This document shows, in pieces, positions 1-64,000 of a stretch of 64,000 nucleotides of DNA. The notes beneath the pieces are model-generated. The model ran no database searches. It had not been told where the DNA came from and saw only the letters and a list, made by a program, of their open reading frames with translations. The position numbers and the translations under genes are program-made. This stretch comes from Amphiscolops sp. MND2022 (taxonomy: Eukaryota), in NCBI GenBank assembly GCA_964187785.1, contig OZ076420.1, positions 28,892,001 through 28,956,000 on the forward strand, given 5' to 3'. How positions within the stretch are numbered: position 1 is the stretch's first letter; each line of letters begins with the position of its first letter.

Positions 1-769
1 TCTCGGGAAAACTTGGTTAGTCCATTCCAATTTTTCGCGGTTCCCAGCGCCCACAATTCATCTCCACTACAAGGATTTTGTTTCACACTCCTAAATTCAG
101 CCTGCTTTGAAACTATTTCTCGCTTACCTCAAGCAGCAAAAATGGTTTTCGCTTCAATCAAATGACAAAAAAGGTTCTTCAACAAACAGAAAAGCACTTT
201 TTTCAAACGACAGCAAAATTGACAATCCTCAAAACTACTTTGCAGTGTGTACTACAACCTGTTAGCCACTTCAAAGTCTTCAGGTACGAAAACGTTTTCA
301 GCCTTCAACTAGCTGCATTGAGCAGAGAGTAGAGAGTGTTTTTTGATTGATTTTTTCTCTAGCACATTGCACATTAGGGTGAGAAAAGTGTAAAACTTCC
401 TTTATTAACCTTCTCTGATTAGAGAAAAAAGATGTAGAGAAAGAAAAACAGCTAAAAATTTCTCGGAACGCACACCTCTGATTAGAGGTCTCGAAACGTT
501 TTAGTCGTTTTCGTCAGACTTTTTCTCCACATTCGATCTTAGGACTTTCCTAAAGTAGCGTCCAGTCCCGTCCAGTTTCTTCAACTACCGTCCAGCAAAG
601 GTAAATAACAGATCTTTCAATTTGTACGGTGCCCGTGCAGACCCAAACCGTCGCTCGTTCGAAGTTTCAACGCGGAACAGTAAAACTTTTCTTTTTGTTA
701 TACTGAGGTTTCTTCTTTTTTAACCGGTTCGCAGCGGTTCTGTTTCCGTAAACAGTCTTACTTCCACTA

Positions 770-1857
770 CGATCAACGATGGTGAACCTGAAGATCGACA
801 CTCTCAAAAAAAACCACTTTCGACTGCACGAGTGCAAGTTTGAGAATACTTCGAACTATCTTGCATCGAAGTTGACCTCCGACAACAATTTCCAGCGCCT
901 GCGTGAAATTTTTTGCGCAGTTGCAAACTATCGCAGCCAAACTTGAAGAAATTTCCGAACAGATGTCTTCCTTCATGACGCTCGATGCTTTCTGCCATTC
1001 GAGCCATTTCTGCAGAAGTCAGGCAATTTCTCTTTAATTCTTTTACACTATGCTGACATAATCGATATCTAACTCAGAGCGGCCCAAGTCTTTCTTCATC
1101 AAACTTTGCTCCCTTCGAGCGCCGGTGCGAAGATTCACCTTCAGCACCCTCCATTCCAGACTCACCACAGCAGCAGGACTTTGCAACCGCACCCAACAAC
1201 ACGACACCCCTGCTGCAGTTTCTCATCAACTCCGGACAACCTGCAACTCGTGCTCCATCACATCCACAACTTACCACGCAAATCATGGACGTGACGGGTC
1301 CCGAGTTGTCCCGCCACTTAGGAAGTTTGGATAACTTTCATGTTTCTGCAACCGCTCACCAGGACCTTCCTACATTCGAAGACATGGAAACACCGAGTTC
1401 GACTCGGAACAATAGGACATCGCCTCTGAACCCATTCTTTCACTGATCTGTGAACTGCACTTGGACAACTCAATCGTCACTCTCCCTCACCAACAACAAC
1501 CACTGAGTAATGCTTGTCATTTGCCACACCCGTCAACCTCAACAACTGGAACCAGCTGATTAGTCTACACCACCAACTATCATCTACCAACTTTCGACAC
1601 TGTTTTGACAAACAGCGTCCTACCATCAAATGAGGGGGTCAATCCCCACTTTCTGTTACCCCACCTGCAAAGTGCCAATCTTCAACTTCTTCCACCTTCA
1701 TCAGTTCCTCCTCCAGTTGGAACGCTATCACAATTTTTCCGTCGTCCAATCACCAGGCTTTTCTGCCTGTATTGCAACCCATTGCCACCAACACCGAATG
1801 GATAACACGGACCATCCCTAACCCAGCCACCGAAAGTCTGCCACTGATACATCATTA
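770..1857 (+). mobile_element. Probable 5' (gag N-terminal) part of the BEL/Pao retrotransposon, separated from its body by a nested TIR element
   Basis: C/A-rich, Pro/Ser/Thr-rich degenerate coding sequence. The frame of ORF 1605-1805 (MTNSVLPS...PTPNG*HGPSLTQPPKVCH*YII) continues directly into the gag frame at 5994 (NDPRCTPVFQ) once 1858-5991 and one TA are removed. The 5' boundary and LTR were not found. Confidence 0.55.
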
Positions 1858-4800
1858 CAGTGCATAGGCAAGCTTTTCCTGAGCGTTTTGCAGAAATCAG
1901 GACACGAAATCTCGGAAACCGAGACGCGTGCTTTGAATTCATTTCCCTTTGATGTCTACTGCCTTAGCTTCCTTTGAAGTTGAAACCCTACTTTCCGCAA
2001 TTTATGTATTGGCAAGTTAATGGGACCAATTAAATGCCATTTATGCCAGGCCTTAATAGGGCGAAATATGTAGAGAGCAAATAGTGCAATGTGTCTCACA
2101 TTCCAGAATTTTATTCAGTAGAGTAATTTGTACACCTACATTCCGGAACATTATTGATGTGTTTCCACATTTTTTCTCTTTAAATCAGATGAAAATTGCT
2201 TAGGCAAGATAATGTTCGGAAACAAACTTCTGTTAAATGAAGCTTCACGATTTGACCCACGATTGGGACCAAAATATCTCCAATTCCACACTAATTGTTT
2301 TAATAAAAGTTTCATTTTTTCATTTTCATTGCAGTTGGTAGAAAAGTATGCTTTTTTCTTAAAAGGTACCTTTCCGTTAAATCCCGGGCAACCCCCCCTG
2401 CAGTATGCGCGGAAATTTTAATTCCCACCACTATCAGCGATGAATTAGAGTTATAAAAGACTGCTATTTGATTGATTGTTACTATTGATTCAATGATAAT
2501 TTTTCTTGACTGCCTAACTGGGGGGAATAAGTTAGTAGGGGTGGGGGATTAACAGAAAAGATCCGTGAGCTTTTTTAAAAATCCTTTTCTACTATAATAG
2601 GACTGTAGATTTCAGTATCTAAAGTTCGGTTAGAAACGAAAGATTCAATGCAAAATTTTCTTGACCGCCAAACTGGGGGGAATAGTTAGAGCGGGGATTA
2701 ACAGAGAAGATCCGTAAGCTTTTTTAAAAATTCTTTTCTAATATTAGAGGACTGTAGATATCGGTATCTAAAGTTCGGTTAGAAACAAAGAATTCAATGC
2801 TCTATTCATTAGAGTATCAGTCAAATCCAAATCAAATAGAGGCAATGATGTTCAGGAAGTATTTAAAACTAGGCTTTGGTTGGCAAAAAATTCAAAAATT
2901 AAAGAATAAAATTACCGAACAGTAATGAAAAACAGCTAGCAGTTCGTGCATGTTTTCAAGGTTATTTGAATTACATTTGATGGGAAAAAGACAAGAAAAA
3001 ACTCAGGAATGCTATTCTGAATAATTGTCGTTAGCTGGGTCTGAAAACACAACCTTACGATCGAAAAGCTAGAGCGCATCCTATTTGGCCTACCAGTCTT
3101 CGTTTTTGAACGATATCGATTTGTTAATGAACTAAATGCTCTTGCGCAGCAACATCAAGTAGAGCAGGATATTCACTCGATTATGCACTTTATGCGCATT
3201 TTGAAAAAACTTCGATTACGAAATCATTATGCGACTTTAGCGGCGCACAAAACTACGGTCCCTGATGTTGCCTTGAATAATTATCACGTTGATAGGATAC
3301 TCTTTTTAATAGGTCACGACAAACGATTACGTAATTACGAGAGTTACGTTATTCTGACAGTTCGCTATTCCGAAATTCAACTTTAATAAGGGTTTGAATT
3401 ATGAGGATTCAACCCACAATTGGAATCAAAATCTGTTCACTTGCATTCTAAGTTTCACATCGATGACGGCCCAGTGGTTCAAAATCAAGTTCATCAAACA
3501 AAAGTTTATAATTGTGTCCAATGCAACGGCATAACGGTGGATGGTGGCGCAGTTGATAAGGCAAGTAGTGAAGCTTGAGGCGTAGTCTGTCACCGGATCG
3601 ATCCCCACCGATACACACTGCACGGCGACTCTATGCAGACAACTCTATATTCCCTCCAGATCGATCCGGTAAAAGACATCAAAAGGCCCAATTCTTAGAC
3701 TATTGAATAGAGATATCCTAGTAGCATATGATCAACAATGCACCTGTGACGTAAGGAACAACCCCTGATTGGTACCAAAAATGATACAATAACATCAGTT
3801 CTCTTTCCACAAATATTTTACGTGTCGTGTTTAGCGAACTTTCGACTGTCCCGGAACCAACATGTTTTGAAAATGTCCCGCAACTTTTAAGTTTGCTTTT
3901 TTTGTTAACGTTTTTGCATTTGATGAACATTTTGTAGTTTATGATTGGAAGAGTCATAGAATAGTGTCTATTTGCATTTCCAATGCATGTGATAGTCGTG
4001 TCACAGACAAATCGACCCTCGATTGGTACCAAAACGAACTCGATACTCTGAACTATCCTGCTTTCCGCGGATTTTCAGTACAAATTGACTTAATCAAAGA
4101 ACGCAATGCAGAAAACAAGACCATATCGTTAAACACATGGCGTGGAAACCAAACACAAAGCCTAATACATTGGGTACTTTCACTCAAAGTGGTATACACA
4201 GGATAGCGTGTGACCATAAATGTCCTGGTTTCCACGCTTTTCAGTAGGAATCCAATTGCTCAAAGAAAGCTATGCGGAAAACAAGGACATATTTTGAAAC
4301 AAATGAAGTGGAAATCAAACAAAAATCTTAATACAATGCTCATATTTGTTCAAGGGGGTATAGTTAATGTTTTTAAAAATTCATCCAGCCATTTTTGTTC
4401 TTCTTTTTCTTCATTAAGTTTTGAGTATTGTTTTTCGGAGAACATTTTCGGAGGATAAAATAAACGATCTTAAGAGATGAAATTTTCTAATTACGAGTGT
4501 GAAGACTCAATGAAGGACTCTTTTGCACCTGATAGTGATTCTCGACAAATTGTCCTTGAGTGATATGGACTCAAATGATTTGAACCGTTCAATATGAGTC
4601 TCACGAGAAGATTCAACGTCGGACTCATTTTCAATTGTTATTTTCGTGTATCTAATTGCATTTAAACTTATTGCATTTTAGCCTATTGCATTTCAACGTT
4701 TTGCATTTCAACTTATTTGCAACTGGTTGTCAGTCTGAGAGATTTTTCAAAGTCAATACAATTTCACTGCATCAAACCTAAAAGTAGTTTCAGAAATGAC

Positions 4801-5991
4801 TCCACTATCAATTTGGGAAAGAAATATCATCGAAGTAGGAAGCGAAAAATTCTCCATTAACTGTGAACTTTTCGACGATAATTCCGGGAGAGAACTACCG
4901 AAAAATTTCAGAAGGTTCGAGACACTTGTTGGGGAATCCAGGCAAATTGATAAAATTTTATTCAAGTTGAAACCAAGGATTAAACAGCTAATGGTATATG
5001 CTGTAATAGTACCAATTTAGTTTAGTAGTTTTCCGTTGTTCCGTTGGTATATAGGATTATAATTTTCCGTTGTTCTCCGCTGATATAATTTCGATTAGGT
5101 TTGCTATTGAATTCGTGCTTTCGGGTTTGTCGGTGGGGGGTTTGTCGGGGGCTGTGGGCGAGGGGGAATTGGCAACAAGGTGCTCCTGGGGGTTACACAT
5201 TTTTCCCAAAATTCTCAATTCCTTTCCAATTGTTTCAAAATATTCGATTCCAAAATTTTAATTTTATTCCAGTTGAAACCTAAGGACTGAACAGAAAATG
5301 GAATGTTGTAATGGTATCGATTCGTGATCTTTTTCGTTATTATCCCCCTGTGGGACCTTTCCCCGTTAAAAAGCTTCACAAGTCGACCCACAATTGGAAC
5401 CAGAATACCTCCAACTCCACACTGATTATTTCAATAAAATTTTAGTTTTTTCAATTTCATTACAGCTGGTTGAATTGTAGTGTTTCACTATTGTATTTCA
5501 CTATAGTCTAAAAATATTGCACAATGATATAGTGAGGTAATGAATTAAACTTAGCACCTTTTTAAAAATAAAAAAAGAAAAAGCCGTCAATTTTACGAAA
5601 AGTGAGACATTAATTTGGACTTGTTTGTGGTAACTGATTTATATTTACTCTCTGGCTTATTAGGTTTAATTTCGGCTAGTTTAAAAATAAGTGGAAACTG
5701 AGACGCTCAAATTTACAGCCATCTAATTGGCTAAAATGCATTTTGAGAAACCAAGAAACGCGTTTGTCGGCATCTTGACGGCATATTCTTGGTCCCGGAT
5801 TCCGCAAAATGAAACCGACTAACGTATTAACCCATGCCCTCGGATTCCGAAAAACGCCGATTTTCGTAGCGTGGTTTGCGCAAACTTAGTGCTAAATTGC
5901 CAATTTTACACGCTTTAAAACAAGTCCGCGGAATCGGAGGGCCTACAGGCACAGAAACGTGTCTGTAGCGATTTGGTCTGCCTATGCACTG
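1858..5991. mobile_element. 4.13-kb non-autonomous TIR DNA element, TA target duplication (Tc1/mariner-like termini)
   Basis: Left end CAGTGCATAGGCA (1858-1870) and right end TGCCTATGCACTG (5979-5991) form a perfect 13-bp TIR. TA lies at 1856-1857 and 5992-5993. The reconstructed empty site ATCATTAATGAT is a palindrome. No intact transposase ORF is present. Confidence 0.75.
2499..2800. repeat. ~155-bp direct tandem duplication inside the TIR element
   Basis: TTTTCTTGAC..AACTGGGGG..GATTAACAGA..GATCCGT..GGACTGTAGAT..GTATCTAAAGTTCGGTTAGAAAC..TTCAATGC occurs twice. CTTGAC anchors lie at 2505 and 2660. Confidence 0.9.
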
Positions 5992-5993
5992 TA

Positions 5994-8900
5994 ATGATCC
6001 TCGTTGTACACCTGTCTTTCAGGACCAACCTCATTTTATCAACCAGCCGATTCAGCGATCATTTATCTCCACCCATGCCGTACCAGTTGTTTCAACCCAA
6101 CACTCGTTCACAGCTTGTATAAAACCGCCGCCTGTTCAGACTCCAAAATTCGATGTGGATCCTCTCGCCTTTCATGATTGGGTCAACCTGTTCAAAGCAA
6201 CTGTTCACGATATCAGATCAATCTCACAAACTCATCGAATCACCTACCTGCAAAACTCAGTTTCCGGAAAGGCGAAAGACCTCATCCAAGGTTACTCTTG
6301 TAATCCTGCTTTCTACAACGTCGCGCTAGCGGAACTTGAGTCTCGCTTCGGTTCACCGCAACACGTTGTAACAGCCTACATTCGCCGTCTCGAATCATGG
6401 CAAAAAATATCATCGCGAAACCACACTCTCGTGTCGTTTTCCCCATATCCGAAACAGCTGATTCAAACCTACCACAATCTCCATTTCACAGCTGATCTGC
6501 ATTTCTCAACTGTATTAACCCTTGCCAAAGAAAAACTACCGCACCATTTGTTGCTCAAATGGACTGAATATAAAGTTAGAAACCACATGTCAACACCTAC
6601 CCTGCTCACTTTTCAACGATAGTTGGATATTCAAGCAAAATTCTGGAAACAATTGACCCAGCTTGTGATAGACCCAACGACATCGAACGTTCTTGCAGCA
6701 CCGCTGCACAAAGCACATCCAAATTCAAATCCCCTGCTTGCCCAATCTGTACTGCGCCAGACTTTATCTACAAATGACCCCAGTACGCATCCGCTTCAAT
6801 AAACGAAAAACTTCTAAAGATCAAAAATCTCAAGTCATGCTACAATTGTTTGAACAACTCCCATATAAAACCGACTGCCCCTCCAAAATTCGATACCAAG
6901 AACCCAACTGTGGAGCTTCCCACCACGCCTCTCTCCACACTCAACTCTGAAAAGACCCTCGCAATGTCAACGAAAAAAATCTCTCCACTCACAAAAAGTC
7001 AGTTTCTAGTAAATCCAAGGTACAAATTAACGACCAAGATACAGAAACGTCAACGCAATGTCATTGCTCTCAGAATCAGAAAAAAACCTTCCGACAACCA
7101 CGATTTAACGCTGCCGCCATCGACAAATTTCCCAGAGATCTTTTCACCGTTCTTCAGTTTATTCCCGTTTCCATCATTAATGGAGACAAAACGTTTGATA
7201 CATATGCCTTGATTGATCCCGGTAGCACAAGAACATACATCGTACACCATATATCGAGTTCCCTCAGCTTGAAAACTGGCAAAGGTATAAAGTAGATGTA
7301 CATTTTCTGAGTCTTTCTCGTTCTTTGTCAGTCTCCGCCACACCATTTGACATAGCATCGTACGCCGACAATGACAACAAAGTCCACGTACAACACGCTT
7401 TCTCCACCCCTAATATCAACCTTCCCCCTCCCGATACCATCGAACTGAATGATATTTGTCAACAATTCCTCCTCGAAACAAATCTACCGCCGCGAAGCAC
7501 CTGCTGTTCTTCGCTTCCCAAGAAACATCACCTCAATCAGCTTCCACCGACATTCTGGAACACTACTGGAATGTTGAAACATAGTCACCCAATGAAGGAA
7601 AAAAGATGTTTTGTCTGCACATGACAACGAAGCCCTTCAGATACTTCAAGACACCTGCCGCCACAATGGCGAAAGGTATGAACTATGACTTCCTTGGAAA
7701 CGCGACACACCATTTCCGAACATTTATTTCGCTTTATTAAGTCAACTCCACAGCCTCGAAAAACGCCTCCGAGAACACCCACAGACGAAAGTCAAATTTC
7801 ACGGAACCTTGCAAAAGGATCTCGAAAAAGGTTACGTGAAACAAATCAAAATTCAACATCCGCCGCCCTTGCGAATTTGGTACCTGTCGAGAATCACAAT
7901 AAACCAGAAAATGTCCGCCGAGTAGCCAACGCTGCCTCGAAGTTCAACAGCTTCTCGCTCAAAATCCTTCTTCCAACAGGTCCAATCATGTTTGCTAATT
8001 TGCTCGAAACTATTCTCCGTTTTCGCAAACATCCTGTCGGTGTCTTAGCCTTCTTCGAAGGTATTTTAATGTAAATTGCCATCCGTGACGAAGACCAGTC
8101 TGAATTCGCCAATATCAATACATTCGCATAATCTTTGGCGCTACGTGCTCGCCCTGATGCGCCGTTTTCGTTCTCCACCGTTGCGCTGCCGACCAATCCG
8201 ACCGCTTTCCCGAAGTTTATGGAGCAGTTTTAAACAATTTTTACAGGGATGACTTCATTATGTCATTTTCTACAGCTGAAGCAACTCGCCGCCTCGTCTC
8301 GAGTCTACGCACTGTTCTCAAACTTAGAAAGGTCCGCCTTACCAAGTTCTTTTCGAATAATCCCACCGCTCGTACTGCTCTTCCCAAAGAAGACAAAGAA
8401 GTTATTCAGAGAACACAACGAAAGTCCTTGGTCAAACTTGGTGTCTTTCGAATGGCACGTTCACAGCTCCAACGCTGAAAACAATCGACACGTCGCAAAC
8501 GCTTCGACAACTGTTTAGCATTATTTCCTCCATTTTCGATCCTATTGGATTGCTTGCTGCTTTCGTAAAACAACTCAAGTCATTCTTCAGAAACTCTTGA
8601 AGCGAGGACTGACATGGGACCAGCCCTTTTCTGACGATCTCCAACCTCGCATCAACAAGTTTGCCACGCAAAATAACACCCTGCCTGACATCGCCGTACC
8701 GCGTCAAAAAGCACCTCTGCTCACCTCTGCAGAACTTTACATTTTCACCGACGCCTCCATCTCCGCATTTTCCGTCGTTATATACGCACGTCAGCCGCCG
8801 TCTGACACCGCTTCCGCTCGTCTCGTTTTCGTTCTTGGCAAGAGCCGTGTCGCTCCCATCAAGCAACGCAGTTTTCTCAAACTGGAGCTCGAAGCCGCCA

Positions 8901-10730
8901 TTCTAAAGGCTATCGAAGGTAACCTTTGCCAAGTTCTTTGTTGGACCGATAGTTGCGTTGTGTTGGATTGGATCCAAAAACAAAAGAAACTTAAAACATT
9001 CGTTGCCCATCGATAAAATGATATCGCTCAACACACAAATCCCAAGCAGTGGAAGTACGCTTACCAAATTCGGGTGGAAATACGCTCACCCGAATCACGG
9101 AACTCTGGGTTTCAAACATTCAGACATTTCCTTCAAATGGATAAAAGGACCCGATTTCCTTTGGAAACTTGTAGGCCCTCAAGATTGCCCGCACACCCGG
9201 ATAGGTCAATCTGCACAGCAACCGTCGTCATGTCGCAAACCGGCATCGTTAAAATTTCAAGATTTTCTTCTTGGAATCGTTTACTCAAAATTATTGCAAT
9301 TGTCCGCTTCTTCATCCGCCGTCTCCTAGCTCCGTCTTTCATGCCAAACTTAACCGCTAATGATTTTCAACTAGTAACAGAAACAGTTCTCTGTCAATCG
9401 CAACTAGCGTCTTTTCCAGACGTTCTTGGAAAACTGTTTCGAAAGGAATCTTTGTCGTCCAAAGACAAACTCGTACTTCTGAACCCTTTCATTGACGAAC
9501 GCCAAATTATACGCTCTTCCGGACGTCTACAATACGTACCGTTACCCGCAGCTACACACATGCCCGTCGTTCTAGATGCCAAGAACGCAATAACCCGCCT
9601 CCTCACTGTACACTTCGACGAAAGTTGCCACCACGCCTGTCCTGCAAAGTTCAAGTCATTTCTGCAACAATGGTATTTCATTTTTGACGTCCGAGCCACC
9701 CTGCGCACCATCAGTTATCGTTGCTTCGAATGCCGCCGCTTTTGCGCCGGAAACGTCAAGTCAATGATGGCGCCCTTACCTCGATGCCGATTTCCATCCA
9801 CAAATACGCCAAACCTGTTCGCCAACACCGGAGTCGATGCGTTTGGACCATTATTCATTAACAACGGAAAACGAACTGTGAAAAACTACAGCCTGATCTT
9901 CACCTGCCTAGTCACCCGTGCCTTTCATTTGGAACCTTGTCCCGCCTTGACCACGGACACCTTCATCAACGCCTTCCGACACTTCATTGCCAGAAGAGGA
10001 CAGCCGCAGAATATTCGTTCCGACAGTGGAAAAATTTTCGTTAATGCCCGTCGTGAAGTTCAGGAAGCATTGAACGCAGGTATCACCATAGCTCTGCAAA
10101 CTTCTCCCCTAGCACCCGAGATGGAATGGCACCTCAACCCACCGTTTGCGCCGTACTTTGATGGGGCCTGTGAACGCCTTATCCAAACGGCCAAGAACAC
10201 TCTACTCCTTATCTTGGGATCCAAAAAACTGAAACAATCCTGTTGTTTCACACAGCAGAACTGTAGAATTGTTTCACACAATCCTTGTCGAAACACAACT
10301 CATGCTCAACTCACGACCTCTGACCCATATTGCCGACTACCCTGACAACGAAGAATCTCTGACTCCCAACCATTTTTTTCTCCACAGACCCGATGCCTAC
10401 CTGCCACCTGGAGTTTTACAAGATTCCAGTTATCAGCTCACACAGAAGTCTTGGAAAGAAACTCAGAAACTTGTCAACCATATTTGGAAAAAATTGCTAA
10501 CTGAATACAATCCCACTCTGCACCAACGGTCCAAGTGGAACAATCAACTACTACCAATCTCTCTTGGAGAACTAGTGTAGGTGCTTCGAGACTTCAGTTC
10601 TCGTGGGATTTGGCCTATTGGGGCTAGTGGAAGCTTTTTTCTCTGGGCGAGATGGATAGACCCGAGTGTGTTCTGTAAAGACAGCTTACGGAACTTTCGA
10701 GCGACCCGCCGTCTCCCTTCCCACGTTTGT
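5994..10730 (+). mobile_element. BEL/Pao LTR retrotransposon body (gag-PR-RT-RNaseH-IN), degenerate
   Basis: Gag core FDVDPLAFHDWVNLFK...LESRFGSP (5994-6622). Pao-type Cys/His cluster CYNCLNNSH...DCPSK...CGASHHASLH (~6835-6940). Protease YALIDPGST (~7200-7230). RT KPENVRRVANAASKF...TGPIMFANLLETILRFRKHPV. RNase H IFTDAS...VLGKSRVAPIK...LELEAA (8597-9016). Integrase H..C/C..C plus TGVDAFGP...FTCLVTRAFHLE...SDSG...GACERLI...LNSRPL. Many stops and frameshifts. No 3' LTR was found. Confidence 0.95.
9074..10580 (+). pseudogene. BEL/Pao integrase region (frameshifted)
   Basis: ORFs 9074-10345 and 10269-10580 carry the zinc-binding and DDE core motifs typical of Pao integrases. Confidence 0.9.
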
Positions 10731-10881
10731 TTTCATACTTTTTTTCAAACTGCTGATCAGACTGGTGATTCAATGAATGAAATATAAGACGTTTCTTATA
10801 AACCATTTTGGTAGTTTTGCCGTGCAACTATGGCCTTACCCGTAACTGATTCTCCTACACCCGGTCCAGGCGCGGACCGTG

Positions 10882-11172
10882 ACAGTTCTACACCATATTA
10901 TGGTCCTATATGGGCAATTTTATCAAAACTTTATGACTGGGATTTGAGAAACTTTCAAAATTTGCCCAAATTGACCAAAACACAGCCATTTTTTGACTTT
11001 TTCATTCTTCTCAAAACTGTGCATACGATTCGAACAAAATTTTGTACAGTTATTCTACACCATATTTGGGTCCTTTATGTGCAATTTTATTAGAATCGTA
11101 TGACTGGGATTCGAGCGATTCAGAAAGAAAACGACCTAAGCCGAATGCTTTACCGTGCATGTGGCTATGGTT
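10882..11172 (+). mobile_element. Non-autonomous repeat with internal ~165-bp subrepeat (probable Helentron/HINE-type, family 2)
   Basis: ACAGTT(A)TTCTACACCATATT..GGTCCT..TATGACTGGGATT occurs twice (~10882 and ~11047). It ends in CCGTGCATGTGGCTATGGTT, an imperfect hairpin followed by TT. Confidence 0.5.
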
Positions 11173-11374
11173 TAACACCTCTACCTCTCGTTTTCAGAGG
11201 AACAGTATATGAAGTTTATATAGTTAAGTTAGAGTTTTTGGTGAAAGTCAGATTTCTGTCGAAATTTCACATTTGTCGCCGTGAAATATTAAGAACGCCT
11301 TATAATAGATGGAACTCGGTAGTCTTTTCCTTGGTTGTAGTTTTATCGAACTGCTTAGAAGTCCCAAGGAACTA

Positions 11375-11625
11375 CACGAGTCGCAATTCAGGGGCTGTTG
11401 TGGAGCTGGAACTCGCCGCTGATTGGCTGGAAAAAGTTTGATTTTTTGATTGGACAGAATCTCTCCTGGGAGCTTCATTGGCCGGGGACGATGAAAAGTA
11501 GTTTTTCACGGGACCAAACCAACTTTTCATGCTTGTGATATACCTCTTGCTAGTGTTTAGCTTCCGATTCATTTCATCCAAGCCATTTTCTGCCCTTTGC
11601 AGCTGCTCTCCTTGTTGGGTTAATT
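11375..11625 (-). CDS. SNAP29: Exon encoding the C-terminal half of the first (Qb) SNARE motif plus linker of a SNAP-29-like protein
   Basis: ELTQQGEQLQRAENGLDEMNRKLNTSKRYITSMKSWFGPVKNYFSSSP resembles recalled vertebrate SNAP29 ([49 protein letters not shown]). Acceptor TTTTGTTCCAAG|AATTA (AG at 11627-11626). The 3' boundary is unclear because an in-frame TAG lies at 11372-11374. Confidence 0.72.
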
Positions 11626-12599
11626 CTTGGAACAAAATTCAGATATTGTTTGTTGGTCAGGTATAGGGCTTATCATTGTTGCATGAATAATAATAATAAT
11701 CAATCCATCGAATTGACCTGCGAAAAAAGCGTGAAGATTGAATTCAATCTTCACGCAATTACTATCTACTATTATTTAACTGTAATTTCCCAGTTTCAAT
11801 TGTGTTGTTCTAGCAATGCAGCTTTTCACAAACCTATTCTCGATCTCAATATACTAATGTTTTCTTGTAGGTAGATTATTTCAATCTGCAGGTTTTGAAA
11901 CGTAGCCTTCAATTTCCAAACATCACTGGAAAAGATCTTGTACGAGAGAATAATCAGATAATCAGAAATGAAGGAGCAACATTATGCTCAAGGAAATAAA
12001 AAATAATTTAATGGAAACAAAAAAGATAATGCATCTCTCCTAGTTTACTTTGATTTTCAGAGAAAGGAAAGGTAAATAACGGATTGGTGAAATTTTGACA
12101 GACAGCTTTTCTGTGAAATTTTTCGAAAATCATGGTTTTCATCCAATCAAAACTGCTTTTGCACTAGCTACTTGTTCTGCGATTGAAATTACAAAACTTT
12201 TGTTCACTTTTTGCAGTTGCTGTTCCCCACGATAGATTCGCATTAGAAAATGATCACGTTAGTACAATATGCAATATTTTTCAATTTAAAATCAATCCTG
12301 AAAAATCGTTTCATGGTTAGAGTTCAATCATCATCCTGTGTAGATAATTCTGTTATTACTATTGTCAGTTTTGAAATCGAAAACTTTATGATCTTTATAA
12401 CAGAGTCGGCTGACCCTTGCATTCTGAACACTAATCTTCCAGTAAAATTCTAACTTTCTTCCCAATCCGAACGAGCATTAAATTTTTTGGAGTTTACGTT
12501 TGACTGAAAAATTATACAGCCTCAAAATGTTGAATAATTTCCAAAATGCTTCTATGGGCACTCATTTAAAGTTTAAATCATTATTGATGATATTATTGA

Positions 12600-13100
12600 C
12601 AGAATTATAAAACGATGCAAGGCCATTCTTTGGATACATATACTTGACCCTGTTCACTCCGCAAAAATTGTTTAGATTTTCAGTCGGCATGTTTGAGAAA
12701 TTTGGGCTCAGGGTCAAAACATACCCTATGTACTCGCAAAGTGGTTTATTGGAAATGTTGCTACTACCAGTGTTCTACACTGGAGAATGCCACCATTCCC
12801 AAAATACTAGTGTCACATTCTTATGAATTGATGTAAAGTAGGCTGCAAGCGAATTTATTTTTGTCAAATCATAAACATCTTTCTGGATCACTACTAGACT
12901 ACGTTTTCCGGATTGGCACAGAGAAGTTAATGTCTGCAAACTTTGCAATATTTGTTTCCGTTGAACGAACAGCTGGCAGGTCATTGATATATAAGAGCCT
13001 TGAGGTACGCTGGCGATAAAAAGAAGATTTACGGTAATTCTTTCGTTGTAAAATTCATATTGGCATCTGTCTGTTAATAAGTCACTCAAAACAAGAATCA
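12600..13100 (-). pseudogene. Degenerate non-LTR (LINE, CR1/L2-like) reverse transcriptase fragment
   Basis: Minus-strand remnants DLLTDRCQY, SVPQGS (12996-13012), YINDLP (12975-12991) and KFAD (12932-12941) occur in the order expected for LINE RT GVPQGS...YINDL...FADD. Confidence 0.7.
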
Positions 13101-14723
13101 CTTGTCCACTGAAATGTACTTGTACTTTTCGTTAGGCTATTGGGTGTAGGCGAAAGTCTCCAAAATGTTTGAGTTAAAACGAGTTTATTCTATAGTGACT
13201 TTTGTCGTTTTTTTCTTCAATTTTTTTTACCTTTTGCTTTTGCAATCTTTTCGAAATGACCTTTTTCAAGTCGAAAACCACAGTCTTAGGAATTTTCTAA
13301 GATAGAGCAATTTCTTGGAAAGGGCGAATCCCTTCAAAATTTGAATATTGGACCAAACAATTTGCGGGGCTGTGATCGAAGGATCATTTTTGGGTTTTCA
13401 GTAATGTGAAAATGAAAAAAAAATTATTCAAAAACGAATCCTTAGCTCATCGAAGTACTTTTGCTCTATTAGAGTTCTAGGCGGGGCGTCGACGTACCAT
13501 TCTGTAATAAAATTGATTCGATCTCCTGCAGTAGAAAATGGTTTGAACTGTGAAGGAGACCAAAGTTTTCTGAACGAAAACGTATTTCCTAAAACAGTAA
13601 AACTGAAAATTTAAAAAAATTGAAAGTTGGTTGCAAAAGCGATTGACTGAACAGTCTGAGATCAATGGACAAAAACTTAAAAACTATGCATTTTACCACT
13701 GATTTCGTTTCTATAGAACTGGAAAAACACCAGAAAAAGATCTAAAATCACCCAAAAAAATCACTAGAGTAAGATTCAAACTCACTGGATAACCAGTGTA
13801 AAAGGATTTTCGGACACGATTTGAAACTGCAAACAGGGTTTACAGATACTTCAGAACCGGTCCTTATAATTTTCCCATTTTATTAGGCTTTGATGCATAA
13901 AGGTTGCGAATATCGCCTCAAGGTATTTTGTGTACCAACATTCAGTTGCTAGAAATGTCGAACGAAATTTTCACTTTTCAGCCTTCGGAGTTTTAAAAAG
14001 TTTCGTTATCAACCTTTCAGACGCTCTTTCAACAGATGTGTCCAGTGAGATAATTTTCGTTGCAATATTTTGAAAAGAATTATTTTCCAACAGAAAATTT
14101 CAAGCAAAGAAACTTGAATGCAATGCATCAAGATAGGGCATAAAAAATACTTTTGAACGAAAAAACCTATGAAGAAACGTCTAACTTTGCAAAAAGGTGA
14201 TCCTAGATTAGGATTTAGTAGTGAATACAACTTGTTGAATGTGATATTAGCAAGCCAAAAAAAACTCTTTCTGAAGAGTTTCTTCAAATTTAATGATAAT
14301 TGGTTAATCTTTTTTTGATTACCTTCAAAATAACTCGGGTTTCGATTCATTCGAAATCATTTTTCACAATCAGGGGTTCAATTCATTCATTACAGAAAGA
14401 TATGCCGCTCTTGGTTTGTTTTGCTTCTGTTTTGTTATATTTTGATCTCCAAATGTTTTCTTTTGGACTTGAAATGATTAAAGACTTTGAAAAGTGATGT
14501 TTTCGGAATACATAAAATAGCTGAAGTTCCATTTAAATTCTTGTTTCCGTTGTGGAGATTAATGATTCGTTGGCTGGCCTCAATGTCAAATCCATGCATT
14601 TTCCACCAGTGATCAACAAACCTAACTTGGTGTAGATTTAGTTTTTGTTCACTCAGGCCCTTTTATCTTTGTTAAATTCAAACATGAATCGCAATCTGGG
14701 AGTTTTTCAGGCAATATCTGCTG

Positions 14724-15560
14724 ATGACTTACCCCATTCTGACGTTTGAAAATGTGTGGGCTTTGGCGGGGCCAGTTCTCTCACTATATTTTATTTGGCG
14801 CGTCTACGTGAAAAGCCAATCACCAAACAGAATACAAGGTATATACAGAAGCAGTGACGTATGTGTGTATTACCAAGTTGGTGTTCACTTTATCTGTAAT
14901 GTACTTTTGGCACTGATGCAAATTCCTGGGATCCATGACAATTTGAGTTGCGATGTCCGAAAATGGGTCATAACATGGTGCATAGTGGTTACTGTATTTT
15001 CACATCTTCCTTCTCTGCTGGATTGCTTCATTCGTATCCATGACACACAATTTTACATACTATTTCATTCCCAGAGCCCCTACAACCATCTGTTTATGGC
15101 CGTTTTATGTAGCTGGGTACCTTTGGTTGTTGTAACCTCATTTTCCGTACAATACCCACAAGATGAAAACAACCCAACGATTTGCAACTATGCCCCTTTA
15201 ATTAGTTTTGCGAGTTCGATGGGAAAAGTACTGGTTACAATAGGAGTTTGTTCTTCTCAGGCCTATTCTATCATCATCATCATCGCTAAGTCCAAAAACA
15301 TCCAAAATAGCGTTATCAGGACGTTCAACAAAATTCTCTTAGCCCGATTATTAGTCATATCTATCGTAGTTTTTCCTGCTATTGTCAAGAATAATGTTTT
15401 GACTGCTTGGGCTCCTAAAAAGTGGGATATTATAGAGAGTCGTGCGTCATATTTTTTGGCTACTTATACGATGGGAGATGTAATTGCTTGTTCCCTTTTA
15501 CCCCCCTCAAACCCGTTAGCTGAGAAAATTATGGGAAGAATTAGTAAAATTACAACATGA
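14724..15560 (+). CDS. Intronless divergent class-A-like 7TM receptor (278 aa)
   Basis: Uninterrupted ATG-to-stop ORF with about seven hydrophobic segments. Cys at the start of TM3 (SCDV), DRY-like LLDCFIRI, TM4 Trp (CSWVP), ECL2 Cys (TICNY) and TM7 DVIACSLL. Confidence 0.72.
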   Translation: MTYPILTFENVWALAGPVLSLYFIWRVYVKSQSPNRIQGIYRSSDVCVYYQVGVHFICNVLLALMQIPGIHDNLSCDVRKWVITWCIVVTVFSHLPSLLDCFIRIHDTQFYILFHSQSPYNHLFMAVLCSWVPLVVVTSFSVQYPQDENNPTICNYAPLISFASSMGKVLVTIGVCSSQAYSIIIIIAKSKNIQNSVIRTFNKILLARLLVISIVVFPAIVKNNVLTAWAPKKWDIIESRASYFLATYTMGDVIACSLLPPSNPLAEKIMGRISKITT

Positions 15561-16569
15561 AGATACAATACCACCACTGAATTATTGAACACAACAATCA
15601 AAGACATTCCTTAAAACTGACACTCCTTCGAAAATTTGATGTAACATTTCTTATACAAATATTCCTCTTAGAAAAAAATAACCAATTTGTCCTTTTCAAT
15701 TTTGATCATCTAGAAAAAATTGCTAACGTTGAGGAGCTTTCACAGGGCTAATTAGGTGAATCAATTCAAAAATGACTACCTGTCAGTACAATGCCGGAAA
15801 AACTGCTTCCTGAAACACATAAAAAGTTTCGACAATTAAAATACTTGCTCTGTTTGGGACAATGTGAACTAGCTTGTTTAAAATCTCATCTTTTTCACAG
15901 TTTCCTATACAATCGTTCGACAAGCATGCTAATTTTTCTACATATCAAACAATAGATTCATGTATATTCTTAGAGGAAGCTAGTTACCATTGTAACAAGC
16001 GAGGCAATTAAATTTAAGGCTTTGCAATAGCTTTGCAAAAAGACTTTCAAAAGCAATGCATCAGATGGTATTTGAAAATCTCAATGCAAAAGGTACATGA
16101 AACGAGACTTTTCAGGCTAAAAAAAAAGACTTTTAGCAAATGAAAAGTTAAACGACAAAAAGGGGCAGTTTGGCGAATTTGTAAAGTTGATCAAGTTGAA
16201 CAGTTCCGAGGAAAACTAAAAGTCTCTTGACTTTTTAGTTTACGTCACGTAGAAATGTTTGCAGATAGTGGATGCCTTCTGTATCGTTAGCTGGAGATGG
16301 AAAAATTTGAGGAGCAAATTTGGTCCCTAGAAAGGACTGAAGAAAAGCTGACAATGATCAAAAGTTCTGTTCTGTTTTTGAAATGATATATATAGAAATG
16401 ACGTATACTATAGAAATGACGTTTTTAAAAGATCACGCGAACTGACATCTATGATAATTTTTATGAAGTTCTTTACGTCGTTTCGTTTTACGGCACTTGG
16501 TCCAGTGAGTAGAGTGCGCGAATGGGAAGCAGGGGTGAGTCTTTTCAAATCCTGGAATGGACAAAGTTT

Positions 16570-18395
16570 TTTTTTAGTCGGCGCCTTTTCCTTTAAGGAA
16601 AAAAGCCCGACTATTACAGTGGCTAGTTTTTTTTCTTTTTTTTCGTCAGACCACAGAGCTCATCGCGTATGTACCACTTTTTACAGAAACTGATAAGACT
16701 ACTCAGGCCAAGTCAGGCCAATGGAAACCTAGTGCAAAGGGTCCCCCCTTTCATTTTTTACCTTTTTACGTAATTTACAAACCCGGAAGAGACCAAAGGG
16801 TCGCCCCTTTCAATTTTTTTTCGGCACTGTTCGAAATTTTTTTCGAAAAATTTTTAAAGTCTCAAAAGAGTCCCCCCTTCGAGTTTTTTGATATTTTGCA
16901 ACAGAATGTATGTTAATGAATCCCAAAGGGTCCCCCCTTTTCATTTTTCGGCACTATGCGACATTTTCGAAGTTTTTTTTCAAAAAAAAATTCAAAAAAA
17001 TTTTCAAATTTTGTTTCCAGTCGGGAAACAGTGATTTTCCAGTCATATCGAGCATGAAAGGCACACTTTGGGTGTCTCGAAAGCGTTTTCAAAGCTTTTC
17101 ATGAATACGTCCTGAGCATGTTTAGAAAACTTTGCGCTTCTTGAGCCTTAGATATAGCGCCGACTTTAGACGTTCCCGTCTTGTTATATTTTTCAATCAC
17201 TGGTGGTAAACGAAACCAGAGGATCCCTGACTTCAGGTTTTTGGCACCGTGCGACCTTTTTTTCATGAAACATGTCTTCCAACTTGTGTTTTTAGTCGGC
17301 GCTTTTCTAGTGAAAAGTGCCCGACTATTACATTGACTAGTTTTTTTAGTCGACGCCTTTTCCTTTAAGGAAAAAAAGCCCAACTATTACAGTGGCTAGT
17401 TTTTTTTCTTTTTTTCGTCAGACCACAGAGCTCATCGCGTATGTACCACTTTTTACAGAAACTGATAAGTTCACTCAGGCCAAGTTCGACCAATGCAAAC
17501 TTACTGCAAAGGGTCCTCCCTTTCGTTTTTTACCTTTTTTACGTAACCTACAAAACCGGAAGACTCCAAAGGGTCCCCCCTTTCAATTTTTTTTCGGCAC
17601 TGTTCGAAATTTTTTTCGAAAAATTTTTGAAGTCTCAAAAGAGTCCCCCCTTCGAGTTTTTTGATATTTTGCAACAGAATGTATGTTAATGAATCCCAAA
17701 GGGTCCCCCCTTTTCATTTTTCGGCACTATGCGACATTTTCGAAGTTTTCTTTCAAAAAAAATTCAAAAAAAATTTCAAATTTTGTTTCCAGTCGGGAAA
17801 AGTGATTTTCCAGTCATATCGAACATGAAAGGCACACATTGGGTGTCTCGAAAGTGTTTTCAAAGCTTTTCATGAATACATCCTGGGCATATTTAGAAAA
17901 CTCTGCGCTTTTTGAGCCTTAGATATAGCGCCGACTTTAGACGTTCCCGTCTTGTTCCTTTTTTTTCGTCAGACTACAATCTCACTCTGATTGGGCCACT
18001 TTTCTTACAATCGAAACTACTAAAACTACTACCATAAGGCCAAGTCCGGTCAGCAGAAATTAGTGCAAAAGGGTCCCCCTTTCATTTTTTACTATTTTAA
18101 CGTAACCTACAAAACCGGACGAGACTAAAGGCCCTTTCAATTTTTTTCGGCATTGTGCGACTTTTTTTCGAAAAAATTTTAATGTCTCAAAAGAGTCTTC
18201 CTTTCGAGTTTTTTGATATTTTGCAACAGAATATATGTTGATAAAGCCCAAAGGGTCCCCCTTTTACATTTTTTGGCACTATGCGACAATTTCTGAAAGA
18301 AAAAAATTCAAAAATTTTCGTTTTTTTTTCAAAAAAAGTATTTTGCGCTTTTTGAGCCTTAGATATAGCGCCGACTTTAGACGTTCCCCTCTTGT
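16570..18395 (+). mobile_element. Cluster of three same-orientation Helentron/DINE-1-like non-autonomous elements (about 16570-17184, 17289-17954, 17957-18395)
   Basis: 5' T-run followed by AGTCGGCGC with a local inverted partner (AGTCGGCGCTTTTC-TAGT-GAAAAGTGCCCGACT). 3' subterminal GCGCCGACT, a 5-bp hairpin AGACG-TTCC-CGTCT, and a terminal CTTGT followed by T. The cores 16720-17180 and 17490-17950 are near-identical. Confidence 0.75.
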
Positions 18396-18479
18396 TTGAA
18401 TTTATATTTCGGAAAAAATTGTTTTGTGAGTCTCAAAGATGCTGTTTTGGTGAGATTTGGGCACTGTACGGTTGATAAT

Positions 18480-19060
18480 AAGTTTCACAATAAATGTAAT
18501 TCTGAATAATAAAAAGTCTTTGCTCTCTTTGAGCCTTACGAGTGTGGGATGTAAATGCCACATACCTTTCAAACAATCGAGGTAAATCGGACTAGATGAC
18601 AGAAAGTTGTTTTCTAACGAACTTGTAAGACTGTGCCATCTATGTTTGTTGAGTTGATACCATTGTTGAATAGTGATAGTTGCGAAAAGAGATGATTGTT
18701 ATTGAAGTCTAATTGTGTTTTCAACCGTGGGATCTCGAATCTTTAAGATGAGGCAGTAAGCAAGATCAGTTTTATCCACTATAGAAATCTTTTCCCACCA
18801 GAAACCAACACTAGCCGCAACAAACAACATACAACTACCATATTTAGATGACTCCGGATTTGACGTGAAGAAATTACACACAAGAAAAAATTGACCGAAA
18901 CATGTCGGCACTACGTCGAAAGAATCCACGAAGTCGATATCAAACAAATCATATCGGGTGAAATAGTACCGATGGGTGGAAAATAGACAGAGAAAAAACC
19001 ACTGATAAGACAAGATATTCTTCTGGCTAACCATCTGCGGTCGAAAACAATACAAAAGGT
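18480..19060 (-). pseudogene. Unidentified degenerate coding remnant, homologous to part of the 2.93-kb tandem unit
   Basis: 18530-18745 aligns (~70% by eye) with 26655-26885. Shared translated remnants include GINSTNIDGTV, FTSH and DKTDLAYCL. The family was not recognised. Confidence 0.45.
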
Positions 19061-19614
19061 GAACTCAATACGGAATATTTACGGATGTCATTATACGGAT
19101 TTCATCAAAACCGAGAATTTACTACTATTATTTAGAGGCATGCCGAAACACAACACGTATTACAACCGTTAGAGGGCCGAACAGGAGATTCATCCGAAAA
19201 AAGACATAAAATCTCTAAAAATCATGGAAATAATCACACAATACATGTCAAACAATCAACCATGCAATCACCATTGACAAAAGACATAGCAAGAAAACTT
19301 GAATTAATTCAGAAAATACACAAACGACAGAACCATGTCTACCCAAGAAACACAACAAGAAACGGTAACCGTGACGAATAAATAGTAAAGGTGACACGAA
19401 ACACCATTAGCGGATTCTGCGTGCAACAAAACTGGACCCCACAACATGATTGCTCGGAAAAACGGTCATCTGCAACGAATGGAAAAAATGGATTAGTTTC
19501 ATATGTATCCTGAAGTCAATTACAAACACAGGGGAAACGTGTTCGAATCAAACCATAGTGTCAGGAACGCCCAAGTAAGAAGACAAACAAAACCGGAAAC
19601 CTAAACAATACAAA

Positions 19615-20112
19615 ACAAGACGGGAACGTCTAAAGTCGGCGCTATATCTAAGGCTCAAAAAGCGCAATAGACTTTTTTAAAAAAAAACGTGAAGTTTTTG
19701 ATATTTTTCTTTTAGAAAATGTCGCATAGTGCCGAAAAATGTAAAAGAGGGCTCTTTGGGCTTTATTATCATATATTCTGTTGCAAAATATCAAAAAACT
19801 CGAAAGGGGGACTTTTTTGAGACATTAAAAAATTTTCGAAAAAAGTCGCACAATGCCGAAAAAAATCGAAAGGGGGGACCCTTTAGTCTTGTCCGGTTTT
19901 GTAGGTTACGTTAAAAAAGTAGAAATTGAAAGGGGGACCCTTTTGCACAAATTTCCGCTGACCGGACTTGGCCTTATGGTTGTAGTTTTAGTAGTTTCGA
20001 TTGTAAGAAAAGTGGCCCAATCAGAGTGAGATTGTAGTCTGACGAAAAAGAAGAAAAAAACTAGCCACTGTAAGAGTCGGGCACTTTTCACTACAAAAGC
20101 GCCGACTAAAAA
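19615..20112 (-). mobile_element. Helentron/DINE-1-like non-autonomous element, inverted copy
   Basis: Begins ACAAGACGGGAACGTCTAAAGTCGGCGC (reverse complement of the family 3' end) and ends AAAAGCGCCGACTAAAAA. Confidence 0.8.
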
Positions 20113-20129
20113 CCAGACCAATATCATAC

Positions 20130-20900
20130 TACATACAAATCATCATTGTAACACGCAACAAAAACATCACACCAGAAAGCCGGAATCAGTGCTAAAATAA
20201 CTAGGAGACAAAGAATACAACGCCAGTGAAACAATCAAACGAAACGGTATGGCTCAGACACACAATAACACAATACGAAAAAACCTACGCATTTGGTAAA
20301 GTGAAACCGCCAACCAACTCGAAAACACCAAGATTTTGTCATGGTGCTATTCCATACTTCGCGAAAATTATACCAAATTTTTCAGAAAAAAACGACATGA
20401 GAAACTACTTTTAAAAAAGCAACGAAATGGTAATGAAGACTACAAAGAAACATCAATATCGACAACAAAGAAAAAACCATTAACATTAACGTGCCTCGTA
20501 CATTACAATGGAGATTAGGAAAATTTTGTAACCATGGATGTGTACAATAGCAGATTGAGACTAGCTGTATGTCAAAACCAAATAAAAGCTAATCTAAAAT
20601 TGAACGCAATCGCAAGTTGCTACTTGAAAGTTGCAGAAATGAAAAACTACGAGAACGAATTAGAACTCTTACCCGTAGTTTGGGTACTGGAACAATTTAG
20701 GTTCAATCAAGGCGCAAAACAAGTCAACAATTCTCGTACCACCATCACTCGAACCAATAAGAAAGCGAAACAAAATTAATGAACAGTACAGCGCCCGTCA
20801 GACACAGTGGCCTGACAGAGTATTCATTCAGAAACATACAGTTGGAAAACAGGTAGATGGACAACTAAAGTACTACTGGCAGCAGATAACCAGAGAGTGA
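20130..20900 (+). pseudogene. Degenerate Ty3/Gypsy RT-RNase H fragment
   Basis: IIIVTR..., ETVWLRHTITQ...KPPTNSKT...GAIPYFAKIIPNFSEK (RT C-terminal/thumb) and IASCYL..AE..Y.NELELLPVVWVLEQFRF (RNase H). Confidence 0.8.
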
Positions 20901-21399
20901 AACTTAATAATTAGAGAAATCACGAGACCGAAGACTTAGTAAAGCAACGAAGCGAACTGACAAGACCTAAAGCTGGCACCATAGCACAGGAAATCGGAAA
21001 GCGAGAATTATATACCGACACAGCTGGCTTCTTCAGAAGCAGAGTGTAAATGAAAGAATCGATTGTAAATTCTGGCAACGAAAATTTCAAGGATTGTGAA
21101 GACAAAAAACAACCAAAAACTGAATCAACGGTCTCGTTGGCCCCAGAAGCTGAGATTTACGTTGCAATCCTCGTACAAGAATACCAAGATAGACCGACTG
21201 CATCCTTGAAATGAGAATCATGAGGTAAAAGCAGCAAGCAGACAAATTGGGACAAGGAAACTGACTCACCGTTGTATTATCATGAAATCATCTGTCTTGT
21301 TGGCCTTTCGTATGACATACATGACAGGAAAAAACTGAGTGGAAGGTCCAGCACGAAAGACCTAATGCGCTCTGTTGGGAAGTTTGATGACAGCGGGGA

Positions 21400-24150
21400 G
21401 TCGCGTGTTTCATCAAGCAGAACTTTCGACAGTGTTTTTCCTCTCACGGAAGAATTGTTACGGTGAGTGAACAGAGATTGTGGCAGAAATGCAAGACAAC
21501 TGACACAGAGACGAATTTCATGCCTCATTTTCCTCGTGACAATCTGCACAGCCCGAACGGCATGCCCATTATTCCTTGAAATGAAGATTGGACTCTCGAA
21601 TTGGGCGCATCTTTGGGTCACTGCATCCTACTCACTGAAAGTGAACGTTTCTATCCAATCATAATCAGCATCGACGTCGAAAAGGATGGTGCTTGTTCTT
21701 GGATTTAAGCACAATGCTTCTGTAGTCTCTCCCATGGGTGTACGTCTTCTCAACTGTCGATCAATTCCGCAATTTTGTTGATTCTTCTGCACATTCAGAG
21801 CAGGCACTAACGATTTTTTTAGCATCTTTTCCTGCGCCAGGCACGCAAGTTATTAGGTTCACCACGTTCGTAGTTACCTTGATCTCGGCTATGAAGAAAC
21901 TAGATACTTTCTTGAAAACACGCTCTGCTTGCGTACATGCGCGTACATGCTAGCCTATTGCCCTCGATTGCACGCTTGATATATCATTTCGCCAATTCAT
22001 CCCTCAACTTTTTGAATGTAACAACTTTGTGCTCCGCAAAGTGAAAACAGAATTCAACAATATTGGGACTTCTTTACTCAACTAGATTGCCATCCCGGTT
22101 GACATTCAGTATGCTCATAGCGTTAGGATGAGGAATGGAAGAACCTTCTGTGCTAGCTATGTATCTGATAACCGAAGGTCATACGGGAGACAGTCCTTCT
22201 TGTGACACGGGTTTCTGAGAGTTCCTTGTTTGGAGAAAATATGAATTCCAAAGGACGATGGACAGTTTCGAGTTTTCATTCCCGGACAAGAAAAAGTGCT
22301 TCAAACGTTTTACCACGAAAAAATTCAGTAATGCCTCACGCTCAGTGTTAAAGTACTTCTGCGCTGGTTGAGAGAACGTCTTTGATAGATAAACAACAGG
22401 CTGCCTTTACTGAGATAGGACTCCACCAAGATTTTTTTCAGGCGCATCAGTTGTATTCGTTATTTGGTTATTCAATGAACAAGAATGAACAACAGTTTTC
22501 GATATTTCCCAGTCCACTGAAATTCTGCCGCTGACCTCTTCCTCAGATAACATTTATGGTCAATTTTTGACGTGAAGCTTGGGTTGAAACAGTCGTAGAA
22601 GTTGGCCAAACTCAAAATTGCTCGATTAACTCAAAACTTTGAAGTGGCTGGGTTTTCTTGACTACATTGACTGGGCGGTCGAGAGCTCAATCACGTTGCC
22701 TTTGTCACTCGACTGGAGAGGCTTCCCTGACGCTTCATGGTTCGTCTGAGGCAATGATTCCCTGGGCCTCCAAGACGAGTGGAATTTTCCGAGAACGAGA
22801 AGAAACAGGTATTGCGTCAGGCTTGAATTTGATAGTGGCCTCAACAGCCTTGATCGCCCGCAAAACGTTTACATCCTACGTGGACGCGTTGTGAATGTAA
22901 TCAACTCGGGTCAGGTTCCTGGCAATCAATCCGATTTTTTTTGTCGAGTTCGATAACTGCAAGCAACGTCAACGCAACAAATTTTCTTCTCCCATGAGAT
23001 CTCACACTTTGGATAACCAACGTTCTGCATTCTGTGTCCATTGTACGCTTCAATCCACCAAGGGTTAGTGCTCAAGTTTTGGAGTGCCAATTCGCCGCCA
23101 AAATTGTGTTCAGATAATGTTCTGCATTCAAATGTCATGACCGTTTAGCTTGAAGCTATGCAATTCAACTTTGCTTCCGATGTGTAGGACTTCTTTCACA
23201 GTTGCGATTTGTATTGCATAACACAAAATTTCTTCGGACGAGGAGGGCTCTCCAGAATCTTGTTCTTCACAAGCATGATACACTGATACGTTAGACTTTC
23301 GATAGGTTTGAACCTCTGTCCGCGAGGCTCCTTGATTTTAGCTTTGCGCATTCTGGAATAGTGTCCTTGCTTCAATTAAGTGTGACAATTTTAATCAATA
23401 GAATGGCACTCATAAATTGGATGAGCTAGTTTTCGTCCACATCGTCTACAGTGATTGGCTTCTCCTGGCGACTGAGATCCTTTTCATCAATGAGGACATG
23501 TTCCACCGTGTATGCAACTACATTCGAGGTGAAGTTGTCTGCTGAACTGAGCTCTCAGCAAATTTCTTGGCATTGGTTCTCTATTTATTGAACTGAAGCA
23601 GTTCTTCCACCGACACTTTGTCGTTTAATGTGAGTACCTCAGACAACTTGAGATCGAATTTGCTGTCTCGTAGTGTGTTGATAAACTAAAATCGGATAAC
23701 TTGAACTTGGGGATTACGATGAACGCTGAGACCGTGACAACTGTCGTTCACAAACTCATTAGCGTTGTCGGACAAAAATGCGTCCGCGATTCTTTAAGCT
23801 CACCTTAAGTTTTCGTCTTTTTTCGCATCGCCTCTCTGCGGTGCTCGCGAGTTCTTCGCTTGATGCATCATTATTTCAAGACCTTCTCAATTTCCTGTAG
23901 TAATATAGGACAACAGCAAAAGATCTGAGTTTGAGATAGCTGGATTGAAGTAAAGCTCTGTATTTTTCAACGAGAACGTCACGCTGCGCGGCTCTGACTT
24001 GCTCAGAATTTTAGCAGTGGTTCGGATGACTGGGTGGTCCATTGTTCTAGACTGTTCAACGAAATTTGGCGAACCTCTGCATTGACAGTTTACTATGGCG
24101 GATAAGTTTATGAAATTCTGCAGTGGAGCTAACAGCTGGATCACATTTGG
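21400..24150 (-). pseudogene. Heavily degenerate Ty3/Gypsy gag-pol relic
   Basis: RNase H TTDAPEKNLGGVLSQ*RQPVVYLSKTFSQPAQKYFNTEREAL (22455-22300) and integrase-like NNGHAVRAVQIVTRKMR (~21590-21520). The order is consistent with RT-RH-IN. Boundaries are approximate. Confidence 0.7.
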
Positions 24151-24808
24151 AAGTTGATAGTTGTTACTTTGGAAGTTGATAGCTGTCGGGTGTGATAGTA
24201 TTGTACACCGGATGGTGCCACAGGATTATTCGCTTGTTTTTCAGTCCTTCAGGCTTCTTCGCCTTTTGACTAGTGACGGACGCTGGATTCAGGTTAAAAC
24301 TGGGAACGACGTGGGCAATTCCTCGTAAACAATTATGCATATTGATTTGAAGATTGTATAGTTGACTGGGAGAAGTAATTTTGACCAAACTAACCTCAAA
24401 ATGTCTTCTGGTCTGGACACAACGTGTCATATCGTCTGCAGCTCAAAACACTGTCCAATGAAAGCTAGCTATTGCAGTGTTCATCAGATGGTACATAACA
24501 AAAGGACATCAAATCTTCATTCAAAGTAAAGTAACAACTAACAAAGATAACTAAATCAATGTACACAACAATGTGCAGCGATGCAACAGTCTTCTGAAGT
24601 CCGAGTAGACTGGCAGACATCGAGAAGAAGCAAGAACATGCTCAGCCGGCCTCAGAATTGAAAAATGTCCAAAGTTTGGAATTCCTTGTACCAAAAAAAA
24701 ACAAGATTTGAAACTCCAGAAATTTCATAAGGGTTCAAACAAAGATACCGGTATTTTACATTGTAATATTCTTTGATCATGTCGTTCTATAGTCGTCTTA
24801 ATAGATAG

Positions 24809-25349
24809 CAAGCCGGGAACGGGATAGTTTGGCACCATATTTAAGGCTCAATAAGACTCGAAAAACCACTTTTTCTACGACTGGAGACAACAAAACCTCT
24901 CAAAAAGCTCAAAAACGAGGAGAAAGTTTTTTCCGAATTTTTTTTTCGAAATTTTTCTGAAGTCTCCGGTAAATCGCATAGTGCCGAAAATTGTGAAAGG
25001 GAGGACCCTTTGGGATTTTTTGAACATCCATTCTGTTGCAAAATATCAAAAATTGATTGGGGGACCCTTTGGAGCAGTAAGTAAAATTTCGGAAAAAAAG
25101 AGGAAGTTAAACAGTCTCACAGTGCCGAAAAAGGGGGAAAGTCTCATAGTGTCAAAAAAAGTGGAAAGGGGAACCTTTTTGATTTGCAATGGATTTTTAT
25201 CTCATGTTACAGGCTTTGGATGCGTTGAAAATGAAGTACTAAGTACATATGGTAAATGTGCATAAAGCACAAAATGTGGAACGATCGCAATGAACTGACG
25301 AAAAAAAACTGTAGGAAAGGGGATTTTCTTCGAAAACGGCGACTAAAAA
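24809..25349 (-). mobile_element. Helentron/DINE-1-like non-autonomous element (variant subfamily)
   Basis: Starts CAAGCCGGGAACGGGATAGTTTGGCACCATATTTAAGGCTC and ends GGCGACTAAAAA. Same internal GGGACCC and GTGCCGAAAA motifs as the family. Confidence 0.65.
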
Positions 25350-25988
25350 CAGCTAATGGCAGAGAGCGAATTTTTTCAAAATTGCAAACCACCACACCAA
25401 CACACCTTTTCTAGATAAATATATATATTATATGCAGTGTACCGAAGTCAAATGGGTCACACAAAAGTGAAGAAGTTCCACAAGAAAACCGCACTTACAG
25501 CAACTCAGAAAATATATTCAGTCAATGTGGTACCGCGAATATACATACTGGAAACGGATTGGTCGAAAGAACAATCCAATCACTGAAGGATCCAATCAGC
25601 GCAATTTTGGAAACCGGACTGGAACTCCGAGAAAGTTTAAACGGGGCAATTTTTGTCCCTAGGGTTGGGTTACGGTACACTCAGAAGCTAAGAAAACACT
25701 GTTTGTACTACACTTTGGGCGCGAACTGAAAAATATATCTTCTAATCTGAAAAAAAGTTACCTCTGTGGACTCAAAAAATTTTTTAATCTACAACAGCCG
25801 GATTTTCGACCAAGAAAATTACGGATCTTTTTTTCTTGTCCAAAAAAACGAATACCGAGCCGAAATTCAGACGGGAAATAACTTTGAGACAATCCAAGAA
25901 ACTGTCGAATACGGTAGGTACTGATAGGGTAATCAACTATTTTCGACAAAAAGAACTTATAAAGAGAAGTCTTGCTGAAGCCGATTCG

Positions 25989-28900
25989 AGAAAAAACCCA
26001 CAAACTGCCGTATCAGGAATAGAACACACTGTAACAACGGACAAAAATAAATCCACGCAAAGAAACTAATTGCCAACCCATTGACTTTTCAGCACCTCAT
26101 TTTCATGCCAACAAAGAGCATTAGCACCATTGCAACAATCGTGGAACAGCCAACCTGCTCATTGACTCTAGAAACAACCAGTGGGACAGCCTACTTCCGC
26201 ATACAACAAAAAACAAAACACCGAAGGGCCAGAACAACGAGAGGAGCGCCTATTGGCAGAAAAAGAGAGATCAACAGTTTAACGAGATGCCAAATCACTT
26301 CCCCCTGTTAGATTTAGACTAAAGCATGTCAGAAGAGAAAATTCAACTGTTGTAATAACAATGACGGCAAACAAGTCCACATCAACATTGGGATCGCCAT
26401 AAATTTGGCACCAAGCGCAGGTAAAAACAACGGTTGTTTTGGATCTGAACCAAAAAAAATCTTATGCCGAACAAACTGAGAAACTAGGCAGGGTACCGTA
26501 CTATACCGGTAAAAATGAAAAGAAATTCAATACTAACCATGAATTGTCACAGTAACAGACAAAAAAAAGAAGACAATCAGTTAGCAACCAGAAAACCGTG
26601 CCATACGTAGAGAAAACCCTATCAACCGTAAAATACGATAACACTACATACCAACTGTTTCGTGCGGCCTTAGCCGGGGGAATGTGGGATGTAGAGGTCA
26701 CATGATCTTCAAACGTCTGAGCTAGATCGAACAAGAGGACAGAAAATTGCTAACAAACTTTTAAGACTGTACCATCTATTTATGTTGAGTTGATACTACT
26801 GTTGTTTAGACAAAGTTTAATTGAATGTTAATAAAGTCCATTTGTTTTTACCTGTAAGATCTCGTATCTTGACAAACAGTATCGCCAATTTGAGCCGTCT
26901 CCGGTTTTTTAGTCAGCGCTTTTTCGTAGAAAAACGCAGATTATAGTAGTGACTTTTCTTTTTTTAAGACCAAGGAAGTGACAGATTTTTTAAGCTTTAT
27001 AAGCTGACTTGAACTAACACTAAATGCCACACTACTTCTACTGGCACTTGAGATAGAGGTTACTTAGGCTTTTTTGAGGTCCCCTTCTACATTTTTCGGC
27101 ACTATGCGACTTATCGGAGACCAAAAAAATTTTTAAAAAACTTCGAAAAATGGGCTTTTTCAATATTTTCCTCATGCGGGTACTGTAGAAGAGAATAGTT
27201 GACACTTTCAAGTCCTGTTGCTATTTTTGAGCCGTAGATATGGCGCCGACTTGGGTCGTTCCCGGCTTGTTCATTCATGCGTCGACTAAGACTTACGTCA
27301 ATTGTAGTTCGAAAGTAAATATAGGCCAAAATGCCAGGCCAAGCTGTACAGAGCACAACTTTCTTGACAGGGAACTTAAATGTTTTTAGTCGGCACGTTT
27401 TTAAAGAAAAATTCCCCAACTGTTACTCTGGCAAAGTTTTTTGCAAGATGACAAATTCCAAGGTCCATTTTTTACGATCTATTAGCCTAAGGACGAGCGT
27501 GTACTAACAAGTAGACAAGGGTCCTCTCTTTAAATTTTCCTCACTTTTACTTCACCTGCGAAAAAGAAAAAAGTACAAGGGACGCACCGCCTTCTGGGTT
27601 GTTTGGCACTCTGCTACATTTTGCCGAGAAAAATAGTTAGTTAAAGGATCCCCTTTGATTTTGGCCTGTTTTAATTTTGAAAAAAAAAGAAGAAAGGTCC
27701 CGAAGTGTTTCAGAAATTCAACTCTTGAAAACTCCATTTCTCGAAAAACGTTTAATATTTTCTTATATTTTTCAACATTAGTTATTGAATTTCAGACTTC
27801 AGGACTAGTCAAAGTAAAAAAAAATCCTGACATGAGGCCAGATTCGACCCACTGACCTGTTGCCTGATAGTTGGTGCAACTAAACAACAGCACAACGGAA
27901 AGTAGAAAACCGGTTGAATTCATCAGAACTTTTTGGAGCACCACAATTTGTTACAGAACAAAGCACTTGAATGTTAGCACCTGATTCAATCGGCAACTTT
28001 TTAAATTTTGTTCAAAAGCTGGTCCTCCGTAATATCAAGTGTCTATTTTAGTTAGCACATTTTCCTTTATAGGAAAAATGCCCGACTCTTACTGTGACCC
28101 TTTTTTCTCCAGACGACAGACCTCATACTGATCGGTCCACTTTTTACAGAAACTACTGAAACAACTGAGGCCAAGTCCAGTCAGCAGAAACTTAATGCAA
28201 AGGGTCTCTTTCATTTTGTACTTTTCTAACTTTCAACTTTAGCGTCCCACTTTTAATTTTTTTTGAAAATTATTTTTGTCTCCAAAGGGTCCCCTTTCGA
28301 TTTTATTGAAGTTTCCAATCGTAATATCCGAATTAAAGCACTTTTTACGTTATATCAGAACTATATTGCGTTTTATTAAGGAGGAGGCAGACGTTCGAAA
28401 ACAGGAGTTTTTTATGAAAACGTCCTAAGCATATTTTAAAAACTGCGCTTTTTGAGCCTTAGATATAACGCCGACTTTATAGGTTCCCGTCTTGTTCAAT
28501 AGAGTTTAGGTTTGAAGCATACTCAGCTTGATTGTACATAGACAATCGGTTGCAAGCCTCCAAAGTTCCTCTATAAAACAGAGCACAATATAGGAACCAA
28601 CATTAGGTATTGAGAAGGAATGACAAAGCTGTCCCTTGATTGTTCTTGATTGGGCATATTCCAATTTTGATCCTCATTTTTTTTCGTGGGACTAGTTTCA
28701 ACCCTAAATGGACAAGGAAATTTCCAGGTTCATCCAAAAATCTGGTGCTTAAACTTTAAACCGCATCATCTCCTAAACTACCCAAGTCTGACAAACGATT
28801 TATAGCGCGTTAGATGAAAAACAACCAGGGTTTCAAAACTGACGGCTGGACTGGGGGCTCGCTGTCGCACTTGTTCCGGCCTTTGCGCCAAAACTTTGCA

Positions 28901-31900
28901 CGCCTCGTGTTTCTGACTGCATTACAGAAAAAACCACAAACTGCCGTATCAGGAATAGAACACACTGTAACAACAGACAAAAATAAATCCACGCAAAGAA
29001 ACTAATTTCCAACCATTGACTTTTCAGCACCTCATTGTCATGCCAACGAAGAGAATTAGCACCATTGCAACAATTGTGGAACAGCCAACCTGCTAATTGA
29101 CTCTAGAAACAACCAGTGGGACAGCCTGCTTCTGCATACAACAAAAAACAAAACACCGAAGGGCCAGAACAGCGAGAGGAGCGCCTATTGGCAGAAAAAG
29201 AGAGATCAACAGTTTAACGAGATGCCAAATCACTTCCCCTGTTAGATTTAGACTAAAGAATGTCAGAAGAGAAAATTCAACTGTTGTAATAACAGTGACG
29301 GCAAACAGGTCCACACCAACATTGGGATCGCTATAAATTTGGCACCAAGCGCAGGTAAAAACAACGGTTGTATCGGATCTGAACAAAAAAATATCTTATG
29401 CCGAACAAACTGAGAAACTAGGCAGGGTACCGTACTATACCAGTAAAAATGAAAAGAAATTCAATACTAACCATGAATTGTCACAGTAACAGACAAAAAA
29501 AAACAGAAGACAATCTGTTGGCAACCGGAAAACCGTTCCATACGTAGAGAAAACCCTATCAATCGTAAAATACGATAACACTACATACCAACTGTTTCGT
29601 GCGGCCTTAGCCGGGGGAATGTGGGATGTAGAGGTCACATGATCTTCAAACGTCTGAGCTAGATCGAACAAGAGGACAGAAAATTGCTAACAAACTTTTA
29701 AGACTGTACCATCTAATTATGTTGAGTTGATACTACTGTTTAGACAAAGTTGAATTGAATGGTAATAAAGTCCATTTGTTTTTACCTGTAAGATCTCGTA
29801 TCTTGACAAACAGTATCGCCAATTTGAGCCGTCTCCGGTTTTTTAGTCAGCGCTTTTTCGTAGAAAAACGCAGACTATAGTAGTGACTTTTCTTTTTTTA
29901 AGACCAAGGAAGTGACAGATTTTTTAAGCTTTATAAGCTGACTTGAACTAACACTAAATGCCACACTACTTCTACTGGCACTTGAAATAGGGGTTAATTA
30001 GGCTTTTTTGAGGTCCCCTTCTACATTTTTCGGCACTATGCGACTTATCGGATACCAAAAAAATTTTTTAAAAACTTCGAAAAATGGGCTTTTTCAATAT
30101 TTTCCTCATGCGGGTACTGTAGAAGAGAATAGTTGACACTTTCAAGTCCTGTTGCTATTTTTGAGCCGTAGATATGGCGCCGACTTGGGTCGTTCCCGGC
30201 TTGTTCATTCATGCGTCGACTAAGACTTACGTCAATTGTAGTTCGAAAGTAAATATAGGCCAAAATGCCAGGCCAAGCTGTACAGAGCACAACTTTCTTG
30301 ACAGGGAACTTAAATGTTTTTAGTCGGCACGTTTTTAAAGAAAAATTCCCCAACTGTTACTCTGGCAAAGTTTTTTGCAAGATGACAAATTCCAAGGTCC
30401 ATTTTTTACGATCTATTAGCCTAAGGACGAGCGTGTACTAACAAGTAGACAAGCGTCCTCCCTTTATATTTTCCTCACTTTTACTTCACCTGCGAAAAAG
30501 AAAAAAGTACAAGGGACGCACCGCCTTCTGGGTTGTTTGGCACTCTGCTACATTTTGCCGAGAAAAATAGTTAGTTAAAGGATCCCCTTTGATTTTGGCC
30601 TGTTTTAATTTTGAAAAAAAAAGAAGAAAGGTCCCGAAGTGTTTCAGAAATTCAACTCTTGAAAACTCCATTTCTCGAAAAACGTTTAATATTTTCTTAT
30701 ATTTTTCAACATTAGTTATTGAATTTCAGACTTCAGGACTAGTCAAAGTAAAAAAAATCCTGACATGAGGCCAGATTCGACCCACTGACCTGTTGCCTGA
30801 TAGTTGGTGCAACTAAACAACAGCACAACGGAAAGTAGAAAACCGGTTGAATTCATCAGAACTTCTTGGAGCACCACAATTTGTTACAGAACAAAGCACT
30901 TGAATGTTAGCACCTGATTCAATCGGCAACTTTTTAAATTTTGTTCAAAAGCTGGTCCTCCGTAATATCAAGTGTCTATTTTAGTTAGCACATTTTCCTT
31001 TATAGGAAAAATGCCCGACTCTTACTGTGACCCTTTTTTCTCCAGACGACAGACCTCATACTGATCGGTCCACTTTTTACAGAAACTACTGAAACAACTG
31101 AGGCCAAGTCCAGTCAGCAGAAACTTAATGCAAAGGGTCTCTTTCATTTTGTACTTTTCTAACTTTCAACTTTATCGTCCCACTTTTAATTTTTTTTGAA
31201 AATTATTTTTGTCTCCAAAGGGTCCCCTTTCGATTTTATTGAAGTTTCCAATCGTAATATCCGAATTAAAGCACTTTTTACGTTATATCAGAACTATATT
31301 GCGTTTTATTAAGGAGGAGGCAGACGTTCGAAAACAGGAGTTTTTTATGAAAACGTCCTAAGCATATTTTAAAAACTGCGCTTTTTGAGCCTTAGATATA
31401 ACGCCGACTTTATAGGTTCCCGTCTTGTTCAATAGAGTTTAGGTTTGAAGCATACTCAGCTTGATTGTACATAGACAATCGGTTGCAAGCCTCCAAAGTT
31501 CCTCTATAAAACAGAGCACAATATAGGAACCAACATTAGGTATTGAGAAGGAATGACAAAGCTGTCCCTTGATTGTTCTTGATTGGGCATATTCCAATTT
31601 TGATCCTCATTTTTTTTCGTGGGACTAGTTTCAACCCTAAATGGACAAGGAAATTTCCAGGTTCATCCAAAAATCTGGTGCTTAAACTTTAAACCGCAAT
31701 ATCTCCTAAACTACCCAAGTCTGACAAACGATTTATAGCGCGTTAGATGAAAAACAACCAGGGTTTCAAAACTGACGGCTGGACTGGGGGCTCGCTGTCG
31801 CACTTGTTCCGGCCTTTGCGCCAAAACTTTGCACGCCTCGTGTTTCTGACTGCATTACAGAAAAAACCACAAACTGCCGTATCAGGAATAGAACACACTG

Positions 31901-34790
31901 TAACAACAGACAAAAATAAATCCACGCAAAGAAACTAATTTCCAACCATTGACTTTTCAGCACCTCATTGTCATGCCAACGAAGAGAATTAGCACCATTG
32001 CAACAATTGTGGAACAGCCAACCTGCTAATTGACTCTAGAAACAACCAGTGGGACAGCCTGCTTCTGCATACAACAAAAAAAAAACAAAACACCGAAGGG
32101 CCAGAACAGCGAGAGGAGCGCCTATTGGCAGAAAAAGAGAGATCAACAGTTTAACGAGATGCCAAATCACTTCCCCTGTTAGATTTAGACTAAAGAATGT
32201 CATAAGAGAAAATTCAACTGTTGTAATAACAGTGACGGCAAACAGGTCCACACCAACATTGGGATCGCTATAAATTTGGCACCAAGCGCAGGTAAAAACA
32301 ACGGTTGTATCGGATCTGAACAAAAAAATATCTTATGCCGAACAAACTGAGAAACTAGGCAGGGTACCGTACTATACCAGTAAAAATGAAAAGAAATTCA
32401 ATACTAACCATGAATTGTCACAGTAACAGACAAAAAAAAAACAGAAGACAATCTGTTGGCAACCGGAAAACCGTTCCATACGTAGAGAAAACCCTATCAA
32501 TCGTAAAATACGATAACACTACATACCAACTGTTTCGTGCGGCCTTAGCCGGGGGAATGTGGGATGTAGAGGTCACATGATCTTCAAACGTCTGAGCTAG
32601 ATCGAACAAGAGGACAGAAAATTGCTAACAAACTTTTAAGACTGTACCATCTAATTATGTTGAGTTGATACTACTGTTTAGACAAAGTTGAATTGAATGG
32701 TAATAAAGTCCATTTGTTTTTACCTGTAAGATCTCGTATCTTGACAAACAGTATCGCCAATTTGAGCCGTCTCCGGTTTTTTAGTCAGCGCTTTTTCGTA
32801 GAAAAACGCAGACTATAGTAGTGACTTTTTTTAAGACCAACGAAGTGACAGATTTTATAAGCTTTTTAAGCTGACTTGAACTAACACTAAATGCCACACT
32901 ACTTCTACTGGCACTTAAAATAGGGGTTAATTAGGCTTTTTTGAGGTCCCCTTCTACATTTTTCGGCACTATGCGACTTATCGGATACCAAAAAAAAATT
33001 TTTAAAAACTTCGAAAAATGGGCTTTTTCAATTTTTTCCTCATGCGGGTACTGTAGAAGAGAATAGTTGACACTTTCAAGTCCTGTTGCTATTTTTGAGC
33101 CGTAGATATGGCGCCGACTTGGGTCGTTCCCGGCTTGTTCATTCATGCGTCGACTAAGACTTACGTCAATTGTAGTTCGAAAGTAAATATAGGCCAAAAT
33201 GCCAGGCCAAGCTGTACAGAGCACAATTTTCTTGACAGGGAACTTAAATGCTTTTAGTCGGCACGTTTTTAAAGAAAAATTCCCCAACTGTTACTCTGGC
33301 AAAGTTTTTTGCAAGATGACAAATTCCAAGGTCCATTTTTTACGATCTATTAGCCTAAGGACGAGCGTGTACTAACAAGTAGACAAGGGTCCTCCCTTTA
33401 AATTTTCCTCACTTTTACTTCACCTGCGAAAAAGAAAAAAGTACAAGGGACGCACCGCCTTCTGGGTTGTTTGGCACTCTGCTACATTTTGCCGAGAAAA
33501 ATAGTTAGGTAAAGGATCCCCTTTGATTTTGGCCTGTTTTAACTTTGAAAAAAAAGAAGAAAGGTCCCGAAGTGTTTCAGAAATTCATCTCTTGAAAACT
33601 CCATTTCTCGAAAAACGTTTGATATTTTCTTATAATTTTCAACTTTAGTTATTGAATTTCAGACTTCAGGACTAGTCAAAGTAAAAAAAATCCTGACATG
33701 AGGCCAGATTCGACCCACTGACCTGTTGCCTGATAGTTGGTGCAACTAAACAACAGCACAACGGAAAGTAGAAAACCGGTTGTATTCATCAGAACTTCTT
33801 GGAGCACCACAATTTGTTACAGAACAAAGCACTTGAATGTTAGCACCTGATTCAATCGGCAACTTTTTAAATTTTGTTCAAAAGCTGGTCCTCCGTAATA
33901 TCAAGTGTCCATTTTAGTTAGCACATTTTCCTTTATCGGAAAAATGCCCGACTCTTACTGTGACCCTTTTTTCTCCAGACGACAGACCTTATACTGATCG
34001 GTCCACTTTTTACAGAAACTACTGAAACAAGTGAGGCCAAGTCCAGTCAGCGGAAACTTAATGCAAAGGGTCTCTTTCATTTTTTACTTTTCTAACTTTC
34101 AACTTTAGCGTCCCACTTTCAATTTTTTTTGAAAATTATTTTTGTCTCCAAAGGGTCCCCTTTCGATTTTATGGAAGTCTCCCCTCGTAATATCCGAATT
34201 AAAGCACTTTTTACGTTATAACAGAACTATATTGCGTTTTATTTGGGAGGCGGCAGACGTTCGAAAACAGGAGTTTTTTATGAAAACGTCCTAAGCATAT
34301 TTTAAAAACTGCGCTTTTTGAGCCTTAGATATAACGCCGACTTTAGTGGTTCCCGTCTTGTTCAATAGAGTTTAGGTTTGAAGCATACTCAGCTTGATTG
34401 TACATAGACAATCGGTTGCAAGCCTCCAAAGTTCCTCTATAAAACAGAGCACAATATAGGAACCAACATTAGGTATTGAGAAGGAATGACAAAGCTGTCC
34501 CTTGATTGTTCTTGATTGGGCATATTCCAATTTTGATCCTCATTTTTTTCAAGGGACTAGTTTCAACCCTAAATGGACAAGGAAATTTCCGGATTCATCC
34601 AAAAATCTGGTGCTTAAACTTTAAACCGCAATATCTCCTAAACTACCCAAGTCTGACAAACGATTTATAGCGCGTTCGATGAAAGACAACCAGGGTTTTA
34701 AAAGTGACGGCTGGACTGGGGGCTCGCTGTCGCACTTGTTCCGGCCTTTGCGCCAAAACTTTGCACGCCTCGTGTTTCTGACTGCATTTC
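25989..34790. repeat. Tandem array of three ~2.93-kb units (25989-28925, 28926-31858, 31859-34790)
   Basis: Each unit starts AGAAAAAACC(C)ACAAACTGCCGTATCAGG and ends CGTGTTTCTGACTGCATT(A/T)C. The ORF track repeats with a ~2934 period. AG microhomology occurs at the junctions. Each unit contains two HINE-like repeats and a degenerate coding remnant. Confidence 0.97.
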
Positions 34791-35707
34791 AGCATGTTGA
34801 AAGACTTTTATAACCATTTTGACCCAACATTGAGACCTGTGGGATAAAATGGCCATAAACTAAAACTGAAAAAAAAGGAAAATCTGCGCTTATTCTTTAA
34901 ATTTTTGTGGTCATGTTTGCTTGATTTTGGAGGCAACGTGTCAATATTCCGTAAAAAGGCCTGCAATGCTTTTTAATAATGTCTGAAAATCTTATTCATG
35001 AGTTTCCCTTTCCATACCGTCAGTTTGTTCGTTCAGAAGTTTGCAGAAACTAACTGAGACGAATACATCCCAATTGTCCATTTAGGGTTATACTAGATAA
35101 CCATCAGCACTGAATTATTTTTAACCTTCTCTTCATAACAACAAGGCAGTTGATGAAACCATTTCACGTTAACTTGGTACATGTCTCTACTGTTGGCTGC
35201 TCATGAACTACCCCTGCTTTGCATGAACATCACTCATCAGAAAGAATACCCTCCGAAATTAACAACCAACGCTGTTAGTTACACGACATCAGATATAAGT
35301 GACACTTCGAATAGACAAAAATACAACGCTTATGATGGTAGCTAAACAGCATCATAAAAAACAGTTGGAAAACTGTAAACACTAACCCTTCCAAATACCA
35401 CTCTCAGTTGAAAGTAGTTACATGTGTAAATACTTCAATATTAACTATGGATGACGGGCCTATCCAATGATCTTATCAAGATTCATACCAAAACGGTTTT
35501 ATGGGAATAGCATCGTGTATACCAATATCTTTGTCATATATCGTGTTGTAGTAGTCTCAATTGCATTCAATCATTCATCGCTGTTTGAACATAATACATT
35601 TAACGTTGGCAACACTCCATCATCGCATCTCTATACAAACCATTATTCATTAGTTGACCATAGTCACATTTTGCAACAAAACCTCAATTTTGTAAGTACT
35701 GGTATGA

Positions 35708-36214
35708 TGTAGCAATTAACACCTAATTAGAGAGGCAGTGCTATTGGTCAATACAGTCACGTGAGGTGGTCACGCAACCAAGTCCAGGATATTGGTAGCA
35801 GGTGCTAAGATACAGCTACATTGTCTTTAGAGAGTTGCTCACTACGTCGTCTTTTTATAGTGCAATATTTTTCGAAAACTATTACTCAATCATATTTACA
35901 CCTTCAATTCAAGTACTTTCAACACTCAAATTTTTAAACTCTCTCTTTGATAAATACCAGATCTCGAACAGCTAAAAACATCTCGACAGAAGCAAACACT
36001 ATGGACAGATATAGTGATACTGAGAGTGAAGGCAGTGTACCTGAAGTCCTCACAAGAGAACAAATGACTGAATTCAACAATGGAGACTTAATTTTCAACC
36101 GAAACGATTCCGAAATGAACGTCGTCAACCAACAGTTTTGTGAAATGAATAAACAGATTAGCGATCTGACAAGCCTAGTCTTAGCCTTAACCGAAAAGTT
36201 GGAGATTACTTCAA
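35708..36214 (+). mobile_element. Solo LTR (507 bp) containing the start of a gag-like ORF
   Basis: Starts TGTAGC. Flanked by the 5-bp direct repeat TATGA (35703-35707 and 36215-36219). Contains ORF 35947-36219 INTRSRTAKN...MNKQISDLTSLVLALTEK with a predicted coiled coil. The 3' end reads TTCAA rather than canonical CA. Confidence 0.7.
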
Positions 36215-37082
36215 TATGAGACTGGAATCTTCTGCTGATCTGATGGAAATCGTGAACATGTCCGATGCTTCCTTGCACAACCCGAATGACGCATTCTCAT
36301 TCCTCAAGGCTGTTGGAACAATGATTGCGGTTGAGAGATCGTTCCGCAAGCTCAACAAACTCGCAATTTTGCCTCTGATAATGTTGTAGCATCTATTTCT
36401 TCATTTTGCAACAAAAGTTGATTTTTCTGTGATCAATCGAGTTTTAAACTGACAAGAAAAGGGCGGCGAACAAAAGGCGAAGTTACTCTATAACTTTCAA
36501 TGGACGTTAAAAATTCATCTTCGCTTGCTTTTTTGGGCAAATGGCAGACCGAGAAATTAAAATCCGAGGAAAAACTAATAATAATTTATTCTAATGATAA
36601 CTAATTTAATCCAATTTGGCAAATCAATTATAACAGCATTAAAAACGAAAAACGCTATCTTCTAAAATTTGAACAGAAGAAACAAAAAGCCAGTAAAAAT
36701 TAATTTTTCACTTTGTTCCAGCATCTTCGTATCATCTCGTAGTACAATTTTTGTATGATTGATGAGCTTTCAGTACATTGTCAGTAACAGGTTTGTTGTG
36801 CAACATGTGTTGAAATGGAGTGGTAATGCCAGCCAGTCAAAATTGAGATTAGTCGCTTCATTTCTGTAACTAATTGAACTTTCGTACAAACGAGCAAGTA
36901 ACCAATAACAAAAAACCACACTGCTCATTCAAATGAAACGAAACTTTTTTGCAAATAGCATAAAATTGAAATGAGCATCGAACATAAACTGCTAGCTGAC
37001 TTTTCTATGAAAAAATAGCGAGTCTTTTATAATTGCATTTTTATCATTACTATCAAACTCCGGTTTTACTAAAACTGGATCT

Positions 37083-37383
37083 ATCTCTTTCACTATATCC
37101 TCCCCCAAAGCAAAAAGGGGGGACATAGTGAAACACTATTAATTGCACATTCTAATAGCGCAGATCAGCTCTTATCTAACAACGCTTCTGATTGGCTGAC
37201 TGGGGATTTTGACACTAAGAGCCAATAAAAAGTGTCGTTAGTTATGACGAGATCAATTGATTGACAGAATAGCATGAGAGATTAGCCAATAGGAGATGAA
37301 TATAAAAGAGCCGTAAACATTCTTTTCCTATAGGGGTGACATAGTGTAACAAGTCATATGGGGGAGGAAATAGTGAAAGAGAT
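37083..37383. mobile_element. ~300-bp MITE-like element with 25-bp TIRs
   Basis: ATCTCTTTCACTATATCCTCCCCCA (37083-37107) pairs with TGGGGGAGGAAATAGTGAAAGAGAT (37359-37383) with 1 mismatch. Two extra internal copies of GGGG.GACATAGTG. No clear TSD. Confidence 0.75.
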
Positions 37384-38046
37384 GCCTAAAACTAATTCAT
37401 CTTGAATCCTATTTTTCACGCTATCCTAAAAATCAAGAAATTGTATTTGAATTATCACAATCACTTTTTTCACAAAAAACAGCATGCATAGAAAAACCTT
37501 GTACAACACAAGACTTTGCATAACGTCAGAAAAGTGAACTGCACATTGAATTCACACTTTCATTATAAACTACTGCTCTGATGCTGAGAAACATGTTTCA
37601 CACCAATTTAAATTCAATCGATTTGCAGTTTTCGTCAAAAATCATGACAGATGGATTGATTGGAATTTTTGAAGACTTGTCTTGTTTTGTTTTTTTTTTG
37701 TTTTTTTGTTTGTCTTGTTTGAATTTTTTGTTTTCGAAAAAAGGTAAAACTAAAACGTGTAGGTTAGATCAGAGTCACTGAAATAGTGACATGCAAAGTC
37801 TCTAACTTCACGAGTTCTAGTTCTATAGGGATTGGAATTTCAAACATTTTCGAAAACTCTTCTGACATGGAAGTACAGTATCTATGAGCAAATTTCCCAA
37901 TATTCTTTCTGTGAAAGGTTTTGACGCACTTGGACTTATTCCGTCAGTGACCGAATATTTGTCGATAAGTGTATGTGTGTTCACTGTGTTCATTTTAGTC
38001 GCCCGGGCTTGTTTGCAGTAGTTTTTGGAATGGAAAAACTTCTTCG

Positions 38047-38128
38047 TCAAAGCGAAGAAACTCCAGTCGGAGACTGAGGCGATGGGTTGCCTTTTGTAGC
38101 ACTGTACATGCGCATATAAAACAATGGT
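38047..38128 (-). CDS. Probable terminal exon of a minus-strand membrane (7TM-like) protein gene
   Basis: Acceptor TTTTGTTTCAG|A. Phase 2 matches the donor of exon 39287-39497. It gives (K)PLFYMRMYSATKGNPSPQSPTGVSSL*, with TGA at 38049-38047. Confidence 0.5.
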
Positions 38129-38384
38129 CTGAAACAAAAAGTGTTACATCATAGATGATCAGGAAAAACATGCGTTTTTGTAGATTTTTTTTCCGACGGG
38201 CTCGAAATGATACTCTAAATCGAGCCTCGAAAAACTAGATCTTGAAAAATTGATAGCAAGTTTTTTAATGCAAGGAATTCTGAAATTACGATGAAAAACT
38301 AAAAATGCAGCGACTATGTTATGTTTTCCATTTTTGGTCAGAAAGTAACACTTAACTTGGAAGAAAAAACATTGACGAGTCATT

Positions 38385-39140
38385 GGGGTACGGAAAACTC
38401 AACACAAGAAAACTCAACACAGAAAACTCAACACAGAGTAAAAAACAGAAAACTCAACATAAAAAACTCAACACAAAAACTCAACACATTCAATTAACTT
38501 CAGTTAACACCTCAATTGAGTTTAATTTCCGGATTAAGCAATTCCCTAAATGTCGTAAACGGTTATATAAGAAACTTTAGGTCATACTTGAGTTGAAAAT
38601 TATGCAGTTCGCAAGTTCTGAGCAGTTTTCGAATCAGCAGTTTCGCTCTAATAGTTTTTCATAATAGGATGCAATGATAATCGGATTACACTTTTTGACA
38701 CAAACAAATTGACACAAGAATTGAAAACAAAAGTGAAACTGAATGTAGGGTGAAAATGACCATCTTTTGAACGGTTTTTCGTCAACTGAATTGTCGGGCT
38801 AGATAACTTCAAAGCTGAAAAAGTCAACGAAAATGAGAGAAAATCATCAGAATGTGCATCTCATTTTAATAACTTTGGCAAATACCGAATTTTGGCAAAT
38901 TTCATGCCGAATTTTGGAACGCTAACAAAACGTAAGTTCGATGTTAAATCTAGTGGAAGGTATATTGGGGCACGAAAACTCAACACTAGAAAATAGTAAA
39001 AAAAAATAGAATCTAACCTAAAATGTGCTGAGTTTTCTGTGTTGAGTTTTCGTGTATTGAGTTTTCCTGTGTTGAGTTTTCTGTGTTGAATTTTCTTGTG
39101 TTGAGTTTTCTTGTGTTGAGTTTTCGTGTGTTGAGTTTTC
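38385..39140. mobile_element. Foldback-like element with inverted arrays of a ~13-bp AAAACTCAACAC(A)G repeat
   Basis: About 7 copies of AAAACTCAACAC at 38394-38487 and about 8 copies of GTGTTGAGTTTT at 39025-39140. A second start GGGGCACGAAAACTCAACAC lies at ~38967. Confidence 0.8.
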
Positions 39141-39286
39141 TGGTAATCTAGTTATTGTATGATAATCAACAATTTGTTTTTATGAACATAAAATTCACAA
39201 AAAAAATAATTTCAAAGACCTGTGTCACAGATTGTTTCCCTACTTATCGTCTACTTATCTACAGAAAAGTGTTTCGACATTCTTAC

Positions 39287-39497
39287 TTGAGACCAAGAAA
39301 TGCGACGTTGAACAGAATCTGAGCGACGTAGAATAGCCAATTATTGCGACCACAGTAAGGCAGACTGAGTTCCATGGAATCACCCAGATGTAGGATTCCA
39401 GTGAGATGCACGAACCCATGTATCATGATGAGAATACACACCAGACAATTGACTACGGGCAGACGGGCTACGTGCCATGCCGTAAACCATGATTTAC
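39287..39497 (-). CDS. Internal exon with two hydrophobic helices (TM6/TM7-like) of a membrane protein
   Basis: Acceptor CTCCGTTTTGCTATAG|GT and strong donor AA|GTAAGA. The 211-nt frame is open: GKSWFTAWHVARLPVVNCLVCILIMIHGFVHLTGILHLGDSMELSLPYCGRNNWLFYVAQILFNVAFLGL. Confidence 0.7.
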
Positions 39498-39902
39498 CTA
39501 TAGCAAAACGGAGTAGAAGTGCCAAAACATGTTATAAATAGTCGAAAAGTTTTTTAAAGAAGAGCACGTCCATTTTCAACAAGCTTACGATAACCTTCTG
39601 AGAAAGCTTTCAGACTAATAAAAGCAGTCCCAGTTCCAGACGTCGGAAAACGTTTGGGGCTTAGCAGGTGTTTAGTTGTGTAAATTTTACCTTTCTGGTA
39701 CGTTTTTACAAGTGTGAGTTTTCTTCATATTAGTTTGTTATAGCTGGAGGTTTGCCTCTATTTCATTTAAAATTTAAAAACTTTTATTATTAACAATATT
39801 GTCTGAGATTTCAAAAATGTACCTTTCGAGCAAAAAACACGAAAACTAGTATGGAGAAATTTACTTGGGTTCAGTTTTGAAACAACTGTAGGTTCCAAGT
39901 AC

Positions 39903-40079
39903 CTCCCAAATCATCTCTAATTCCAAGTTTTTCCAGGAAGCAAGAGTATGGAAACGTTTCCTCCAAAATTGCAGCGTGAAAAGGTGAATATGTTTTGGAA
40001 CTCACTGAATACGAAGCACGACACTGGTATGTACTTGAGAGTGTTGGACAGTACAACCCCCTGAGGTAACACTCCTTCT
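39903..40079 (-). CDS. Internal exon upstream of the TM exon
   Basis: Pyrimidine-rich acceptor GTCTCTGTCTGCTTCTGTCAG| and donor GGAG|GTACTT. 177 nt, phase 1-1, compatible with the next exon. Encodes EKECYLRGLYCPTLSSTYQC...KLGIRDDLG. Confidence 0.55.
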
Positions 40080-40494
40080 CTGACAGAAGCAGACAGAGAC
40101 AGCACTGACGTAACCTTGAAGATATTGTTGATGTTCTGGAAAGCACTTTCTGTTCTCAGAGAAAACCGGTTGCTAGAACAGATAACGACGTTGAGAACAT
40201 TGTTGAAAATTTGAACGGAAACAGAAGCTGAAACTCTATGAACAAACTCGGATTAAAAACTTTCTAACTTTCAGAAATTTTCATTGCTCGTTTATTCATA
40301 GGAAAGCTATTTCACTCGTTCTACCGTTGGAACATTTTAGTATCGAAGCAATAAAATACCTTGCCCAAAAGGAAGACTATTTCGAAACAACATTTACAAA
40401 TTTTCTATGCAGGGTCTCTGAATCTTTTTCTCTTTTTTCGGAAAATTGATAAAACTTCCATAATTCATTTTCATGGTCAAAAGTTCGGTTTTTG

Positions 40495-41227
40495 TGTAAC
40501 GGAAGCCTGTGGTACAACGAGTTTTCAGAAAAATCGACCAAAAAAACGTTCAAATCCGACGTGGCAAATTGAGCATGTTTTGACCAAAGTACCTGTCAAA
40601 AATCAGTCCAGAAGACGAGGCAAGCCGCCCGCGGACACGACCGAACGGGAACACGGAGTGTAGAAGCCCATGCGCTAAAAAAACTCATGAATAGACTCTC
40701 CGGTTTTTACCGATTTTCAGCATTATGCTACCCAAAGTAGCAAGAACCGGGAAAATGCGTCTTTTCGCTAATTATCCCTTTTTGATGCTTGGAGCCCATG
40801 CGCCCCAGCTTGTAGCTGTGTGGTTGGCCATATTCATGCTTATTTTGATGTGTTTCTACTGTTTTTAGCTAGCCCATGCGCTAGTTTTCGCAGTTTAGAT
40901 CTTAGTACCCATTTTAGACCTTATTCACATGTCACCCTGGAATTTCACCCTGGAATGGAAATTTACACTGTTTATCCTTGGCATTGTTTTTAAAGGCTGT
41001 CTAGACGGTGGTTATGAAGAGAAAAAGCGTAATGCCGTTTATTGTGAGCAGTAACAGACTGGAACAGGCCGGAGAGCGTCCCTAGAGACGGTTCCCCCCT
41101 CCTCGGGACCGGCTTCCGTAGGAGGACAAAATGGGCTGGCGTAATGGTGATTGGTCCCGAATCTTAATACATGGCATCAATTCCTCCACCCTGTGTAGCG
41201 AACAAACGCTAAGCGCTTTTCATTACA
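40495..41227 (+). repeat. 5' LTR (733 bp)
   Basis: TG...CA termini. Direct repeat of 47401-48149. Confidence 0.9.
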
Positions 41228-41243
41228 TAGGAACATCATTTTT

Positions 41244-41263
41244 TGGCGATCACAGAGGGATCG
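41244..41263 (+). promoter_or_regulatory. Candidate primer-binding site complementary to tRNA-Arg 3' end
   Basis: TGGCGATCACAGAGGGATCG resembles the reverse complement of recalled eukaryotic tRNA-Arg(UCG) 3' ends (TGGCGACCACGAAGGGACTCG). It lies 16 nt downstream of the LTR, farther than usual. Confidence 0.55.
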
Positions 41264-44200
41264 TCTTTGGGAAGCTTTCCTTCATGGTTTTATAATTTCC
41301 GACCCTCTGGTGTTTGACGCCAAGAACGATTTGGCTCTGGAAGGAGACGTTTAACCAGAGTTGTTCCATGTTTTTCAGATGATATGATGTTATATTCTGG
41401 TGTTTTTCCAATCTTTCACGGGATTTTTCCGAATACCTGTGGTATGTTCTTGTAAAAGGTATTTGTTGACAGGTATGGTCTAAAATTGCACGTTTCCATC
41501 AGCGGGTACCTTTGTAATGGCTTAGCGAACCACTAGAAAGCCGTTACGCATGTTGTAACAGGTGTTTTACAGCTCATTTCAGCGTTTTTGGCTATGTATG
41601 AGGTATTCAATTGATGGATGCGCCATATTCCATCTGACTGATAGATGAGCTGAAACGAGTGTTCCTCACTCTCCTTTCCCATTTCTGCTACAGACGTCAT
41701 AGAAAGATGGAATTTGGTGGAAAGGTAGAACAAGTGTTGTTGTTGCCCACGACGGTTCAAACCGTTTCTCTCTAGCTGGTCTGGGTGTTGAGAAAAAAGA
41801 CGGCAAAGGTACCATTCCTCATTCCGGAAGAATCAATTTGTTGGAGTATGGTATGAAAAATTTTTTTCGATTGGGTAATTTTTGATGGGGAATCATTTGT
41901 TTATGCTAGTTTTCCCCTGTTGCAACCTAGTGTGTGCTTTTACAACCGTTTTGAGTGAGAAAAGTCCGATTTTGGGTGCAAAAATAGCAAATACGTCAAT
42001 TTTGGCATTTTTGAGTGTTTTTCTTGGTACGAGCCTAGGCGCTCTAGATTTTTATCACAGAAGTTGAAAAAATGGATAGAAAGCAGCTCAAAACCTCTAG
42101 GGTACTGTTACATAATGTAAAGATCACCAAAAAAGCCGTTGGAGTCCTTTTTAGGGACGCATTTTGTATGGAAAACCCGGTTTTTGGTAAAATTGGCAAA
42201 AAACCTCCAACAAATGCTACTGGGAGATGATGCCAGATAGTAATGTAATCGCCTCATCTATGCTGCTATTAGCATACTCCACGGTACCAAAAAGAGGATT
42301 TAGAAAAGTTTGTAACATTTTCTTAGTGATCACAGGTCGGAAAACCTTGATTTTTGGCCAGTTTCAGGAGTGCCATAAGGGATAATTAAAACCTCAAGGG
42401 CATTTAGTGTTTTCGAGTCCTGGGATCCTATGCGCTCTCATTTTCTGTTTTTAAAATAAAAATAACGCATAGTGGTGAAAAGCGCGTGCAAAAACTCCCA
42501 TTCAATGCTGAGAAAAGTGGAAAAACGCACTGAATTTGATCAAGTTTCCACAAAACCGGACTGTCCAAGTGTTAGTGTTGGGTCATAAATCCCCGAACCC
42601 TAGCCAAAAAGTGGTTGCATTTTCGCAATCACCACTGAAATAAACGCTCGCACCGAAAATTTGGTGGACCTTGCAATTTTCTAAAACTGCAGGACCGACA
42701 CGGCTTGTGGCAGTACTGTGACTAGTGGGGAACGAGTTAACCCCACTGACACTGCCGTAACATTTGTAGCGTTGACCCTCTTAGCCGATTTGTGAAAAAA
42801 GCGTCAAAAAAGACCGTTTTTTTCTAAGATCGTGTCCACGCCTAGCCCAAGTTCCCGGTAAACTCGAGAGCTTCCATTGAGCTGTGATACCAGCATTGTG
42901 GGTGCCCACTGGGAGCGTGTATCAAGTTCCGTGCCGATCGGTGCAGTATTCGTTGAGAAATTGACGGAAACGTACTGCACAAAAACGGGTGCAAAAAGGT
43001 TAATTTTTCAATATTTTTTGGAAGTGCCCGAACACCTTAGCCGAAGGGTGAGGACAAATCGTTGCTCACTAACATAACTGATACTAGTTAGTGCATTGCT
43101 AGCAAAGAAACCAGACCGCTGACTGCAACCAGTGCTCAGAAATTGTGTGATTAGAGTGCATTTTGACCCCTACTGATACACAGGAGTACCGCACATCTGT
43201 ACCCAGAGAAAAGTGTGTACAGGTCACGGAACCCAAATCGGCGTTCACTATTGTGTACCTACGTAACTTTAAGGTCACTTGGTCAATTTTGAGCCAGATC
43301 CGACTGCTGAGTGACGAATCCGAGCAACTTGTGTTTTTTTTGTACTCTCCGAGAAAGTTCAAAATTTGTTGTAAACGTCGCGTGCTTGTCTCAGAGAACG
43401 TGTTACTCAGAACCAAACTCATTTTCTGGACCTGTGGGTTGGTATCAATTGCGTGAGTGTGTTTGAACTCGCTCCGATCCATAGAAGAGATTTCGACTAT
43501 TTTCAGACGTGCATATCGTGATTCTGGTTTAAGATTTCACCGAGACGAAAATTGGGAAAGTGGGGTTAAACCCAGCCATACGTGTTAGAAACCCGAAGAA
43601 AACCCCCTTGTCAGAACTCTTGGTCGTGAATTCATTGCTATACGTGCGATTCGTGGTCAGCATTGACTGTGCTGCTTTGCTGGGACATAGCATTTTGTTA
43701 CTTACAGTCGCGATATCCTGTGTATTGTAACGAATTGGACCATTTTTGGGAGTTATCGGCGCACCTCATCGGAAAGTTGGGACCACATTGCTCTGGACCA
43801 TTGTTGTCAGTGTCCTTTGGTGCACCGTTGCTGAAAAGGTGAGCTCGAGAGCTCAGCATTCTGGACGAGAGTCATTGATTGCACACTGAAAAATCGTATC
43901 AGTTGAGACACGTCGATACGGAAAGCCTGTACCCTGTCTGAAACTGATCCAATAGTCTGAGACCCCATCGGTGCTTACTGCAGTGCACCTGGTTATACGA
44001 GGGACCACGTGGCTATTTTTTGAGCCCGATCCTACGTTTCCACTCTTAGCACGAGCCGCTTGAGTAATTTTCAAAAAAGTTGAAAATTTCAAAAAATTGG
44101 TTAAAAAGCCTCTAGCTTGTATCTGGAAGTATTTATCAGCTTTGTCAGGTCATTTTTCCAATTTGTGTGACTGAACAAACACGCTGGCAGTTTTCACCCA

Positions 44201-45069
44201 GTACACTTGATAGAACTGAGTTTGACTGTGCTCAGAGTCACGTTTGGGCCAAAATCCCGAAAAACCGTCGGAAAAACGAAAACATAAAAGCTTAGTACTC
44301 CCTCTGTACGGAAGGCAGAGACCAAAAGCCTTCATTTTCAACCAAGGGGACCTGGTAGGTTTTCCTGGGTGCAAACGAGGCAAATCCCAAGACTCAAAAA
44401 CATTGACGGCAGGGGTCATAAATTTGACTCAACTGAAACTTTGAAATTTGGTTCTGATAAAGTCTCAATCGGAGGTTTTAATTGATTGCGACGCACTTCC
44501 GACTGACTTTTTTCATCGAGAACGTCTCAACAAGGCGTTACGCCGTGAGCCCAAACAGGGGTTTGAATTTCCTGAAACTACCCTGAGGGATCCAACTTAA
44601 CCAAAATCACGAGATTTTGAGAGGAATCACCTCCTAGAGACAAATATTTAACCAAGTTGCCCAAGTGTGAACCCTTTTTGACCACTCTGGTGCCCTAATT
44701 CGGAGTTTTTCGGCTATGCCAGGTAAAAAAAACACCGATTAACAGGTCACTTCTGCAGAGAACACTTTTGGGTGATTGCAACACACCCAAATTGCTTGAG
44801 GTTGAGAGGTCAATAGACAGCTCGACTGTTTGTTTCGTGTACACTATCCGACACGACAGCATCATTGTGCTCGAACGCACAATTTCTCAGCCTTCGAACT
44901 CATCTTGACTGTGACCCTGAGACTAATTTTGGGTCAAAAAGAGTTCTAGTCAGGCAGTTTGAACTTATCTGAAGCTGGAATGAAATTGTGGAAGGTCATA
45001 GACAGCTTCTGTTCCTTTTTCAAGGGGTAAGAGGGTGTCAGTGCAGCACTACCAATCGCTGAACCTGTT

Positions 45070-46299
45070 TTGAAAACAGAATGTGAATCTCAAATGGTAG
45101 ATGAACATGACCGATCGACGAAGTTAGAGGATCTGAACTTGGAAGATTGGCCTTTGGAGGATAGTTTCAAACTTGTCTCCGATTTTCTAGTTTCAATGCC
45201 ATTTAACTCTCAGGATACCGAGCCGGAGATGAGCATAAAGACTTCCAGTCCTAGTTCAGTATCGTCGTCGAAAGGATTCTCTCTCCATGAAACCAGTATT
45301 CAGATTTATCAGAAACAGGACCAACGGTTAGAGGCCCTGGAGCAGCAGATGGATGATTTATCAATCTTGTTGACACAAAGCGATCTACGCAGAGAGAAAT
45401 TGCTAGCTCGAGCGCAAGCGCAATTGCAGTCGATAAGTGTAGCAGTACACTTCGAAAGTGCTACTATCAATATTCCAAACGACTCCGAAGGAGAACCAAT
45501 GACACCGTCTACAAAAGATATGGGGGTAGACCCAATGTTTTTAGACACGACAACCATGGGCATTGCTGATACGTTACCCATTTATCATCTTGCTGATTAT
45601 GGATTGCTCGAGGGCAATCCCTGCACAACAGATTAAGAAGATGAACTGATAACAACCTTTCCCTCCACTTCATCATTGAAGGGGGAGAGGGTACCCTCAA
45701 CTCCAAATTCTTGCTCTGCAACAAATTGCGGAACGCGGAATCTATCTGCCAATGCCGTGTTGGAACCTGAAACAGCACCAACACCAAACCTTTTTGAAAA
45801 CCACATATCGACAAGTCCAATAAATTCGGTTTGCAACTCTCACTTTCCTGGAACAAAGTCCCCATTATCAATTTCGAAGTTGCTGCTGGATTTGTTGAAA
45901 GAATCTATTGTGCCACATTCTGCCAAACATGGTCTGCAGAATATTATTTTGGCAAACCCACCAATCTTCGTCAGAGGCTTGCCTGGTGGTTCAGCTAAAA
46001 CCCGACCAGCTGGACACAGACGTGGTCGACCACCGCGCACTTCCGGTGAACACTCATTGCAAACAGTGCTCCTATCTTTTTATGACGGACGTCGTCATGG
46101 TCGTCCACCACGCTCGGCTGCGGAAAACCTTCTACTGTCATGGTCACACCAACCGAAGGGACATAGGCGTGGCCGCCCGCCGAATAACTATCCAAGATTG
46201 TGTTCAAGACCCAATTTATCGTTCTGCATTTTGGGTATTGGGCATTTTTTTTGTCTAATTCCTGCTATCCTCTTATCAAGGAGGGTGCTCAACGATTAA
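45070..46299 (+). pseudogene. Element-encoded coiled-coil + 3x AT-hook-like protein, one internal stop
   Basis: ORFs 45070-45636 and 45676-46299 are in the same frame, separated only by TAA at 45634-45636. Heptad region QKQDQRLEALEQQMDDLSILL. Motifs HRRGRPPR, RRHGRPPR and HRRGRPPN. The frame continues upstream past a TAA at 45028. Confidence 0.8.
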
Positions 46300-47400
46300 A
46301 ACCCGGGGAGTCAACTAAGGCCCGGGGAGCCTCAGTGGAGGATAACAACACACCTATACTCCACAATTATGCTGGACAATTCCCAGAGAATATCACAACG
46401 TTTGGTAATGGACACCTTGCAACGTGATGTTCTTTTTCGAGTAGTTATTTCTGCAACTTTACTTCGTAACTTTAGTAGTCATGTGAACGTACGTCGCGAC
46501 ATTTTTGTTTCAAGTTTTATTTGAGAAGTTTGAGTTCAAATACTTCTGTTAATTCAATGAGTAACCCAGAAACTCTAAAAACTCAACATGTATTGTTTCG
46601 CCCAAAAGGTGCTATTTTTGTTTGTGCATAAAAATTTTCCCAAGGTTTTCAGTTTTTCCTCCAAGTTTCAACGTGACACTCAAAGGTTGTGGAGCTCGCG
46701 CGCTCCAAATATCTTAATTGCTGGATTTTGTCTACTCTGGCCTACTTCATTCCAGTGCTTACACTCGCGAGCAGTACGTAGTTTGCTTACACGCAGCTTA
46801 ACCGATGCTACTGAACTCTTTTAGATATGGAGCTTCACATGAGTGCGTGTTGCACGAACCAAGCCAAACTGTGAAGAAAAAGTATCGAAAAAGCTTGTTT
46901 TCTTTTTAAACAGTGGTTTTTCTGCTGAAAGGAGGTTTTACCGAGAACATCTTTTAACTTTCTGGAAACTGGATTTTTACTGCCGTGGAAAAGAAGTTTT
47001 CCATGAGAACCACGTGCGTTTTGGAGCCTGAGGGCTCCGACAAAAAAATTTTAGACGTCCAAACAACCATTGTGCTAGAAAGATCCTATTCAAATTTGAT
47101 GCAAAAAAACTTGTGCTAACAAATTGGTGCTTTTTTTGGATTTGATCAATTTTAAGGTGCATTTTTGAGTACTTTTTTCTAACTCGAGGGCTAGCTCTGT
47201 TTCAACAGTTTGTGGACGATGCAGGTTCCTGGATTGCAAGAAGCAAGACCTCAAGGTGACCTAATCAGTGAAAAATGACAGTGCCACTAGACCCTTGCAA
47301 AAAAACATCAGTTTGAACTCCCAGTGGAATGCAATGATGTGGAGATGTTTCCAGCTTCTCCACATGACAGGGACGTCATGCCTAAGACCCGGGGAGTGGA

Positions 47401-48149
47401 TGTAACGGAAGCCTGTGGTACAACGAGTTTTCAGAAAAATCGACCAAAAATTCGTTCAAATCTGACGTGGCAAATTGAGCATGTTTTGGCCAAAGTACCT
47501 GTCAAAAATCAGTTCAGAAGACGAAGCAAGCCGCCCGCTTACACGACCGAACGGGAACACGGAGTTTAGAAGCCCATGCGCTAAAAAAACTCATAAATAG
47601 ACTCTTTTTGAGGTGCTAACTCCGGTTTTTACCGATTTTAAGCATTATGCTACCCAAAGTAGCAAGAACCGGGAAAATGCGTCTTTTCGCCTAATTATCC
47701 TTTTTTGGTGCTTGGAGCCCATGCGCCCCAGCTTGTAGCTGTGTGGTTGGACATATTCGTGCTTATTTTGATGTGTTTCTACTGTTTTTAGCTAGCCCAT
47801 GTGCTAGTTTTCGCAGTTTAGATTTTAGTACCCATTTTAGACCTTATTCACATGTCACCCTGGACTTTCACCCTGGAATGGAAATTTACACTGTTTATCC
47901 TTGGCATTGTTTTTAAAGGCTGTCTAGACGGTGGTTATGAAGAGAAAAAGCATAATGCCCGTTATTCTCAGCAGTAACAGACTGGAACAGGCCGGAGAGC
48001 GTCCCTAGAGACGGTTCCCCCTCCTCGGGACCGGCTTCCTTAGGAGGACAAAATGGGCTGGCGTTATGGTGATTGGTCCCGAATCTTAATCCATGGCATC
48101 AATTCCTCCACCCTGTGTAGCGAACAAACGCTAAGCGCTTTTCATTACA
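47401..48149 (+). repeat. 3' LTR (749 bp) preceded by polypurine tract
   Basis: GGGGAGTGGA|TGTAAC...CATTACA. Carries ~16 bp extra relative to the 5' LTR. Confidence 0.9.
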
Positions 48150-48572
48150 TTGTTTCTGTTCCAGCCTATTCACGTTTTGGTGATTTTTCTCCCAGAAAAG
48201 AGTTAACAACGGTGAAAACACTGAGTAATCCAAGTAATTCATTTGTGATCACCATGTTTTCCATCACATCCCCACCGGTAGCAATGACACATTTTCATTT
48301 TGCGATGGCTATGGGTGGACCACCGGTGGGCTAGTAACGCAAACAATGCAAAAACATTGAGGCGAATCTGTAGTCCATTTGTTCAACATTCTAAAAGTTT
48401 ACCCATCAATCATCTGCGATTGACATTTGTTTGTTTTGACTAAGATCTATTTGCTTTACAACAATGCCTACCGATGGCCATCGGTAGAAAAAGTATCGAA
48501 AGTGGCAGATGGTTTTCCACCGATAGCCATTAATGGTTCATAGATGGACATTTATAAAATTGCCCTGGAATG

Positions 48573-48739
48573 TCAAAATAATCTGGAAGCTAACGGTCCC
48601 GTCGTTGAGAAGGCACTCTCTGGTTTGTTGGGCTTGGTTTGCTGTTTCTTGGGTCTCCTCTTAACTTCTTCAGAGAATGTCACTTCCTCTTGTATCTCAA
48701 AATGCGCATTTCGAGAAACACCGTTTTGAACAACATTCG
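48573..48739 (-). CDS. Candidate (alternative) terminal exon
   Basis: Acceptor TTCCTTGGTTTTAG|CG is phase 1, compatible with the donor at 49288. Open for 55 codons (ANVVQNGVSRNAHFEIQEEVTFSEEVKRRPKK...LASRLF*). Confidence 0.35.
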
Positions 48740-49287
48740 CTAAAACCAAGGAACGAATTAGCGATCATGAGAAATCCTTGTTTCAATTTGGCACGAAACA
48801 TTTGTTTCAATTGTGTTGAAAATTGAATGAAGTATGAACAGCTAAAATCCTAAGATCTAGTAAAGAATTGATATTTGTTAAGTCTCTCTTGATTTATTTC
48901 ATACAACCTTGAATGTTTTGGGCTCAATTATTCAGATAAGTGCATACAAAATTGAAACAAAAACTAGGTAATTCCAGCAAAAACGTTTTTCCTCAGAGCT
49001 CATTAATTAGAAGAATTTATCACAATACAGATTAAATTCACAAAAAAATATTTTCCAAAACTTCAGAAATAGCAGGTTTTATAAAGTTGTAATTGAAAAC
49101 AGCTACTTCGAATTCATCAATTGAGTTCTGTCGACTGATAATTTTGACGACAGGGCTTTCAATGAGAGCTAGAAGGAGTTGCAGACAATTACAACAGCAA
49201 CAGTTAACAAATGATTCGAGTCAAAAACGTATATTTTGCAATGAAGATTTCCAATTTTTGATATCCAATACCATCTTAATTAGTTAC

Positions 49288-49520
49288 CTGCCTCTATCGG
49301 CTGCTGTGTTTGTGAGACTGAAATGTTTGAGACACAACTCTCATAACTGGTTTGAGAATGGTACATGGAGTGTGATTCCTCTTCAACCAATTTTAGACCA
49401 CTCGACTGAGGGGGCTGTGGTTGTTGTCGTTGTCGATGCTGTTGCTGCTGCAGCTCTTGTTCTTCTTGTTCTACACTGCTCACCGTAATTGATGGTATAT
49501 TTTCTTGTTTCACGTTTTCC
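49288..49520 (-). CDS. Q/S/E-rich low-complexity internal exon
   Basis: Acceptor TATTTATCAG|G and donor GCAG|GTAACT. 233 nt open: ENVKQENIPSITVSSVEQEEQELQQQQHRQRQQPQPPQSS...QTQQPIEA. Confidence 0.6.
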
Positions 49521-50300
49521 CTGATAAATATTATGTCATTGTTTTTCGTTTTCTTTAGAGAAGGAAAAAATTAGTTTGAGCACAAGATTTTTAAACCAAT
49601 TCTGGTAATAGCTACTGAATGCTAGTGGAAACCTGAGAAATACTTTCCAGTTGGCCTGGAGGTTACCGTTACTTTCTCTGCTTCGTGATGGGGCATTGGA
49701 AGCCGGCGAATCTGGGTTAGAGTCCCATGCGAAACAAAAGTTTTTTAATACTGGCAAAGTCCCTTGATCCTCATTTTGGGGTTTTCCGCAATGTGCGACT
49801 GCATTTCCGAAACTTTTCAATTTACCAAACGGTCCTTTTAAAACTTTGATTTCAACAAGAGAAAAGGTTTTGCCATCTTTTCACCCACAGCTTTGGGTTG
49901 TGTGATGTTTTCAGTTTCTCAAGTCTCAGTGGTGATTTTTTCAGTAAATCTTCGGCAGTGTGGGGTTGATAAGAGTCTTCGTAATGAATGCTCTTGAAAA
50001 TGATCGAAATATTTTGCTCTGATCGAGCTCTTTCCGGGTTGTTTTTTTCTCCAAGAAAATGCATTCTTCAAGCCTAAAAATTTCTTACTATTTTGTTTTC
50101 GGCATTGTGCGACTGCTTAACAAAAACAAAAAAAGATTACAACATTTCCTAAAAATTTTTTCCGCTACTTTGAAGTTTTCAACGTTGAGTCAGGGAAACG
50201 TCAACTTTCACAGTTACCTTCAGTTCTAAAGTTCATCCTGGGCGCCGAGTCTTATTTTTTTGAGCAATTCAAAAAACTAAATGAGATCAAATGTCACCCT

Positions 50301-51062
50301 TTAATTTTCTCGGTACTGTGCGACTTGTTTCGAAACGTTTTTTGTGACTAGGCCTGCATTGCGCTCTATCGACGTTTCCAAAGATGTGAAAATGCCCCAT
50401 ATCAAAAAGTCATCCTTATAGATGATGTCGCGATTTTGTTCGCTGTTGACAGAGTCTGTTGAACTCTCTCTAGATCTCAGTCTATTGCTTTCCTGTGTGA
50501 AACACGTTTTGGGACGGTTTTCCCACGTTTTCTGTGAATTTCCTACTTCGGCGTTCCGTTGTAGCCCACTGCTGGACCTTCGGTCCTTTATGGTGAAATC
50601 GGTCGACCTTGGGCTAGGATGTAGCCCGTTAGACCCTCGGTCTACCATGGTGAGATTAGGTCTCCCCTGCATTTCTAGTGTATTTTGGATAGAAGGAAGC
50701 ACTGTACTTGTGATTGCGGCTGTGATCGCTTCCTGAATTTGGGAATTCAAACTAGTTTTGATTACTTCGTAACGAAGTTTCGAAATTACTTCGTTTATCA
50801 ACCCAGTGGTCTCAATCGTGATTTCACTGTTTTCTCTGCTATTGGTATTAAGTAAAGACCTGAAATCTTCTTCTATAACGTTTGAACTTTGTTGTGGTCT
50901 ACTAGACCCTGAGTCTAAATTCACTTCGTTTTCGCTAATATTATTCTCTCCATCATCTCTAGAGTAACTTCCAAGCATTATGTCAACGTTTTCTACATCG
51001 GACAGCATGTCTAACTGCCAAGACCGTCTCTCTTTAGCCTTTTGCTTTCTTGTTGAAGGCAT
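50301..51062 (-). CDS. gag-like N-terminal ORF starting inside the solo LTR and reading through into flanking DNA
   Basis: ATG at 51062 (MPSTRKQKAKERR...). About 212 codons are open to the LTR end (...SEQNRD at 50426), then ~41 codons of flank to a stop at 50301. Includes a helical LNSQIQEAITAAITSTVLPSIQNTL segment. Assignment to gag is inference. Confidence 0.6.
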   Translation of the reverse strand: MPSTRKQKAKERRSWQLDMLSDVENVDIMLGSYSRDDGENNISENEVNLDSGSSRPQQSSNVIEEDFRSLLNTNSRENSEITIETTGLINEVISKLRYEVIKTSLNSQIQEAITAAITSTVLPSIQNTLEMQGRPNLTMVDRGSNGLHPSPRSTDFTIKDRRSSSGLQRNAEVGNSQKTWENRPKTCFTQESNRLRSRESSTDSVNSEQNRDIIYKDDFLIWGIFTSLETSIERNAGLVTKNVSKQVAQYREN

Positions 51063-52108
51063 TGAAGAAAATAGGCACAACAACAATGAATTAACAAATC
51101 GAACTATGTGTGTATAAGGTCAACAAATGAAAATGTACAAATTGTACTGAAGGCAAGGTTGTGATCACACAAATGAAGCAGTTCGAGTTGAGGTGTATCT
51201 TTGAGTAGAGTTTTCCAAAAAGGTCCCCCCGGTCTCCTGGGCCTTGCTATATATACCCTGATCTGCATGACAAGCAACTTTACAGGCATCATGTTACTAA
51301 AAATAGCGACTGGGTGTATTCAGAGAACATGACGTCACGATTACATCACTGAGTATTATGGTAAATATAGCATCAAACGCAAGAGCGGTTCAAAGAGAGA
51401 GGGGGGATAATTTGACCTTCAGGTCTAACTAAGTTTAGCTATGATATAAGTAGATATTAATGGTTACATGTGTTAACTTAAAGATTACATGTCATCTAAA
51501 TATTATGATGTACAGTCAATCAACTAATAACTTCATAATTAAACTTAAAGTCCAATTAACTACATAACACTAAGTATAATACCTTGTTGAATAAATACAA
51601 CCAAAGTGGACCTTAGGTCCGCACAGCTACAGCGACATGTGATTGATTTGCCGGAGTGGCAATAAATAGTACCATAGCAGACTTTTGGTCCGCGCGGCTA
51701 CAGTAATTNNNNNNNNNNNNNNNNNNNNNNNNNNNNNNNNNNNNNNNNNNNNNNNNNNNNNNNNNNNNNNNNNNNNNNNNNNNNNNNNNNNNNNNNNNNN
51801 NNNNNNNNNNNNNNNNNNNNNNNNNNNNNNNNNNNNNNNNNNNNNNNNNNNNNNNNNNNNNNNNNNNNNNNNNNNNNNNNNNNNNNNNNNNNNNNNNNNN
51901 NNNNNNNNTACTAATATTGTGGCCATGTGGACTACAAGTCCTTAATGGAAAATTATAAAATAAGCACAATAGAATGAGAACCGATTGTAGTTTCAAAGTA
52001 CCTTAGGTACTAGTCTTCAAATAGGGAGTACTCCGGGTAGGGGGTTTGCTAGTGAATTCTCTTGGGGAATTTGGTAGCAATTCCCGTCGCAGGCGGCAGC
52101 CTGCGACA
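50426..52108 (-). mobile_element. Long solo LTR (~1.68 kb including the N gap) with perfect 5-bp TSD
   Basis: Minus strand starts TGTCGCAGG and ends CGCGACA (6-bp terminal IR TGTCGC/GCGACA). GATGA flanks both sides (50421-50425 and 52109-52113). Hairpin GTCGCAGG-CGGCAG-CCTGCGAC lies at the 5' end. Confidence 0.85.
51709..51908. other. Assembly gap (200 N)
   Basis: Run of N. It is flanked by related short subrepeats ending in CTACA (51616-51631, 51687-51702, 51921-51936). Confidence 1.
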
Positions 52109-52717
52109 GATGACTTCAGCACAGAGCGATTACATAGGTAAAGCTTCACTTACCTAAAAGGTATTAACCCCAAAGGATCATACCTTTGATTTTCATAGTT
52201 CTTGTAAGAAATTAGTCATTTTATGACCGACGAAAAGTCTTCCTCTGGGTTTTCAGCATTTAGGGTTTTTAAAAGGCGTTTTCTGGCACTAGGCGTTTTC
52301 AAGGTGGGAGGTTGAGCCTATTTAGTGTTAAAGGTCTGTAATTTTCAAAGATGGATATCATCAGTCCCGTTTTGTGAAATGAGTTTTTTCTGATGACAAA
52401 TTTTCTATAACCAAATTGATGACATCATATCAGAGTTTCTTTCGAAGACAGAATCGATTTGTTTTAGGTTTTTCCAGAACACGTAAAGAGTTCGAATCTA
52501 ACCATCATCGAAATTTTGCAACTTTTCAATAAAAATTATTAAATTACCGCTCACAGGTTGTTCAAAACGATGAAAAACGTGCTAAATGTTCCGTCTGTTT
52601 TGTAAACATTTTCGAGGTTGAATGATGTCCTGTTTTTTGAATAGGCGCGCTAGTAGATATCGCAAAAAATATTGCAGTCTCATTGGGCGTATAGATTTTT
52701 TCCGGACATATTGGAAT

Positions 52718-53055
52718 CAAGCCGGGACCGGCCCAAGTCGGCGCCATATCTAAGGCGCAAAAATAGCAAAAAGACTTCAAAGTGTCAAAGTATTCTCTTC
52801 TACAGCACCCGAAAATTTTTTTGAAAAAAGTCTCGCAATGACGAAAAAACTGAAAGGGGGGACGTTTGGTCTCTTCGCGGGAAAACTTTTTGGTTCAGTT
52901 CCGTGGGCCTACAGGGGCAATTTAAAATTTTGTAGATCTTTTGGTAGAACTATTTTGGTCACTTCAGGTGTATCGAAAAAAAATTAAAATTAAAAAAACA
53001 CTGACGAAAAGCCATGACTATAATCAGCTCTTTTCAAGGAAAACGCCGACCAAAA
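52718..53055 (-). mobile_element. Helentron/DINE-1-like non-autonomous element
   Basis: Starts CAAGCCGGGACCGGCCCAAGTCGGCGCCATATCTAAGGC and ends AAAACGCCGACCAAAAA. Confidence 0.7.
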
Positions 53056-55118
53056 ATAACTAATTTAGCTGCGTTTTTTCTCTTTACAATGTTCAAGGGT
53101 TATACCCAAACGACTGAAGTTTTCCCCCAGAATTGAATTAGTGCACACTTAGTTTTGCTGGATTTGTATCTGCAGAAACACGTAAGCTTTTTCTTGGGGA
53201 ATTGGTTGCAGAACTGTTCCCAAAAACATGGAACTTTCTCGGAATTTTCGATAGTGTTAACCATATTTTTTGTACAACGTTTGAACGTTTTTTGTGAGAA
53301 TGAATGTTCACAGAGATCAAAAATAAAACATTTACTCGTCATCCTATGTTTATTCCAAAACCTTATGTTTAAAATTCTAATGCCACAAAAAGATCAAAAA
53401 CAACAAAAACGTCTGTTTTTGACCGTAATTTGGTGTTTTTGTTTTACCTTCGCATGTTTGATGGATTTGAACATCCACAAAAATCAGAAAGAGAGACTGC
53501 TGGTCTTAGGCAAACTTTTGGGAGAAAAATTTAGTTTTTCATTCAAAGAAACGATTGAAAAAAAAAACAAAAGTTGTCCAATATTTCAGTTTTTGAACGT
53601 TTGAAATTTTTGTGACAATGTTTTGGATGTCTTCTACTAAAATTTTAAACTACTTGGCAAACTTTTGTCGAGAGCACGCTCCAGTTTGGCAATGAAAAAA
53701 GGCGTGTTAAGAACTGTCACATTCGTGTTGTGCTGGTGCCATTGGTCAATTCTAAAGAAAACTAGAAACAGCCAAATCCGATTCCCAGAAGGCTATGAAA
53801 TTTGAATAGTAAAAAAGAACTATAAACTAATTCCCCAGCTTCGTACAGTAGTCATGTAACTCATGTGTTCACAATTTACCGTTTGAAACAAGGATTGGTA
53901 ATTTAAATAGGTTCTAAGTCGCTGACTTTATTATCTTCCATTCAAATTATCTAGAAATGGGAGTCACAATTGATGTTTATGTAAGATTATATGTTCTTAA
54001 TGAAAATTGGATTTCATTATGCGTGATCTTGCGATGATTAACATGGTGAATAAGAGATAAAACGCATTTTCGATATTCTTAATCTGCGTCATTTGTGCGT
54101 AATTCGATACTGCGTATATGCGGCGTCATACATTTTAAGACAATACGTTACTAGGCATGTTTAGACAATCTACCGTTGCGGCATTATACGTTTTTTTTCT
54201 CATACGGTAGTACACATATCTGGGTGGTACGTAAATGCAGTATTACGCGTTTTTGAGTTATGTAACGTCATACGCATAGTGAGATCACTCATATGAGGTG
54301 CCACGCGCATTTTAGATTTATCTTGTTAGCTGTCGTATATTTTAATCTTCTCAATGAAATTCCATTATGGAACATGCGGCAACACGCCGAATATGACCTA
54401 TGATGTATGCAGCGCTCTACTTTTAAAGAATGACGATGATACGCTGCCTGGAATTTTGAGTGACGTTCATTCGTCATACTACGGATTTCCAGGGTGTCAA
54501 TAATTCCATATAAGTTGTAGTTTTGATGTCATGCAGTACAAGTTTGTAGGATTCAAAGAGATTTGACGTAATCCTATATATATATATCTTTTTGAAGCCA
54601 TGACGACCTTGAAAATGAGTGTCATGTTCATTATTTTCATCAAACCCTAGTGCAGTAAATAGGACTTCACTTGAAACTTATTCTTTGTTGCAAGCACTAG
54701 CTTCTCAGAAAGCATCTGAAACGCCTTGTAAACAATAGCTTTGATATTTGTTTAACTCTCAACTTTTGAATTGACATTCACGAAAAATTAAAAAATTTTC
54801 CTGCAATAAAACCCACTTTTTGCTTGAGCAAAATGAGAAGTAGATGAAACAAAAGGTCTAAAAGACTAGACAGCCCTTCTTCAGAGAGACATGATAACAA
54901 CATAGAGATCTGAAACAATTGAATTCAAAATGCGCAACATTCAGGATCCAAAAATGTACAATCTAGTGGAGTTCACACATCAAATATTGGAATTTCTGTC
55001 TCTGAAATGAAAGTCATCTTCTTAGAGCACCTGAGTCTAAGAATCTAAGATATTCTGCAAAACCTCTATACCGTAACGAGATAGATCTAGATGCGATAAT
55101 TATTTCAAACAAGGACTC

Positions 55119-55321
55119 TGTTGTAGTATTTCGTAAGAATGGAAAGCAGAAATGAATGATGAAGAATGTATTGACAACTAGATAGTGATGTAAAGGCAAC
55201 AGCAAATGAATATCTGAACTTTATCCATGTCTAGCAATTTTAGCAGGTGTTAGTAAATTATTCTGTTCTCACTTCTTTTTTTGTCTAACATGAGGTTACT
55301 TTTCAATGTCAATCTACCACA
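55119..55321 (-). repeat. Gypsy 3' LTR
   Basis: Direct repeat of 60041-60244, visibly diverged (roughly 10-15% by eye). Confidence 0.92.
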
Positions 55322-58300
55322 CTCCCGGTTTTATAGACAAAACTGGGGATATCTAATATACAACAATCTCAGTTCATTTGAGCTGTACATGTACGGTTAA
55401 CACTTATTTATTTCAGATTACATGACTTCCAAGATTCATTTTGGGTTCAATCTTGCTTGTCTATTCCCAATGGTTCACTTTCTTCAACTTGCATTACGAC
55501 GTCAATTCCGTATCGTTGGTCTTCTTTTTCGGGGCTCTTTTTCCACTTGCAGGAGTCCACTCCATTGAGGCCTTTATCGCCTTCTTCTTTTCAGTTTGTT
55601 TTCTTCAGCCTTTTCCCGGGGTTTTTCCATTTTCTTGAGGTTATGCGTTTTCTCCGATTCTGTCTTCTTTTTCTCTTCCGCCATATTCTTTTCATCTGGC
55701 TTCTTTTTACTTCCTGTTTCGGCGGTTTTGCATTCCTCCTCTATACTGGAGTTTTCCCGGCTTGCTCCGCGGTATCCTTTGCGAGGTCCCTTTTTGACAG
55801 TACTATTTCCTTTTTACTTTTTTTTGGTCTGAAGGTTATAGTGTGTGCCGTTTCTTTCAGCACCTTCCCCGCCTTTCTCTTGTACTATCCTTCTAACTTT
55901 GACCCCTTTGTCCTCGCGCACTAATATCGTTGAGTCTATCTCTTCCTCGAAATCGGAAGGACTGAATGTCAACTTTGGCTCTGTTTCTGAAACATTTTTG
56001 ATTCGCCCAATTACATTACTCTTTACCGTAGGTACTTCGGTTTTCGTACTCATAGTTTTTCGATCGATGATTTCCCGTCCGCTTCTTCGCCCGTTCGCAA
56101 CGCATACAAAATTTCTGATAAACTTGACGTCTCGCGTTTTAAAACAATGTTTTTGTTTGTTCTTAGGCGTTCGTTAATCGTTCGGATCAATCTTTCAATT
56201 TTGCCATTTCCGCGGTAATCGCGTACCGGGCAGGTTATGTGTTTTATCTGAAATTGGCTACAAAATGATTTAAATTTTTCACTGGTAAATACTGTTCCCG
56301 GCTCCATTCTAATCTGTTTTGGAATTCCGTAATGGGCTATGTAGTTTTTTAAAATTCAATAACATTCTTCGTCGACGGTTTGTGTAAAAATAGGTTGTCC
56401 GGCCAAGCTGAATATTTAACAATTGCCACTAGCATGTATTTTTTTCCGTGTTCCGCATTTTGGAAAGGACCTGCAAAGTCCAATCCAATTTCCTCATTTG
56501 GTTCTGCCGATTTTGGTATTTCTCCAAATTGATTTTGTCTTTTCAAAGGTTTAACGTTGTTACCTGCTACTGAGCATTGTTCGCAACACTTTGCAGTATT
56601 TATTACCTCTCTCTGTGTTTTAGGCCACCAGATATCCGAAATGTATCTCAGCATTGTATCACGGCCCGGGTGACCGTAATACACCGAGCTCATGATTGAG
56701 GCGCGTAAATTAGCCAAAATAACGAGTCTCTCGTCCATATAAAAAAATCCCTTATCGTCGATGCTAAGACAGTTGAATTTCTCTCTCCATGGTGCCAGTA
56801 ATCTCGAGTTTTTAGCTCCTTCCCTTGATTTTACTAGGGCTATAACTTTTTGTAACATTTTATCGGCTTGATAATTCGGCGGAAGGTAAGAGTCGTTCAG
56901 TTTTTTAATAACTTCAGAAGTGGCAATTTGCGTAAATTTACTCATTTTGTCACGTTTACCCATTTTAACGTTCTTATTGGCAGCAATGATTTTCCGTTCG
57001 CGTTCTCTTACTTTACATTCCAGCGATTCGATTGGTTGATTACCTTCATGCTTTCTCGCCATATTTGACTGTCGCTCGCTCTGTTTACTTTCCACTTTAA
57101 GTACCGACTCCGGCGCGCGCCGCAGTTTCATCGATTTTGTCAAATCCGCCGGTGTTATCTCTTTCTCTGAAGTAGCTTTAATTTTGGTAATGGCGTTTAC
57201 TGTAAACCAATCATTCCATAGTTTTTTGCCTTCAACGTATTTCCTTTTATTTCACTTGGGTGTCTCGATAAGTAGTCGGCAAAACCTAATACTCTACCTG
57301 GTGCATGTGTGATTTCGAACTCGTATGGCAATAATCCGTCAACCCATCTCGGTAATCTACTCGAGAATGTTGTATTCCCTCTATTCGGTTTCAATACTGA
57401 TGCTAACGCTTTATGATCGGAAATTATTTGAAATTTTTCTCCGTACACGTAATGCTCGATTGCCCATACGACAGCTAATAGCTGTAGCTCATTGACTGAG
57501 TATTTAGCTTCAAATTCCGTTAAAAATTTTGACGCAAATGACACTGGTTTCCATTCTTGGTTTTCTTGCTGTTATTGGAGCACCGCCCCCAGTCCTTTTA
57601 CACTAGCGTCACATATGATTCTTATTTTTCTACACCGTTTAAAATGTGTCAATTCCGTAATTCTTCTATTTTCTTGGTAAACTTTTAAAATAGTTTTTTC
57701 ATGTTCTTGGGTCCATTTCCACTCTGCATCTTTCTTTAAAATTGATCTGAATGGTGCACAATTATTAGGTAACTCTGGGACATTTTTATTTAGTTGATTG
57801 ACTGCTCCCACGAATGATCTCAATTCTTTCAAGTTACCCGGTCTTAGCCTTTCGGTAATTACTTTTACTTGGCCATTTACGGGGGTAATGCCTTCTCCTG
57901 ACAATTCGTACCCCACCCATTCTATTTTTGTACACGCGATTTGACATTTATCCGCTCTCAATTGCAAACTGGCTTTATCTAACAATTTTAAAACTTCCCG
58001 GACTTTTTGCATATGTACACTTTTTTCACCCTTTGTAACAATTAAAATATCATTTTTATACACAAATGTACAGTCCATATTTACAAGTGTCAAGTCCATC
58101 TTTTCTGGAATTCGGTTGGCATTATTGTTAGGCCATATTGACCTGTCACGAATCTGTATGTACCTGTTGATTTTCCACCGATTATTTGAAATTTACAGTG
58201 CTTTGCCGTACTTTCGTCTGATGGATCTTGTCCATATGCGTACTTCATATCAACGGATGAATATAATACTTCGCTTTCTTTTTCGTCAATTTTTTCAGCA

Positions 58301-60040
58301 ATCATGTCCAATAAATTTTCATGATTTGGCATTTCATACTTGTCCTTTGCAATTGAGTTGTTCAACGCGCGTGCATCTAAGGCTAGTTTTACCGACCGGT
58401 CCTTTCTTACAGTTATCACAACAGGTTGAATGAAAAGGTCGTCTTTAATGTTATTTACTTTTTGAATATGTCCCTGTTCTAGTAGATTTTGAATTTCTTT
58501 ATCTACTTGCTCTTGCAGCTGTATCGGAACCCTCCGCCCCTTTTGCTGGGTTACGCGCGTGCCGTCATTCATTTCTATTTCAATTTTATAATTTTTTACT
58601 CTCCCGCGTCTCTTGAATACATTTGGAAACTCTTCAACTAATTGCTTCTCGTCGGGACTTAGCTTATTCTCAGATTCTGCGCTTTCGCAGAAAATGCTAT
58701 TTACTGAATTCTCACCTTCTTTGATTGGTTGTTCAATGCTATACTTTAGTGCTGTAAGCCAATCACGGCCGACAATTGACTACGATCCTTTCTTTGCAAC
58801 CAGCACTCTCGCCTTGGACATTCTTGTTTTTCCCACCTGCACACTCACAAACATGTATCCCAGTTTTGGCAGTGGGCGTCTATTGAATTCCACATATTGA
58901 AATCTTTCATGGTCGATCATTTCTCTGACCACGACCCAGTGCTTTCTGATGATTTTCTTCAGTTCATCAATTGCAAATACTGAGACTGGCGATCCCGTGT
59001 AGATAATTGCCTTGAATTCCTTACCGCACATCAGGCCTTCCATCATGAAGGGTTTCGCACCGGTTCCTTCTATCTGCAATACCATTTCATCGTGTTTCAG
59101 TTCATCTGAGTTTTTTGATACGTAGTTGATTCTTGACTGCTCTCTCCGCCTATTTTGCTTTCTTTGTTTCATTTGTTTTCTTCTCTCTGGATATTTTTGG
59201 TTGCAGCATTTTTCTATATGGCCCATGATGTCACAGTACTCGCATTTATGGTTCGTGGCTGGGCATCTCTTTATGTGATCTACGGTGAAATTTCCTGCAC
59301 CGCAACGGAAGCATTCTCTTATTTGCTCTATCCATCGCATATACCCGCTCGCTCTTTACTGCCACTTTCGAGCTTTCTGCCACTCCCACGCCCATTGACT
59401 TTTGTCTCTTGATGCCTTCTTCGTAGGAAATGGCATATTGGATAGCATCTTGCGGATTATCGTTGGGCTCTACAGAGAGTTTCTCCTGGACCTTCTTATT
59501 ATTCATGTTCAGGATAAACACATCATGAACTAGGGTTTGGGTAATTTCTCTCAATTCGCATCTGGACGCGAGACCATTTAACGAATGCCAGAATTGCATC
59601 AGGTTGTTGTTTTCTTGATTAAAATTTGTGCCTGTCCAAAGTACTATTGCGGGCAACATGGAAGCAGTTTACGCATCTCTCTATCATCTGTTGTGCCCGT
59701 AGAGTCCAAACTGAAACTTCTGGGTATTTATCTTTAATCATCTTTCTCGCGAGTTCTCCCACCGAGAGAAATAACCAGGTTACCAGTTTCTTCTCTGCCG
59801 CTTCTTTTGGCATATCCCTGATTAGTGCCTTTACCCTTGGGTTATCAGCATCCCCGGTTCTCGTCAGTTCCTCGACAGATATCGAAAATTTGGCCATGAC
59901 AGCCACAGTGAAGAGGTCGAACCATTTTTCCCATTCCATTGCTGGGGATTTCGTGGGATCTGACCAGAAAAGAGGTAACCCAGGCAGTAACGACGGATGA
60001 TTGTCTCTCTGGGGAGACGCTGTATTTGCTCGCAGCGCTA

Positions 60041-60244
60041 TGTTTTAGTATTTCGTAAAAATGAAAAGCAGACATGAATGATGAAGAATGTATTGACAAC
60101 TAGATAGTGATGTAAAGGCAACAGCAAATGAATATCTGAACATTATCGATGTCTAGCAATTTTAGCAGGTGTTATTAATTCAATCTGTTCTCACTTCTTT
60201 GTTTTTTCTACCATTAGGTTAGCTTTCAATGTCAATCTACCACA
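60041..60244 (-). repeat. Gypsy 5' LTR
   Basis: TG...CA termini, followed immediately on the minus strand by the PBS. Confidence 0.92.
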
Positions 60245-60961
60245 GACTCTGAAGAGGAGGAATATCACAATATCACAGAACCAAAATATACTGTTTTTTT
60301 CAACTGTTTGGGCCAAGTTCTGAAGTCCAGGTCGAGATCCAATCTTATAGAGGTTACGTTTGTGTTTCTGAAAAGTCAAATTTTTAAAAAATCTGTAATT
60401 GGCCATTCAGCCGCGTGTTTTATGTTTTTATTTTACGGTTCTCGATGGCTTTGAATACCCACAAAGTTTAAGTATGTAGCTACTTACCACTCGTTTGAAT
60501 ATGGAAAGATGATGTTTTTTTTAAATTGTTTTGAAATAACACGAAAGATGTCAAAATTTTTCATTCCGTTTTAAAGTTTTTGAATTCATTTTTAGGTATG
60601 AGTTTTCACAAAGATCGAGAACAAACAAATTAGCTACTTAGCACATACTTGTTCAGACAAATGACTTGTTCAGACAAATGACAAGATTTTCTGCAAGTTT
60701 GGATGTATCAGCTTCGCTCGAGCCTTAGGAATATGTTGCTGTTGCTAGTTCGGGCCGAAAATATTCGTCTTAGCTGCAAGACAAAGTCACTAAAGCATTG
60801 TCGACGAAATTCAATTGATAAGATACTTTTTGGCATCAATCTAGCTGATCCTTTGGGAAAGCCTTTATGACTCAATGGCACATACTTGTTCAGCAACAGT
60901 TTTTCATATATACCTGTTTATAAAATGATACAATGAAAAAAAATTGTCATTAAAGATGTTA

Positions 60962-63900
60962 TGTAACGGCAAGCAGTTATCGGTCGCTTAACACGTCAAC
61001 AGAGGTGGAGGAACCTGCAGGAATGGGTGATTCGCTCGGGACAGGCGCCCATCGCCACAGATCCATTTTGCCTCCAGGGGTGAAATACGTCCCGGGGCCG
61101 CGGGTGCTTCGACGAATACTGTCCAACCGGTCCTAGTCTTTGATTGCTAATAGTAACGGGCATCTTTCTGACTCTCTAAAGACCACCGCTTAACTAGCAT
61201 ATAAAAACAATGCCAAGAATAAGGTAAATTTCCAGTTCCAGGGTGACATGTGAATAAGATCTAAAATTGGGGAATAAGATCTAAACTAGCGCTAACGCTA
61301 CTGAATACAGCCAAAATCACTGAAAATACATGAAAACAGGCACGAATATGGCAAACCACACAGCTAAAAAGCTGGGGCGCAGGGGCTCCAAGCACCAAAC
61401 AAGGACAATTAGGCGAAAAGACTCATTTTTACGGTTTCCGCTACATAAGGTAGCATAATGCTGAAAATCGATAAAACCGGTGTTAGCACCTCAAAAAGAG
61501 TCTATTTTCGGATGTTCTTGCCGTCTCTGGCTTCTGTCATGGCGGCGCGCCCGTGTTTTTGCTCGTTCTTGCTCTTTGTTGTCGAAGTACCTGCCAATTT
61601 CGTGGAAACAGCGAAAAGAGCAATCACATGCTCAGTGCCACGTCACACATCGGATTAGAATTTTTGACAAAATTTCTCAACATGTCAAAGTTGCAAAATC
61701 GGTTGATATTGCTGTACCAGAGCTTGCCGTTACATCACTCCCCGGGCTTTATGCATGACGTCCCTGTCATGCGGAGAAGCTGGCATTGAATACATCGCCA
61801 CATCATGAGTGCAATCCACGGGGGTCTCAAACTGGTGATGTTGCAACGGTCCAGTGGCACTGTCATCTTTTGCTGATTGGGCAACCATGAGGTCTTGCTT
61901 CTTGCCATCCAGAGAACCTGCATCGTCCACAAACTGTTGAAACAGAGCTACCTCGAGAGCTAGAAAACCAGTACTCAAAAATGCACCTTGAAATTGATCA
62001 AATCCAAAATTCCATATATCAATCAAAAAAGCACCAGTTTTTTAGCACGAGTTTTCAGTTTTCTGCAAAAGTCTGAATAGGATACTGCTAGCACTTTGGT
62101 TTTTGGACGTCTAAAATTTCTTTTACGGAGCGCTCACGCTCCAAAGCGCACGTGGTTCTCAGCAAAACATCTTTTCCACGGCAATTAAATTTCAGTATGA
62201 AGCACAGTTAAAAGTTCTTTTCGCTAAAACTTCTTTTCAGCAGTAAAACCACTGTTTAAAAGGAAGACAAGCTGTTTCTTTGATACTTTTTTTACAGTTC
62301 GGCTTGGTTTGGGCAACACGCACTGATGTGCAGCTCCATACCTGTATAGAGTTCAGTAGCATCTGTCAAGGAGCGCATCAGAAGCAAACTACGAACTGCT
62401 CGTAAGAGTAAGCACTGGAGTAAAGCAGACAAAGGTAGATCAAATCCTGCCATTTGCAGATCAGGAGCGCGCGCGCTACTTATTTTTCCGGATATCACGT
62501 TGGAATCTGGAGGAAACTTTTGGAAATCTTGGAAAAGAAAAACAAAAATAGCACCTTTCGGGCGTAGCAATACATGTAGAGTTTTTGGGTTATTTATTGA
62601 ATTAACAGAAGTATTTGATTTCAAACATCTCAAATAAAACTAGAACAAAAATGTCGCGACGTACGTTTACATGACTACTAAAATTACGAAACAAAGTTGC
62701 AGAAGAAACTGCTCCAACAAGAACATCACGCTGCAAGGTATCCATTACTAAACGTAGTGATATCCTCCAGGCGTTATCCAATTGAGTTGATGAGTGTAGG
62801 GGTGTTTGTCTTCAACTGAGGCTCCCCGGGCCTTAGTTGACTCCCCGGGCCTTAGTTGTTGAGCACCCTCTTTCACATGATGATAGTGAGGAATGGACAA
62901 AATTGAATGCCTGACATAAAAATGCAGCAGGACAAATTAAGCGTTGACGACACCTCCTCCCCCTTTGAAAAGAAGTGGAGTGTGGTTTGGACTGGATAGA
63001 CATCACCATCCAATAGCAGCATGACGTGCAACAAGCATGAAGCATCAGGAAATCCGATAGAGAAAACTGTGGAGACTGGGTCTGTCTCAAGACTGGAATA
63101 GTTGTTCGGAGGACGGCCACGCCTATGTCCCTTCGGTCGAAGCGACCATGGTAAAGCTGGGCGTGGTGGACGGCCACGGCGACGTCCATCATAAAGGGAC
63201 AACAGAACTTTTTGCCATGAGTGCTCAAAGTCTGTGCGCGGTGGTCGACCACGTCTATGACCAGTTGGTCGAGTTTTAGCTGAACCACCAGGCAACCAAT
63301 TGATGAAGACTGGCGGGTCCACCTGAATAAAATCCTGTAGCCCACGTTTAGCAGAATGTGGCTCCAAGGAGTCTTTCAGCAAATTCGGTAGCAACTTCGT
63401 AGTTGATATTAGGGACTTTGTTCCAGGGAAGTGAGAGTTGCTTACAGAATCTTGCGATAAGGAAGTGGAGGGTGAGATTGATATTCGTTCATTCTTCGTA
63501 TCACTTGAGTAGAGGTTGCGCTCGCGCAACCCATTATCACCGGCGTGATATTCAGGCAAAGTGTCAGTAATACCTATAGTTGTAGTGTCCAAAGATATTG
63601 GGTCCACCCCCATGTCTTTTGTTAGCGGTGTCAATGGTTCTGATTTGACGTCGTTTGAAACATTGATCTCGGCATTTCTGAGGTGTGCCTGCACTTCTGC
63701 ATTTATCGACTGCATTTGTGCTAGCACTCGTGCTAACAATTTCTCCATACGTATCTCACTTTGTACCAACGAGATTGATATTTCACCCATCTGTTGCTCC
63801 AGGGCCTCTAATTGTTGATCCTGTTTCTGATAAAACTGAATACTGGCTTCATGGAGAGAAGATCTTTTAGACGACGATACTAAACTAGGACTGGGAGTCC

Positions 63901-64000
63901 TTATGCTCCTCTCCGGCTCGGTATCCTGAGAGTTAGATGGCATTGAGTCTAGAAAATTGGAGACAGGTTTGAAACTATCCTCCAAAGGCCAATCTTTCAA
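60962..64000 (-). mobile_element. Second, divergent member of the AT-hook LTR family (3' part; runs off the window)
   Basis: 3' LTR 61734-60962 (773 bp, TGTAACGGCAAGC...GCTTGCCGTTACA) preceded by CCCGGGGAGTGA. The 3' UTR and ORF are colinear with 45150-48149. Confidence 0.9.
62873..64000 (-). CDS. Intact (at least 375 aa) coiled-coil + 3x AT-hook-like ORF of the LTR element
   Basis: Stop-free to the window edge. DWPLEDSFK, QKQDQQLEALEQQM, TKDMGVDP, NSHFPGTKS, LPGGSAKTRP, HRRGRPP, RRRGRPP and HRRGRPPNNY are shared with 45070-46299. Confidence 0.82.
   Translation of the reverse strand: MKDWPLEDSFKPVSNFLDSMPSNSQDTEPERSIRTPSPSLVSSSKRSSLHEASIQFYQKQDQQLEALEQQMGEISISLVQSEIRMEKLLARVLAQMQSINAEVQAHLRNAEINVSNDVKSEPLTPLTKDMGVDPISLDTTTIGITDTLPEYHAGDNGLRERNLYSSDTKNERISISPSTSLSQDSVSNSHFPGTKSLISTTKLLPNLLKDSLEPHSAKRGLQDFIQVDPPVFINWLPGGSAKTRPTGHRRGRPPRTDFEHSWQKVLLSLYDGRRRGRPPRPALPWSLRPKGHRRGRPPNNYSSLETDPVSTVFSIGFPDASCLLHVMLLLDGDVYPVQTTLHFFSKGEEVSSTLNLSCCIFMSGIQFCPFLTIIM

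What the first reader, a model, noticed from the sequence alone, without database searches (positions are those of the whole stretch)
40495..48149. LTR retroelement without gag/pol that carries a single coiled-coil + triple AT-hook ORF
Seen: paired TG..CA LTRs, a PPT, a PBS-like site, and a 6.2-kb interior with no RT, RNase H, integrase, protease or CCHC motif. The only long frame (about 45070-46299) has a heptad-repeat segment and three RRGRPP-like motifs. Established: RGRP cores flanked by basic residues define AT-hook minor-groove binders, and non-autonomous LTR elements such as plant LARDs or zebrafish Bhikhari (one orphan ORF) are mobilised in trans. Inference: this is a non-autonomous lineage that kept or acquired a chromatin-binding, oligomerising accessory protein. 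The protein might tether the element or a helper integrase to AT-rich DNA, act as an anti-silencing factor, or be an unrecognisably diverged Gag.
Basis: partly seen in the sequence, partly recalled or inferred. Interest (0 to 1): 0.82.

Follow-up and report, generated by a model that had tools for sequence, protein, structure and literature searches.

The report
Stripped-down Gypsy retrotransposon with chimeric gene
This is an old, broken copy of an abundant parasitic retrotransposon that lost gag-pol, is most likely copied by giant Gypsy elements of the same genome, and carries one selected gene whose front part is shared with those helpers and whose tail has three AT-hook-like motifs.

Summary
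The LTRs are 40495-41227 and 47401-48149, 94% alike. The "375-aa ORF" is broken here by two in-frame TAA stops.

The element has no gag-pol, but it is not an independent lineage. It belongs to a family with over 1000 candidate copies that shares its cis parts with giant Ty3/Gypsy elements holding intact 2771-3064-aa gag-pol frames:
- LTR (98% identity)
- an 18-nt tRNA primer site
- a multi-kb leader (93-98%)
- the 3' UTR (91-97%)
- a 3-bp target duplication, seen in 14 of 14 family copies and in one complete related autonomous element

The N-terminal two thirds of the ORF recur at 85-93% identity as an N-terminal extension of Gag-Pol in the ~3050-aa helper variants. The tail with three RGRPPR motifs occurs only in the stripped elements.

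The ORF is under moderate purifying selection (dN/dS 0.40-0.53 between subfamilies). It is predicted disordered apart from one long helix, and it has no relatives outside the family.

Its role is inferred, not shown: probably an adaptor joining helper particles to nucleic acid or chromatin. Expression could not be tested.

The scan reached a similar reading before on other DNA (s1-183086).

The parts
40492..40494 (.). Left copy of the 3-bp target-site duplication (TTG)
   Evidence: The same 3 bases follow the 3' LTR at 48150-48152. A 3-bp duplication was found in 14 of 14 family copies.
40495..41227 (+). 5' LTR (TGTAA...TTACA)
   Evidence: It is 94.1% identical to the 3' LTR. The genome search gave 4133 first-look LTR candidates.
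41244..41262 (+). Primer-binding site, mutated at one base in this copy (TGGCGATCAC...)
   Evidence: The family form is conserved in all subfamilies and in the autonomous element L067. It is the complement of the 3' end of a tRNA-like gene motif present 368 times in the genome.
41263..44979 (+). Long non-coding leader, shared with the helper elements
   Evidence: Colinear in all copies at 85-91%. The young-subfamily leader is 93.6% identical to helper locus L065 and 98% identical to genomic copies that lie upstream of Gag. No Pfam or helper-protein match.
44980..46299 (+). The family ORF, broken here by TAA at 45028-45030 and TAA at 45634-45636; terminal stop at 46297-46299
   Evidence: The frame is open (395-470 aa) in many other copies. 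dN/dS is 0.40-0.53 between subfamilies.
45094..45924 (+). N-module: acidic motif, Ser-rich stretch, long helix (about 45280-45483) and a middle region up to ...VPHSA
   Evidence: Homologous to residues 1-258 of P0125, which is fused to Gag in helper locus L065. Found at 85-93% identity inside intact 3048-3064-aa helper frames. Helix, at low confidence.
46012..46191 (+). Three RGRPPR (AT-hook-like) motifs at 46012-46041, 46087-46116 and 46159-46191
   Evidence: Invariant or near-invariant columns in an alignment of 18 proteins. Pfam AT_hook scores only 9.5 bits against a cut-off of 17.4. In 150 scored genomic copies the tail lies only in frames of 505 aa or less.
46213..46278 (+). Hydrophobic C-terminal tail, variable between subfamilies
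   Evidence: Its end corresponds to helper sequence just after the pol stop.
46300..47387 (+). 3' untranslated region, shared with helper elements
   Evidence: Window element 6083-6592 matches L065 19210-19710 at 76%. The young subfamily matches helper L066 at 96.7% through to the LTR.
47388..47400 (+). Polypurine tract
   Evidence: CCCGGGGAGTGGA lies directly before the 3' LTR in all copies, and a near-identical tract occurs in helpers L066 and L067.
47401..48149 (+). 3' LTR
48150..48152 (.). Right copy of the 3-bp target-site duplication (TTG)

Best explanation
The stretch is one old, dead copy of a very abundant non-autonomous LTR retrotransposon family. The family descends from giant Ty3/Gypsy elements of the same genome and is most likely copied by them.

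It keeps the cis signals an element needs to be reverse-transcribed and integrated by the helper's enzymes. These are the LTR ends, an 18-nt tRNA primer site, the polypurine tract, a multi-kb leader and the 3' UTR. It leaves the same unusual 3-bp target duplication.

Gag-pol is replaced by one 400-470-aa gene that begins in the helper's gag-start context:
- Its first two thirds (acidic motif, serine-rich stretch, long helix) form a module that many helper copies carry in frame ahead of Gag.
- Its last third, with three RGRPPR motifs and a hydrophobic end, is private to the stripped elements. The helper's integrase extension carries the same motif type.

The gene has been kept by purifying selection while subfamilies diverged.

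Inferred, not shown: the protein is a helper-compatible adaptor. The shared module would let it join helper Gag-Pol assemblies. The basic motifs would bind the element's own RNA or cDNA, or AT-rich chromatin, giving the parasite better access to packaging or integration.

My odds: about 0.9 for identity and helper relation, about 0.75 for a selected function, and about 0.35 for the adaptor mechanism.
For: Family:
- Six full copies are colinear over the whole interior at 85-91%.
- Young copies have LTRs 99.1-99.7% alike and no other long frame.
- There are 1740 ORF candidates and 4133 LTR candidates in the genome.

Helper:
- P0125 fuses the N-module to Gag. It is followed by PR, RT-RNase H and IN in locus L065.
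- L065 matches young element L010 at 93.6% over the LTR, the leader and about 210 ORF codons.
- Helper L066 shares the 3' UTR and LTR at 96.7-98.5%.
- 17 of the 40 best leader hits have a Gag hit 1.5-7.3 kb downstream on the same strand.
- Intact gag-pol frames are 2771-3064 aa, and the N-module lies inside the 3048-3064-aa ones.
- Complete autonomous element L067 has the same primer site, spacer and polypurine tract, and a 3-bp duplication.
- The 3-bp duplication holds in 14 of 14 stripped copies.

Selection:
- dN/dS is 0.40-0.53 in the true frame against 0.62-1.42 in shifted frames.
- The motif columns are invariant.
- 142 of 150 tails carry no stop.

No gag-pol remnant was found.
Against: - No expression data exist. 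The only public runs are DNA.
- The structure model is poor (pLDDT 34).
- The complex test gave no verdict.
- Within the young subfamily dN/dS is 0.7-0.96, close to neutral.
- The motifs miss Pfam's AT_hook cut-off.
- Flanks of 14 insertions are only slightly AT-richer than background (66% against 60%, untested for significance).
- The origin of the motif-bearing tail is not traced. Only a 9-15-aa motif-level match to the helper's integrase tail was seen.
- Helper sequences came from an ENA assembly, not from the window's own assembly, although P0125 is 100% identical to a place in this genome.
- Only one autonomous element could be checked for the duplication length.
Confidence: 0.6

Rival explanations
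1. The ORF is a functionless leftover of the deletion or recombination that made the element. It looks open only because most copies are young.
For: - dN/dS within the young subfamily is 0.7-0.96.
- The protein is predicted disordered.
- No family, fold or outside relative was found.
- The window copy itself is broken.
Against: - Between subfamilies with dS 0.34-0.86, the true frame has dN/dS 0.40-0.53 and the shifted frames do not.
- The same architecture persists in all subfamilies down to 45-50% identity.
- The three motifs are invariant.
Confidence: 0.15
2. The gene is the parasite's own invention, and the helper took the N-module from it. The ~3050-aa helper variants would then have arisen by recombination with a stripped element. 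On this reading the ORF is not derived from Gag, apart from its start.
For: - In a tree of N-modules the one helper sequence nests deep inside the young stripped clade (support 100/99). Older stripped lineages branch outside it.
- Helper L066 (2771-aa type) and L067 lack the module.
- In L065 the module sits upstream of a second, diverged copy of the gag-start peptide.
Against: - Only one helper N-module sequence could be read.
- The root is a midpoint root.
- Older module-bearing helpers may exist but be decayed or unsampled.
- L065 itself may be a recent recombinant (93.6% to L010).
Confidence: 0.4
3. The protein acts on chromatin for the element's benefit, independently of helper particles. 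It could be an anti-silencing factor or an integration tether, analogous to host LEDGF/p75.
For: - RGRP cores flanked by basic residues are present.
- The helper's integrase extension carries the same motif type, where targeting domains usually sit.
- One copy lies inside a 178-bp satellite array.
Against: - The motifs are below the AT_hook threshold.
- Insertion flanks are only weakly AT-enriched.
- This reading gives no reason why the module shared with Gag-Pol is conserved.
Confidence: 0.2
4. The ORF is a captured host gene fragment.
For: Non-autonomous elements sometimes carry host fragments (general knowledge).
Against: - A profile search of 1.84 billion representative proteins found 194 hits. 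All 150 listed are 529 aa or shorter, and all are pieces of this family.
- The word search found only unnamed family members.
- The N-module belongs to the helper lineage.
Confidence: 0.03

Closest known systems
LARDs and their partners (such as rice Dasheng with RIRE2), from my own knowledge
   Same: Large LTR elements without gag-pol that share the LTR, primer site and polypurine tract with an autonomous Gypsy partner and outnumber it.
   Different: LARDs are defined as non-coding. This family keeps a selected 400-470-aa gene and occurs in what earlier notes call an animal genome (not tested here).
TR-GAG elements and BARE-2-type chimeras of plants (category named in PMC13570524 and PMC8704663)
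   Same: Non-autonomous LTR elements that keep part of the helper's first ORF and depend on the helper for the enzymes.
   Different: TR-GAG elements keep a recognisable Gag capsid domain. Here only the start and an N-terminal extension are shared. No capsid or zinc knuckle is present, and a new motif-bearing tail was added.
Zebrafish Bhikhari
   Same: An animal LTR element with one orphan ORF and no pol.
   Different: No sequence relation was found. Here the helper and the origin of most of the ORF are identified.
LEDGF/p75 and chromodomain-bearing chromovirus integrases (functional analogy only; review PMC5053271 turned up but was not opened)
   Same: A module that contacts the integration machinery combined with basic, AT-hook-type motifs that contact chromatin. 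The helper's integrase tail carries such motifs where chromoviruses carry a chromodomain.
   Different: No homology. The function here is untested. The protein is encoded by the parasite element, not by the host or the integrase.

Membership tests
LTR retrotransposon (structure) | Paired direct LTRs ending TG...CA | tested here: met
   40495-41227 and 47401-48149, 94.1% alike.
LTR retrotransposon (structure) | Target-site duplication flanking the LTRs | tested here: met
   TTG on both sides here. The duplication is 3 bp in 14 of 14 copies. As far as I recall the usual length is 4-6 bp.
LTR retrotransposon (structure) | Primer-binding site complementary to a tRNA 3' end, and a polypurine tract | tested here: met
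   An 18-nt complement of a T-arm/acceptor motif found 368 times in the genome. Calling that tRNA tRNA-Arg rests on memory only. The purine tract lies before the 3' LTR.
Non-autonomous LTR element with an autonomous partner | No PR, RT, RNase H or IN in the interior | tested here: met
   Pfam on the longest frames of an old and a young copy, and tblastn with seven helper proteins.
Non-autonomous LTR element with an autonomous partner | Shares LTR, primer site, polypurine tract or leader with an element that encodes pol | tested here: met
   L065, L066 and L067, plus co-location of leader and Gag hits in the genome.
LARD (strict sense) | Interior without coding capacity | tested here: not met
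   A conserved ORF under purifying selection.
TR-GAG / Gag protein | Recognisable Gag capsid domain or zinc knuckle | tested here: not met
   No Pfam family matches the ORF. No CCHC motif. The model is disordered. Only about 70 N-terminal residues align weakly to the helper's Gag start.
Ty3/Gypsy (Metaviridae) lineage, via the helper | Domain order PR, RT, RNase H, IN with an H2C2 zinc finger | tested here: met
   L065 ORFs. Precomputed domains of L067 and of P0268-P0269.
AT-hook proteins | Match to the AT_hook profile (R-G-R-P core with basic flanks) | tested here: inconclusive
   RGRP cores occur three times and are conserved. PF02178 scores 8.4-9.5 bits against a cut-off of 17.4. A proline follows the core.
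AT-hook proteins | Binding to the minor groove of AT-rich DNA | not testable with these tools
   This needs a binding assay.

The most novel reading that the evidence does not exclude
The stripped element evolved its own adaptor gene, and the giant helper later captured that gene's N-module in front of Gag. That would be gene flow from parasite to helper. In addition, this Gypsy lineage integrates with a 3-bp duplication and places RGRPPR motifs both in the integrase tail and in the parasite's protein, as a shared targeting or packaging device.
Probability: 0.3. Interest if true: 0.65.

Novelty: new variant of a known kind. Interest (0 to 1): 0.45.

Why it matters
Non-autonomous LTR elements are usually thought of as non-coding riders. 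This family is abundant and recently active, and it has kept a gene under selection while swapping a protein module with its helper.

If the protein aids packaging or integration, it would be a clear case of a parasite-of-a-parasite evolving its own tool. The pair would then be a tractable system for studying competition between helper and rider.

The consistent 3-bp duplication also suggests an integrase geometry outside the usual 4-6 bp range. That usual range is from my memory, not from a paper read here.

For genome annotation, the ORF should be masked as transposon-derived, not called as a host gene.

Tried and rejected
- **Pfam.** The ORF and 20 interior frames gave nothing meaningful.
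- **ESM Atlas.** No usable hit.
- **AlphaFold2.** With 18 sequences the pLDDT was 34, so no fold search was run.
- **Complex prediction.** The helix region was tested against the helper's module. The verdict was "no answer", which is evidence neither way.
- **Sequencing runs.** No RNA run is on record, and the four runs laid are DNA contigs. Expression and splicing are therefore untested.
- **The most abundant Gypsy as helper.** This element has a 1610-aa pol and 3-kb LTRs. It was rejected because it shows no similarity, a different primer site and a 5-bp duplication.
- **Macro-domain search.** Run to find the "giant Gypsy" of earlier notes, it gave only 3 host-like hits.
- **Look-up of a 77-aa frame inside the LTR.** All 10 places shown were stripped elements.
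- **tRNA scan of 30 loci.** None found.
- **Two tRNA patterns.** One was mis-specified by a base and the other over-constrained, and both found nothing. The corrected pattern worked.
- **Tail against the helper's integrase extension.** No significant alignment.
- **Literature.** Searches for AT-hook LTR elements and for 3-bp duplications in LTR elements found nothing relevant.
- **Further DNA from this genome.** Helper sequences therefore come from ENA assembly ERZ25074608.
- **One call failed.** One search used wrong frame coordinates.
Full report
**What is at the coordinates**

Two direct repeats lie at 40495-41227 and 47401-48149.
- They are 94.1% alike, with 26 mismatches and 3 gaps.
- They begin TGTAA and end TTACA.
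- They are flanked by TTG on both sides.
- A purine tract lies directly before the 3' LTR.
- Sixteen bases after the 5' LTR lies a 19-nt block at 41244-41262.

That block is conserved in every copy of every subfamily. Its family form is the exact complement of 15 nt of TTCGAATCCCTCTGTGGTCG plus an added CCA. This is a T-loop plus acceptor motif. With up to one mismatch allowed it occurs 368 times in this genome, mostly in one tandem array. It is therefore an 18-nt tRNA primer site. Calling the tRNA tRNA-Arg rests only on my memory of human tRNA-Arg sequences.

The long frame is not intact here:
- TAA at 45634-45636 splits it into pieces of 201 and 220 codons.
- TAA at 45028-45030 cuts off the upstream start codon that other copies use.

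**It is a large family**

The window is C12:28892001-28956000 of a 1.07-Gb eukaryotic assembly.
- The LTR has 4133 first-look candidates.
- The ORF has 1740 candidates.
- Six full copies are colinear with the window element over the whole interior at 85-91%.
- A younger subfamily has elements of about 8.5-8.8 kb whose LTRs are 99.1-99.7% alike. Its only long frame is the same ORF, at 455-470 codons.
- One such copy runs off the window's end at 61119-64000 on the minus strand.
- All 14 copies whose two junctions I could read have a 3-bp target duplication with no shared sequence.

**No decayed gag-pol**

- Pfam found nothing real in the 10 longest frames of the window copy or in 10 frames of a young copy.
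- tblastn with seven proteins of two helper elements hits only the ORF.

**The ORF**

An alignment of 18 family proteins shows these parts in order:
- a conserved acidic motif
- a serine-rich stretch
- a helix-forming segment
- a middle region
- three near-invariant RGRPPR motifs
- a variable hydrophobic end

Other properties of the ORF:
- AlphaFold2 gives pLDDT 34, with one long helix at residues 61-121.
- The motifs reach only 8.4-9.5 bits on Pfam AT_hook against a cut-off of 17.4. I therefore call them AT-hook-like.
- Between subfamilies dN/dS is 0.40-0.53 in the true frame and 0.62-1.42 in the shifted frames. Within the young subfamily it is 0.7-0.96.
- A word search found 346 unnamed proteins of about 400 aa at 45-90% identity.
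- A profile search of 1.84 billion representatives found 194 hits. All 150 listed are family pieces of 529 aa or less.
- The ESM Atlas gave nothing.

**The helper**

One of those hits, P0125, joins the first 258 residues of the ORF to a Gag-like sequence. Its locus L065 continues with protease, RT-RNase H and integrase. The integrase carries an extension of about 950 aa that holds an RGRPRGRPPR motif.

Similarity between helper and stripped elements:
- L065 matches young stripped element L010 at 93.6% over the LTR, the 4.6-kb leader and about 210 ORF codons. It matches again at 91% in the 3' UTR.
- A second helper copy, L066, lacks the N-module. It shares the 3' UTR and LTR with L010 at 96.7-98.5%.

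In the window's own genome:
- The Gag part has 4452 candidates, and 143 were scored at 92-100% identity.
- Many of these lie in intact frames of 2771-2773 or 3048-3064 aa.
- The N-module lies at 85-93% identity inside the 3048-3064-aa frames, just upstream of Gag.
- Seventeen of the 40 best leader matches (98% identity) have a Gag match 1.5-7.3 kb downstream on the same strand. Others have the motif-bearing tail instead.

A complete 19-kb relative, L067, has LTRs 99.6% alike. It has the same U5 end, spacer, primer site and polypurine tract, RGRPPR motifs in its pol, and a 3-bp duplication.

The genome's most abundant other Gypsy has a different primer site and a 5-bp duplication. It is not the helper.

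**Anatomy of the gene**

- The first roughly 70 residues of the open frame align weakly (32%, E 5e-4) with the helper's Gag start.
- The N-module is shared with the ~3050-aa helper variants.
- The tail with three motifs lies only in frames of 505 aa or less in all 150 scored copies, and 142 of them have no stop.
- The tail has no significant match in the helper beyond its last roughly 30 codons, which correspond to sequence just after the pol stop. There is also a 9-15-aa motif-level match to the integrase tail.
- In a tree of N-modules the single helper sequence nests inside the young stripped clade. This hints that helpers took the module from the parasite. That rests on one helper sequence and a midpoint root, so it is not settled.

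**Mechanism**

Shown:
- the cis signals are shared with the helper
- the duplication length is the same
- the protein module is shared
- the gene is under selection

Inferred: the protein is an adaptor that joins helper assemblies through the shared module and binds nucleic acid or chromatin through the basic motifs.

Not shown:
- Expression could not be tested, because only DNA runs exist.
- Binding is untested. The complex test gave no verdict.
- A targeting preference is not established. Insertion flanks are 66% AT against 60% background in 14 sites.

**Comparison and verdict**

This is a non-autonomous derivative of a Ty3/Gypsy family.
- It is close in kind to LARDs and TR-GAG elements.
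- It fails the strict LARD definition because it codes for a protein.
- It fails the TR-GAG definition because it has no capsid domain.

I file it as a new variant of a known kind.

An earlier follow-up of this scan (s1-183086) reached a similar reading on other DNA. I tested and extended it here.

Noticed in passing
window 61119-64000 (minus strand), running off the window end: The 3' part of a young-subfamily copy of the same family: ORF, 3' UTR and 3' LTR, 77-80% identical to the studied element. Its ORF lies in an open 458-codon frame according to the genome search.
   Followed up: partly
G000:C9:57537654-57568193 (outside the window): A tandem array of more than 300 copies of a tRNA 3'-end motif, spaced mostly at 172-174 bp or multiples of that. 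It is the likely source of the primer tRNA for this retrotransposon lineage. The unit could not be fetched or folded.
   Followed up: no
L009:1-3440 and 12223-18931: A 178-bp satellite array (about 56 units, 97-100% alike) with a stripped family element inserted into it.
   Followed up: no
L046-L051 (G000 C3:67.10 Mb, C4:56.73 Mb, C2:22.86 Mb): A different, very abundant and young 13.9-kb Gypsy family. It has 3-kb LTRs that are 99-99.97% alike, a 471-codon gag frame with a CCHC knuckle, a 1610-codon pol frame, a 5-bp duplication and its own primer site. The integrase profile search gave 27377 first-look candidates genome-wide.
   Followed up: partly
window 45899-46255 (+); L010:7671-8201 (+): A second frame overlapping the motif-bearing tail is open in every copy examined (119-201 codons). 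Some database proteins switch into it after a frameshift. Its dN/dS of 0.62-0.94 gives no clear sign of selection.
   Followed up: partly
G000, many places listed: A class of copies carries the same motif-bearing tail in shorter open frames of 327-377 codons. This suggests a further stripped variant with a truncated N-module.
   Followed up: no
L067:16751-21118 (+) and L065:14706-18941 (+): The giant helper lineage carries a 1455-aa third ORF without any Pfam family, and an integrase extension of about 950 aa. Earlier notes call parts of these macrodomain and SGNH. I did not test that.
   Followed up: no
L011:84-803 (minus strand), next to a withheld N stretch: A 240-codon open frame outside the element. 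By eye it resembles a DNA-packaging ATPase of a large DNA transposon or virus. It was not searched, and the masked stretch was left alone.
   Followed up: no
window 51709-51908: A run of 200 N, either an assembly gap or masked, inside the region another note calls a solo LTR (50301-52113). It was not examined.
   Followed up: no

Follow-up and report, generated by a model that had tools for sequence, protein, structure and literature searches.

A Gag-derived open reading frame under moderate purifying selection in a non-autonomous Gypsy partner element of Amphiscolops

The window, a 64,000-nucleotide stretch of contig OZ076420.1 from Amphiscolops sp. MND2022, holds two divergent long terminal repeat (LTR) elements of one family on opposite strands, copy 1 (7,655 bp) and copy 2 (8,754 bp, hereafter 8.75 kb), whose features are listed in Table 1. 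Copy 2 is very young, since its two LTRs are identical throughout. As originally predicted, its minus-strand frame is stop-free for 375 codons from 64000 to 62873. The frame stays open for another 83 codons past the window edge, and this extension contains the start codon that the prediction had expected beyond 64000: an ATG (MKRWK...) at window-equivalent 64159, 159 nt outside, from which the open reading frame (ORF) encodes 428 aa. The 5' LTR of copy 2 likewise lies outside the window. The ORF is the only long one in the element and sits at the gag start position, behind a leader of 4.8 kb that is shared with larger, autonomous elements (the helpers, see below) and that has 23 ATGs upstream of the ORF; it is not an env-like or additional ORF 3' of pol. 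The primer binding site (PBS) of the element corresponds to the 3' terminus of tRNA-Arg(TCG) genes present in the genome, where a tRNA pattern search returned 256 sites.

Table 1. Features of copies 1 and 2 in the window (TSD, target-site duplication; ns, not significant; dN/dS values are for deep branches)
Feature	Positions	Strand	Remarks
Codons 54-428 and stop of the 428-aa ORF, copy 2 (subfamily A)	62873..64000	-	
Gag pre-capsid N-terminal region (aa 54-227)	63479..64000	-	30-40% identical to the pre-capsid region of old helper copies
Predicted helical/coiled-coil stretch (aa 96-166)	63662..63874	-	only part with pLDDT 60-80; dN/dS 0.67, ns
Linker (aa 231-270)	63350..63469	-	absent from old helpers; young helpers carry it up to a junction at aa 270; dN/dS 0.89
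Basic stretch (aa 300-355) with three RGRPP motifs	63095..63262	-	motif starts 63253, 63178, 63121; dN/dS 0.33
Tail (aa ~361-428)	62873..63079	-	read-through, matches helper 3' UTR; frame unconserved; dN/dS 0.82, ns
Polypurine-tract-like site before the 3' LTR, copy 2	61735..61749	-	same in young helper
3' LTR of copy 2	60962..61734	-	773 bp, TG...CA, 100% identical to its 5' LTR
TSD of copy 2, 3 bp (TAA)	60959..60961	-	
5' LTR of copy 1 (subfamily B)	40495..41227	+	preceded by TSD TTG at 40492-40494
PBS of copy 1	41244..41261	+	complements the tRNA-Arg(TCG) 3' end with one mismatch; 16 nt past the LTR
Broken ORF of copy 1	44980..46299	+	in-frame TAA at 45028-45030 and 45634-45636
3' LTR of copy 1	47401..48149	+	94% identical to its 5' LTR; followed by TSD TTG

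The proteins of copies 1 and 2 are 65% identical (213 of 327 aligned residues), at the upper end of the 60-65% that had been estimated by eye, and the blocks DWPLEDSFK, TKDMGVDP, NSHFPGTKS and LPGGSAKTRP are present in both. The three indels ahead of the tail keep the frame, as claimed (a 2-aa gap and insertions of 47 and 5 aa), but the tails after the third motif are out of register, and the insertion after PSTS in copy 1 is 47 aa long, not 28-30 aa. All three RGRP motifs are found in copy 2, whereas motif 2 of copy 1 reads RHGRPP. Moreover, the frame of copy 1 is not open: it contains two in-frame TAA codons, one of them inside the interval 45150-46200 to which copy 2 had been aligned. Neutral divergence alone would probably leave a protein identity near 65% when the DNA is about 80% identical, so the by-eye argument is not evidence of selection, and we rely on codon tests instead.

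The labels 'orphan' and 'cargo' do not fit the ORF, for its first half is the part of the helper's own Gag that precedes the capsid, and it lies where that part natively lies. Three longer homologues (P0122-P0124) share the first ~275 aa and continue in frame into a Gag capsid region, with a Pfam protease in P0122-P0123. The Gag region of these homologues led to the helper in the genome, 15-16-kb elements that have a single ORF of ~3,050 or 2,770 aa, share PBS and polypurine tract with copy 2 and match its LTRs at 98-99%; the LTRs of subfamily A and of young helpers interleave, with identities of up to 99.6%. The 2,770-aa class was considered as a spliced copy, but its junction is not GT-AG, and we take it to be a deletion. 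The helper has TG...CA LTRs, a tRNA primer site, a polypurine tract and the pol order PR-RT-RH-IN (Pfam gag-asp_proteas, RVT_1, RT_RNaseH, Integrase_H2C2 and rve), which is the order of Ty3/Gypsy. Upstream of the protease, its capsid gives an Atlas feature match to Retrotrans_gag/Ty3_capsid clusters (0.92-0.95) and no match in Pfam and PDB sequence searches. BEL/Pao elements, whose range is metazoan, are abundant in this genome of 1.07 Gb. A BEL/Pao helper was rejected: 20 intact BEL elements differ from the family in their LTRs and primer sites, and their TSDs are longer in the resolved cases.

Older helper copies carry a single 230-aa region immediately ahead of the capsid that is 30-40% identical to the first half of the ORF, and sister families have longer versions of it with the same short motifs (by eye), so that aa 1-227 are a clade-wide pre-capsid Gag region. 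The homology stops at aa ~227, directly ahead of the capsid region. When the whole copy-2 element was searched with helper gag-pol (tblastn), only the N-terminal region was significant; capsid, protease, reverse transcriptase (RT) and integrase are all absent. At the other end, the last ~65 codons match the helper 3' UTR in a frame that differs between copies, and the tail's stop position varies as freely as its frame. For aa 231-360, blastn, tblastx and tblastn found no old-helper or sister-family source in 15 helper and 15 sister-family stretches; young helpers carry only 231-270 of this part, and the basic stretch at aa 300-355 was seen in non-autonomous copies only. RGRP motifs are present in the integrase tails of the clade, but descent of the RGRPP stretch from such a tail found no support beyond the shared RGRP motif itself, scores falling into the shuffle range once it was masked. 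Pfam gave nothing over the cut-off for the ORF (and no AT-hook match at E<=0.1), and Atlas gave no usable match. Among 1.84 billion representatives there were 169 matches, of which the 12 examined are family members or helper N-termini; no named relative turned up in these searches.

By marker counts the defective copies outnumber the helpers by about 2:1. An exact 20-mer of the third RGRPP motif, carried by 57 of 68 sampled copies, was found 453 times, which puts the family at 453 copies at least, and a 20-mer of the helper integrase, carried by 14 of 15 helper stretches, occurs 229 times. The PBS count of 1,878 was rejected as a family copy number, 16 of 20 further PBS loci being sister autonomous families. 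Three groups were sampled, A (with copy 2), B (with copy 1) and C, whose N-terminal DNA is 77-89% identical. At least one complete-looking copy, L290, has lost most of the ORF.

Among 56 stretches examined for target-site duplications, both ends were resolved for 37 elements. A TSD of 3 bp is present in 34 of these, and one of the exceptions is a tandem junction; none matches at 4 or 5 bp, and one also matches at 6 bp, in a GTT repeat. The sister families, 18-20 kb long, have a 3-bp TSD in all 11 resolved cases (15 examined), one of them matching also at 5 bp in an AT repeat. LTR retrotransposon TSDs are typically 4-6 bp long, which is the range used by detectors (PMC2253517). This clade lacks such a TSD, and TSDs of 4-6 bp are no basis of the Gypsy class. 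A clade-wide 3-bp TSD implies an unusual integrase stagger, and LTR finders set to a 4-bp minimum (PMC2253517) would miss such elements or misplace their bounds. A literature search that had most subscription journals and Repbase outside its range returned no precedent for a 3-bp TSD in Gypsy, which is weak evidence.

For the codon tests, three protein searches gave 90 loci, and after removal of 10 duplicates and 12 loci without colinear cover 68 non-autonomous copies were kept; as best-scoring protein matches they are biased toward intact copies. We fitted codons 1-365 with a codon model that has a transition bias and three branch classes, 13 branches being deep; recombination is evident in the sample and breaks the model's assumption of a single tree. 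On the deep branches, between subfamilies, dN/dS is 0.57 (p=4e-7; 0.47-0.60 at other branch-length thresholds), whereas shallow branches have 1.03 and terminal branches 0.97. As controls, the ratio was 0.84-1.52 in the five other frames and 0.98-1.08 in the leader. By a counting method it was 0.45-0.53 when copy 2 was compared with five B copies and 0.59-1.10 among A copies. The pair in the window, taken alone, gave 0.60, and a two-class model that pools all internal branches gave a weaker signal (0.74 for aa 1-230, 0.57 for aa 271-365). The purifying selection across subfamilies that had been read from the window pair is thus supported, with stops and indels in agreement. Given the low ratio on deep branches and the value near 1 on terminal ones, selection acts on master lineages, and copies decay once inserted.

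The stops and indels concern the same 68 copies. There are 32 stops in 28 columns, each in at most two copies, with ~27 expected on deep branches. Frameshifts, whose accumulation at the neutral rate had been named as evidence against selection, are depleted among shared indels: 9 of 12 are in frame within the ORF against 5 of 27 outside it, and 18 of 57 private indels are in frame, all of these counts being alignment-dependent. The element is not a LARD, that is, a large, non-coding element, as its 428-aa ORF is under purifying selection.

Constraint is uneven along the protein. Deep-branch dN/dS is 0.80 for aa 1-95 (ns), 0.67 for aa 96-166 (p=0.14, ns), 0.51 for aa 167-230 (p=0.02), 0.89 for aa 231-270 (ns), 0.62 for aa 271-299 (ns), 0.33 for aa 300-355 (p=7e-6) and 0.82 for the tail (ns). 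A high synonymous rate in the RGRPP stretch (scale 1.9) explains part of its low ratio. The three motifs are exact in 53, 51 and 57 of the 68 copies, and they use different codons. Between old and young helpers, the corresponding benchmarks are 0.15-0.17 for capsid, 0.05-0.07 for RT, 0.12-0.14 for integrase and 0.47-0.63 for disordered linkers. The constraint on the ORF is moderate, like that on the disordered linkers of the helper and far weaker than that on its capsid, RT and integrase (0.05-0.21).

Phylogenies (FastTree, midpoint-rooted) give the ORF and its flanks different histories. The N-terminal DNA of A, B and C forms one clade, ~60% identical to old helpers. Trees of the LTR, leader and 3' UTR instead mix group A with young helpers, and the tree of the first leader region places B with old helpers. 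This conflict suggests that the ORF is an old cassette whose flanks have been refreshed by recombination. Codons 1-270 of the young 3,050-aa helpers nest in group A (bootstrap 100, 58-sequence clade); they include the 231-270 linker that old helpers do not have, and are fused ahead of a native N-terminus that is internally shortened. In the simplest reading, the defective lineage was the source from which young helpers recaptured these codons, an apparent gene flow against the expected direction.

Reverse chimeras also occur: P0101 and P0118 have the helper's short N-terminus in frame with the RGRPP half. The first 24 motif matches on C1, found by the exact 20-mer, which favours young copies, include 12 with a full-length N-terminus in frame and 8 with shorter open frames in the ORF region. 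The other 4, of which 3 form one class, have in-frame N-terminal deletions and an ATG 230 or more codons upstream. In-frame versions with rearranged N-termini thus recur, as the deleted class (3 of 24) and the two chimeras show, and amplified ORF-broken copies were seen neither in the 68-copy nor in the 24-copy sample. Judged from these sequences, the N-terminal half can be exchanged, and what stays constant is the RGRPP stretch, kept in frame.

AlphaFold2 predicts helices at residues 3-15, 96-133 and 138-166 and no confident structure elsewhere (mean pLDDT 42, mostly disordered), and a homodimer prediction for aa 92-172 scored 0.02. Docking on the helper Gag through the coiled coil is made less likely by amplified variants from which most of these helices are largely missing. 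The stretch at aa 300-355 is strongly basic, with 15 K/R against 3 D/E. AT-hooks are nucleic-acid-binding motifs built on an RGRP core; the stretch has this core three times in a basic context, but with RGRPP(R/N) flanks and no Pfam AT-hook match.

We are highly confident of the anatomy of the element, the absence of capsid and pol, the LTRs, PBS and polypurine tract shared with the helper, the Gag homology of aa 1-227, and the between-subfamily purifying selection that peaks at the RGRPP motifs. From the same sequence data we infer that the ORF protein is made and is useful to the element. A reading to which we give an even chance is that the ORF joins a capsid-less Gypsy Gag N-terminus to a triple-RGRPP stretch in a helper-dependent element, and that its protein is a nucleic-acid tether acting in cis. 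The defective element would borrow the capsid and enzymes of the helper; its ORF would be translated behind the 4.8-kb leader by whichever route the helper's gag-pol uses; the RGRPP stretch is predicted to bind nucleic acid; and the protein would act in cis, favouring its own RNA or cDNA in packaging or integration. Helper cross-mobilisation, translation past the leader, nucleic-acid binding by RGRPP and cis action may be put at close to an even chance, if not slightly below. A cis-acting tether is favoured because constraint is strongest in the RGRPP stretch, because this stretch was kept in frame while the N-terminus was deleted or swapped, and because no broken copies were seen to amplify. 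The RGRP motifs in integrase tails of the clade and the precedent of a mouse element described below also count in its favour. Points against it are the 23 ATGs ahead of the ORF, the predicted disorder of most of the protein, the missing Pfam AT-hook match, the moderate constraint with four partitions (aa 1-95, 96-166, 231-270 and 271-299) not significant one by one, the raised synonymous rate at the RGRPP motifs, the bias of the sample toward intact copies, recombination, and the loss of most of the ORF in L290.

The liberty with which the N-terminal half is deleted or swapped while the frame is kept would also suit a reading in which translation itself is selected, the open frame shielding the RNA from decay or routing it to assembly sites by ribosome-coupled delivery, with amino-acid constraint secondary. 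Stops that are not shared, shared indels that are in frame and partitions whose dN/dS is not distinct from 1 fit it as well, and so does a report by Saito et al. in 2008 that, going by its title, is said to make translation the determinant for the mouse intracisternal A-particle (IAP) element IΔ1. The peptide is nonetheless what the ratio of 0.33 and the motifs kept with different codons at aa 300-355 point to, and the tail's frame and stop position are free to vary; we consider selection on translation unlikely, if still deserving of weight.

Another possibility, which we judge improbable, is that the constraint was inherited: the divergence would have arisen in the gag or integrase tail of an extinct or unsampled autonomous lineage, with the defective elements as carriers. 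Such an origin would agree with the Gag-derived first half, with the in-frame aa 1-270 of young helpers, with the frequent exchange between helpers and defective copies, and with the RGRP motifs of integrase tails, although the likeness to those tails vanishes on masking. Among the matches listed (110, 150 and 150), however, no frame exceeds 505 aa; 60 of 60 ORF loci are without helper gag-pol beyond aa 400, as are 78 more, partly overlapping loci, bar one unrelated RT match of 23%. The RGRPP stretch is absent from the 15 helper and 15 sister-family stretches, and the A, B and C ORFs form a clade separate from old helpers.

Action in trans, as an accessory factor aiding the helper or as a dominant-negative Gag decoy limiting it, is distinctly improbable. 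The apparent capture of aa 1-270 by helpers suggests a use for this region in the particle, the defective copies are in a ~2:1 majority, and the wheat element RLG_Quinta has been proposed as a Gag donor in trans (PMC11302176). Yet a purely trans product would allow broken copies to amplify, and none was seen in the sample; the ORF has no capsid to give; and the 2,770-aa helper class, without aa 1-253, is likewise young and intact. It is highly improbable, and mostly refuted already by the frame controls, that no protein matters and that the constraint lies on a cis-element of the RNA or DNA or arises from CpG decay or another mutational artefact. In favour of this reading, the non-coding 3' region matches non-synonymous sites in conservation (divergence 0.17-0.20 vs dN 0.19-0.23); against it, synonymous sites are the fastest class, the low ratio appears in the true frame only, and terminal branches and leader give ~1 under the same model.

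The tether reading can be extended into a fuller account that is possible but doubtful as a whole. The parasite would have built an accessory protein from a discarded Gag front and a new triple-RGRPP tether that wins its RNA or cDNA entry into helper particles; the helper would have recaptured 270 codons of it; and the two would be members of a clade of giant Gypsy elements (15-20 kb), as yet undescribed, with an integrase that leaves a 3-bp TSD, below the default limit of standard LTR detectors.

Non-autonomous LTR elements are usually viewed as passive cis-sequences, or as Gag donors if gag is kept; here the selected part is a short basic peptide of the defective lineage only, and not a capsid. 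Plant TR-GAG elements keep the Gag domain. The present ORF, in contrast to TR-GAG and Quinta, has no Gag capsid domain and, since it stops just before the capsid, cannot supply particles. Non-autonomous partners are recognised by the helper's PBS and LTR termini, by having no RT or integrase of their own, and by co-expression and cross-mobilisation, as set out in work on wheat elements (PMC11302176); the copy-2 element has the helper's PBS and LTR termini, and RT and integrase are absent from it. The wheat pair RLG_Quinta and RLG_Cereba is similar in that a non-autonomous Gypsy element shares PBS and LTR ends with its partner, and Quinta in particular combines an old, divergent gag-derived ORF and an unknown domain with flanks homogenised by recombination; Quinta keeps the Gag domain proper, however, whereas the present ORF ends before the capsid (PMC11302176).

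The mouse element IAP IΔ1 is likewise a non-autonomous deletion derivative that needs a helper in trans and has a residual gag-derived ORF, and its fusion protein is reported to function in cis (PMC6466679, PMC10924933). That product is a gag-pol fusion of a betaretrovirus-like endogenous retrovirus (ERV), whereas the present element is Gypsy and the search for an origin in pol did not account for the C-terminal part of its ORF. Bovine ERVK[2-1-LTR] D-type elements, ETn/MusD and RecKoRV also have a swapped centre between helper-like flanks and recombine with and outnumber their helpers, but the D-type elements are described as lacking intact ORFs (PMC10924933), and the present ORF is under purifying selection. 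The MaLR elements (THE1/MST/MLT1) are similar in being high-copy, pol-less LTR elements with one gag-related ORF of ~460 aa of unknown function; they are ERV-L-related and old (PMC11359688), whereas here young helpers and defective copies coexist, with LTRs 99-100% identical, and the helper appears to have recaptured part of the ORF. The ORF described here is real, stems from Gag and is under moderate selection in a Gypsy partner that is not autonomous, with a putative function in cis, and the coexistence of young helpers and defective copies makes this a living family in which to ask why defective retroelements keep an ORF, the question raised by MaLR, by IAP IΔ1 and by the unknown domain of Quinta.

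The helper, a 15-16-kb autonomous Gypsy element that shares its LTR, tRNA-Arg primer site and PPT with the defective copies, encodes gag-pol as a single ORF of about 3,050 aa (L171:6894 to L172:6058; L-numbers denote sequence stretches drawn from the same genome). Integrase is followed by a tail rich in RGRP motifs and a CxxC cluster, and then by a conserved region of ~450 aa, which has a dN/dS of about 0.2 and whose end bears a weak likeness to the TARG1/OARD1 macrodomain (E=1.2). On one contig (G000:C1:34.03-34.11 Mb), helper copies stand head-to-tail at a spacing of about 14 kb, with a defective copy adjoining.

The tRNA-Arg primer site is common to sister Gypsy families of 18-20 kb (L288-L306 with L307-L321), in which pre-capsid regions reach ~580 aa and several kb of additional sequence lie 3' of pol. 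Most of the 256 tRNA pattern matches are accounted for by an array of tRNA-Arg(TCG) genes on contig C9, which, judged by sequence, is the source of the clade's primer tRNA. The genes are arranged in tandem about 173 bp apart (G000:C9:57.54-57.58 Mb, L282-L286); some carry a TCA anticodon and are called SeC by ARAGORN.

Within the defective elements, a motif resembling a PPT/LTR junction (purine-rich, then GT) turns up repeatedly: where the ORF starts, within the 3' UTR and, in group B, also in the middle of the ORF; these motifs are possibly remnants of earlier LTR boundaries. Elsewhere in the window, a 167-bp direct repeat (55116 and 60038) lies near the fragmented Gypsy-type element, and a 62-bp motif is common to the tandem units and to repeats at 16.6-19.9 kb.

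Features located in the window
Feature	Position	Strand	Details
TSD, copy 1	40492-40494 / 48150-48152		3 bp
TSD, copy 2	60959-60961		3 bp
Purine-rich motif + GT	45020-45040, 45670-45690, 62950-62975
Broken BEL/Pao element	5969-10345	+	DUF1759, Peptidase_A17
Another Gypsy-type element	56349-59355	-	RT/RNase H/integrase in fragments
Tandem unit	25992-34792		2,933 bp, three copies, 97-100% identical

Target-site duplications are 3 bp long across the clade, in defective copies, helpers and sister families alike (L171-L190, L241-L280, L287-L321; 34 of 37 resolved family elements and 11/11 from sister families). The usual size for LTR retrotransposons is 4-6 bp, according to PMC2253517.
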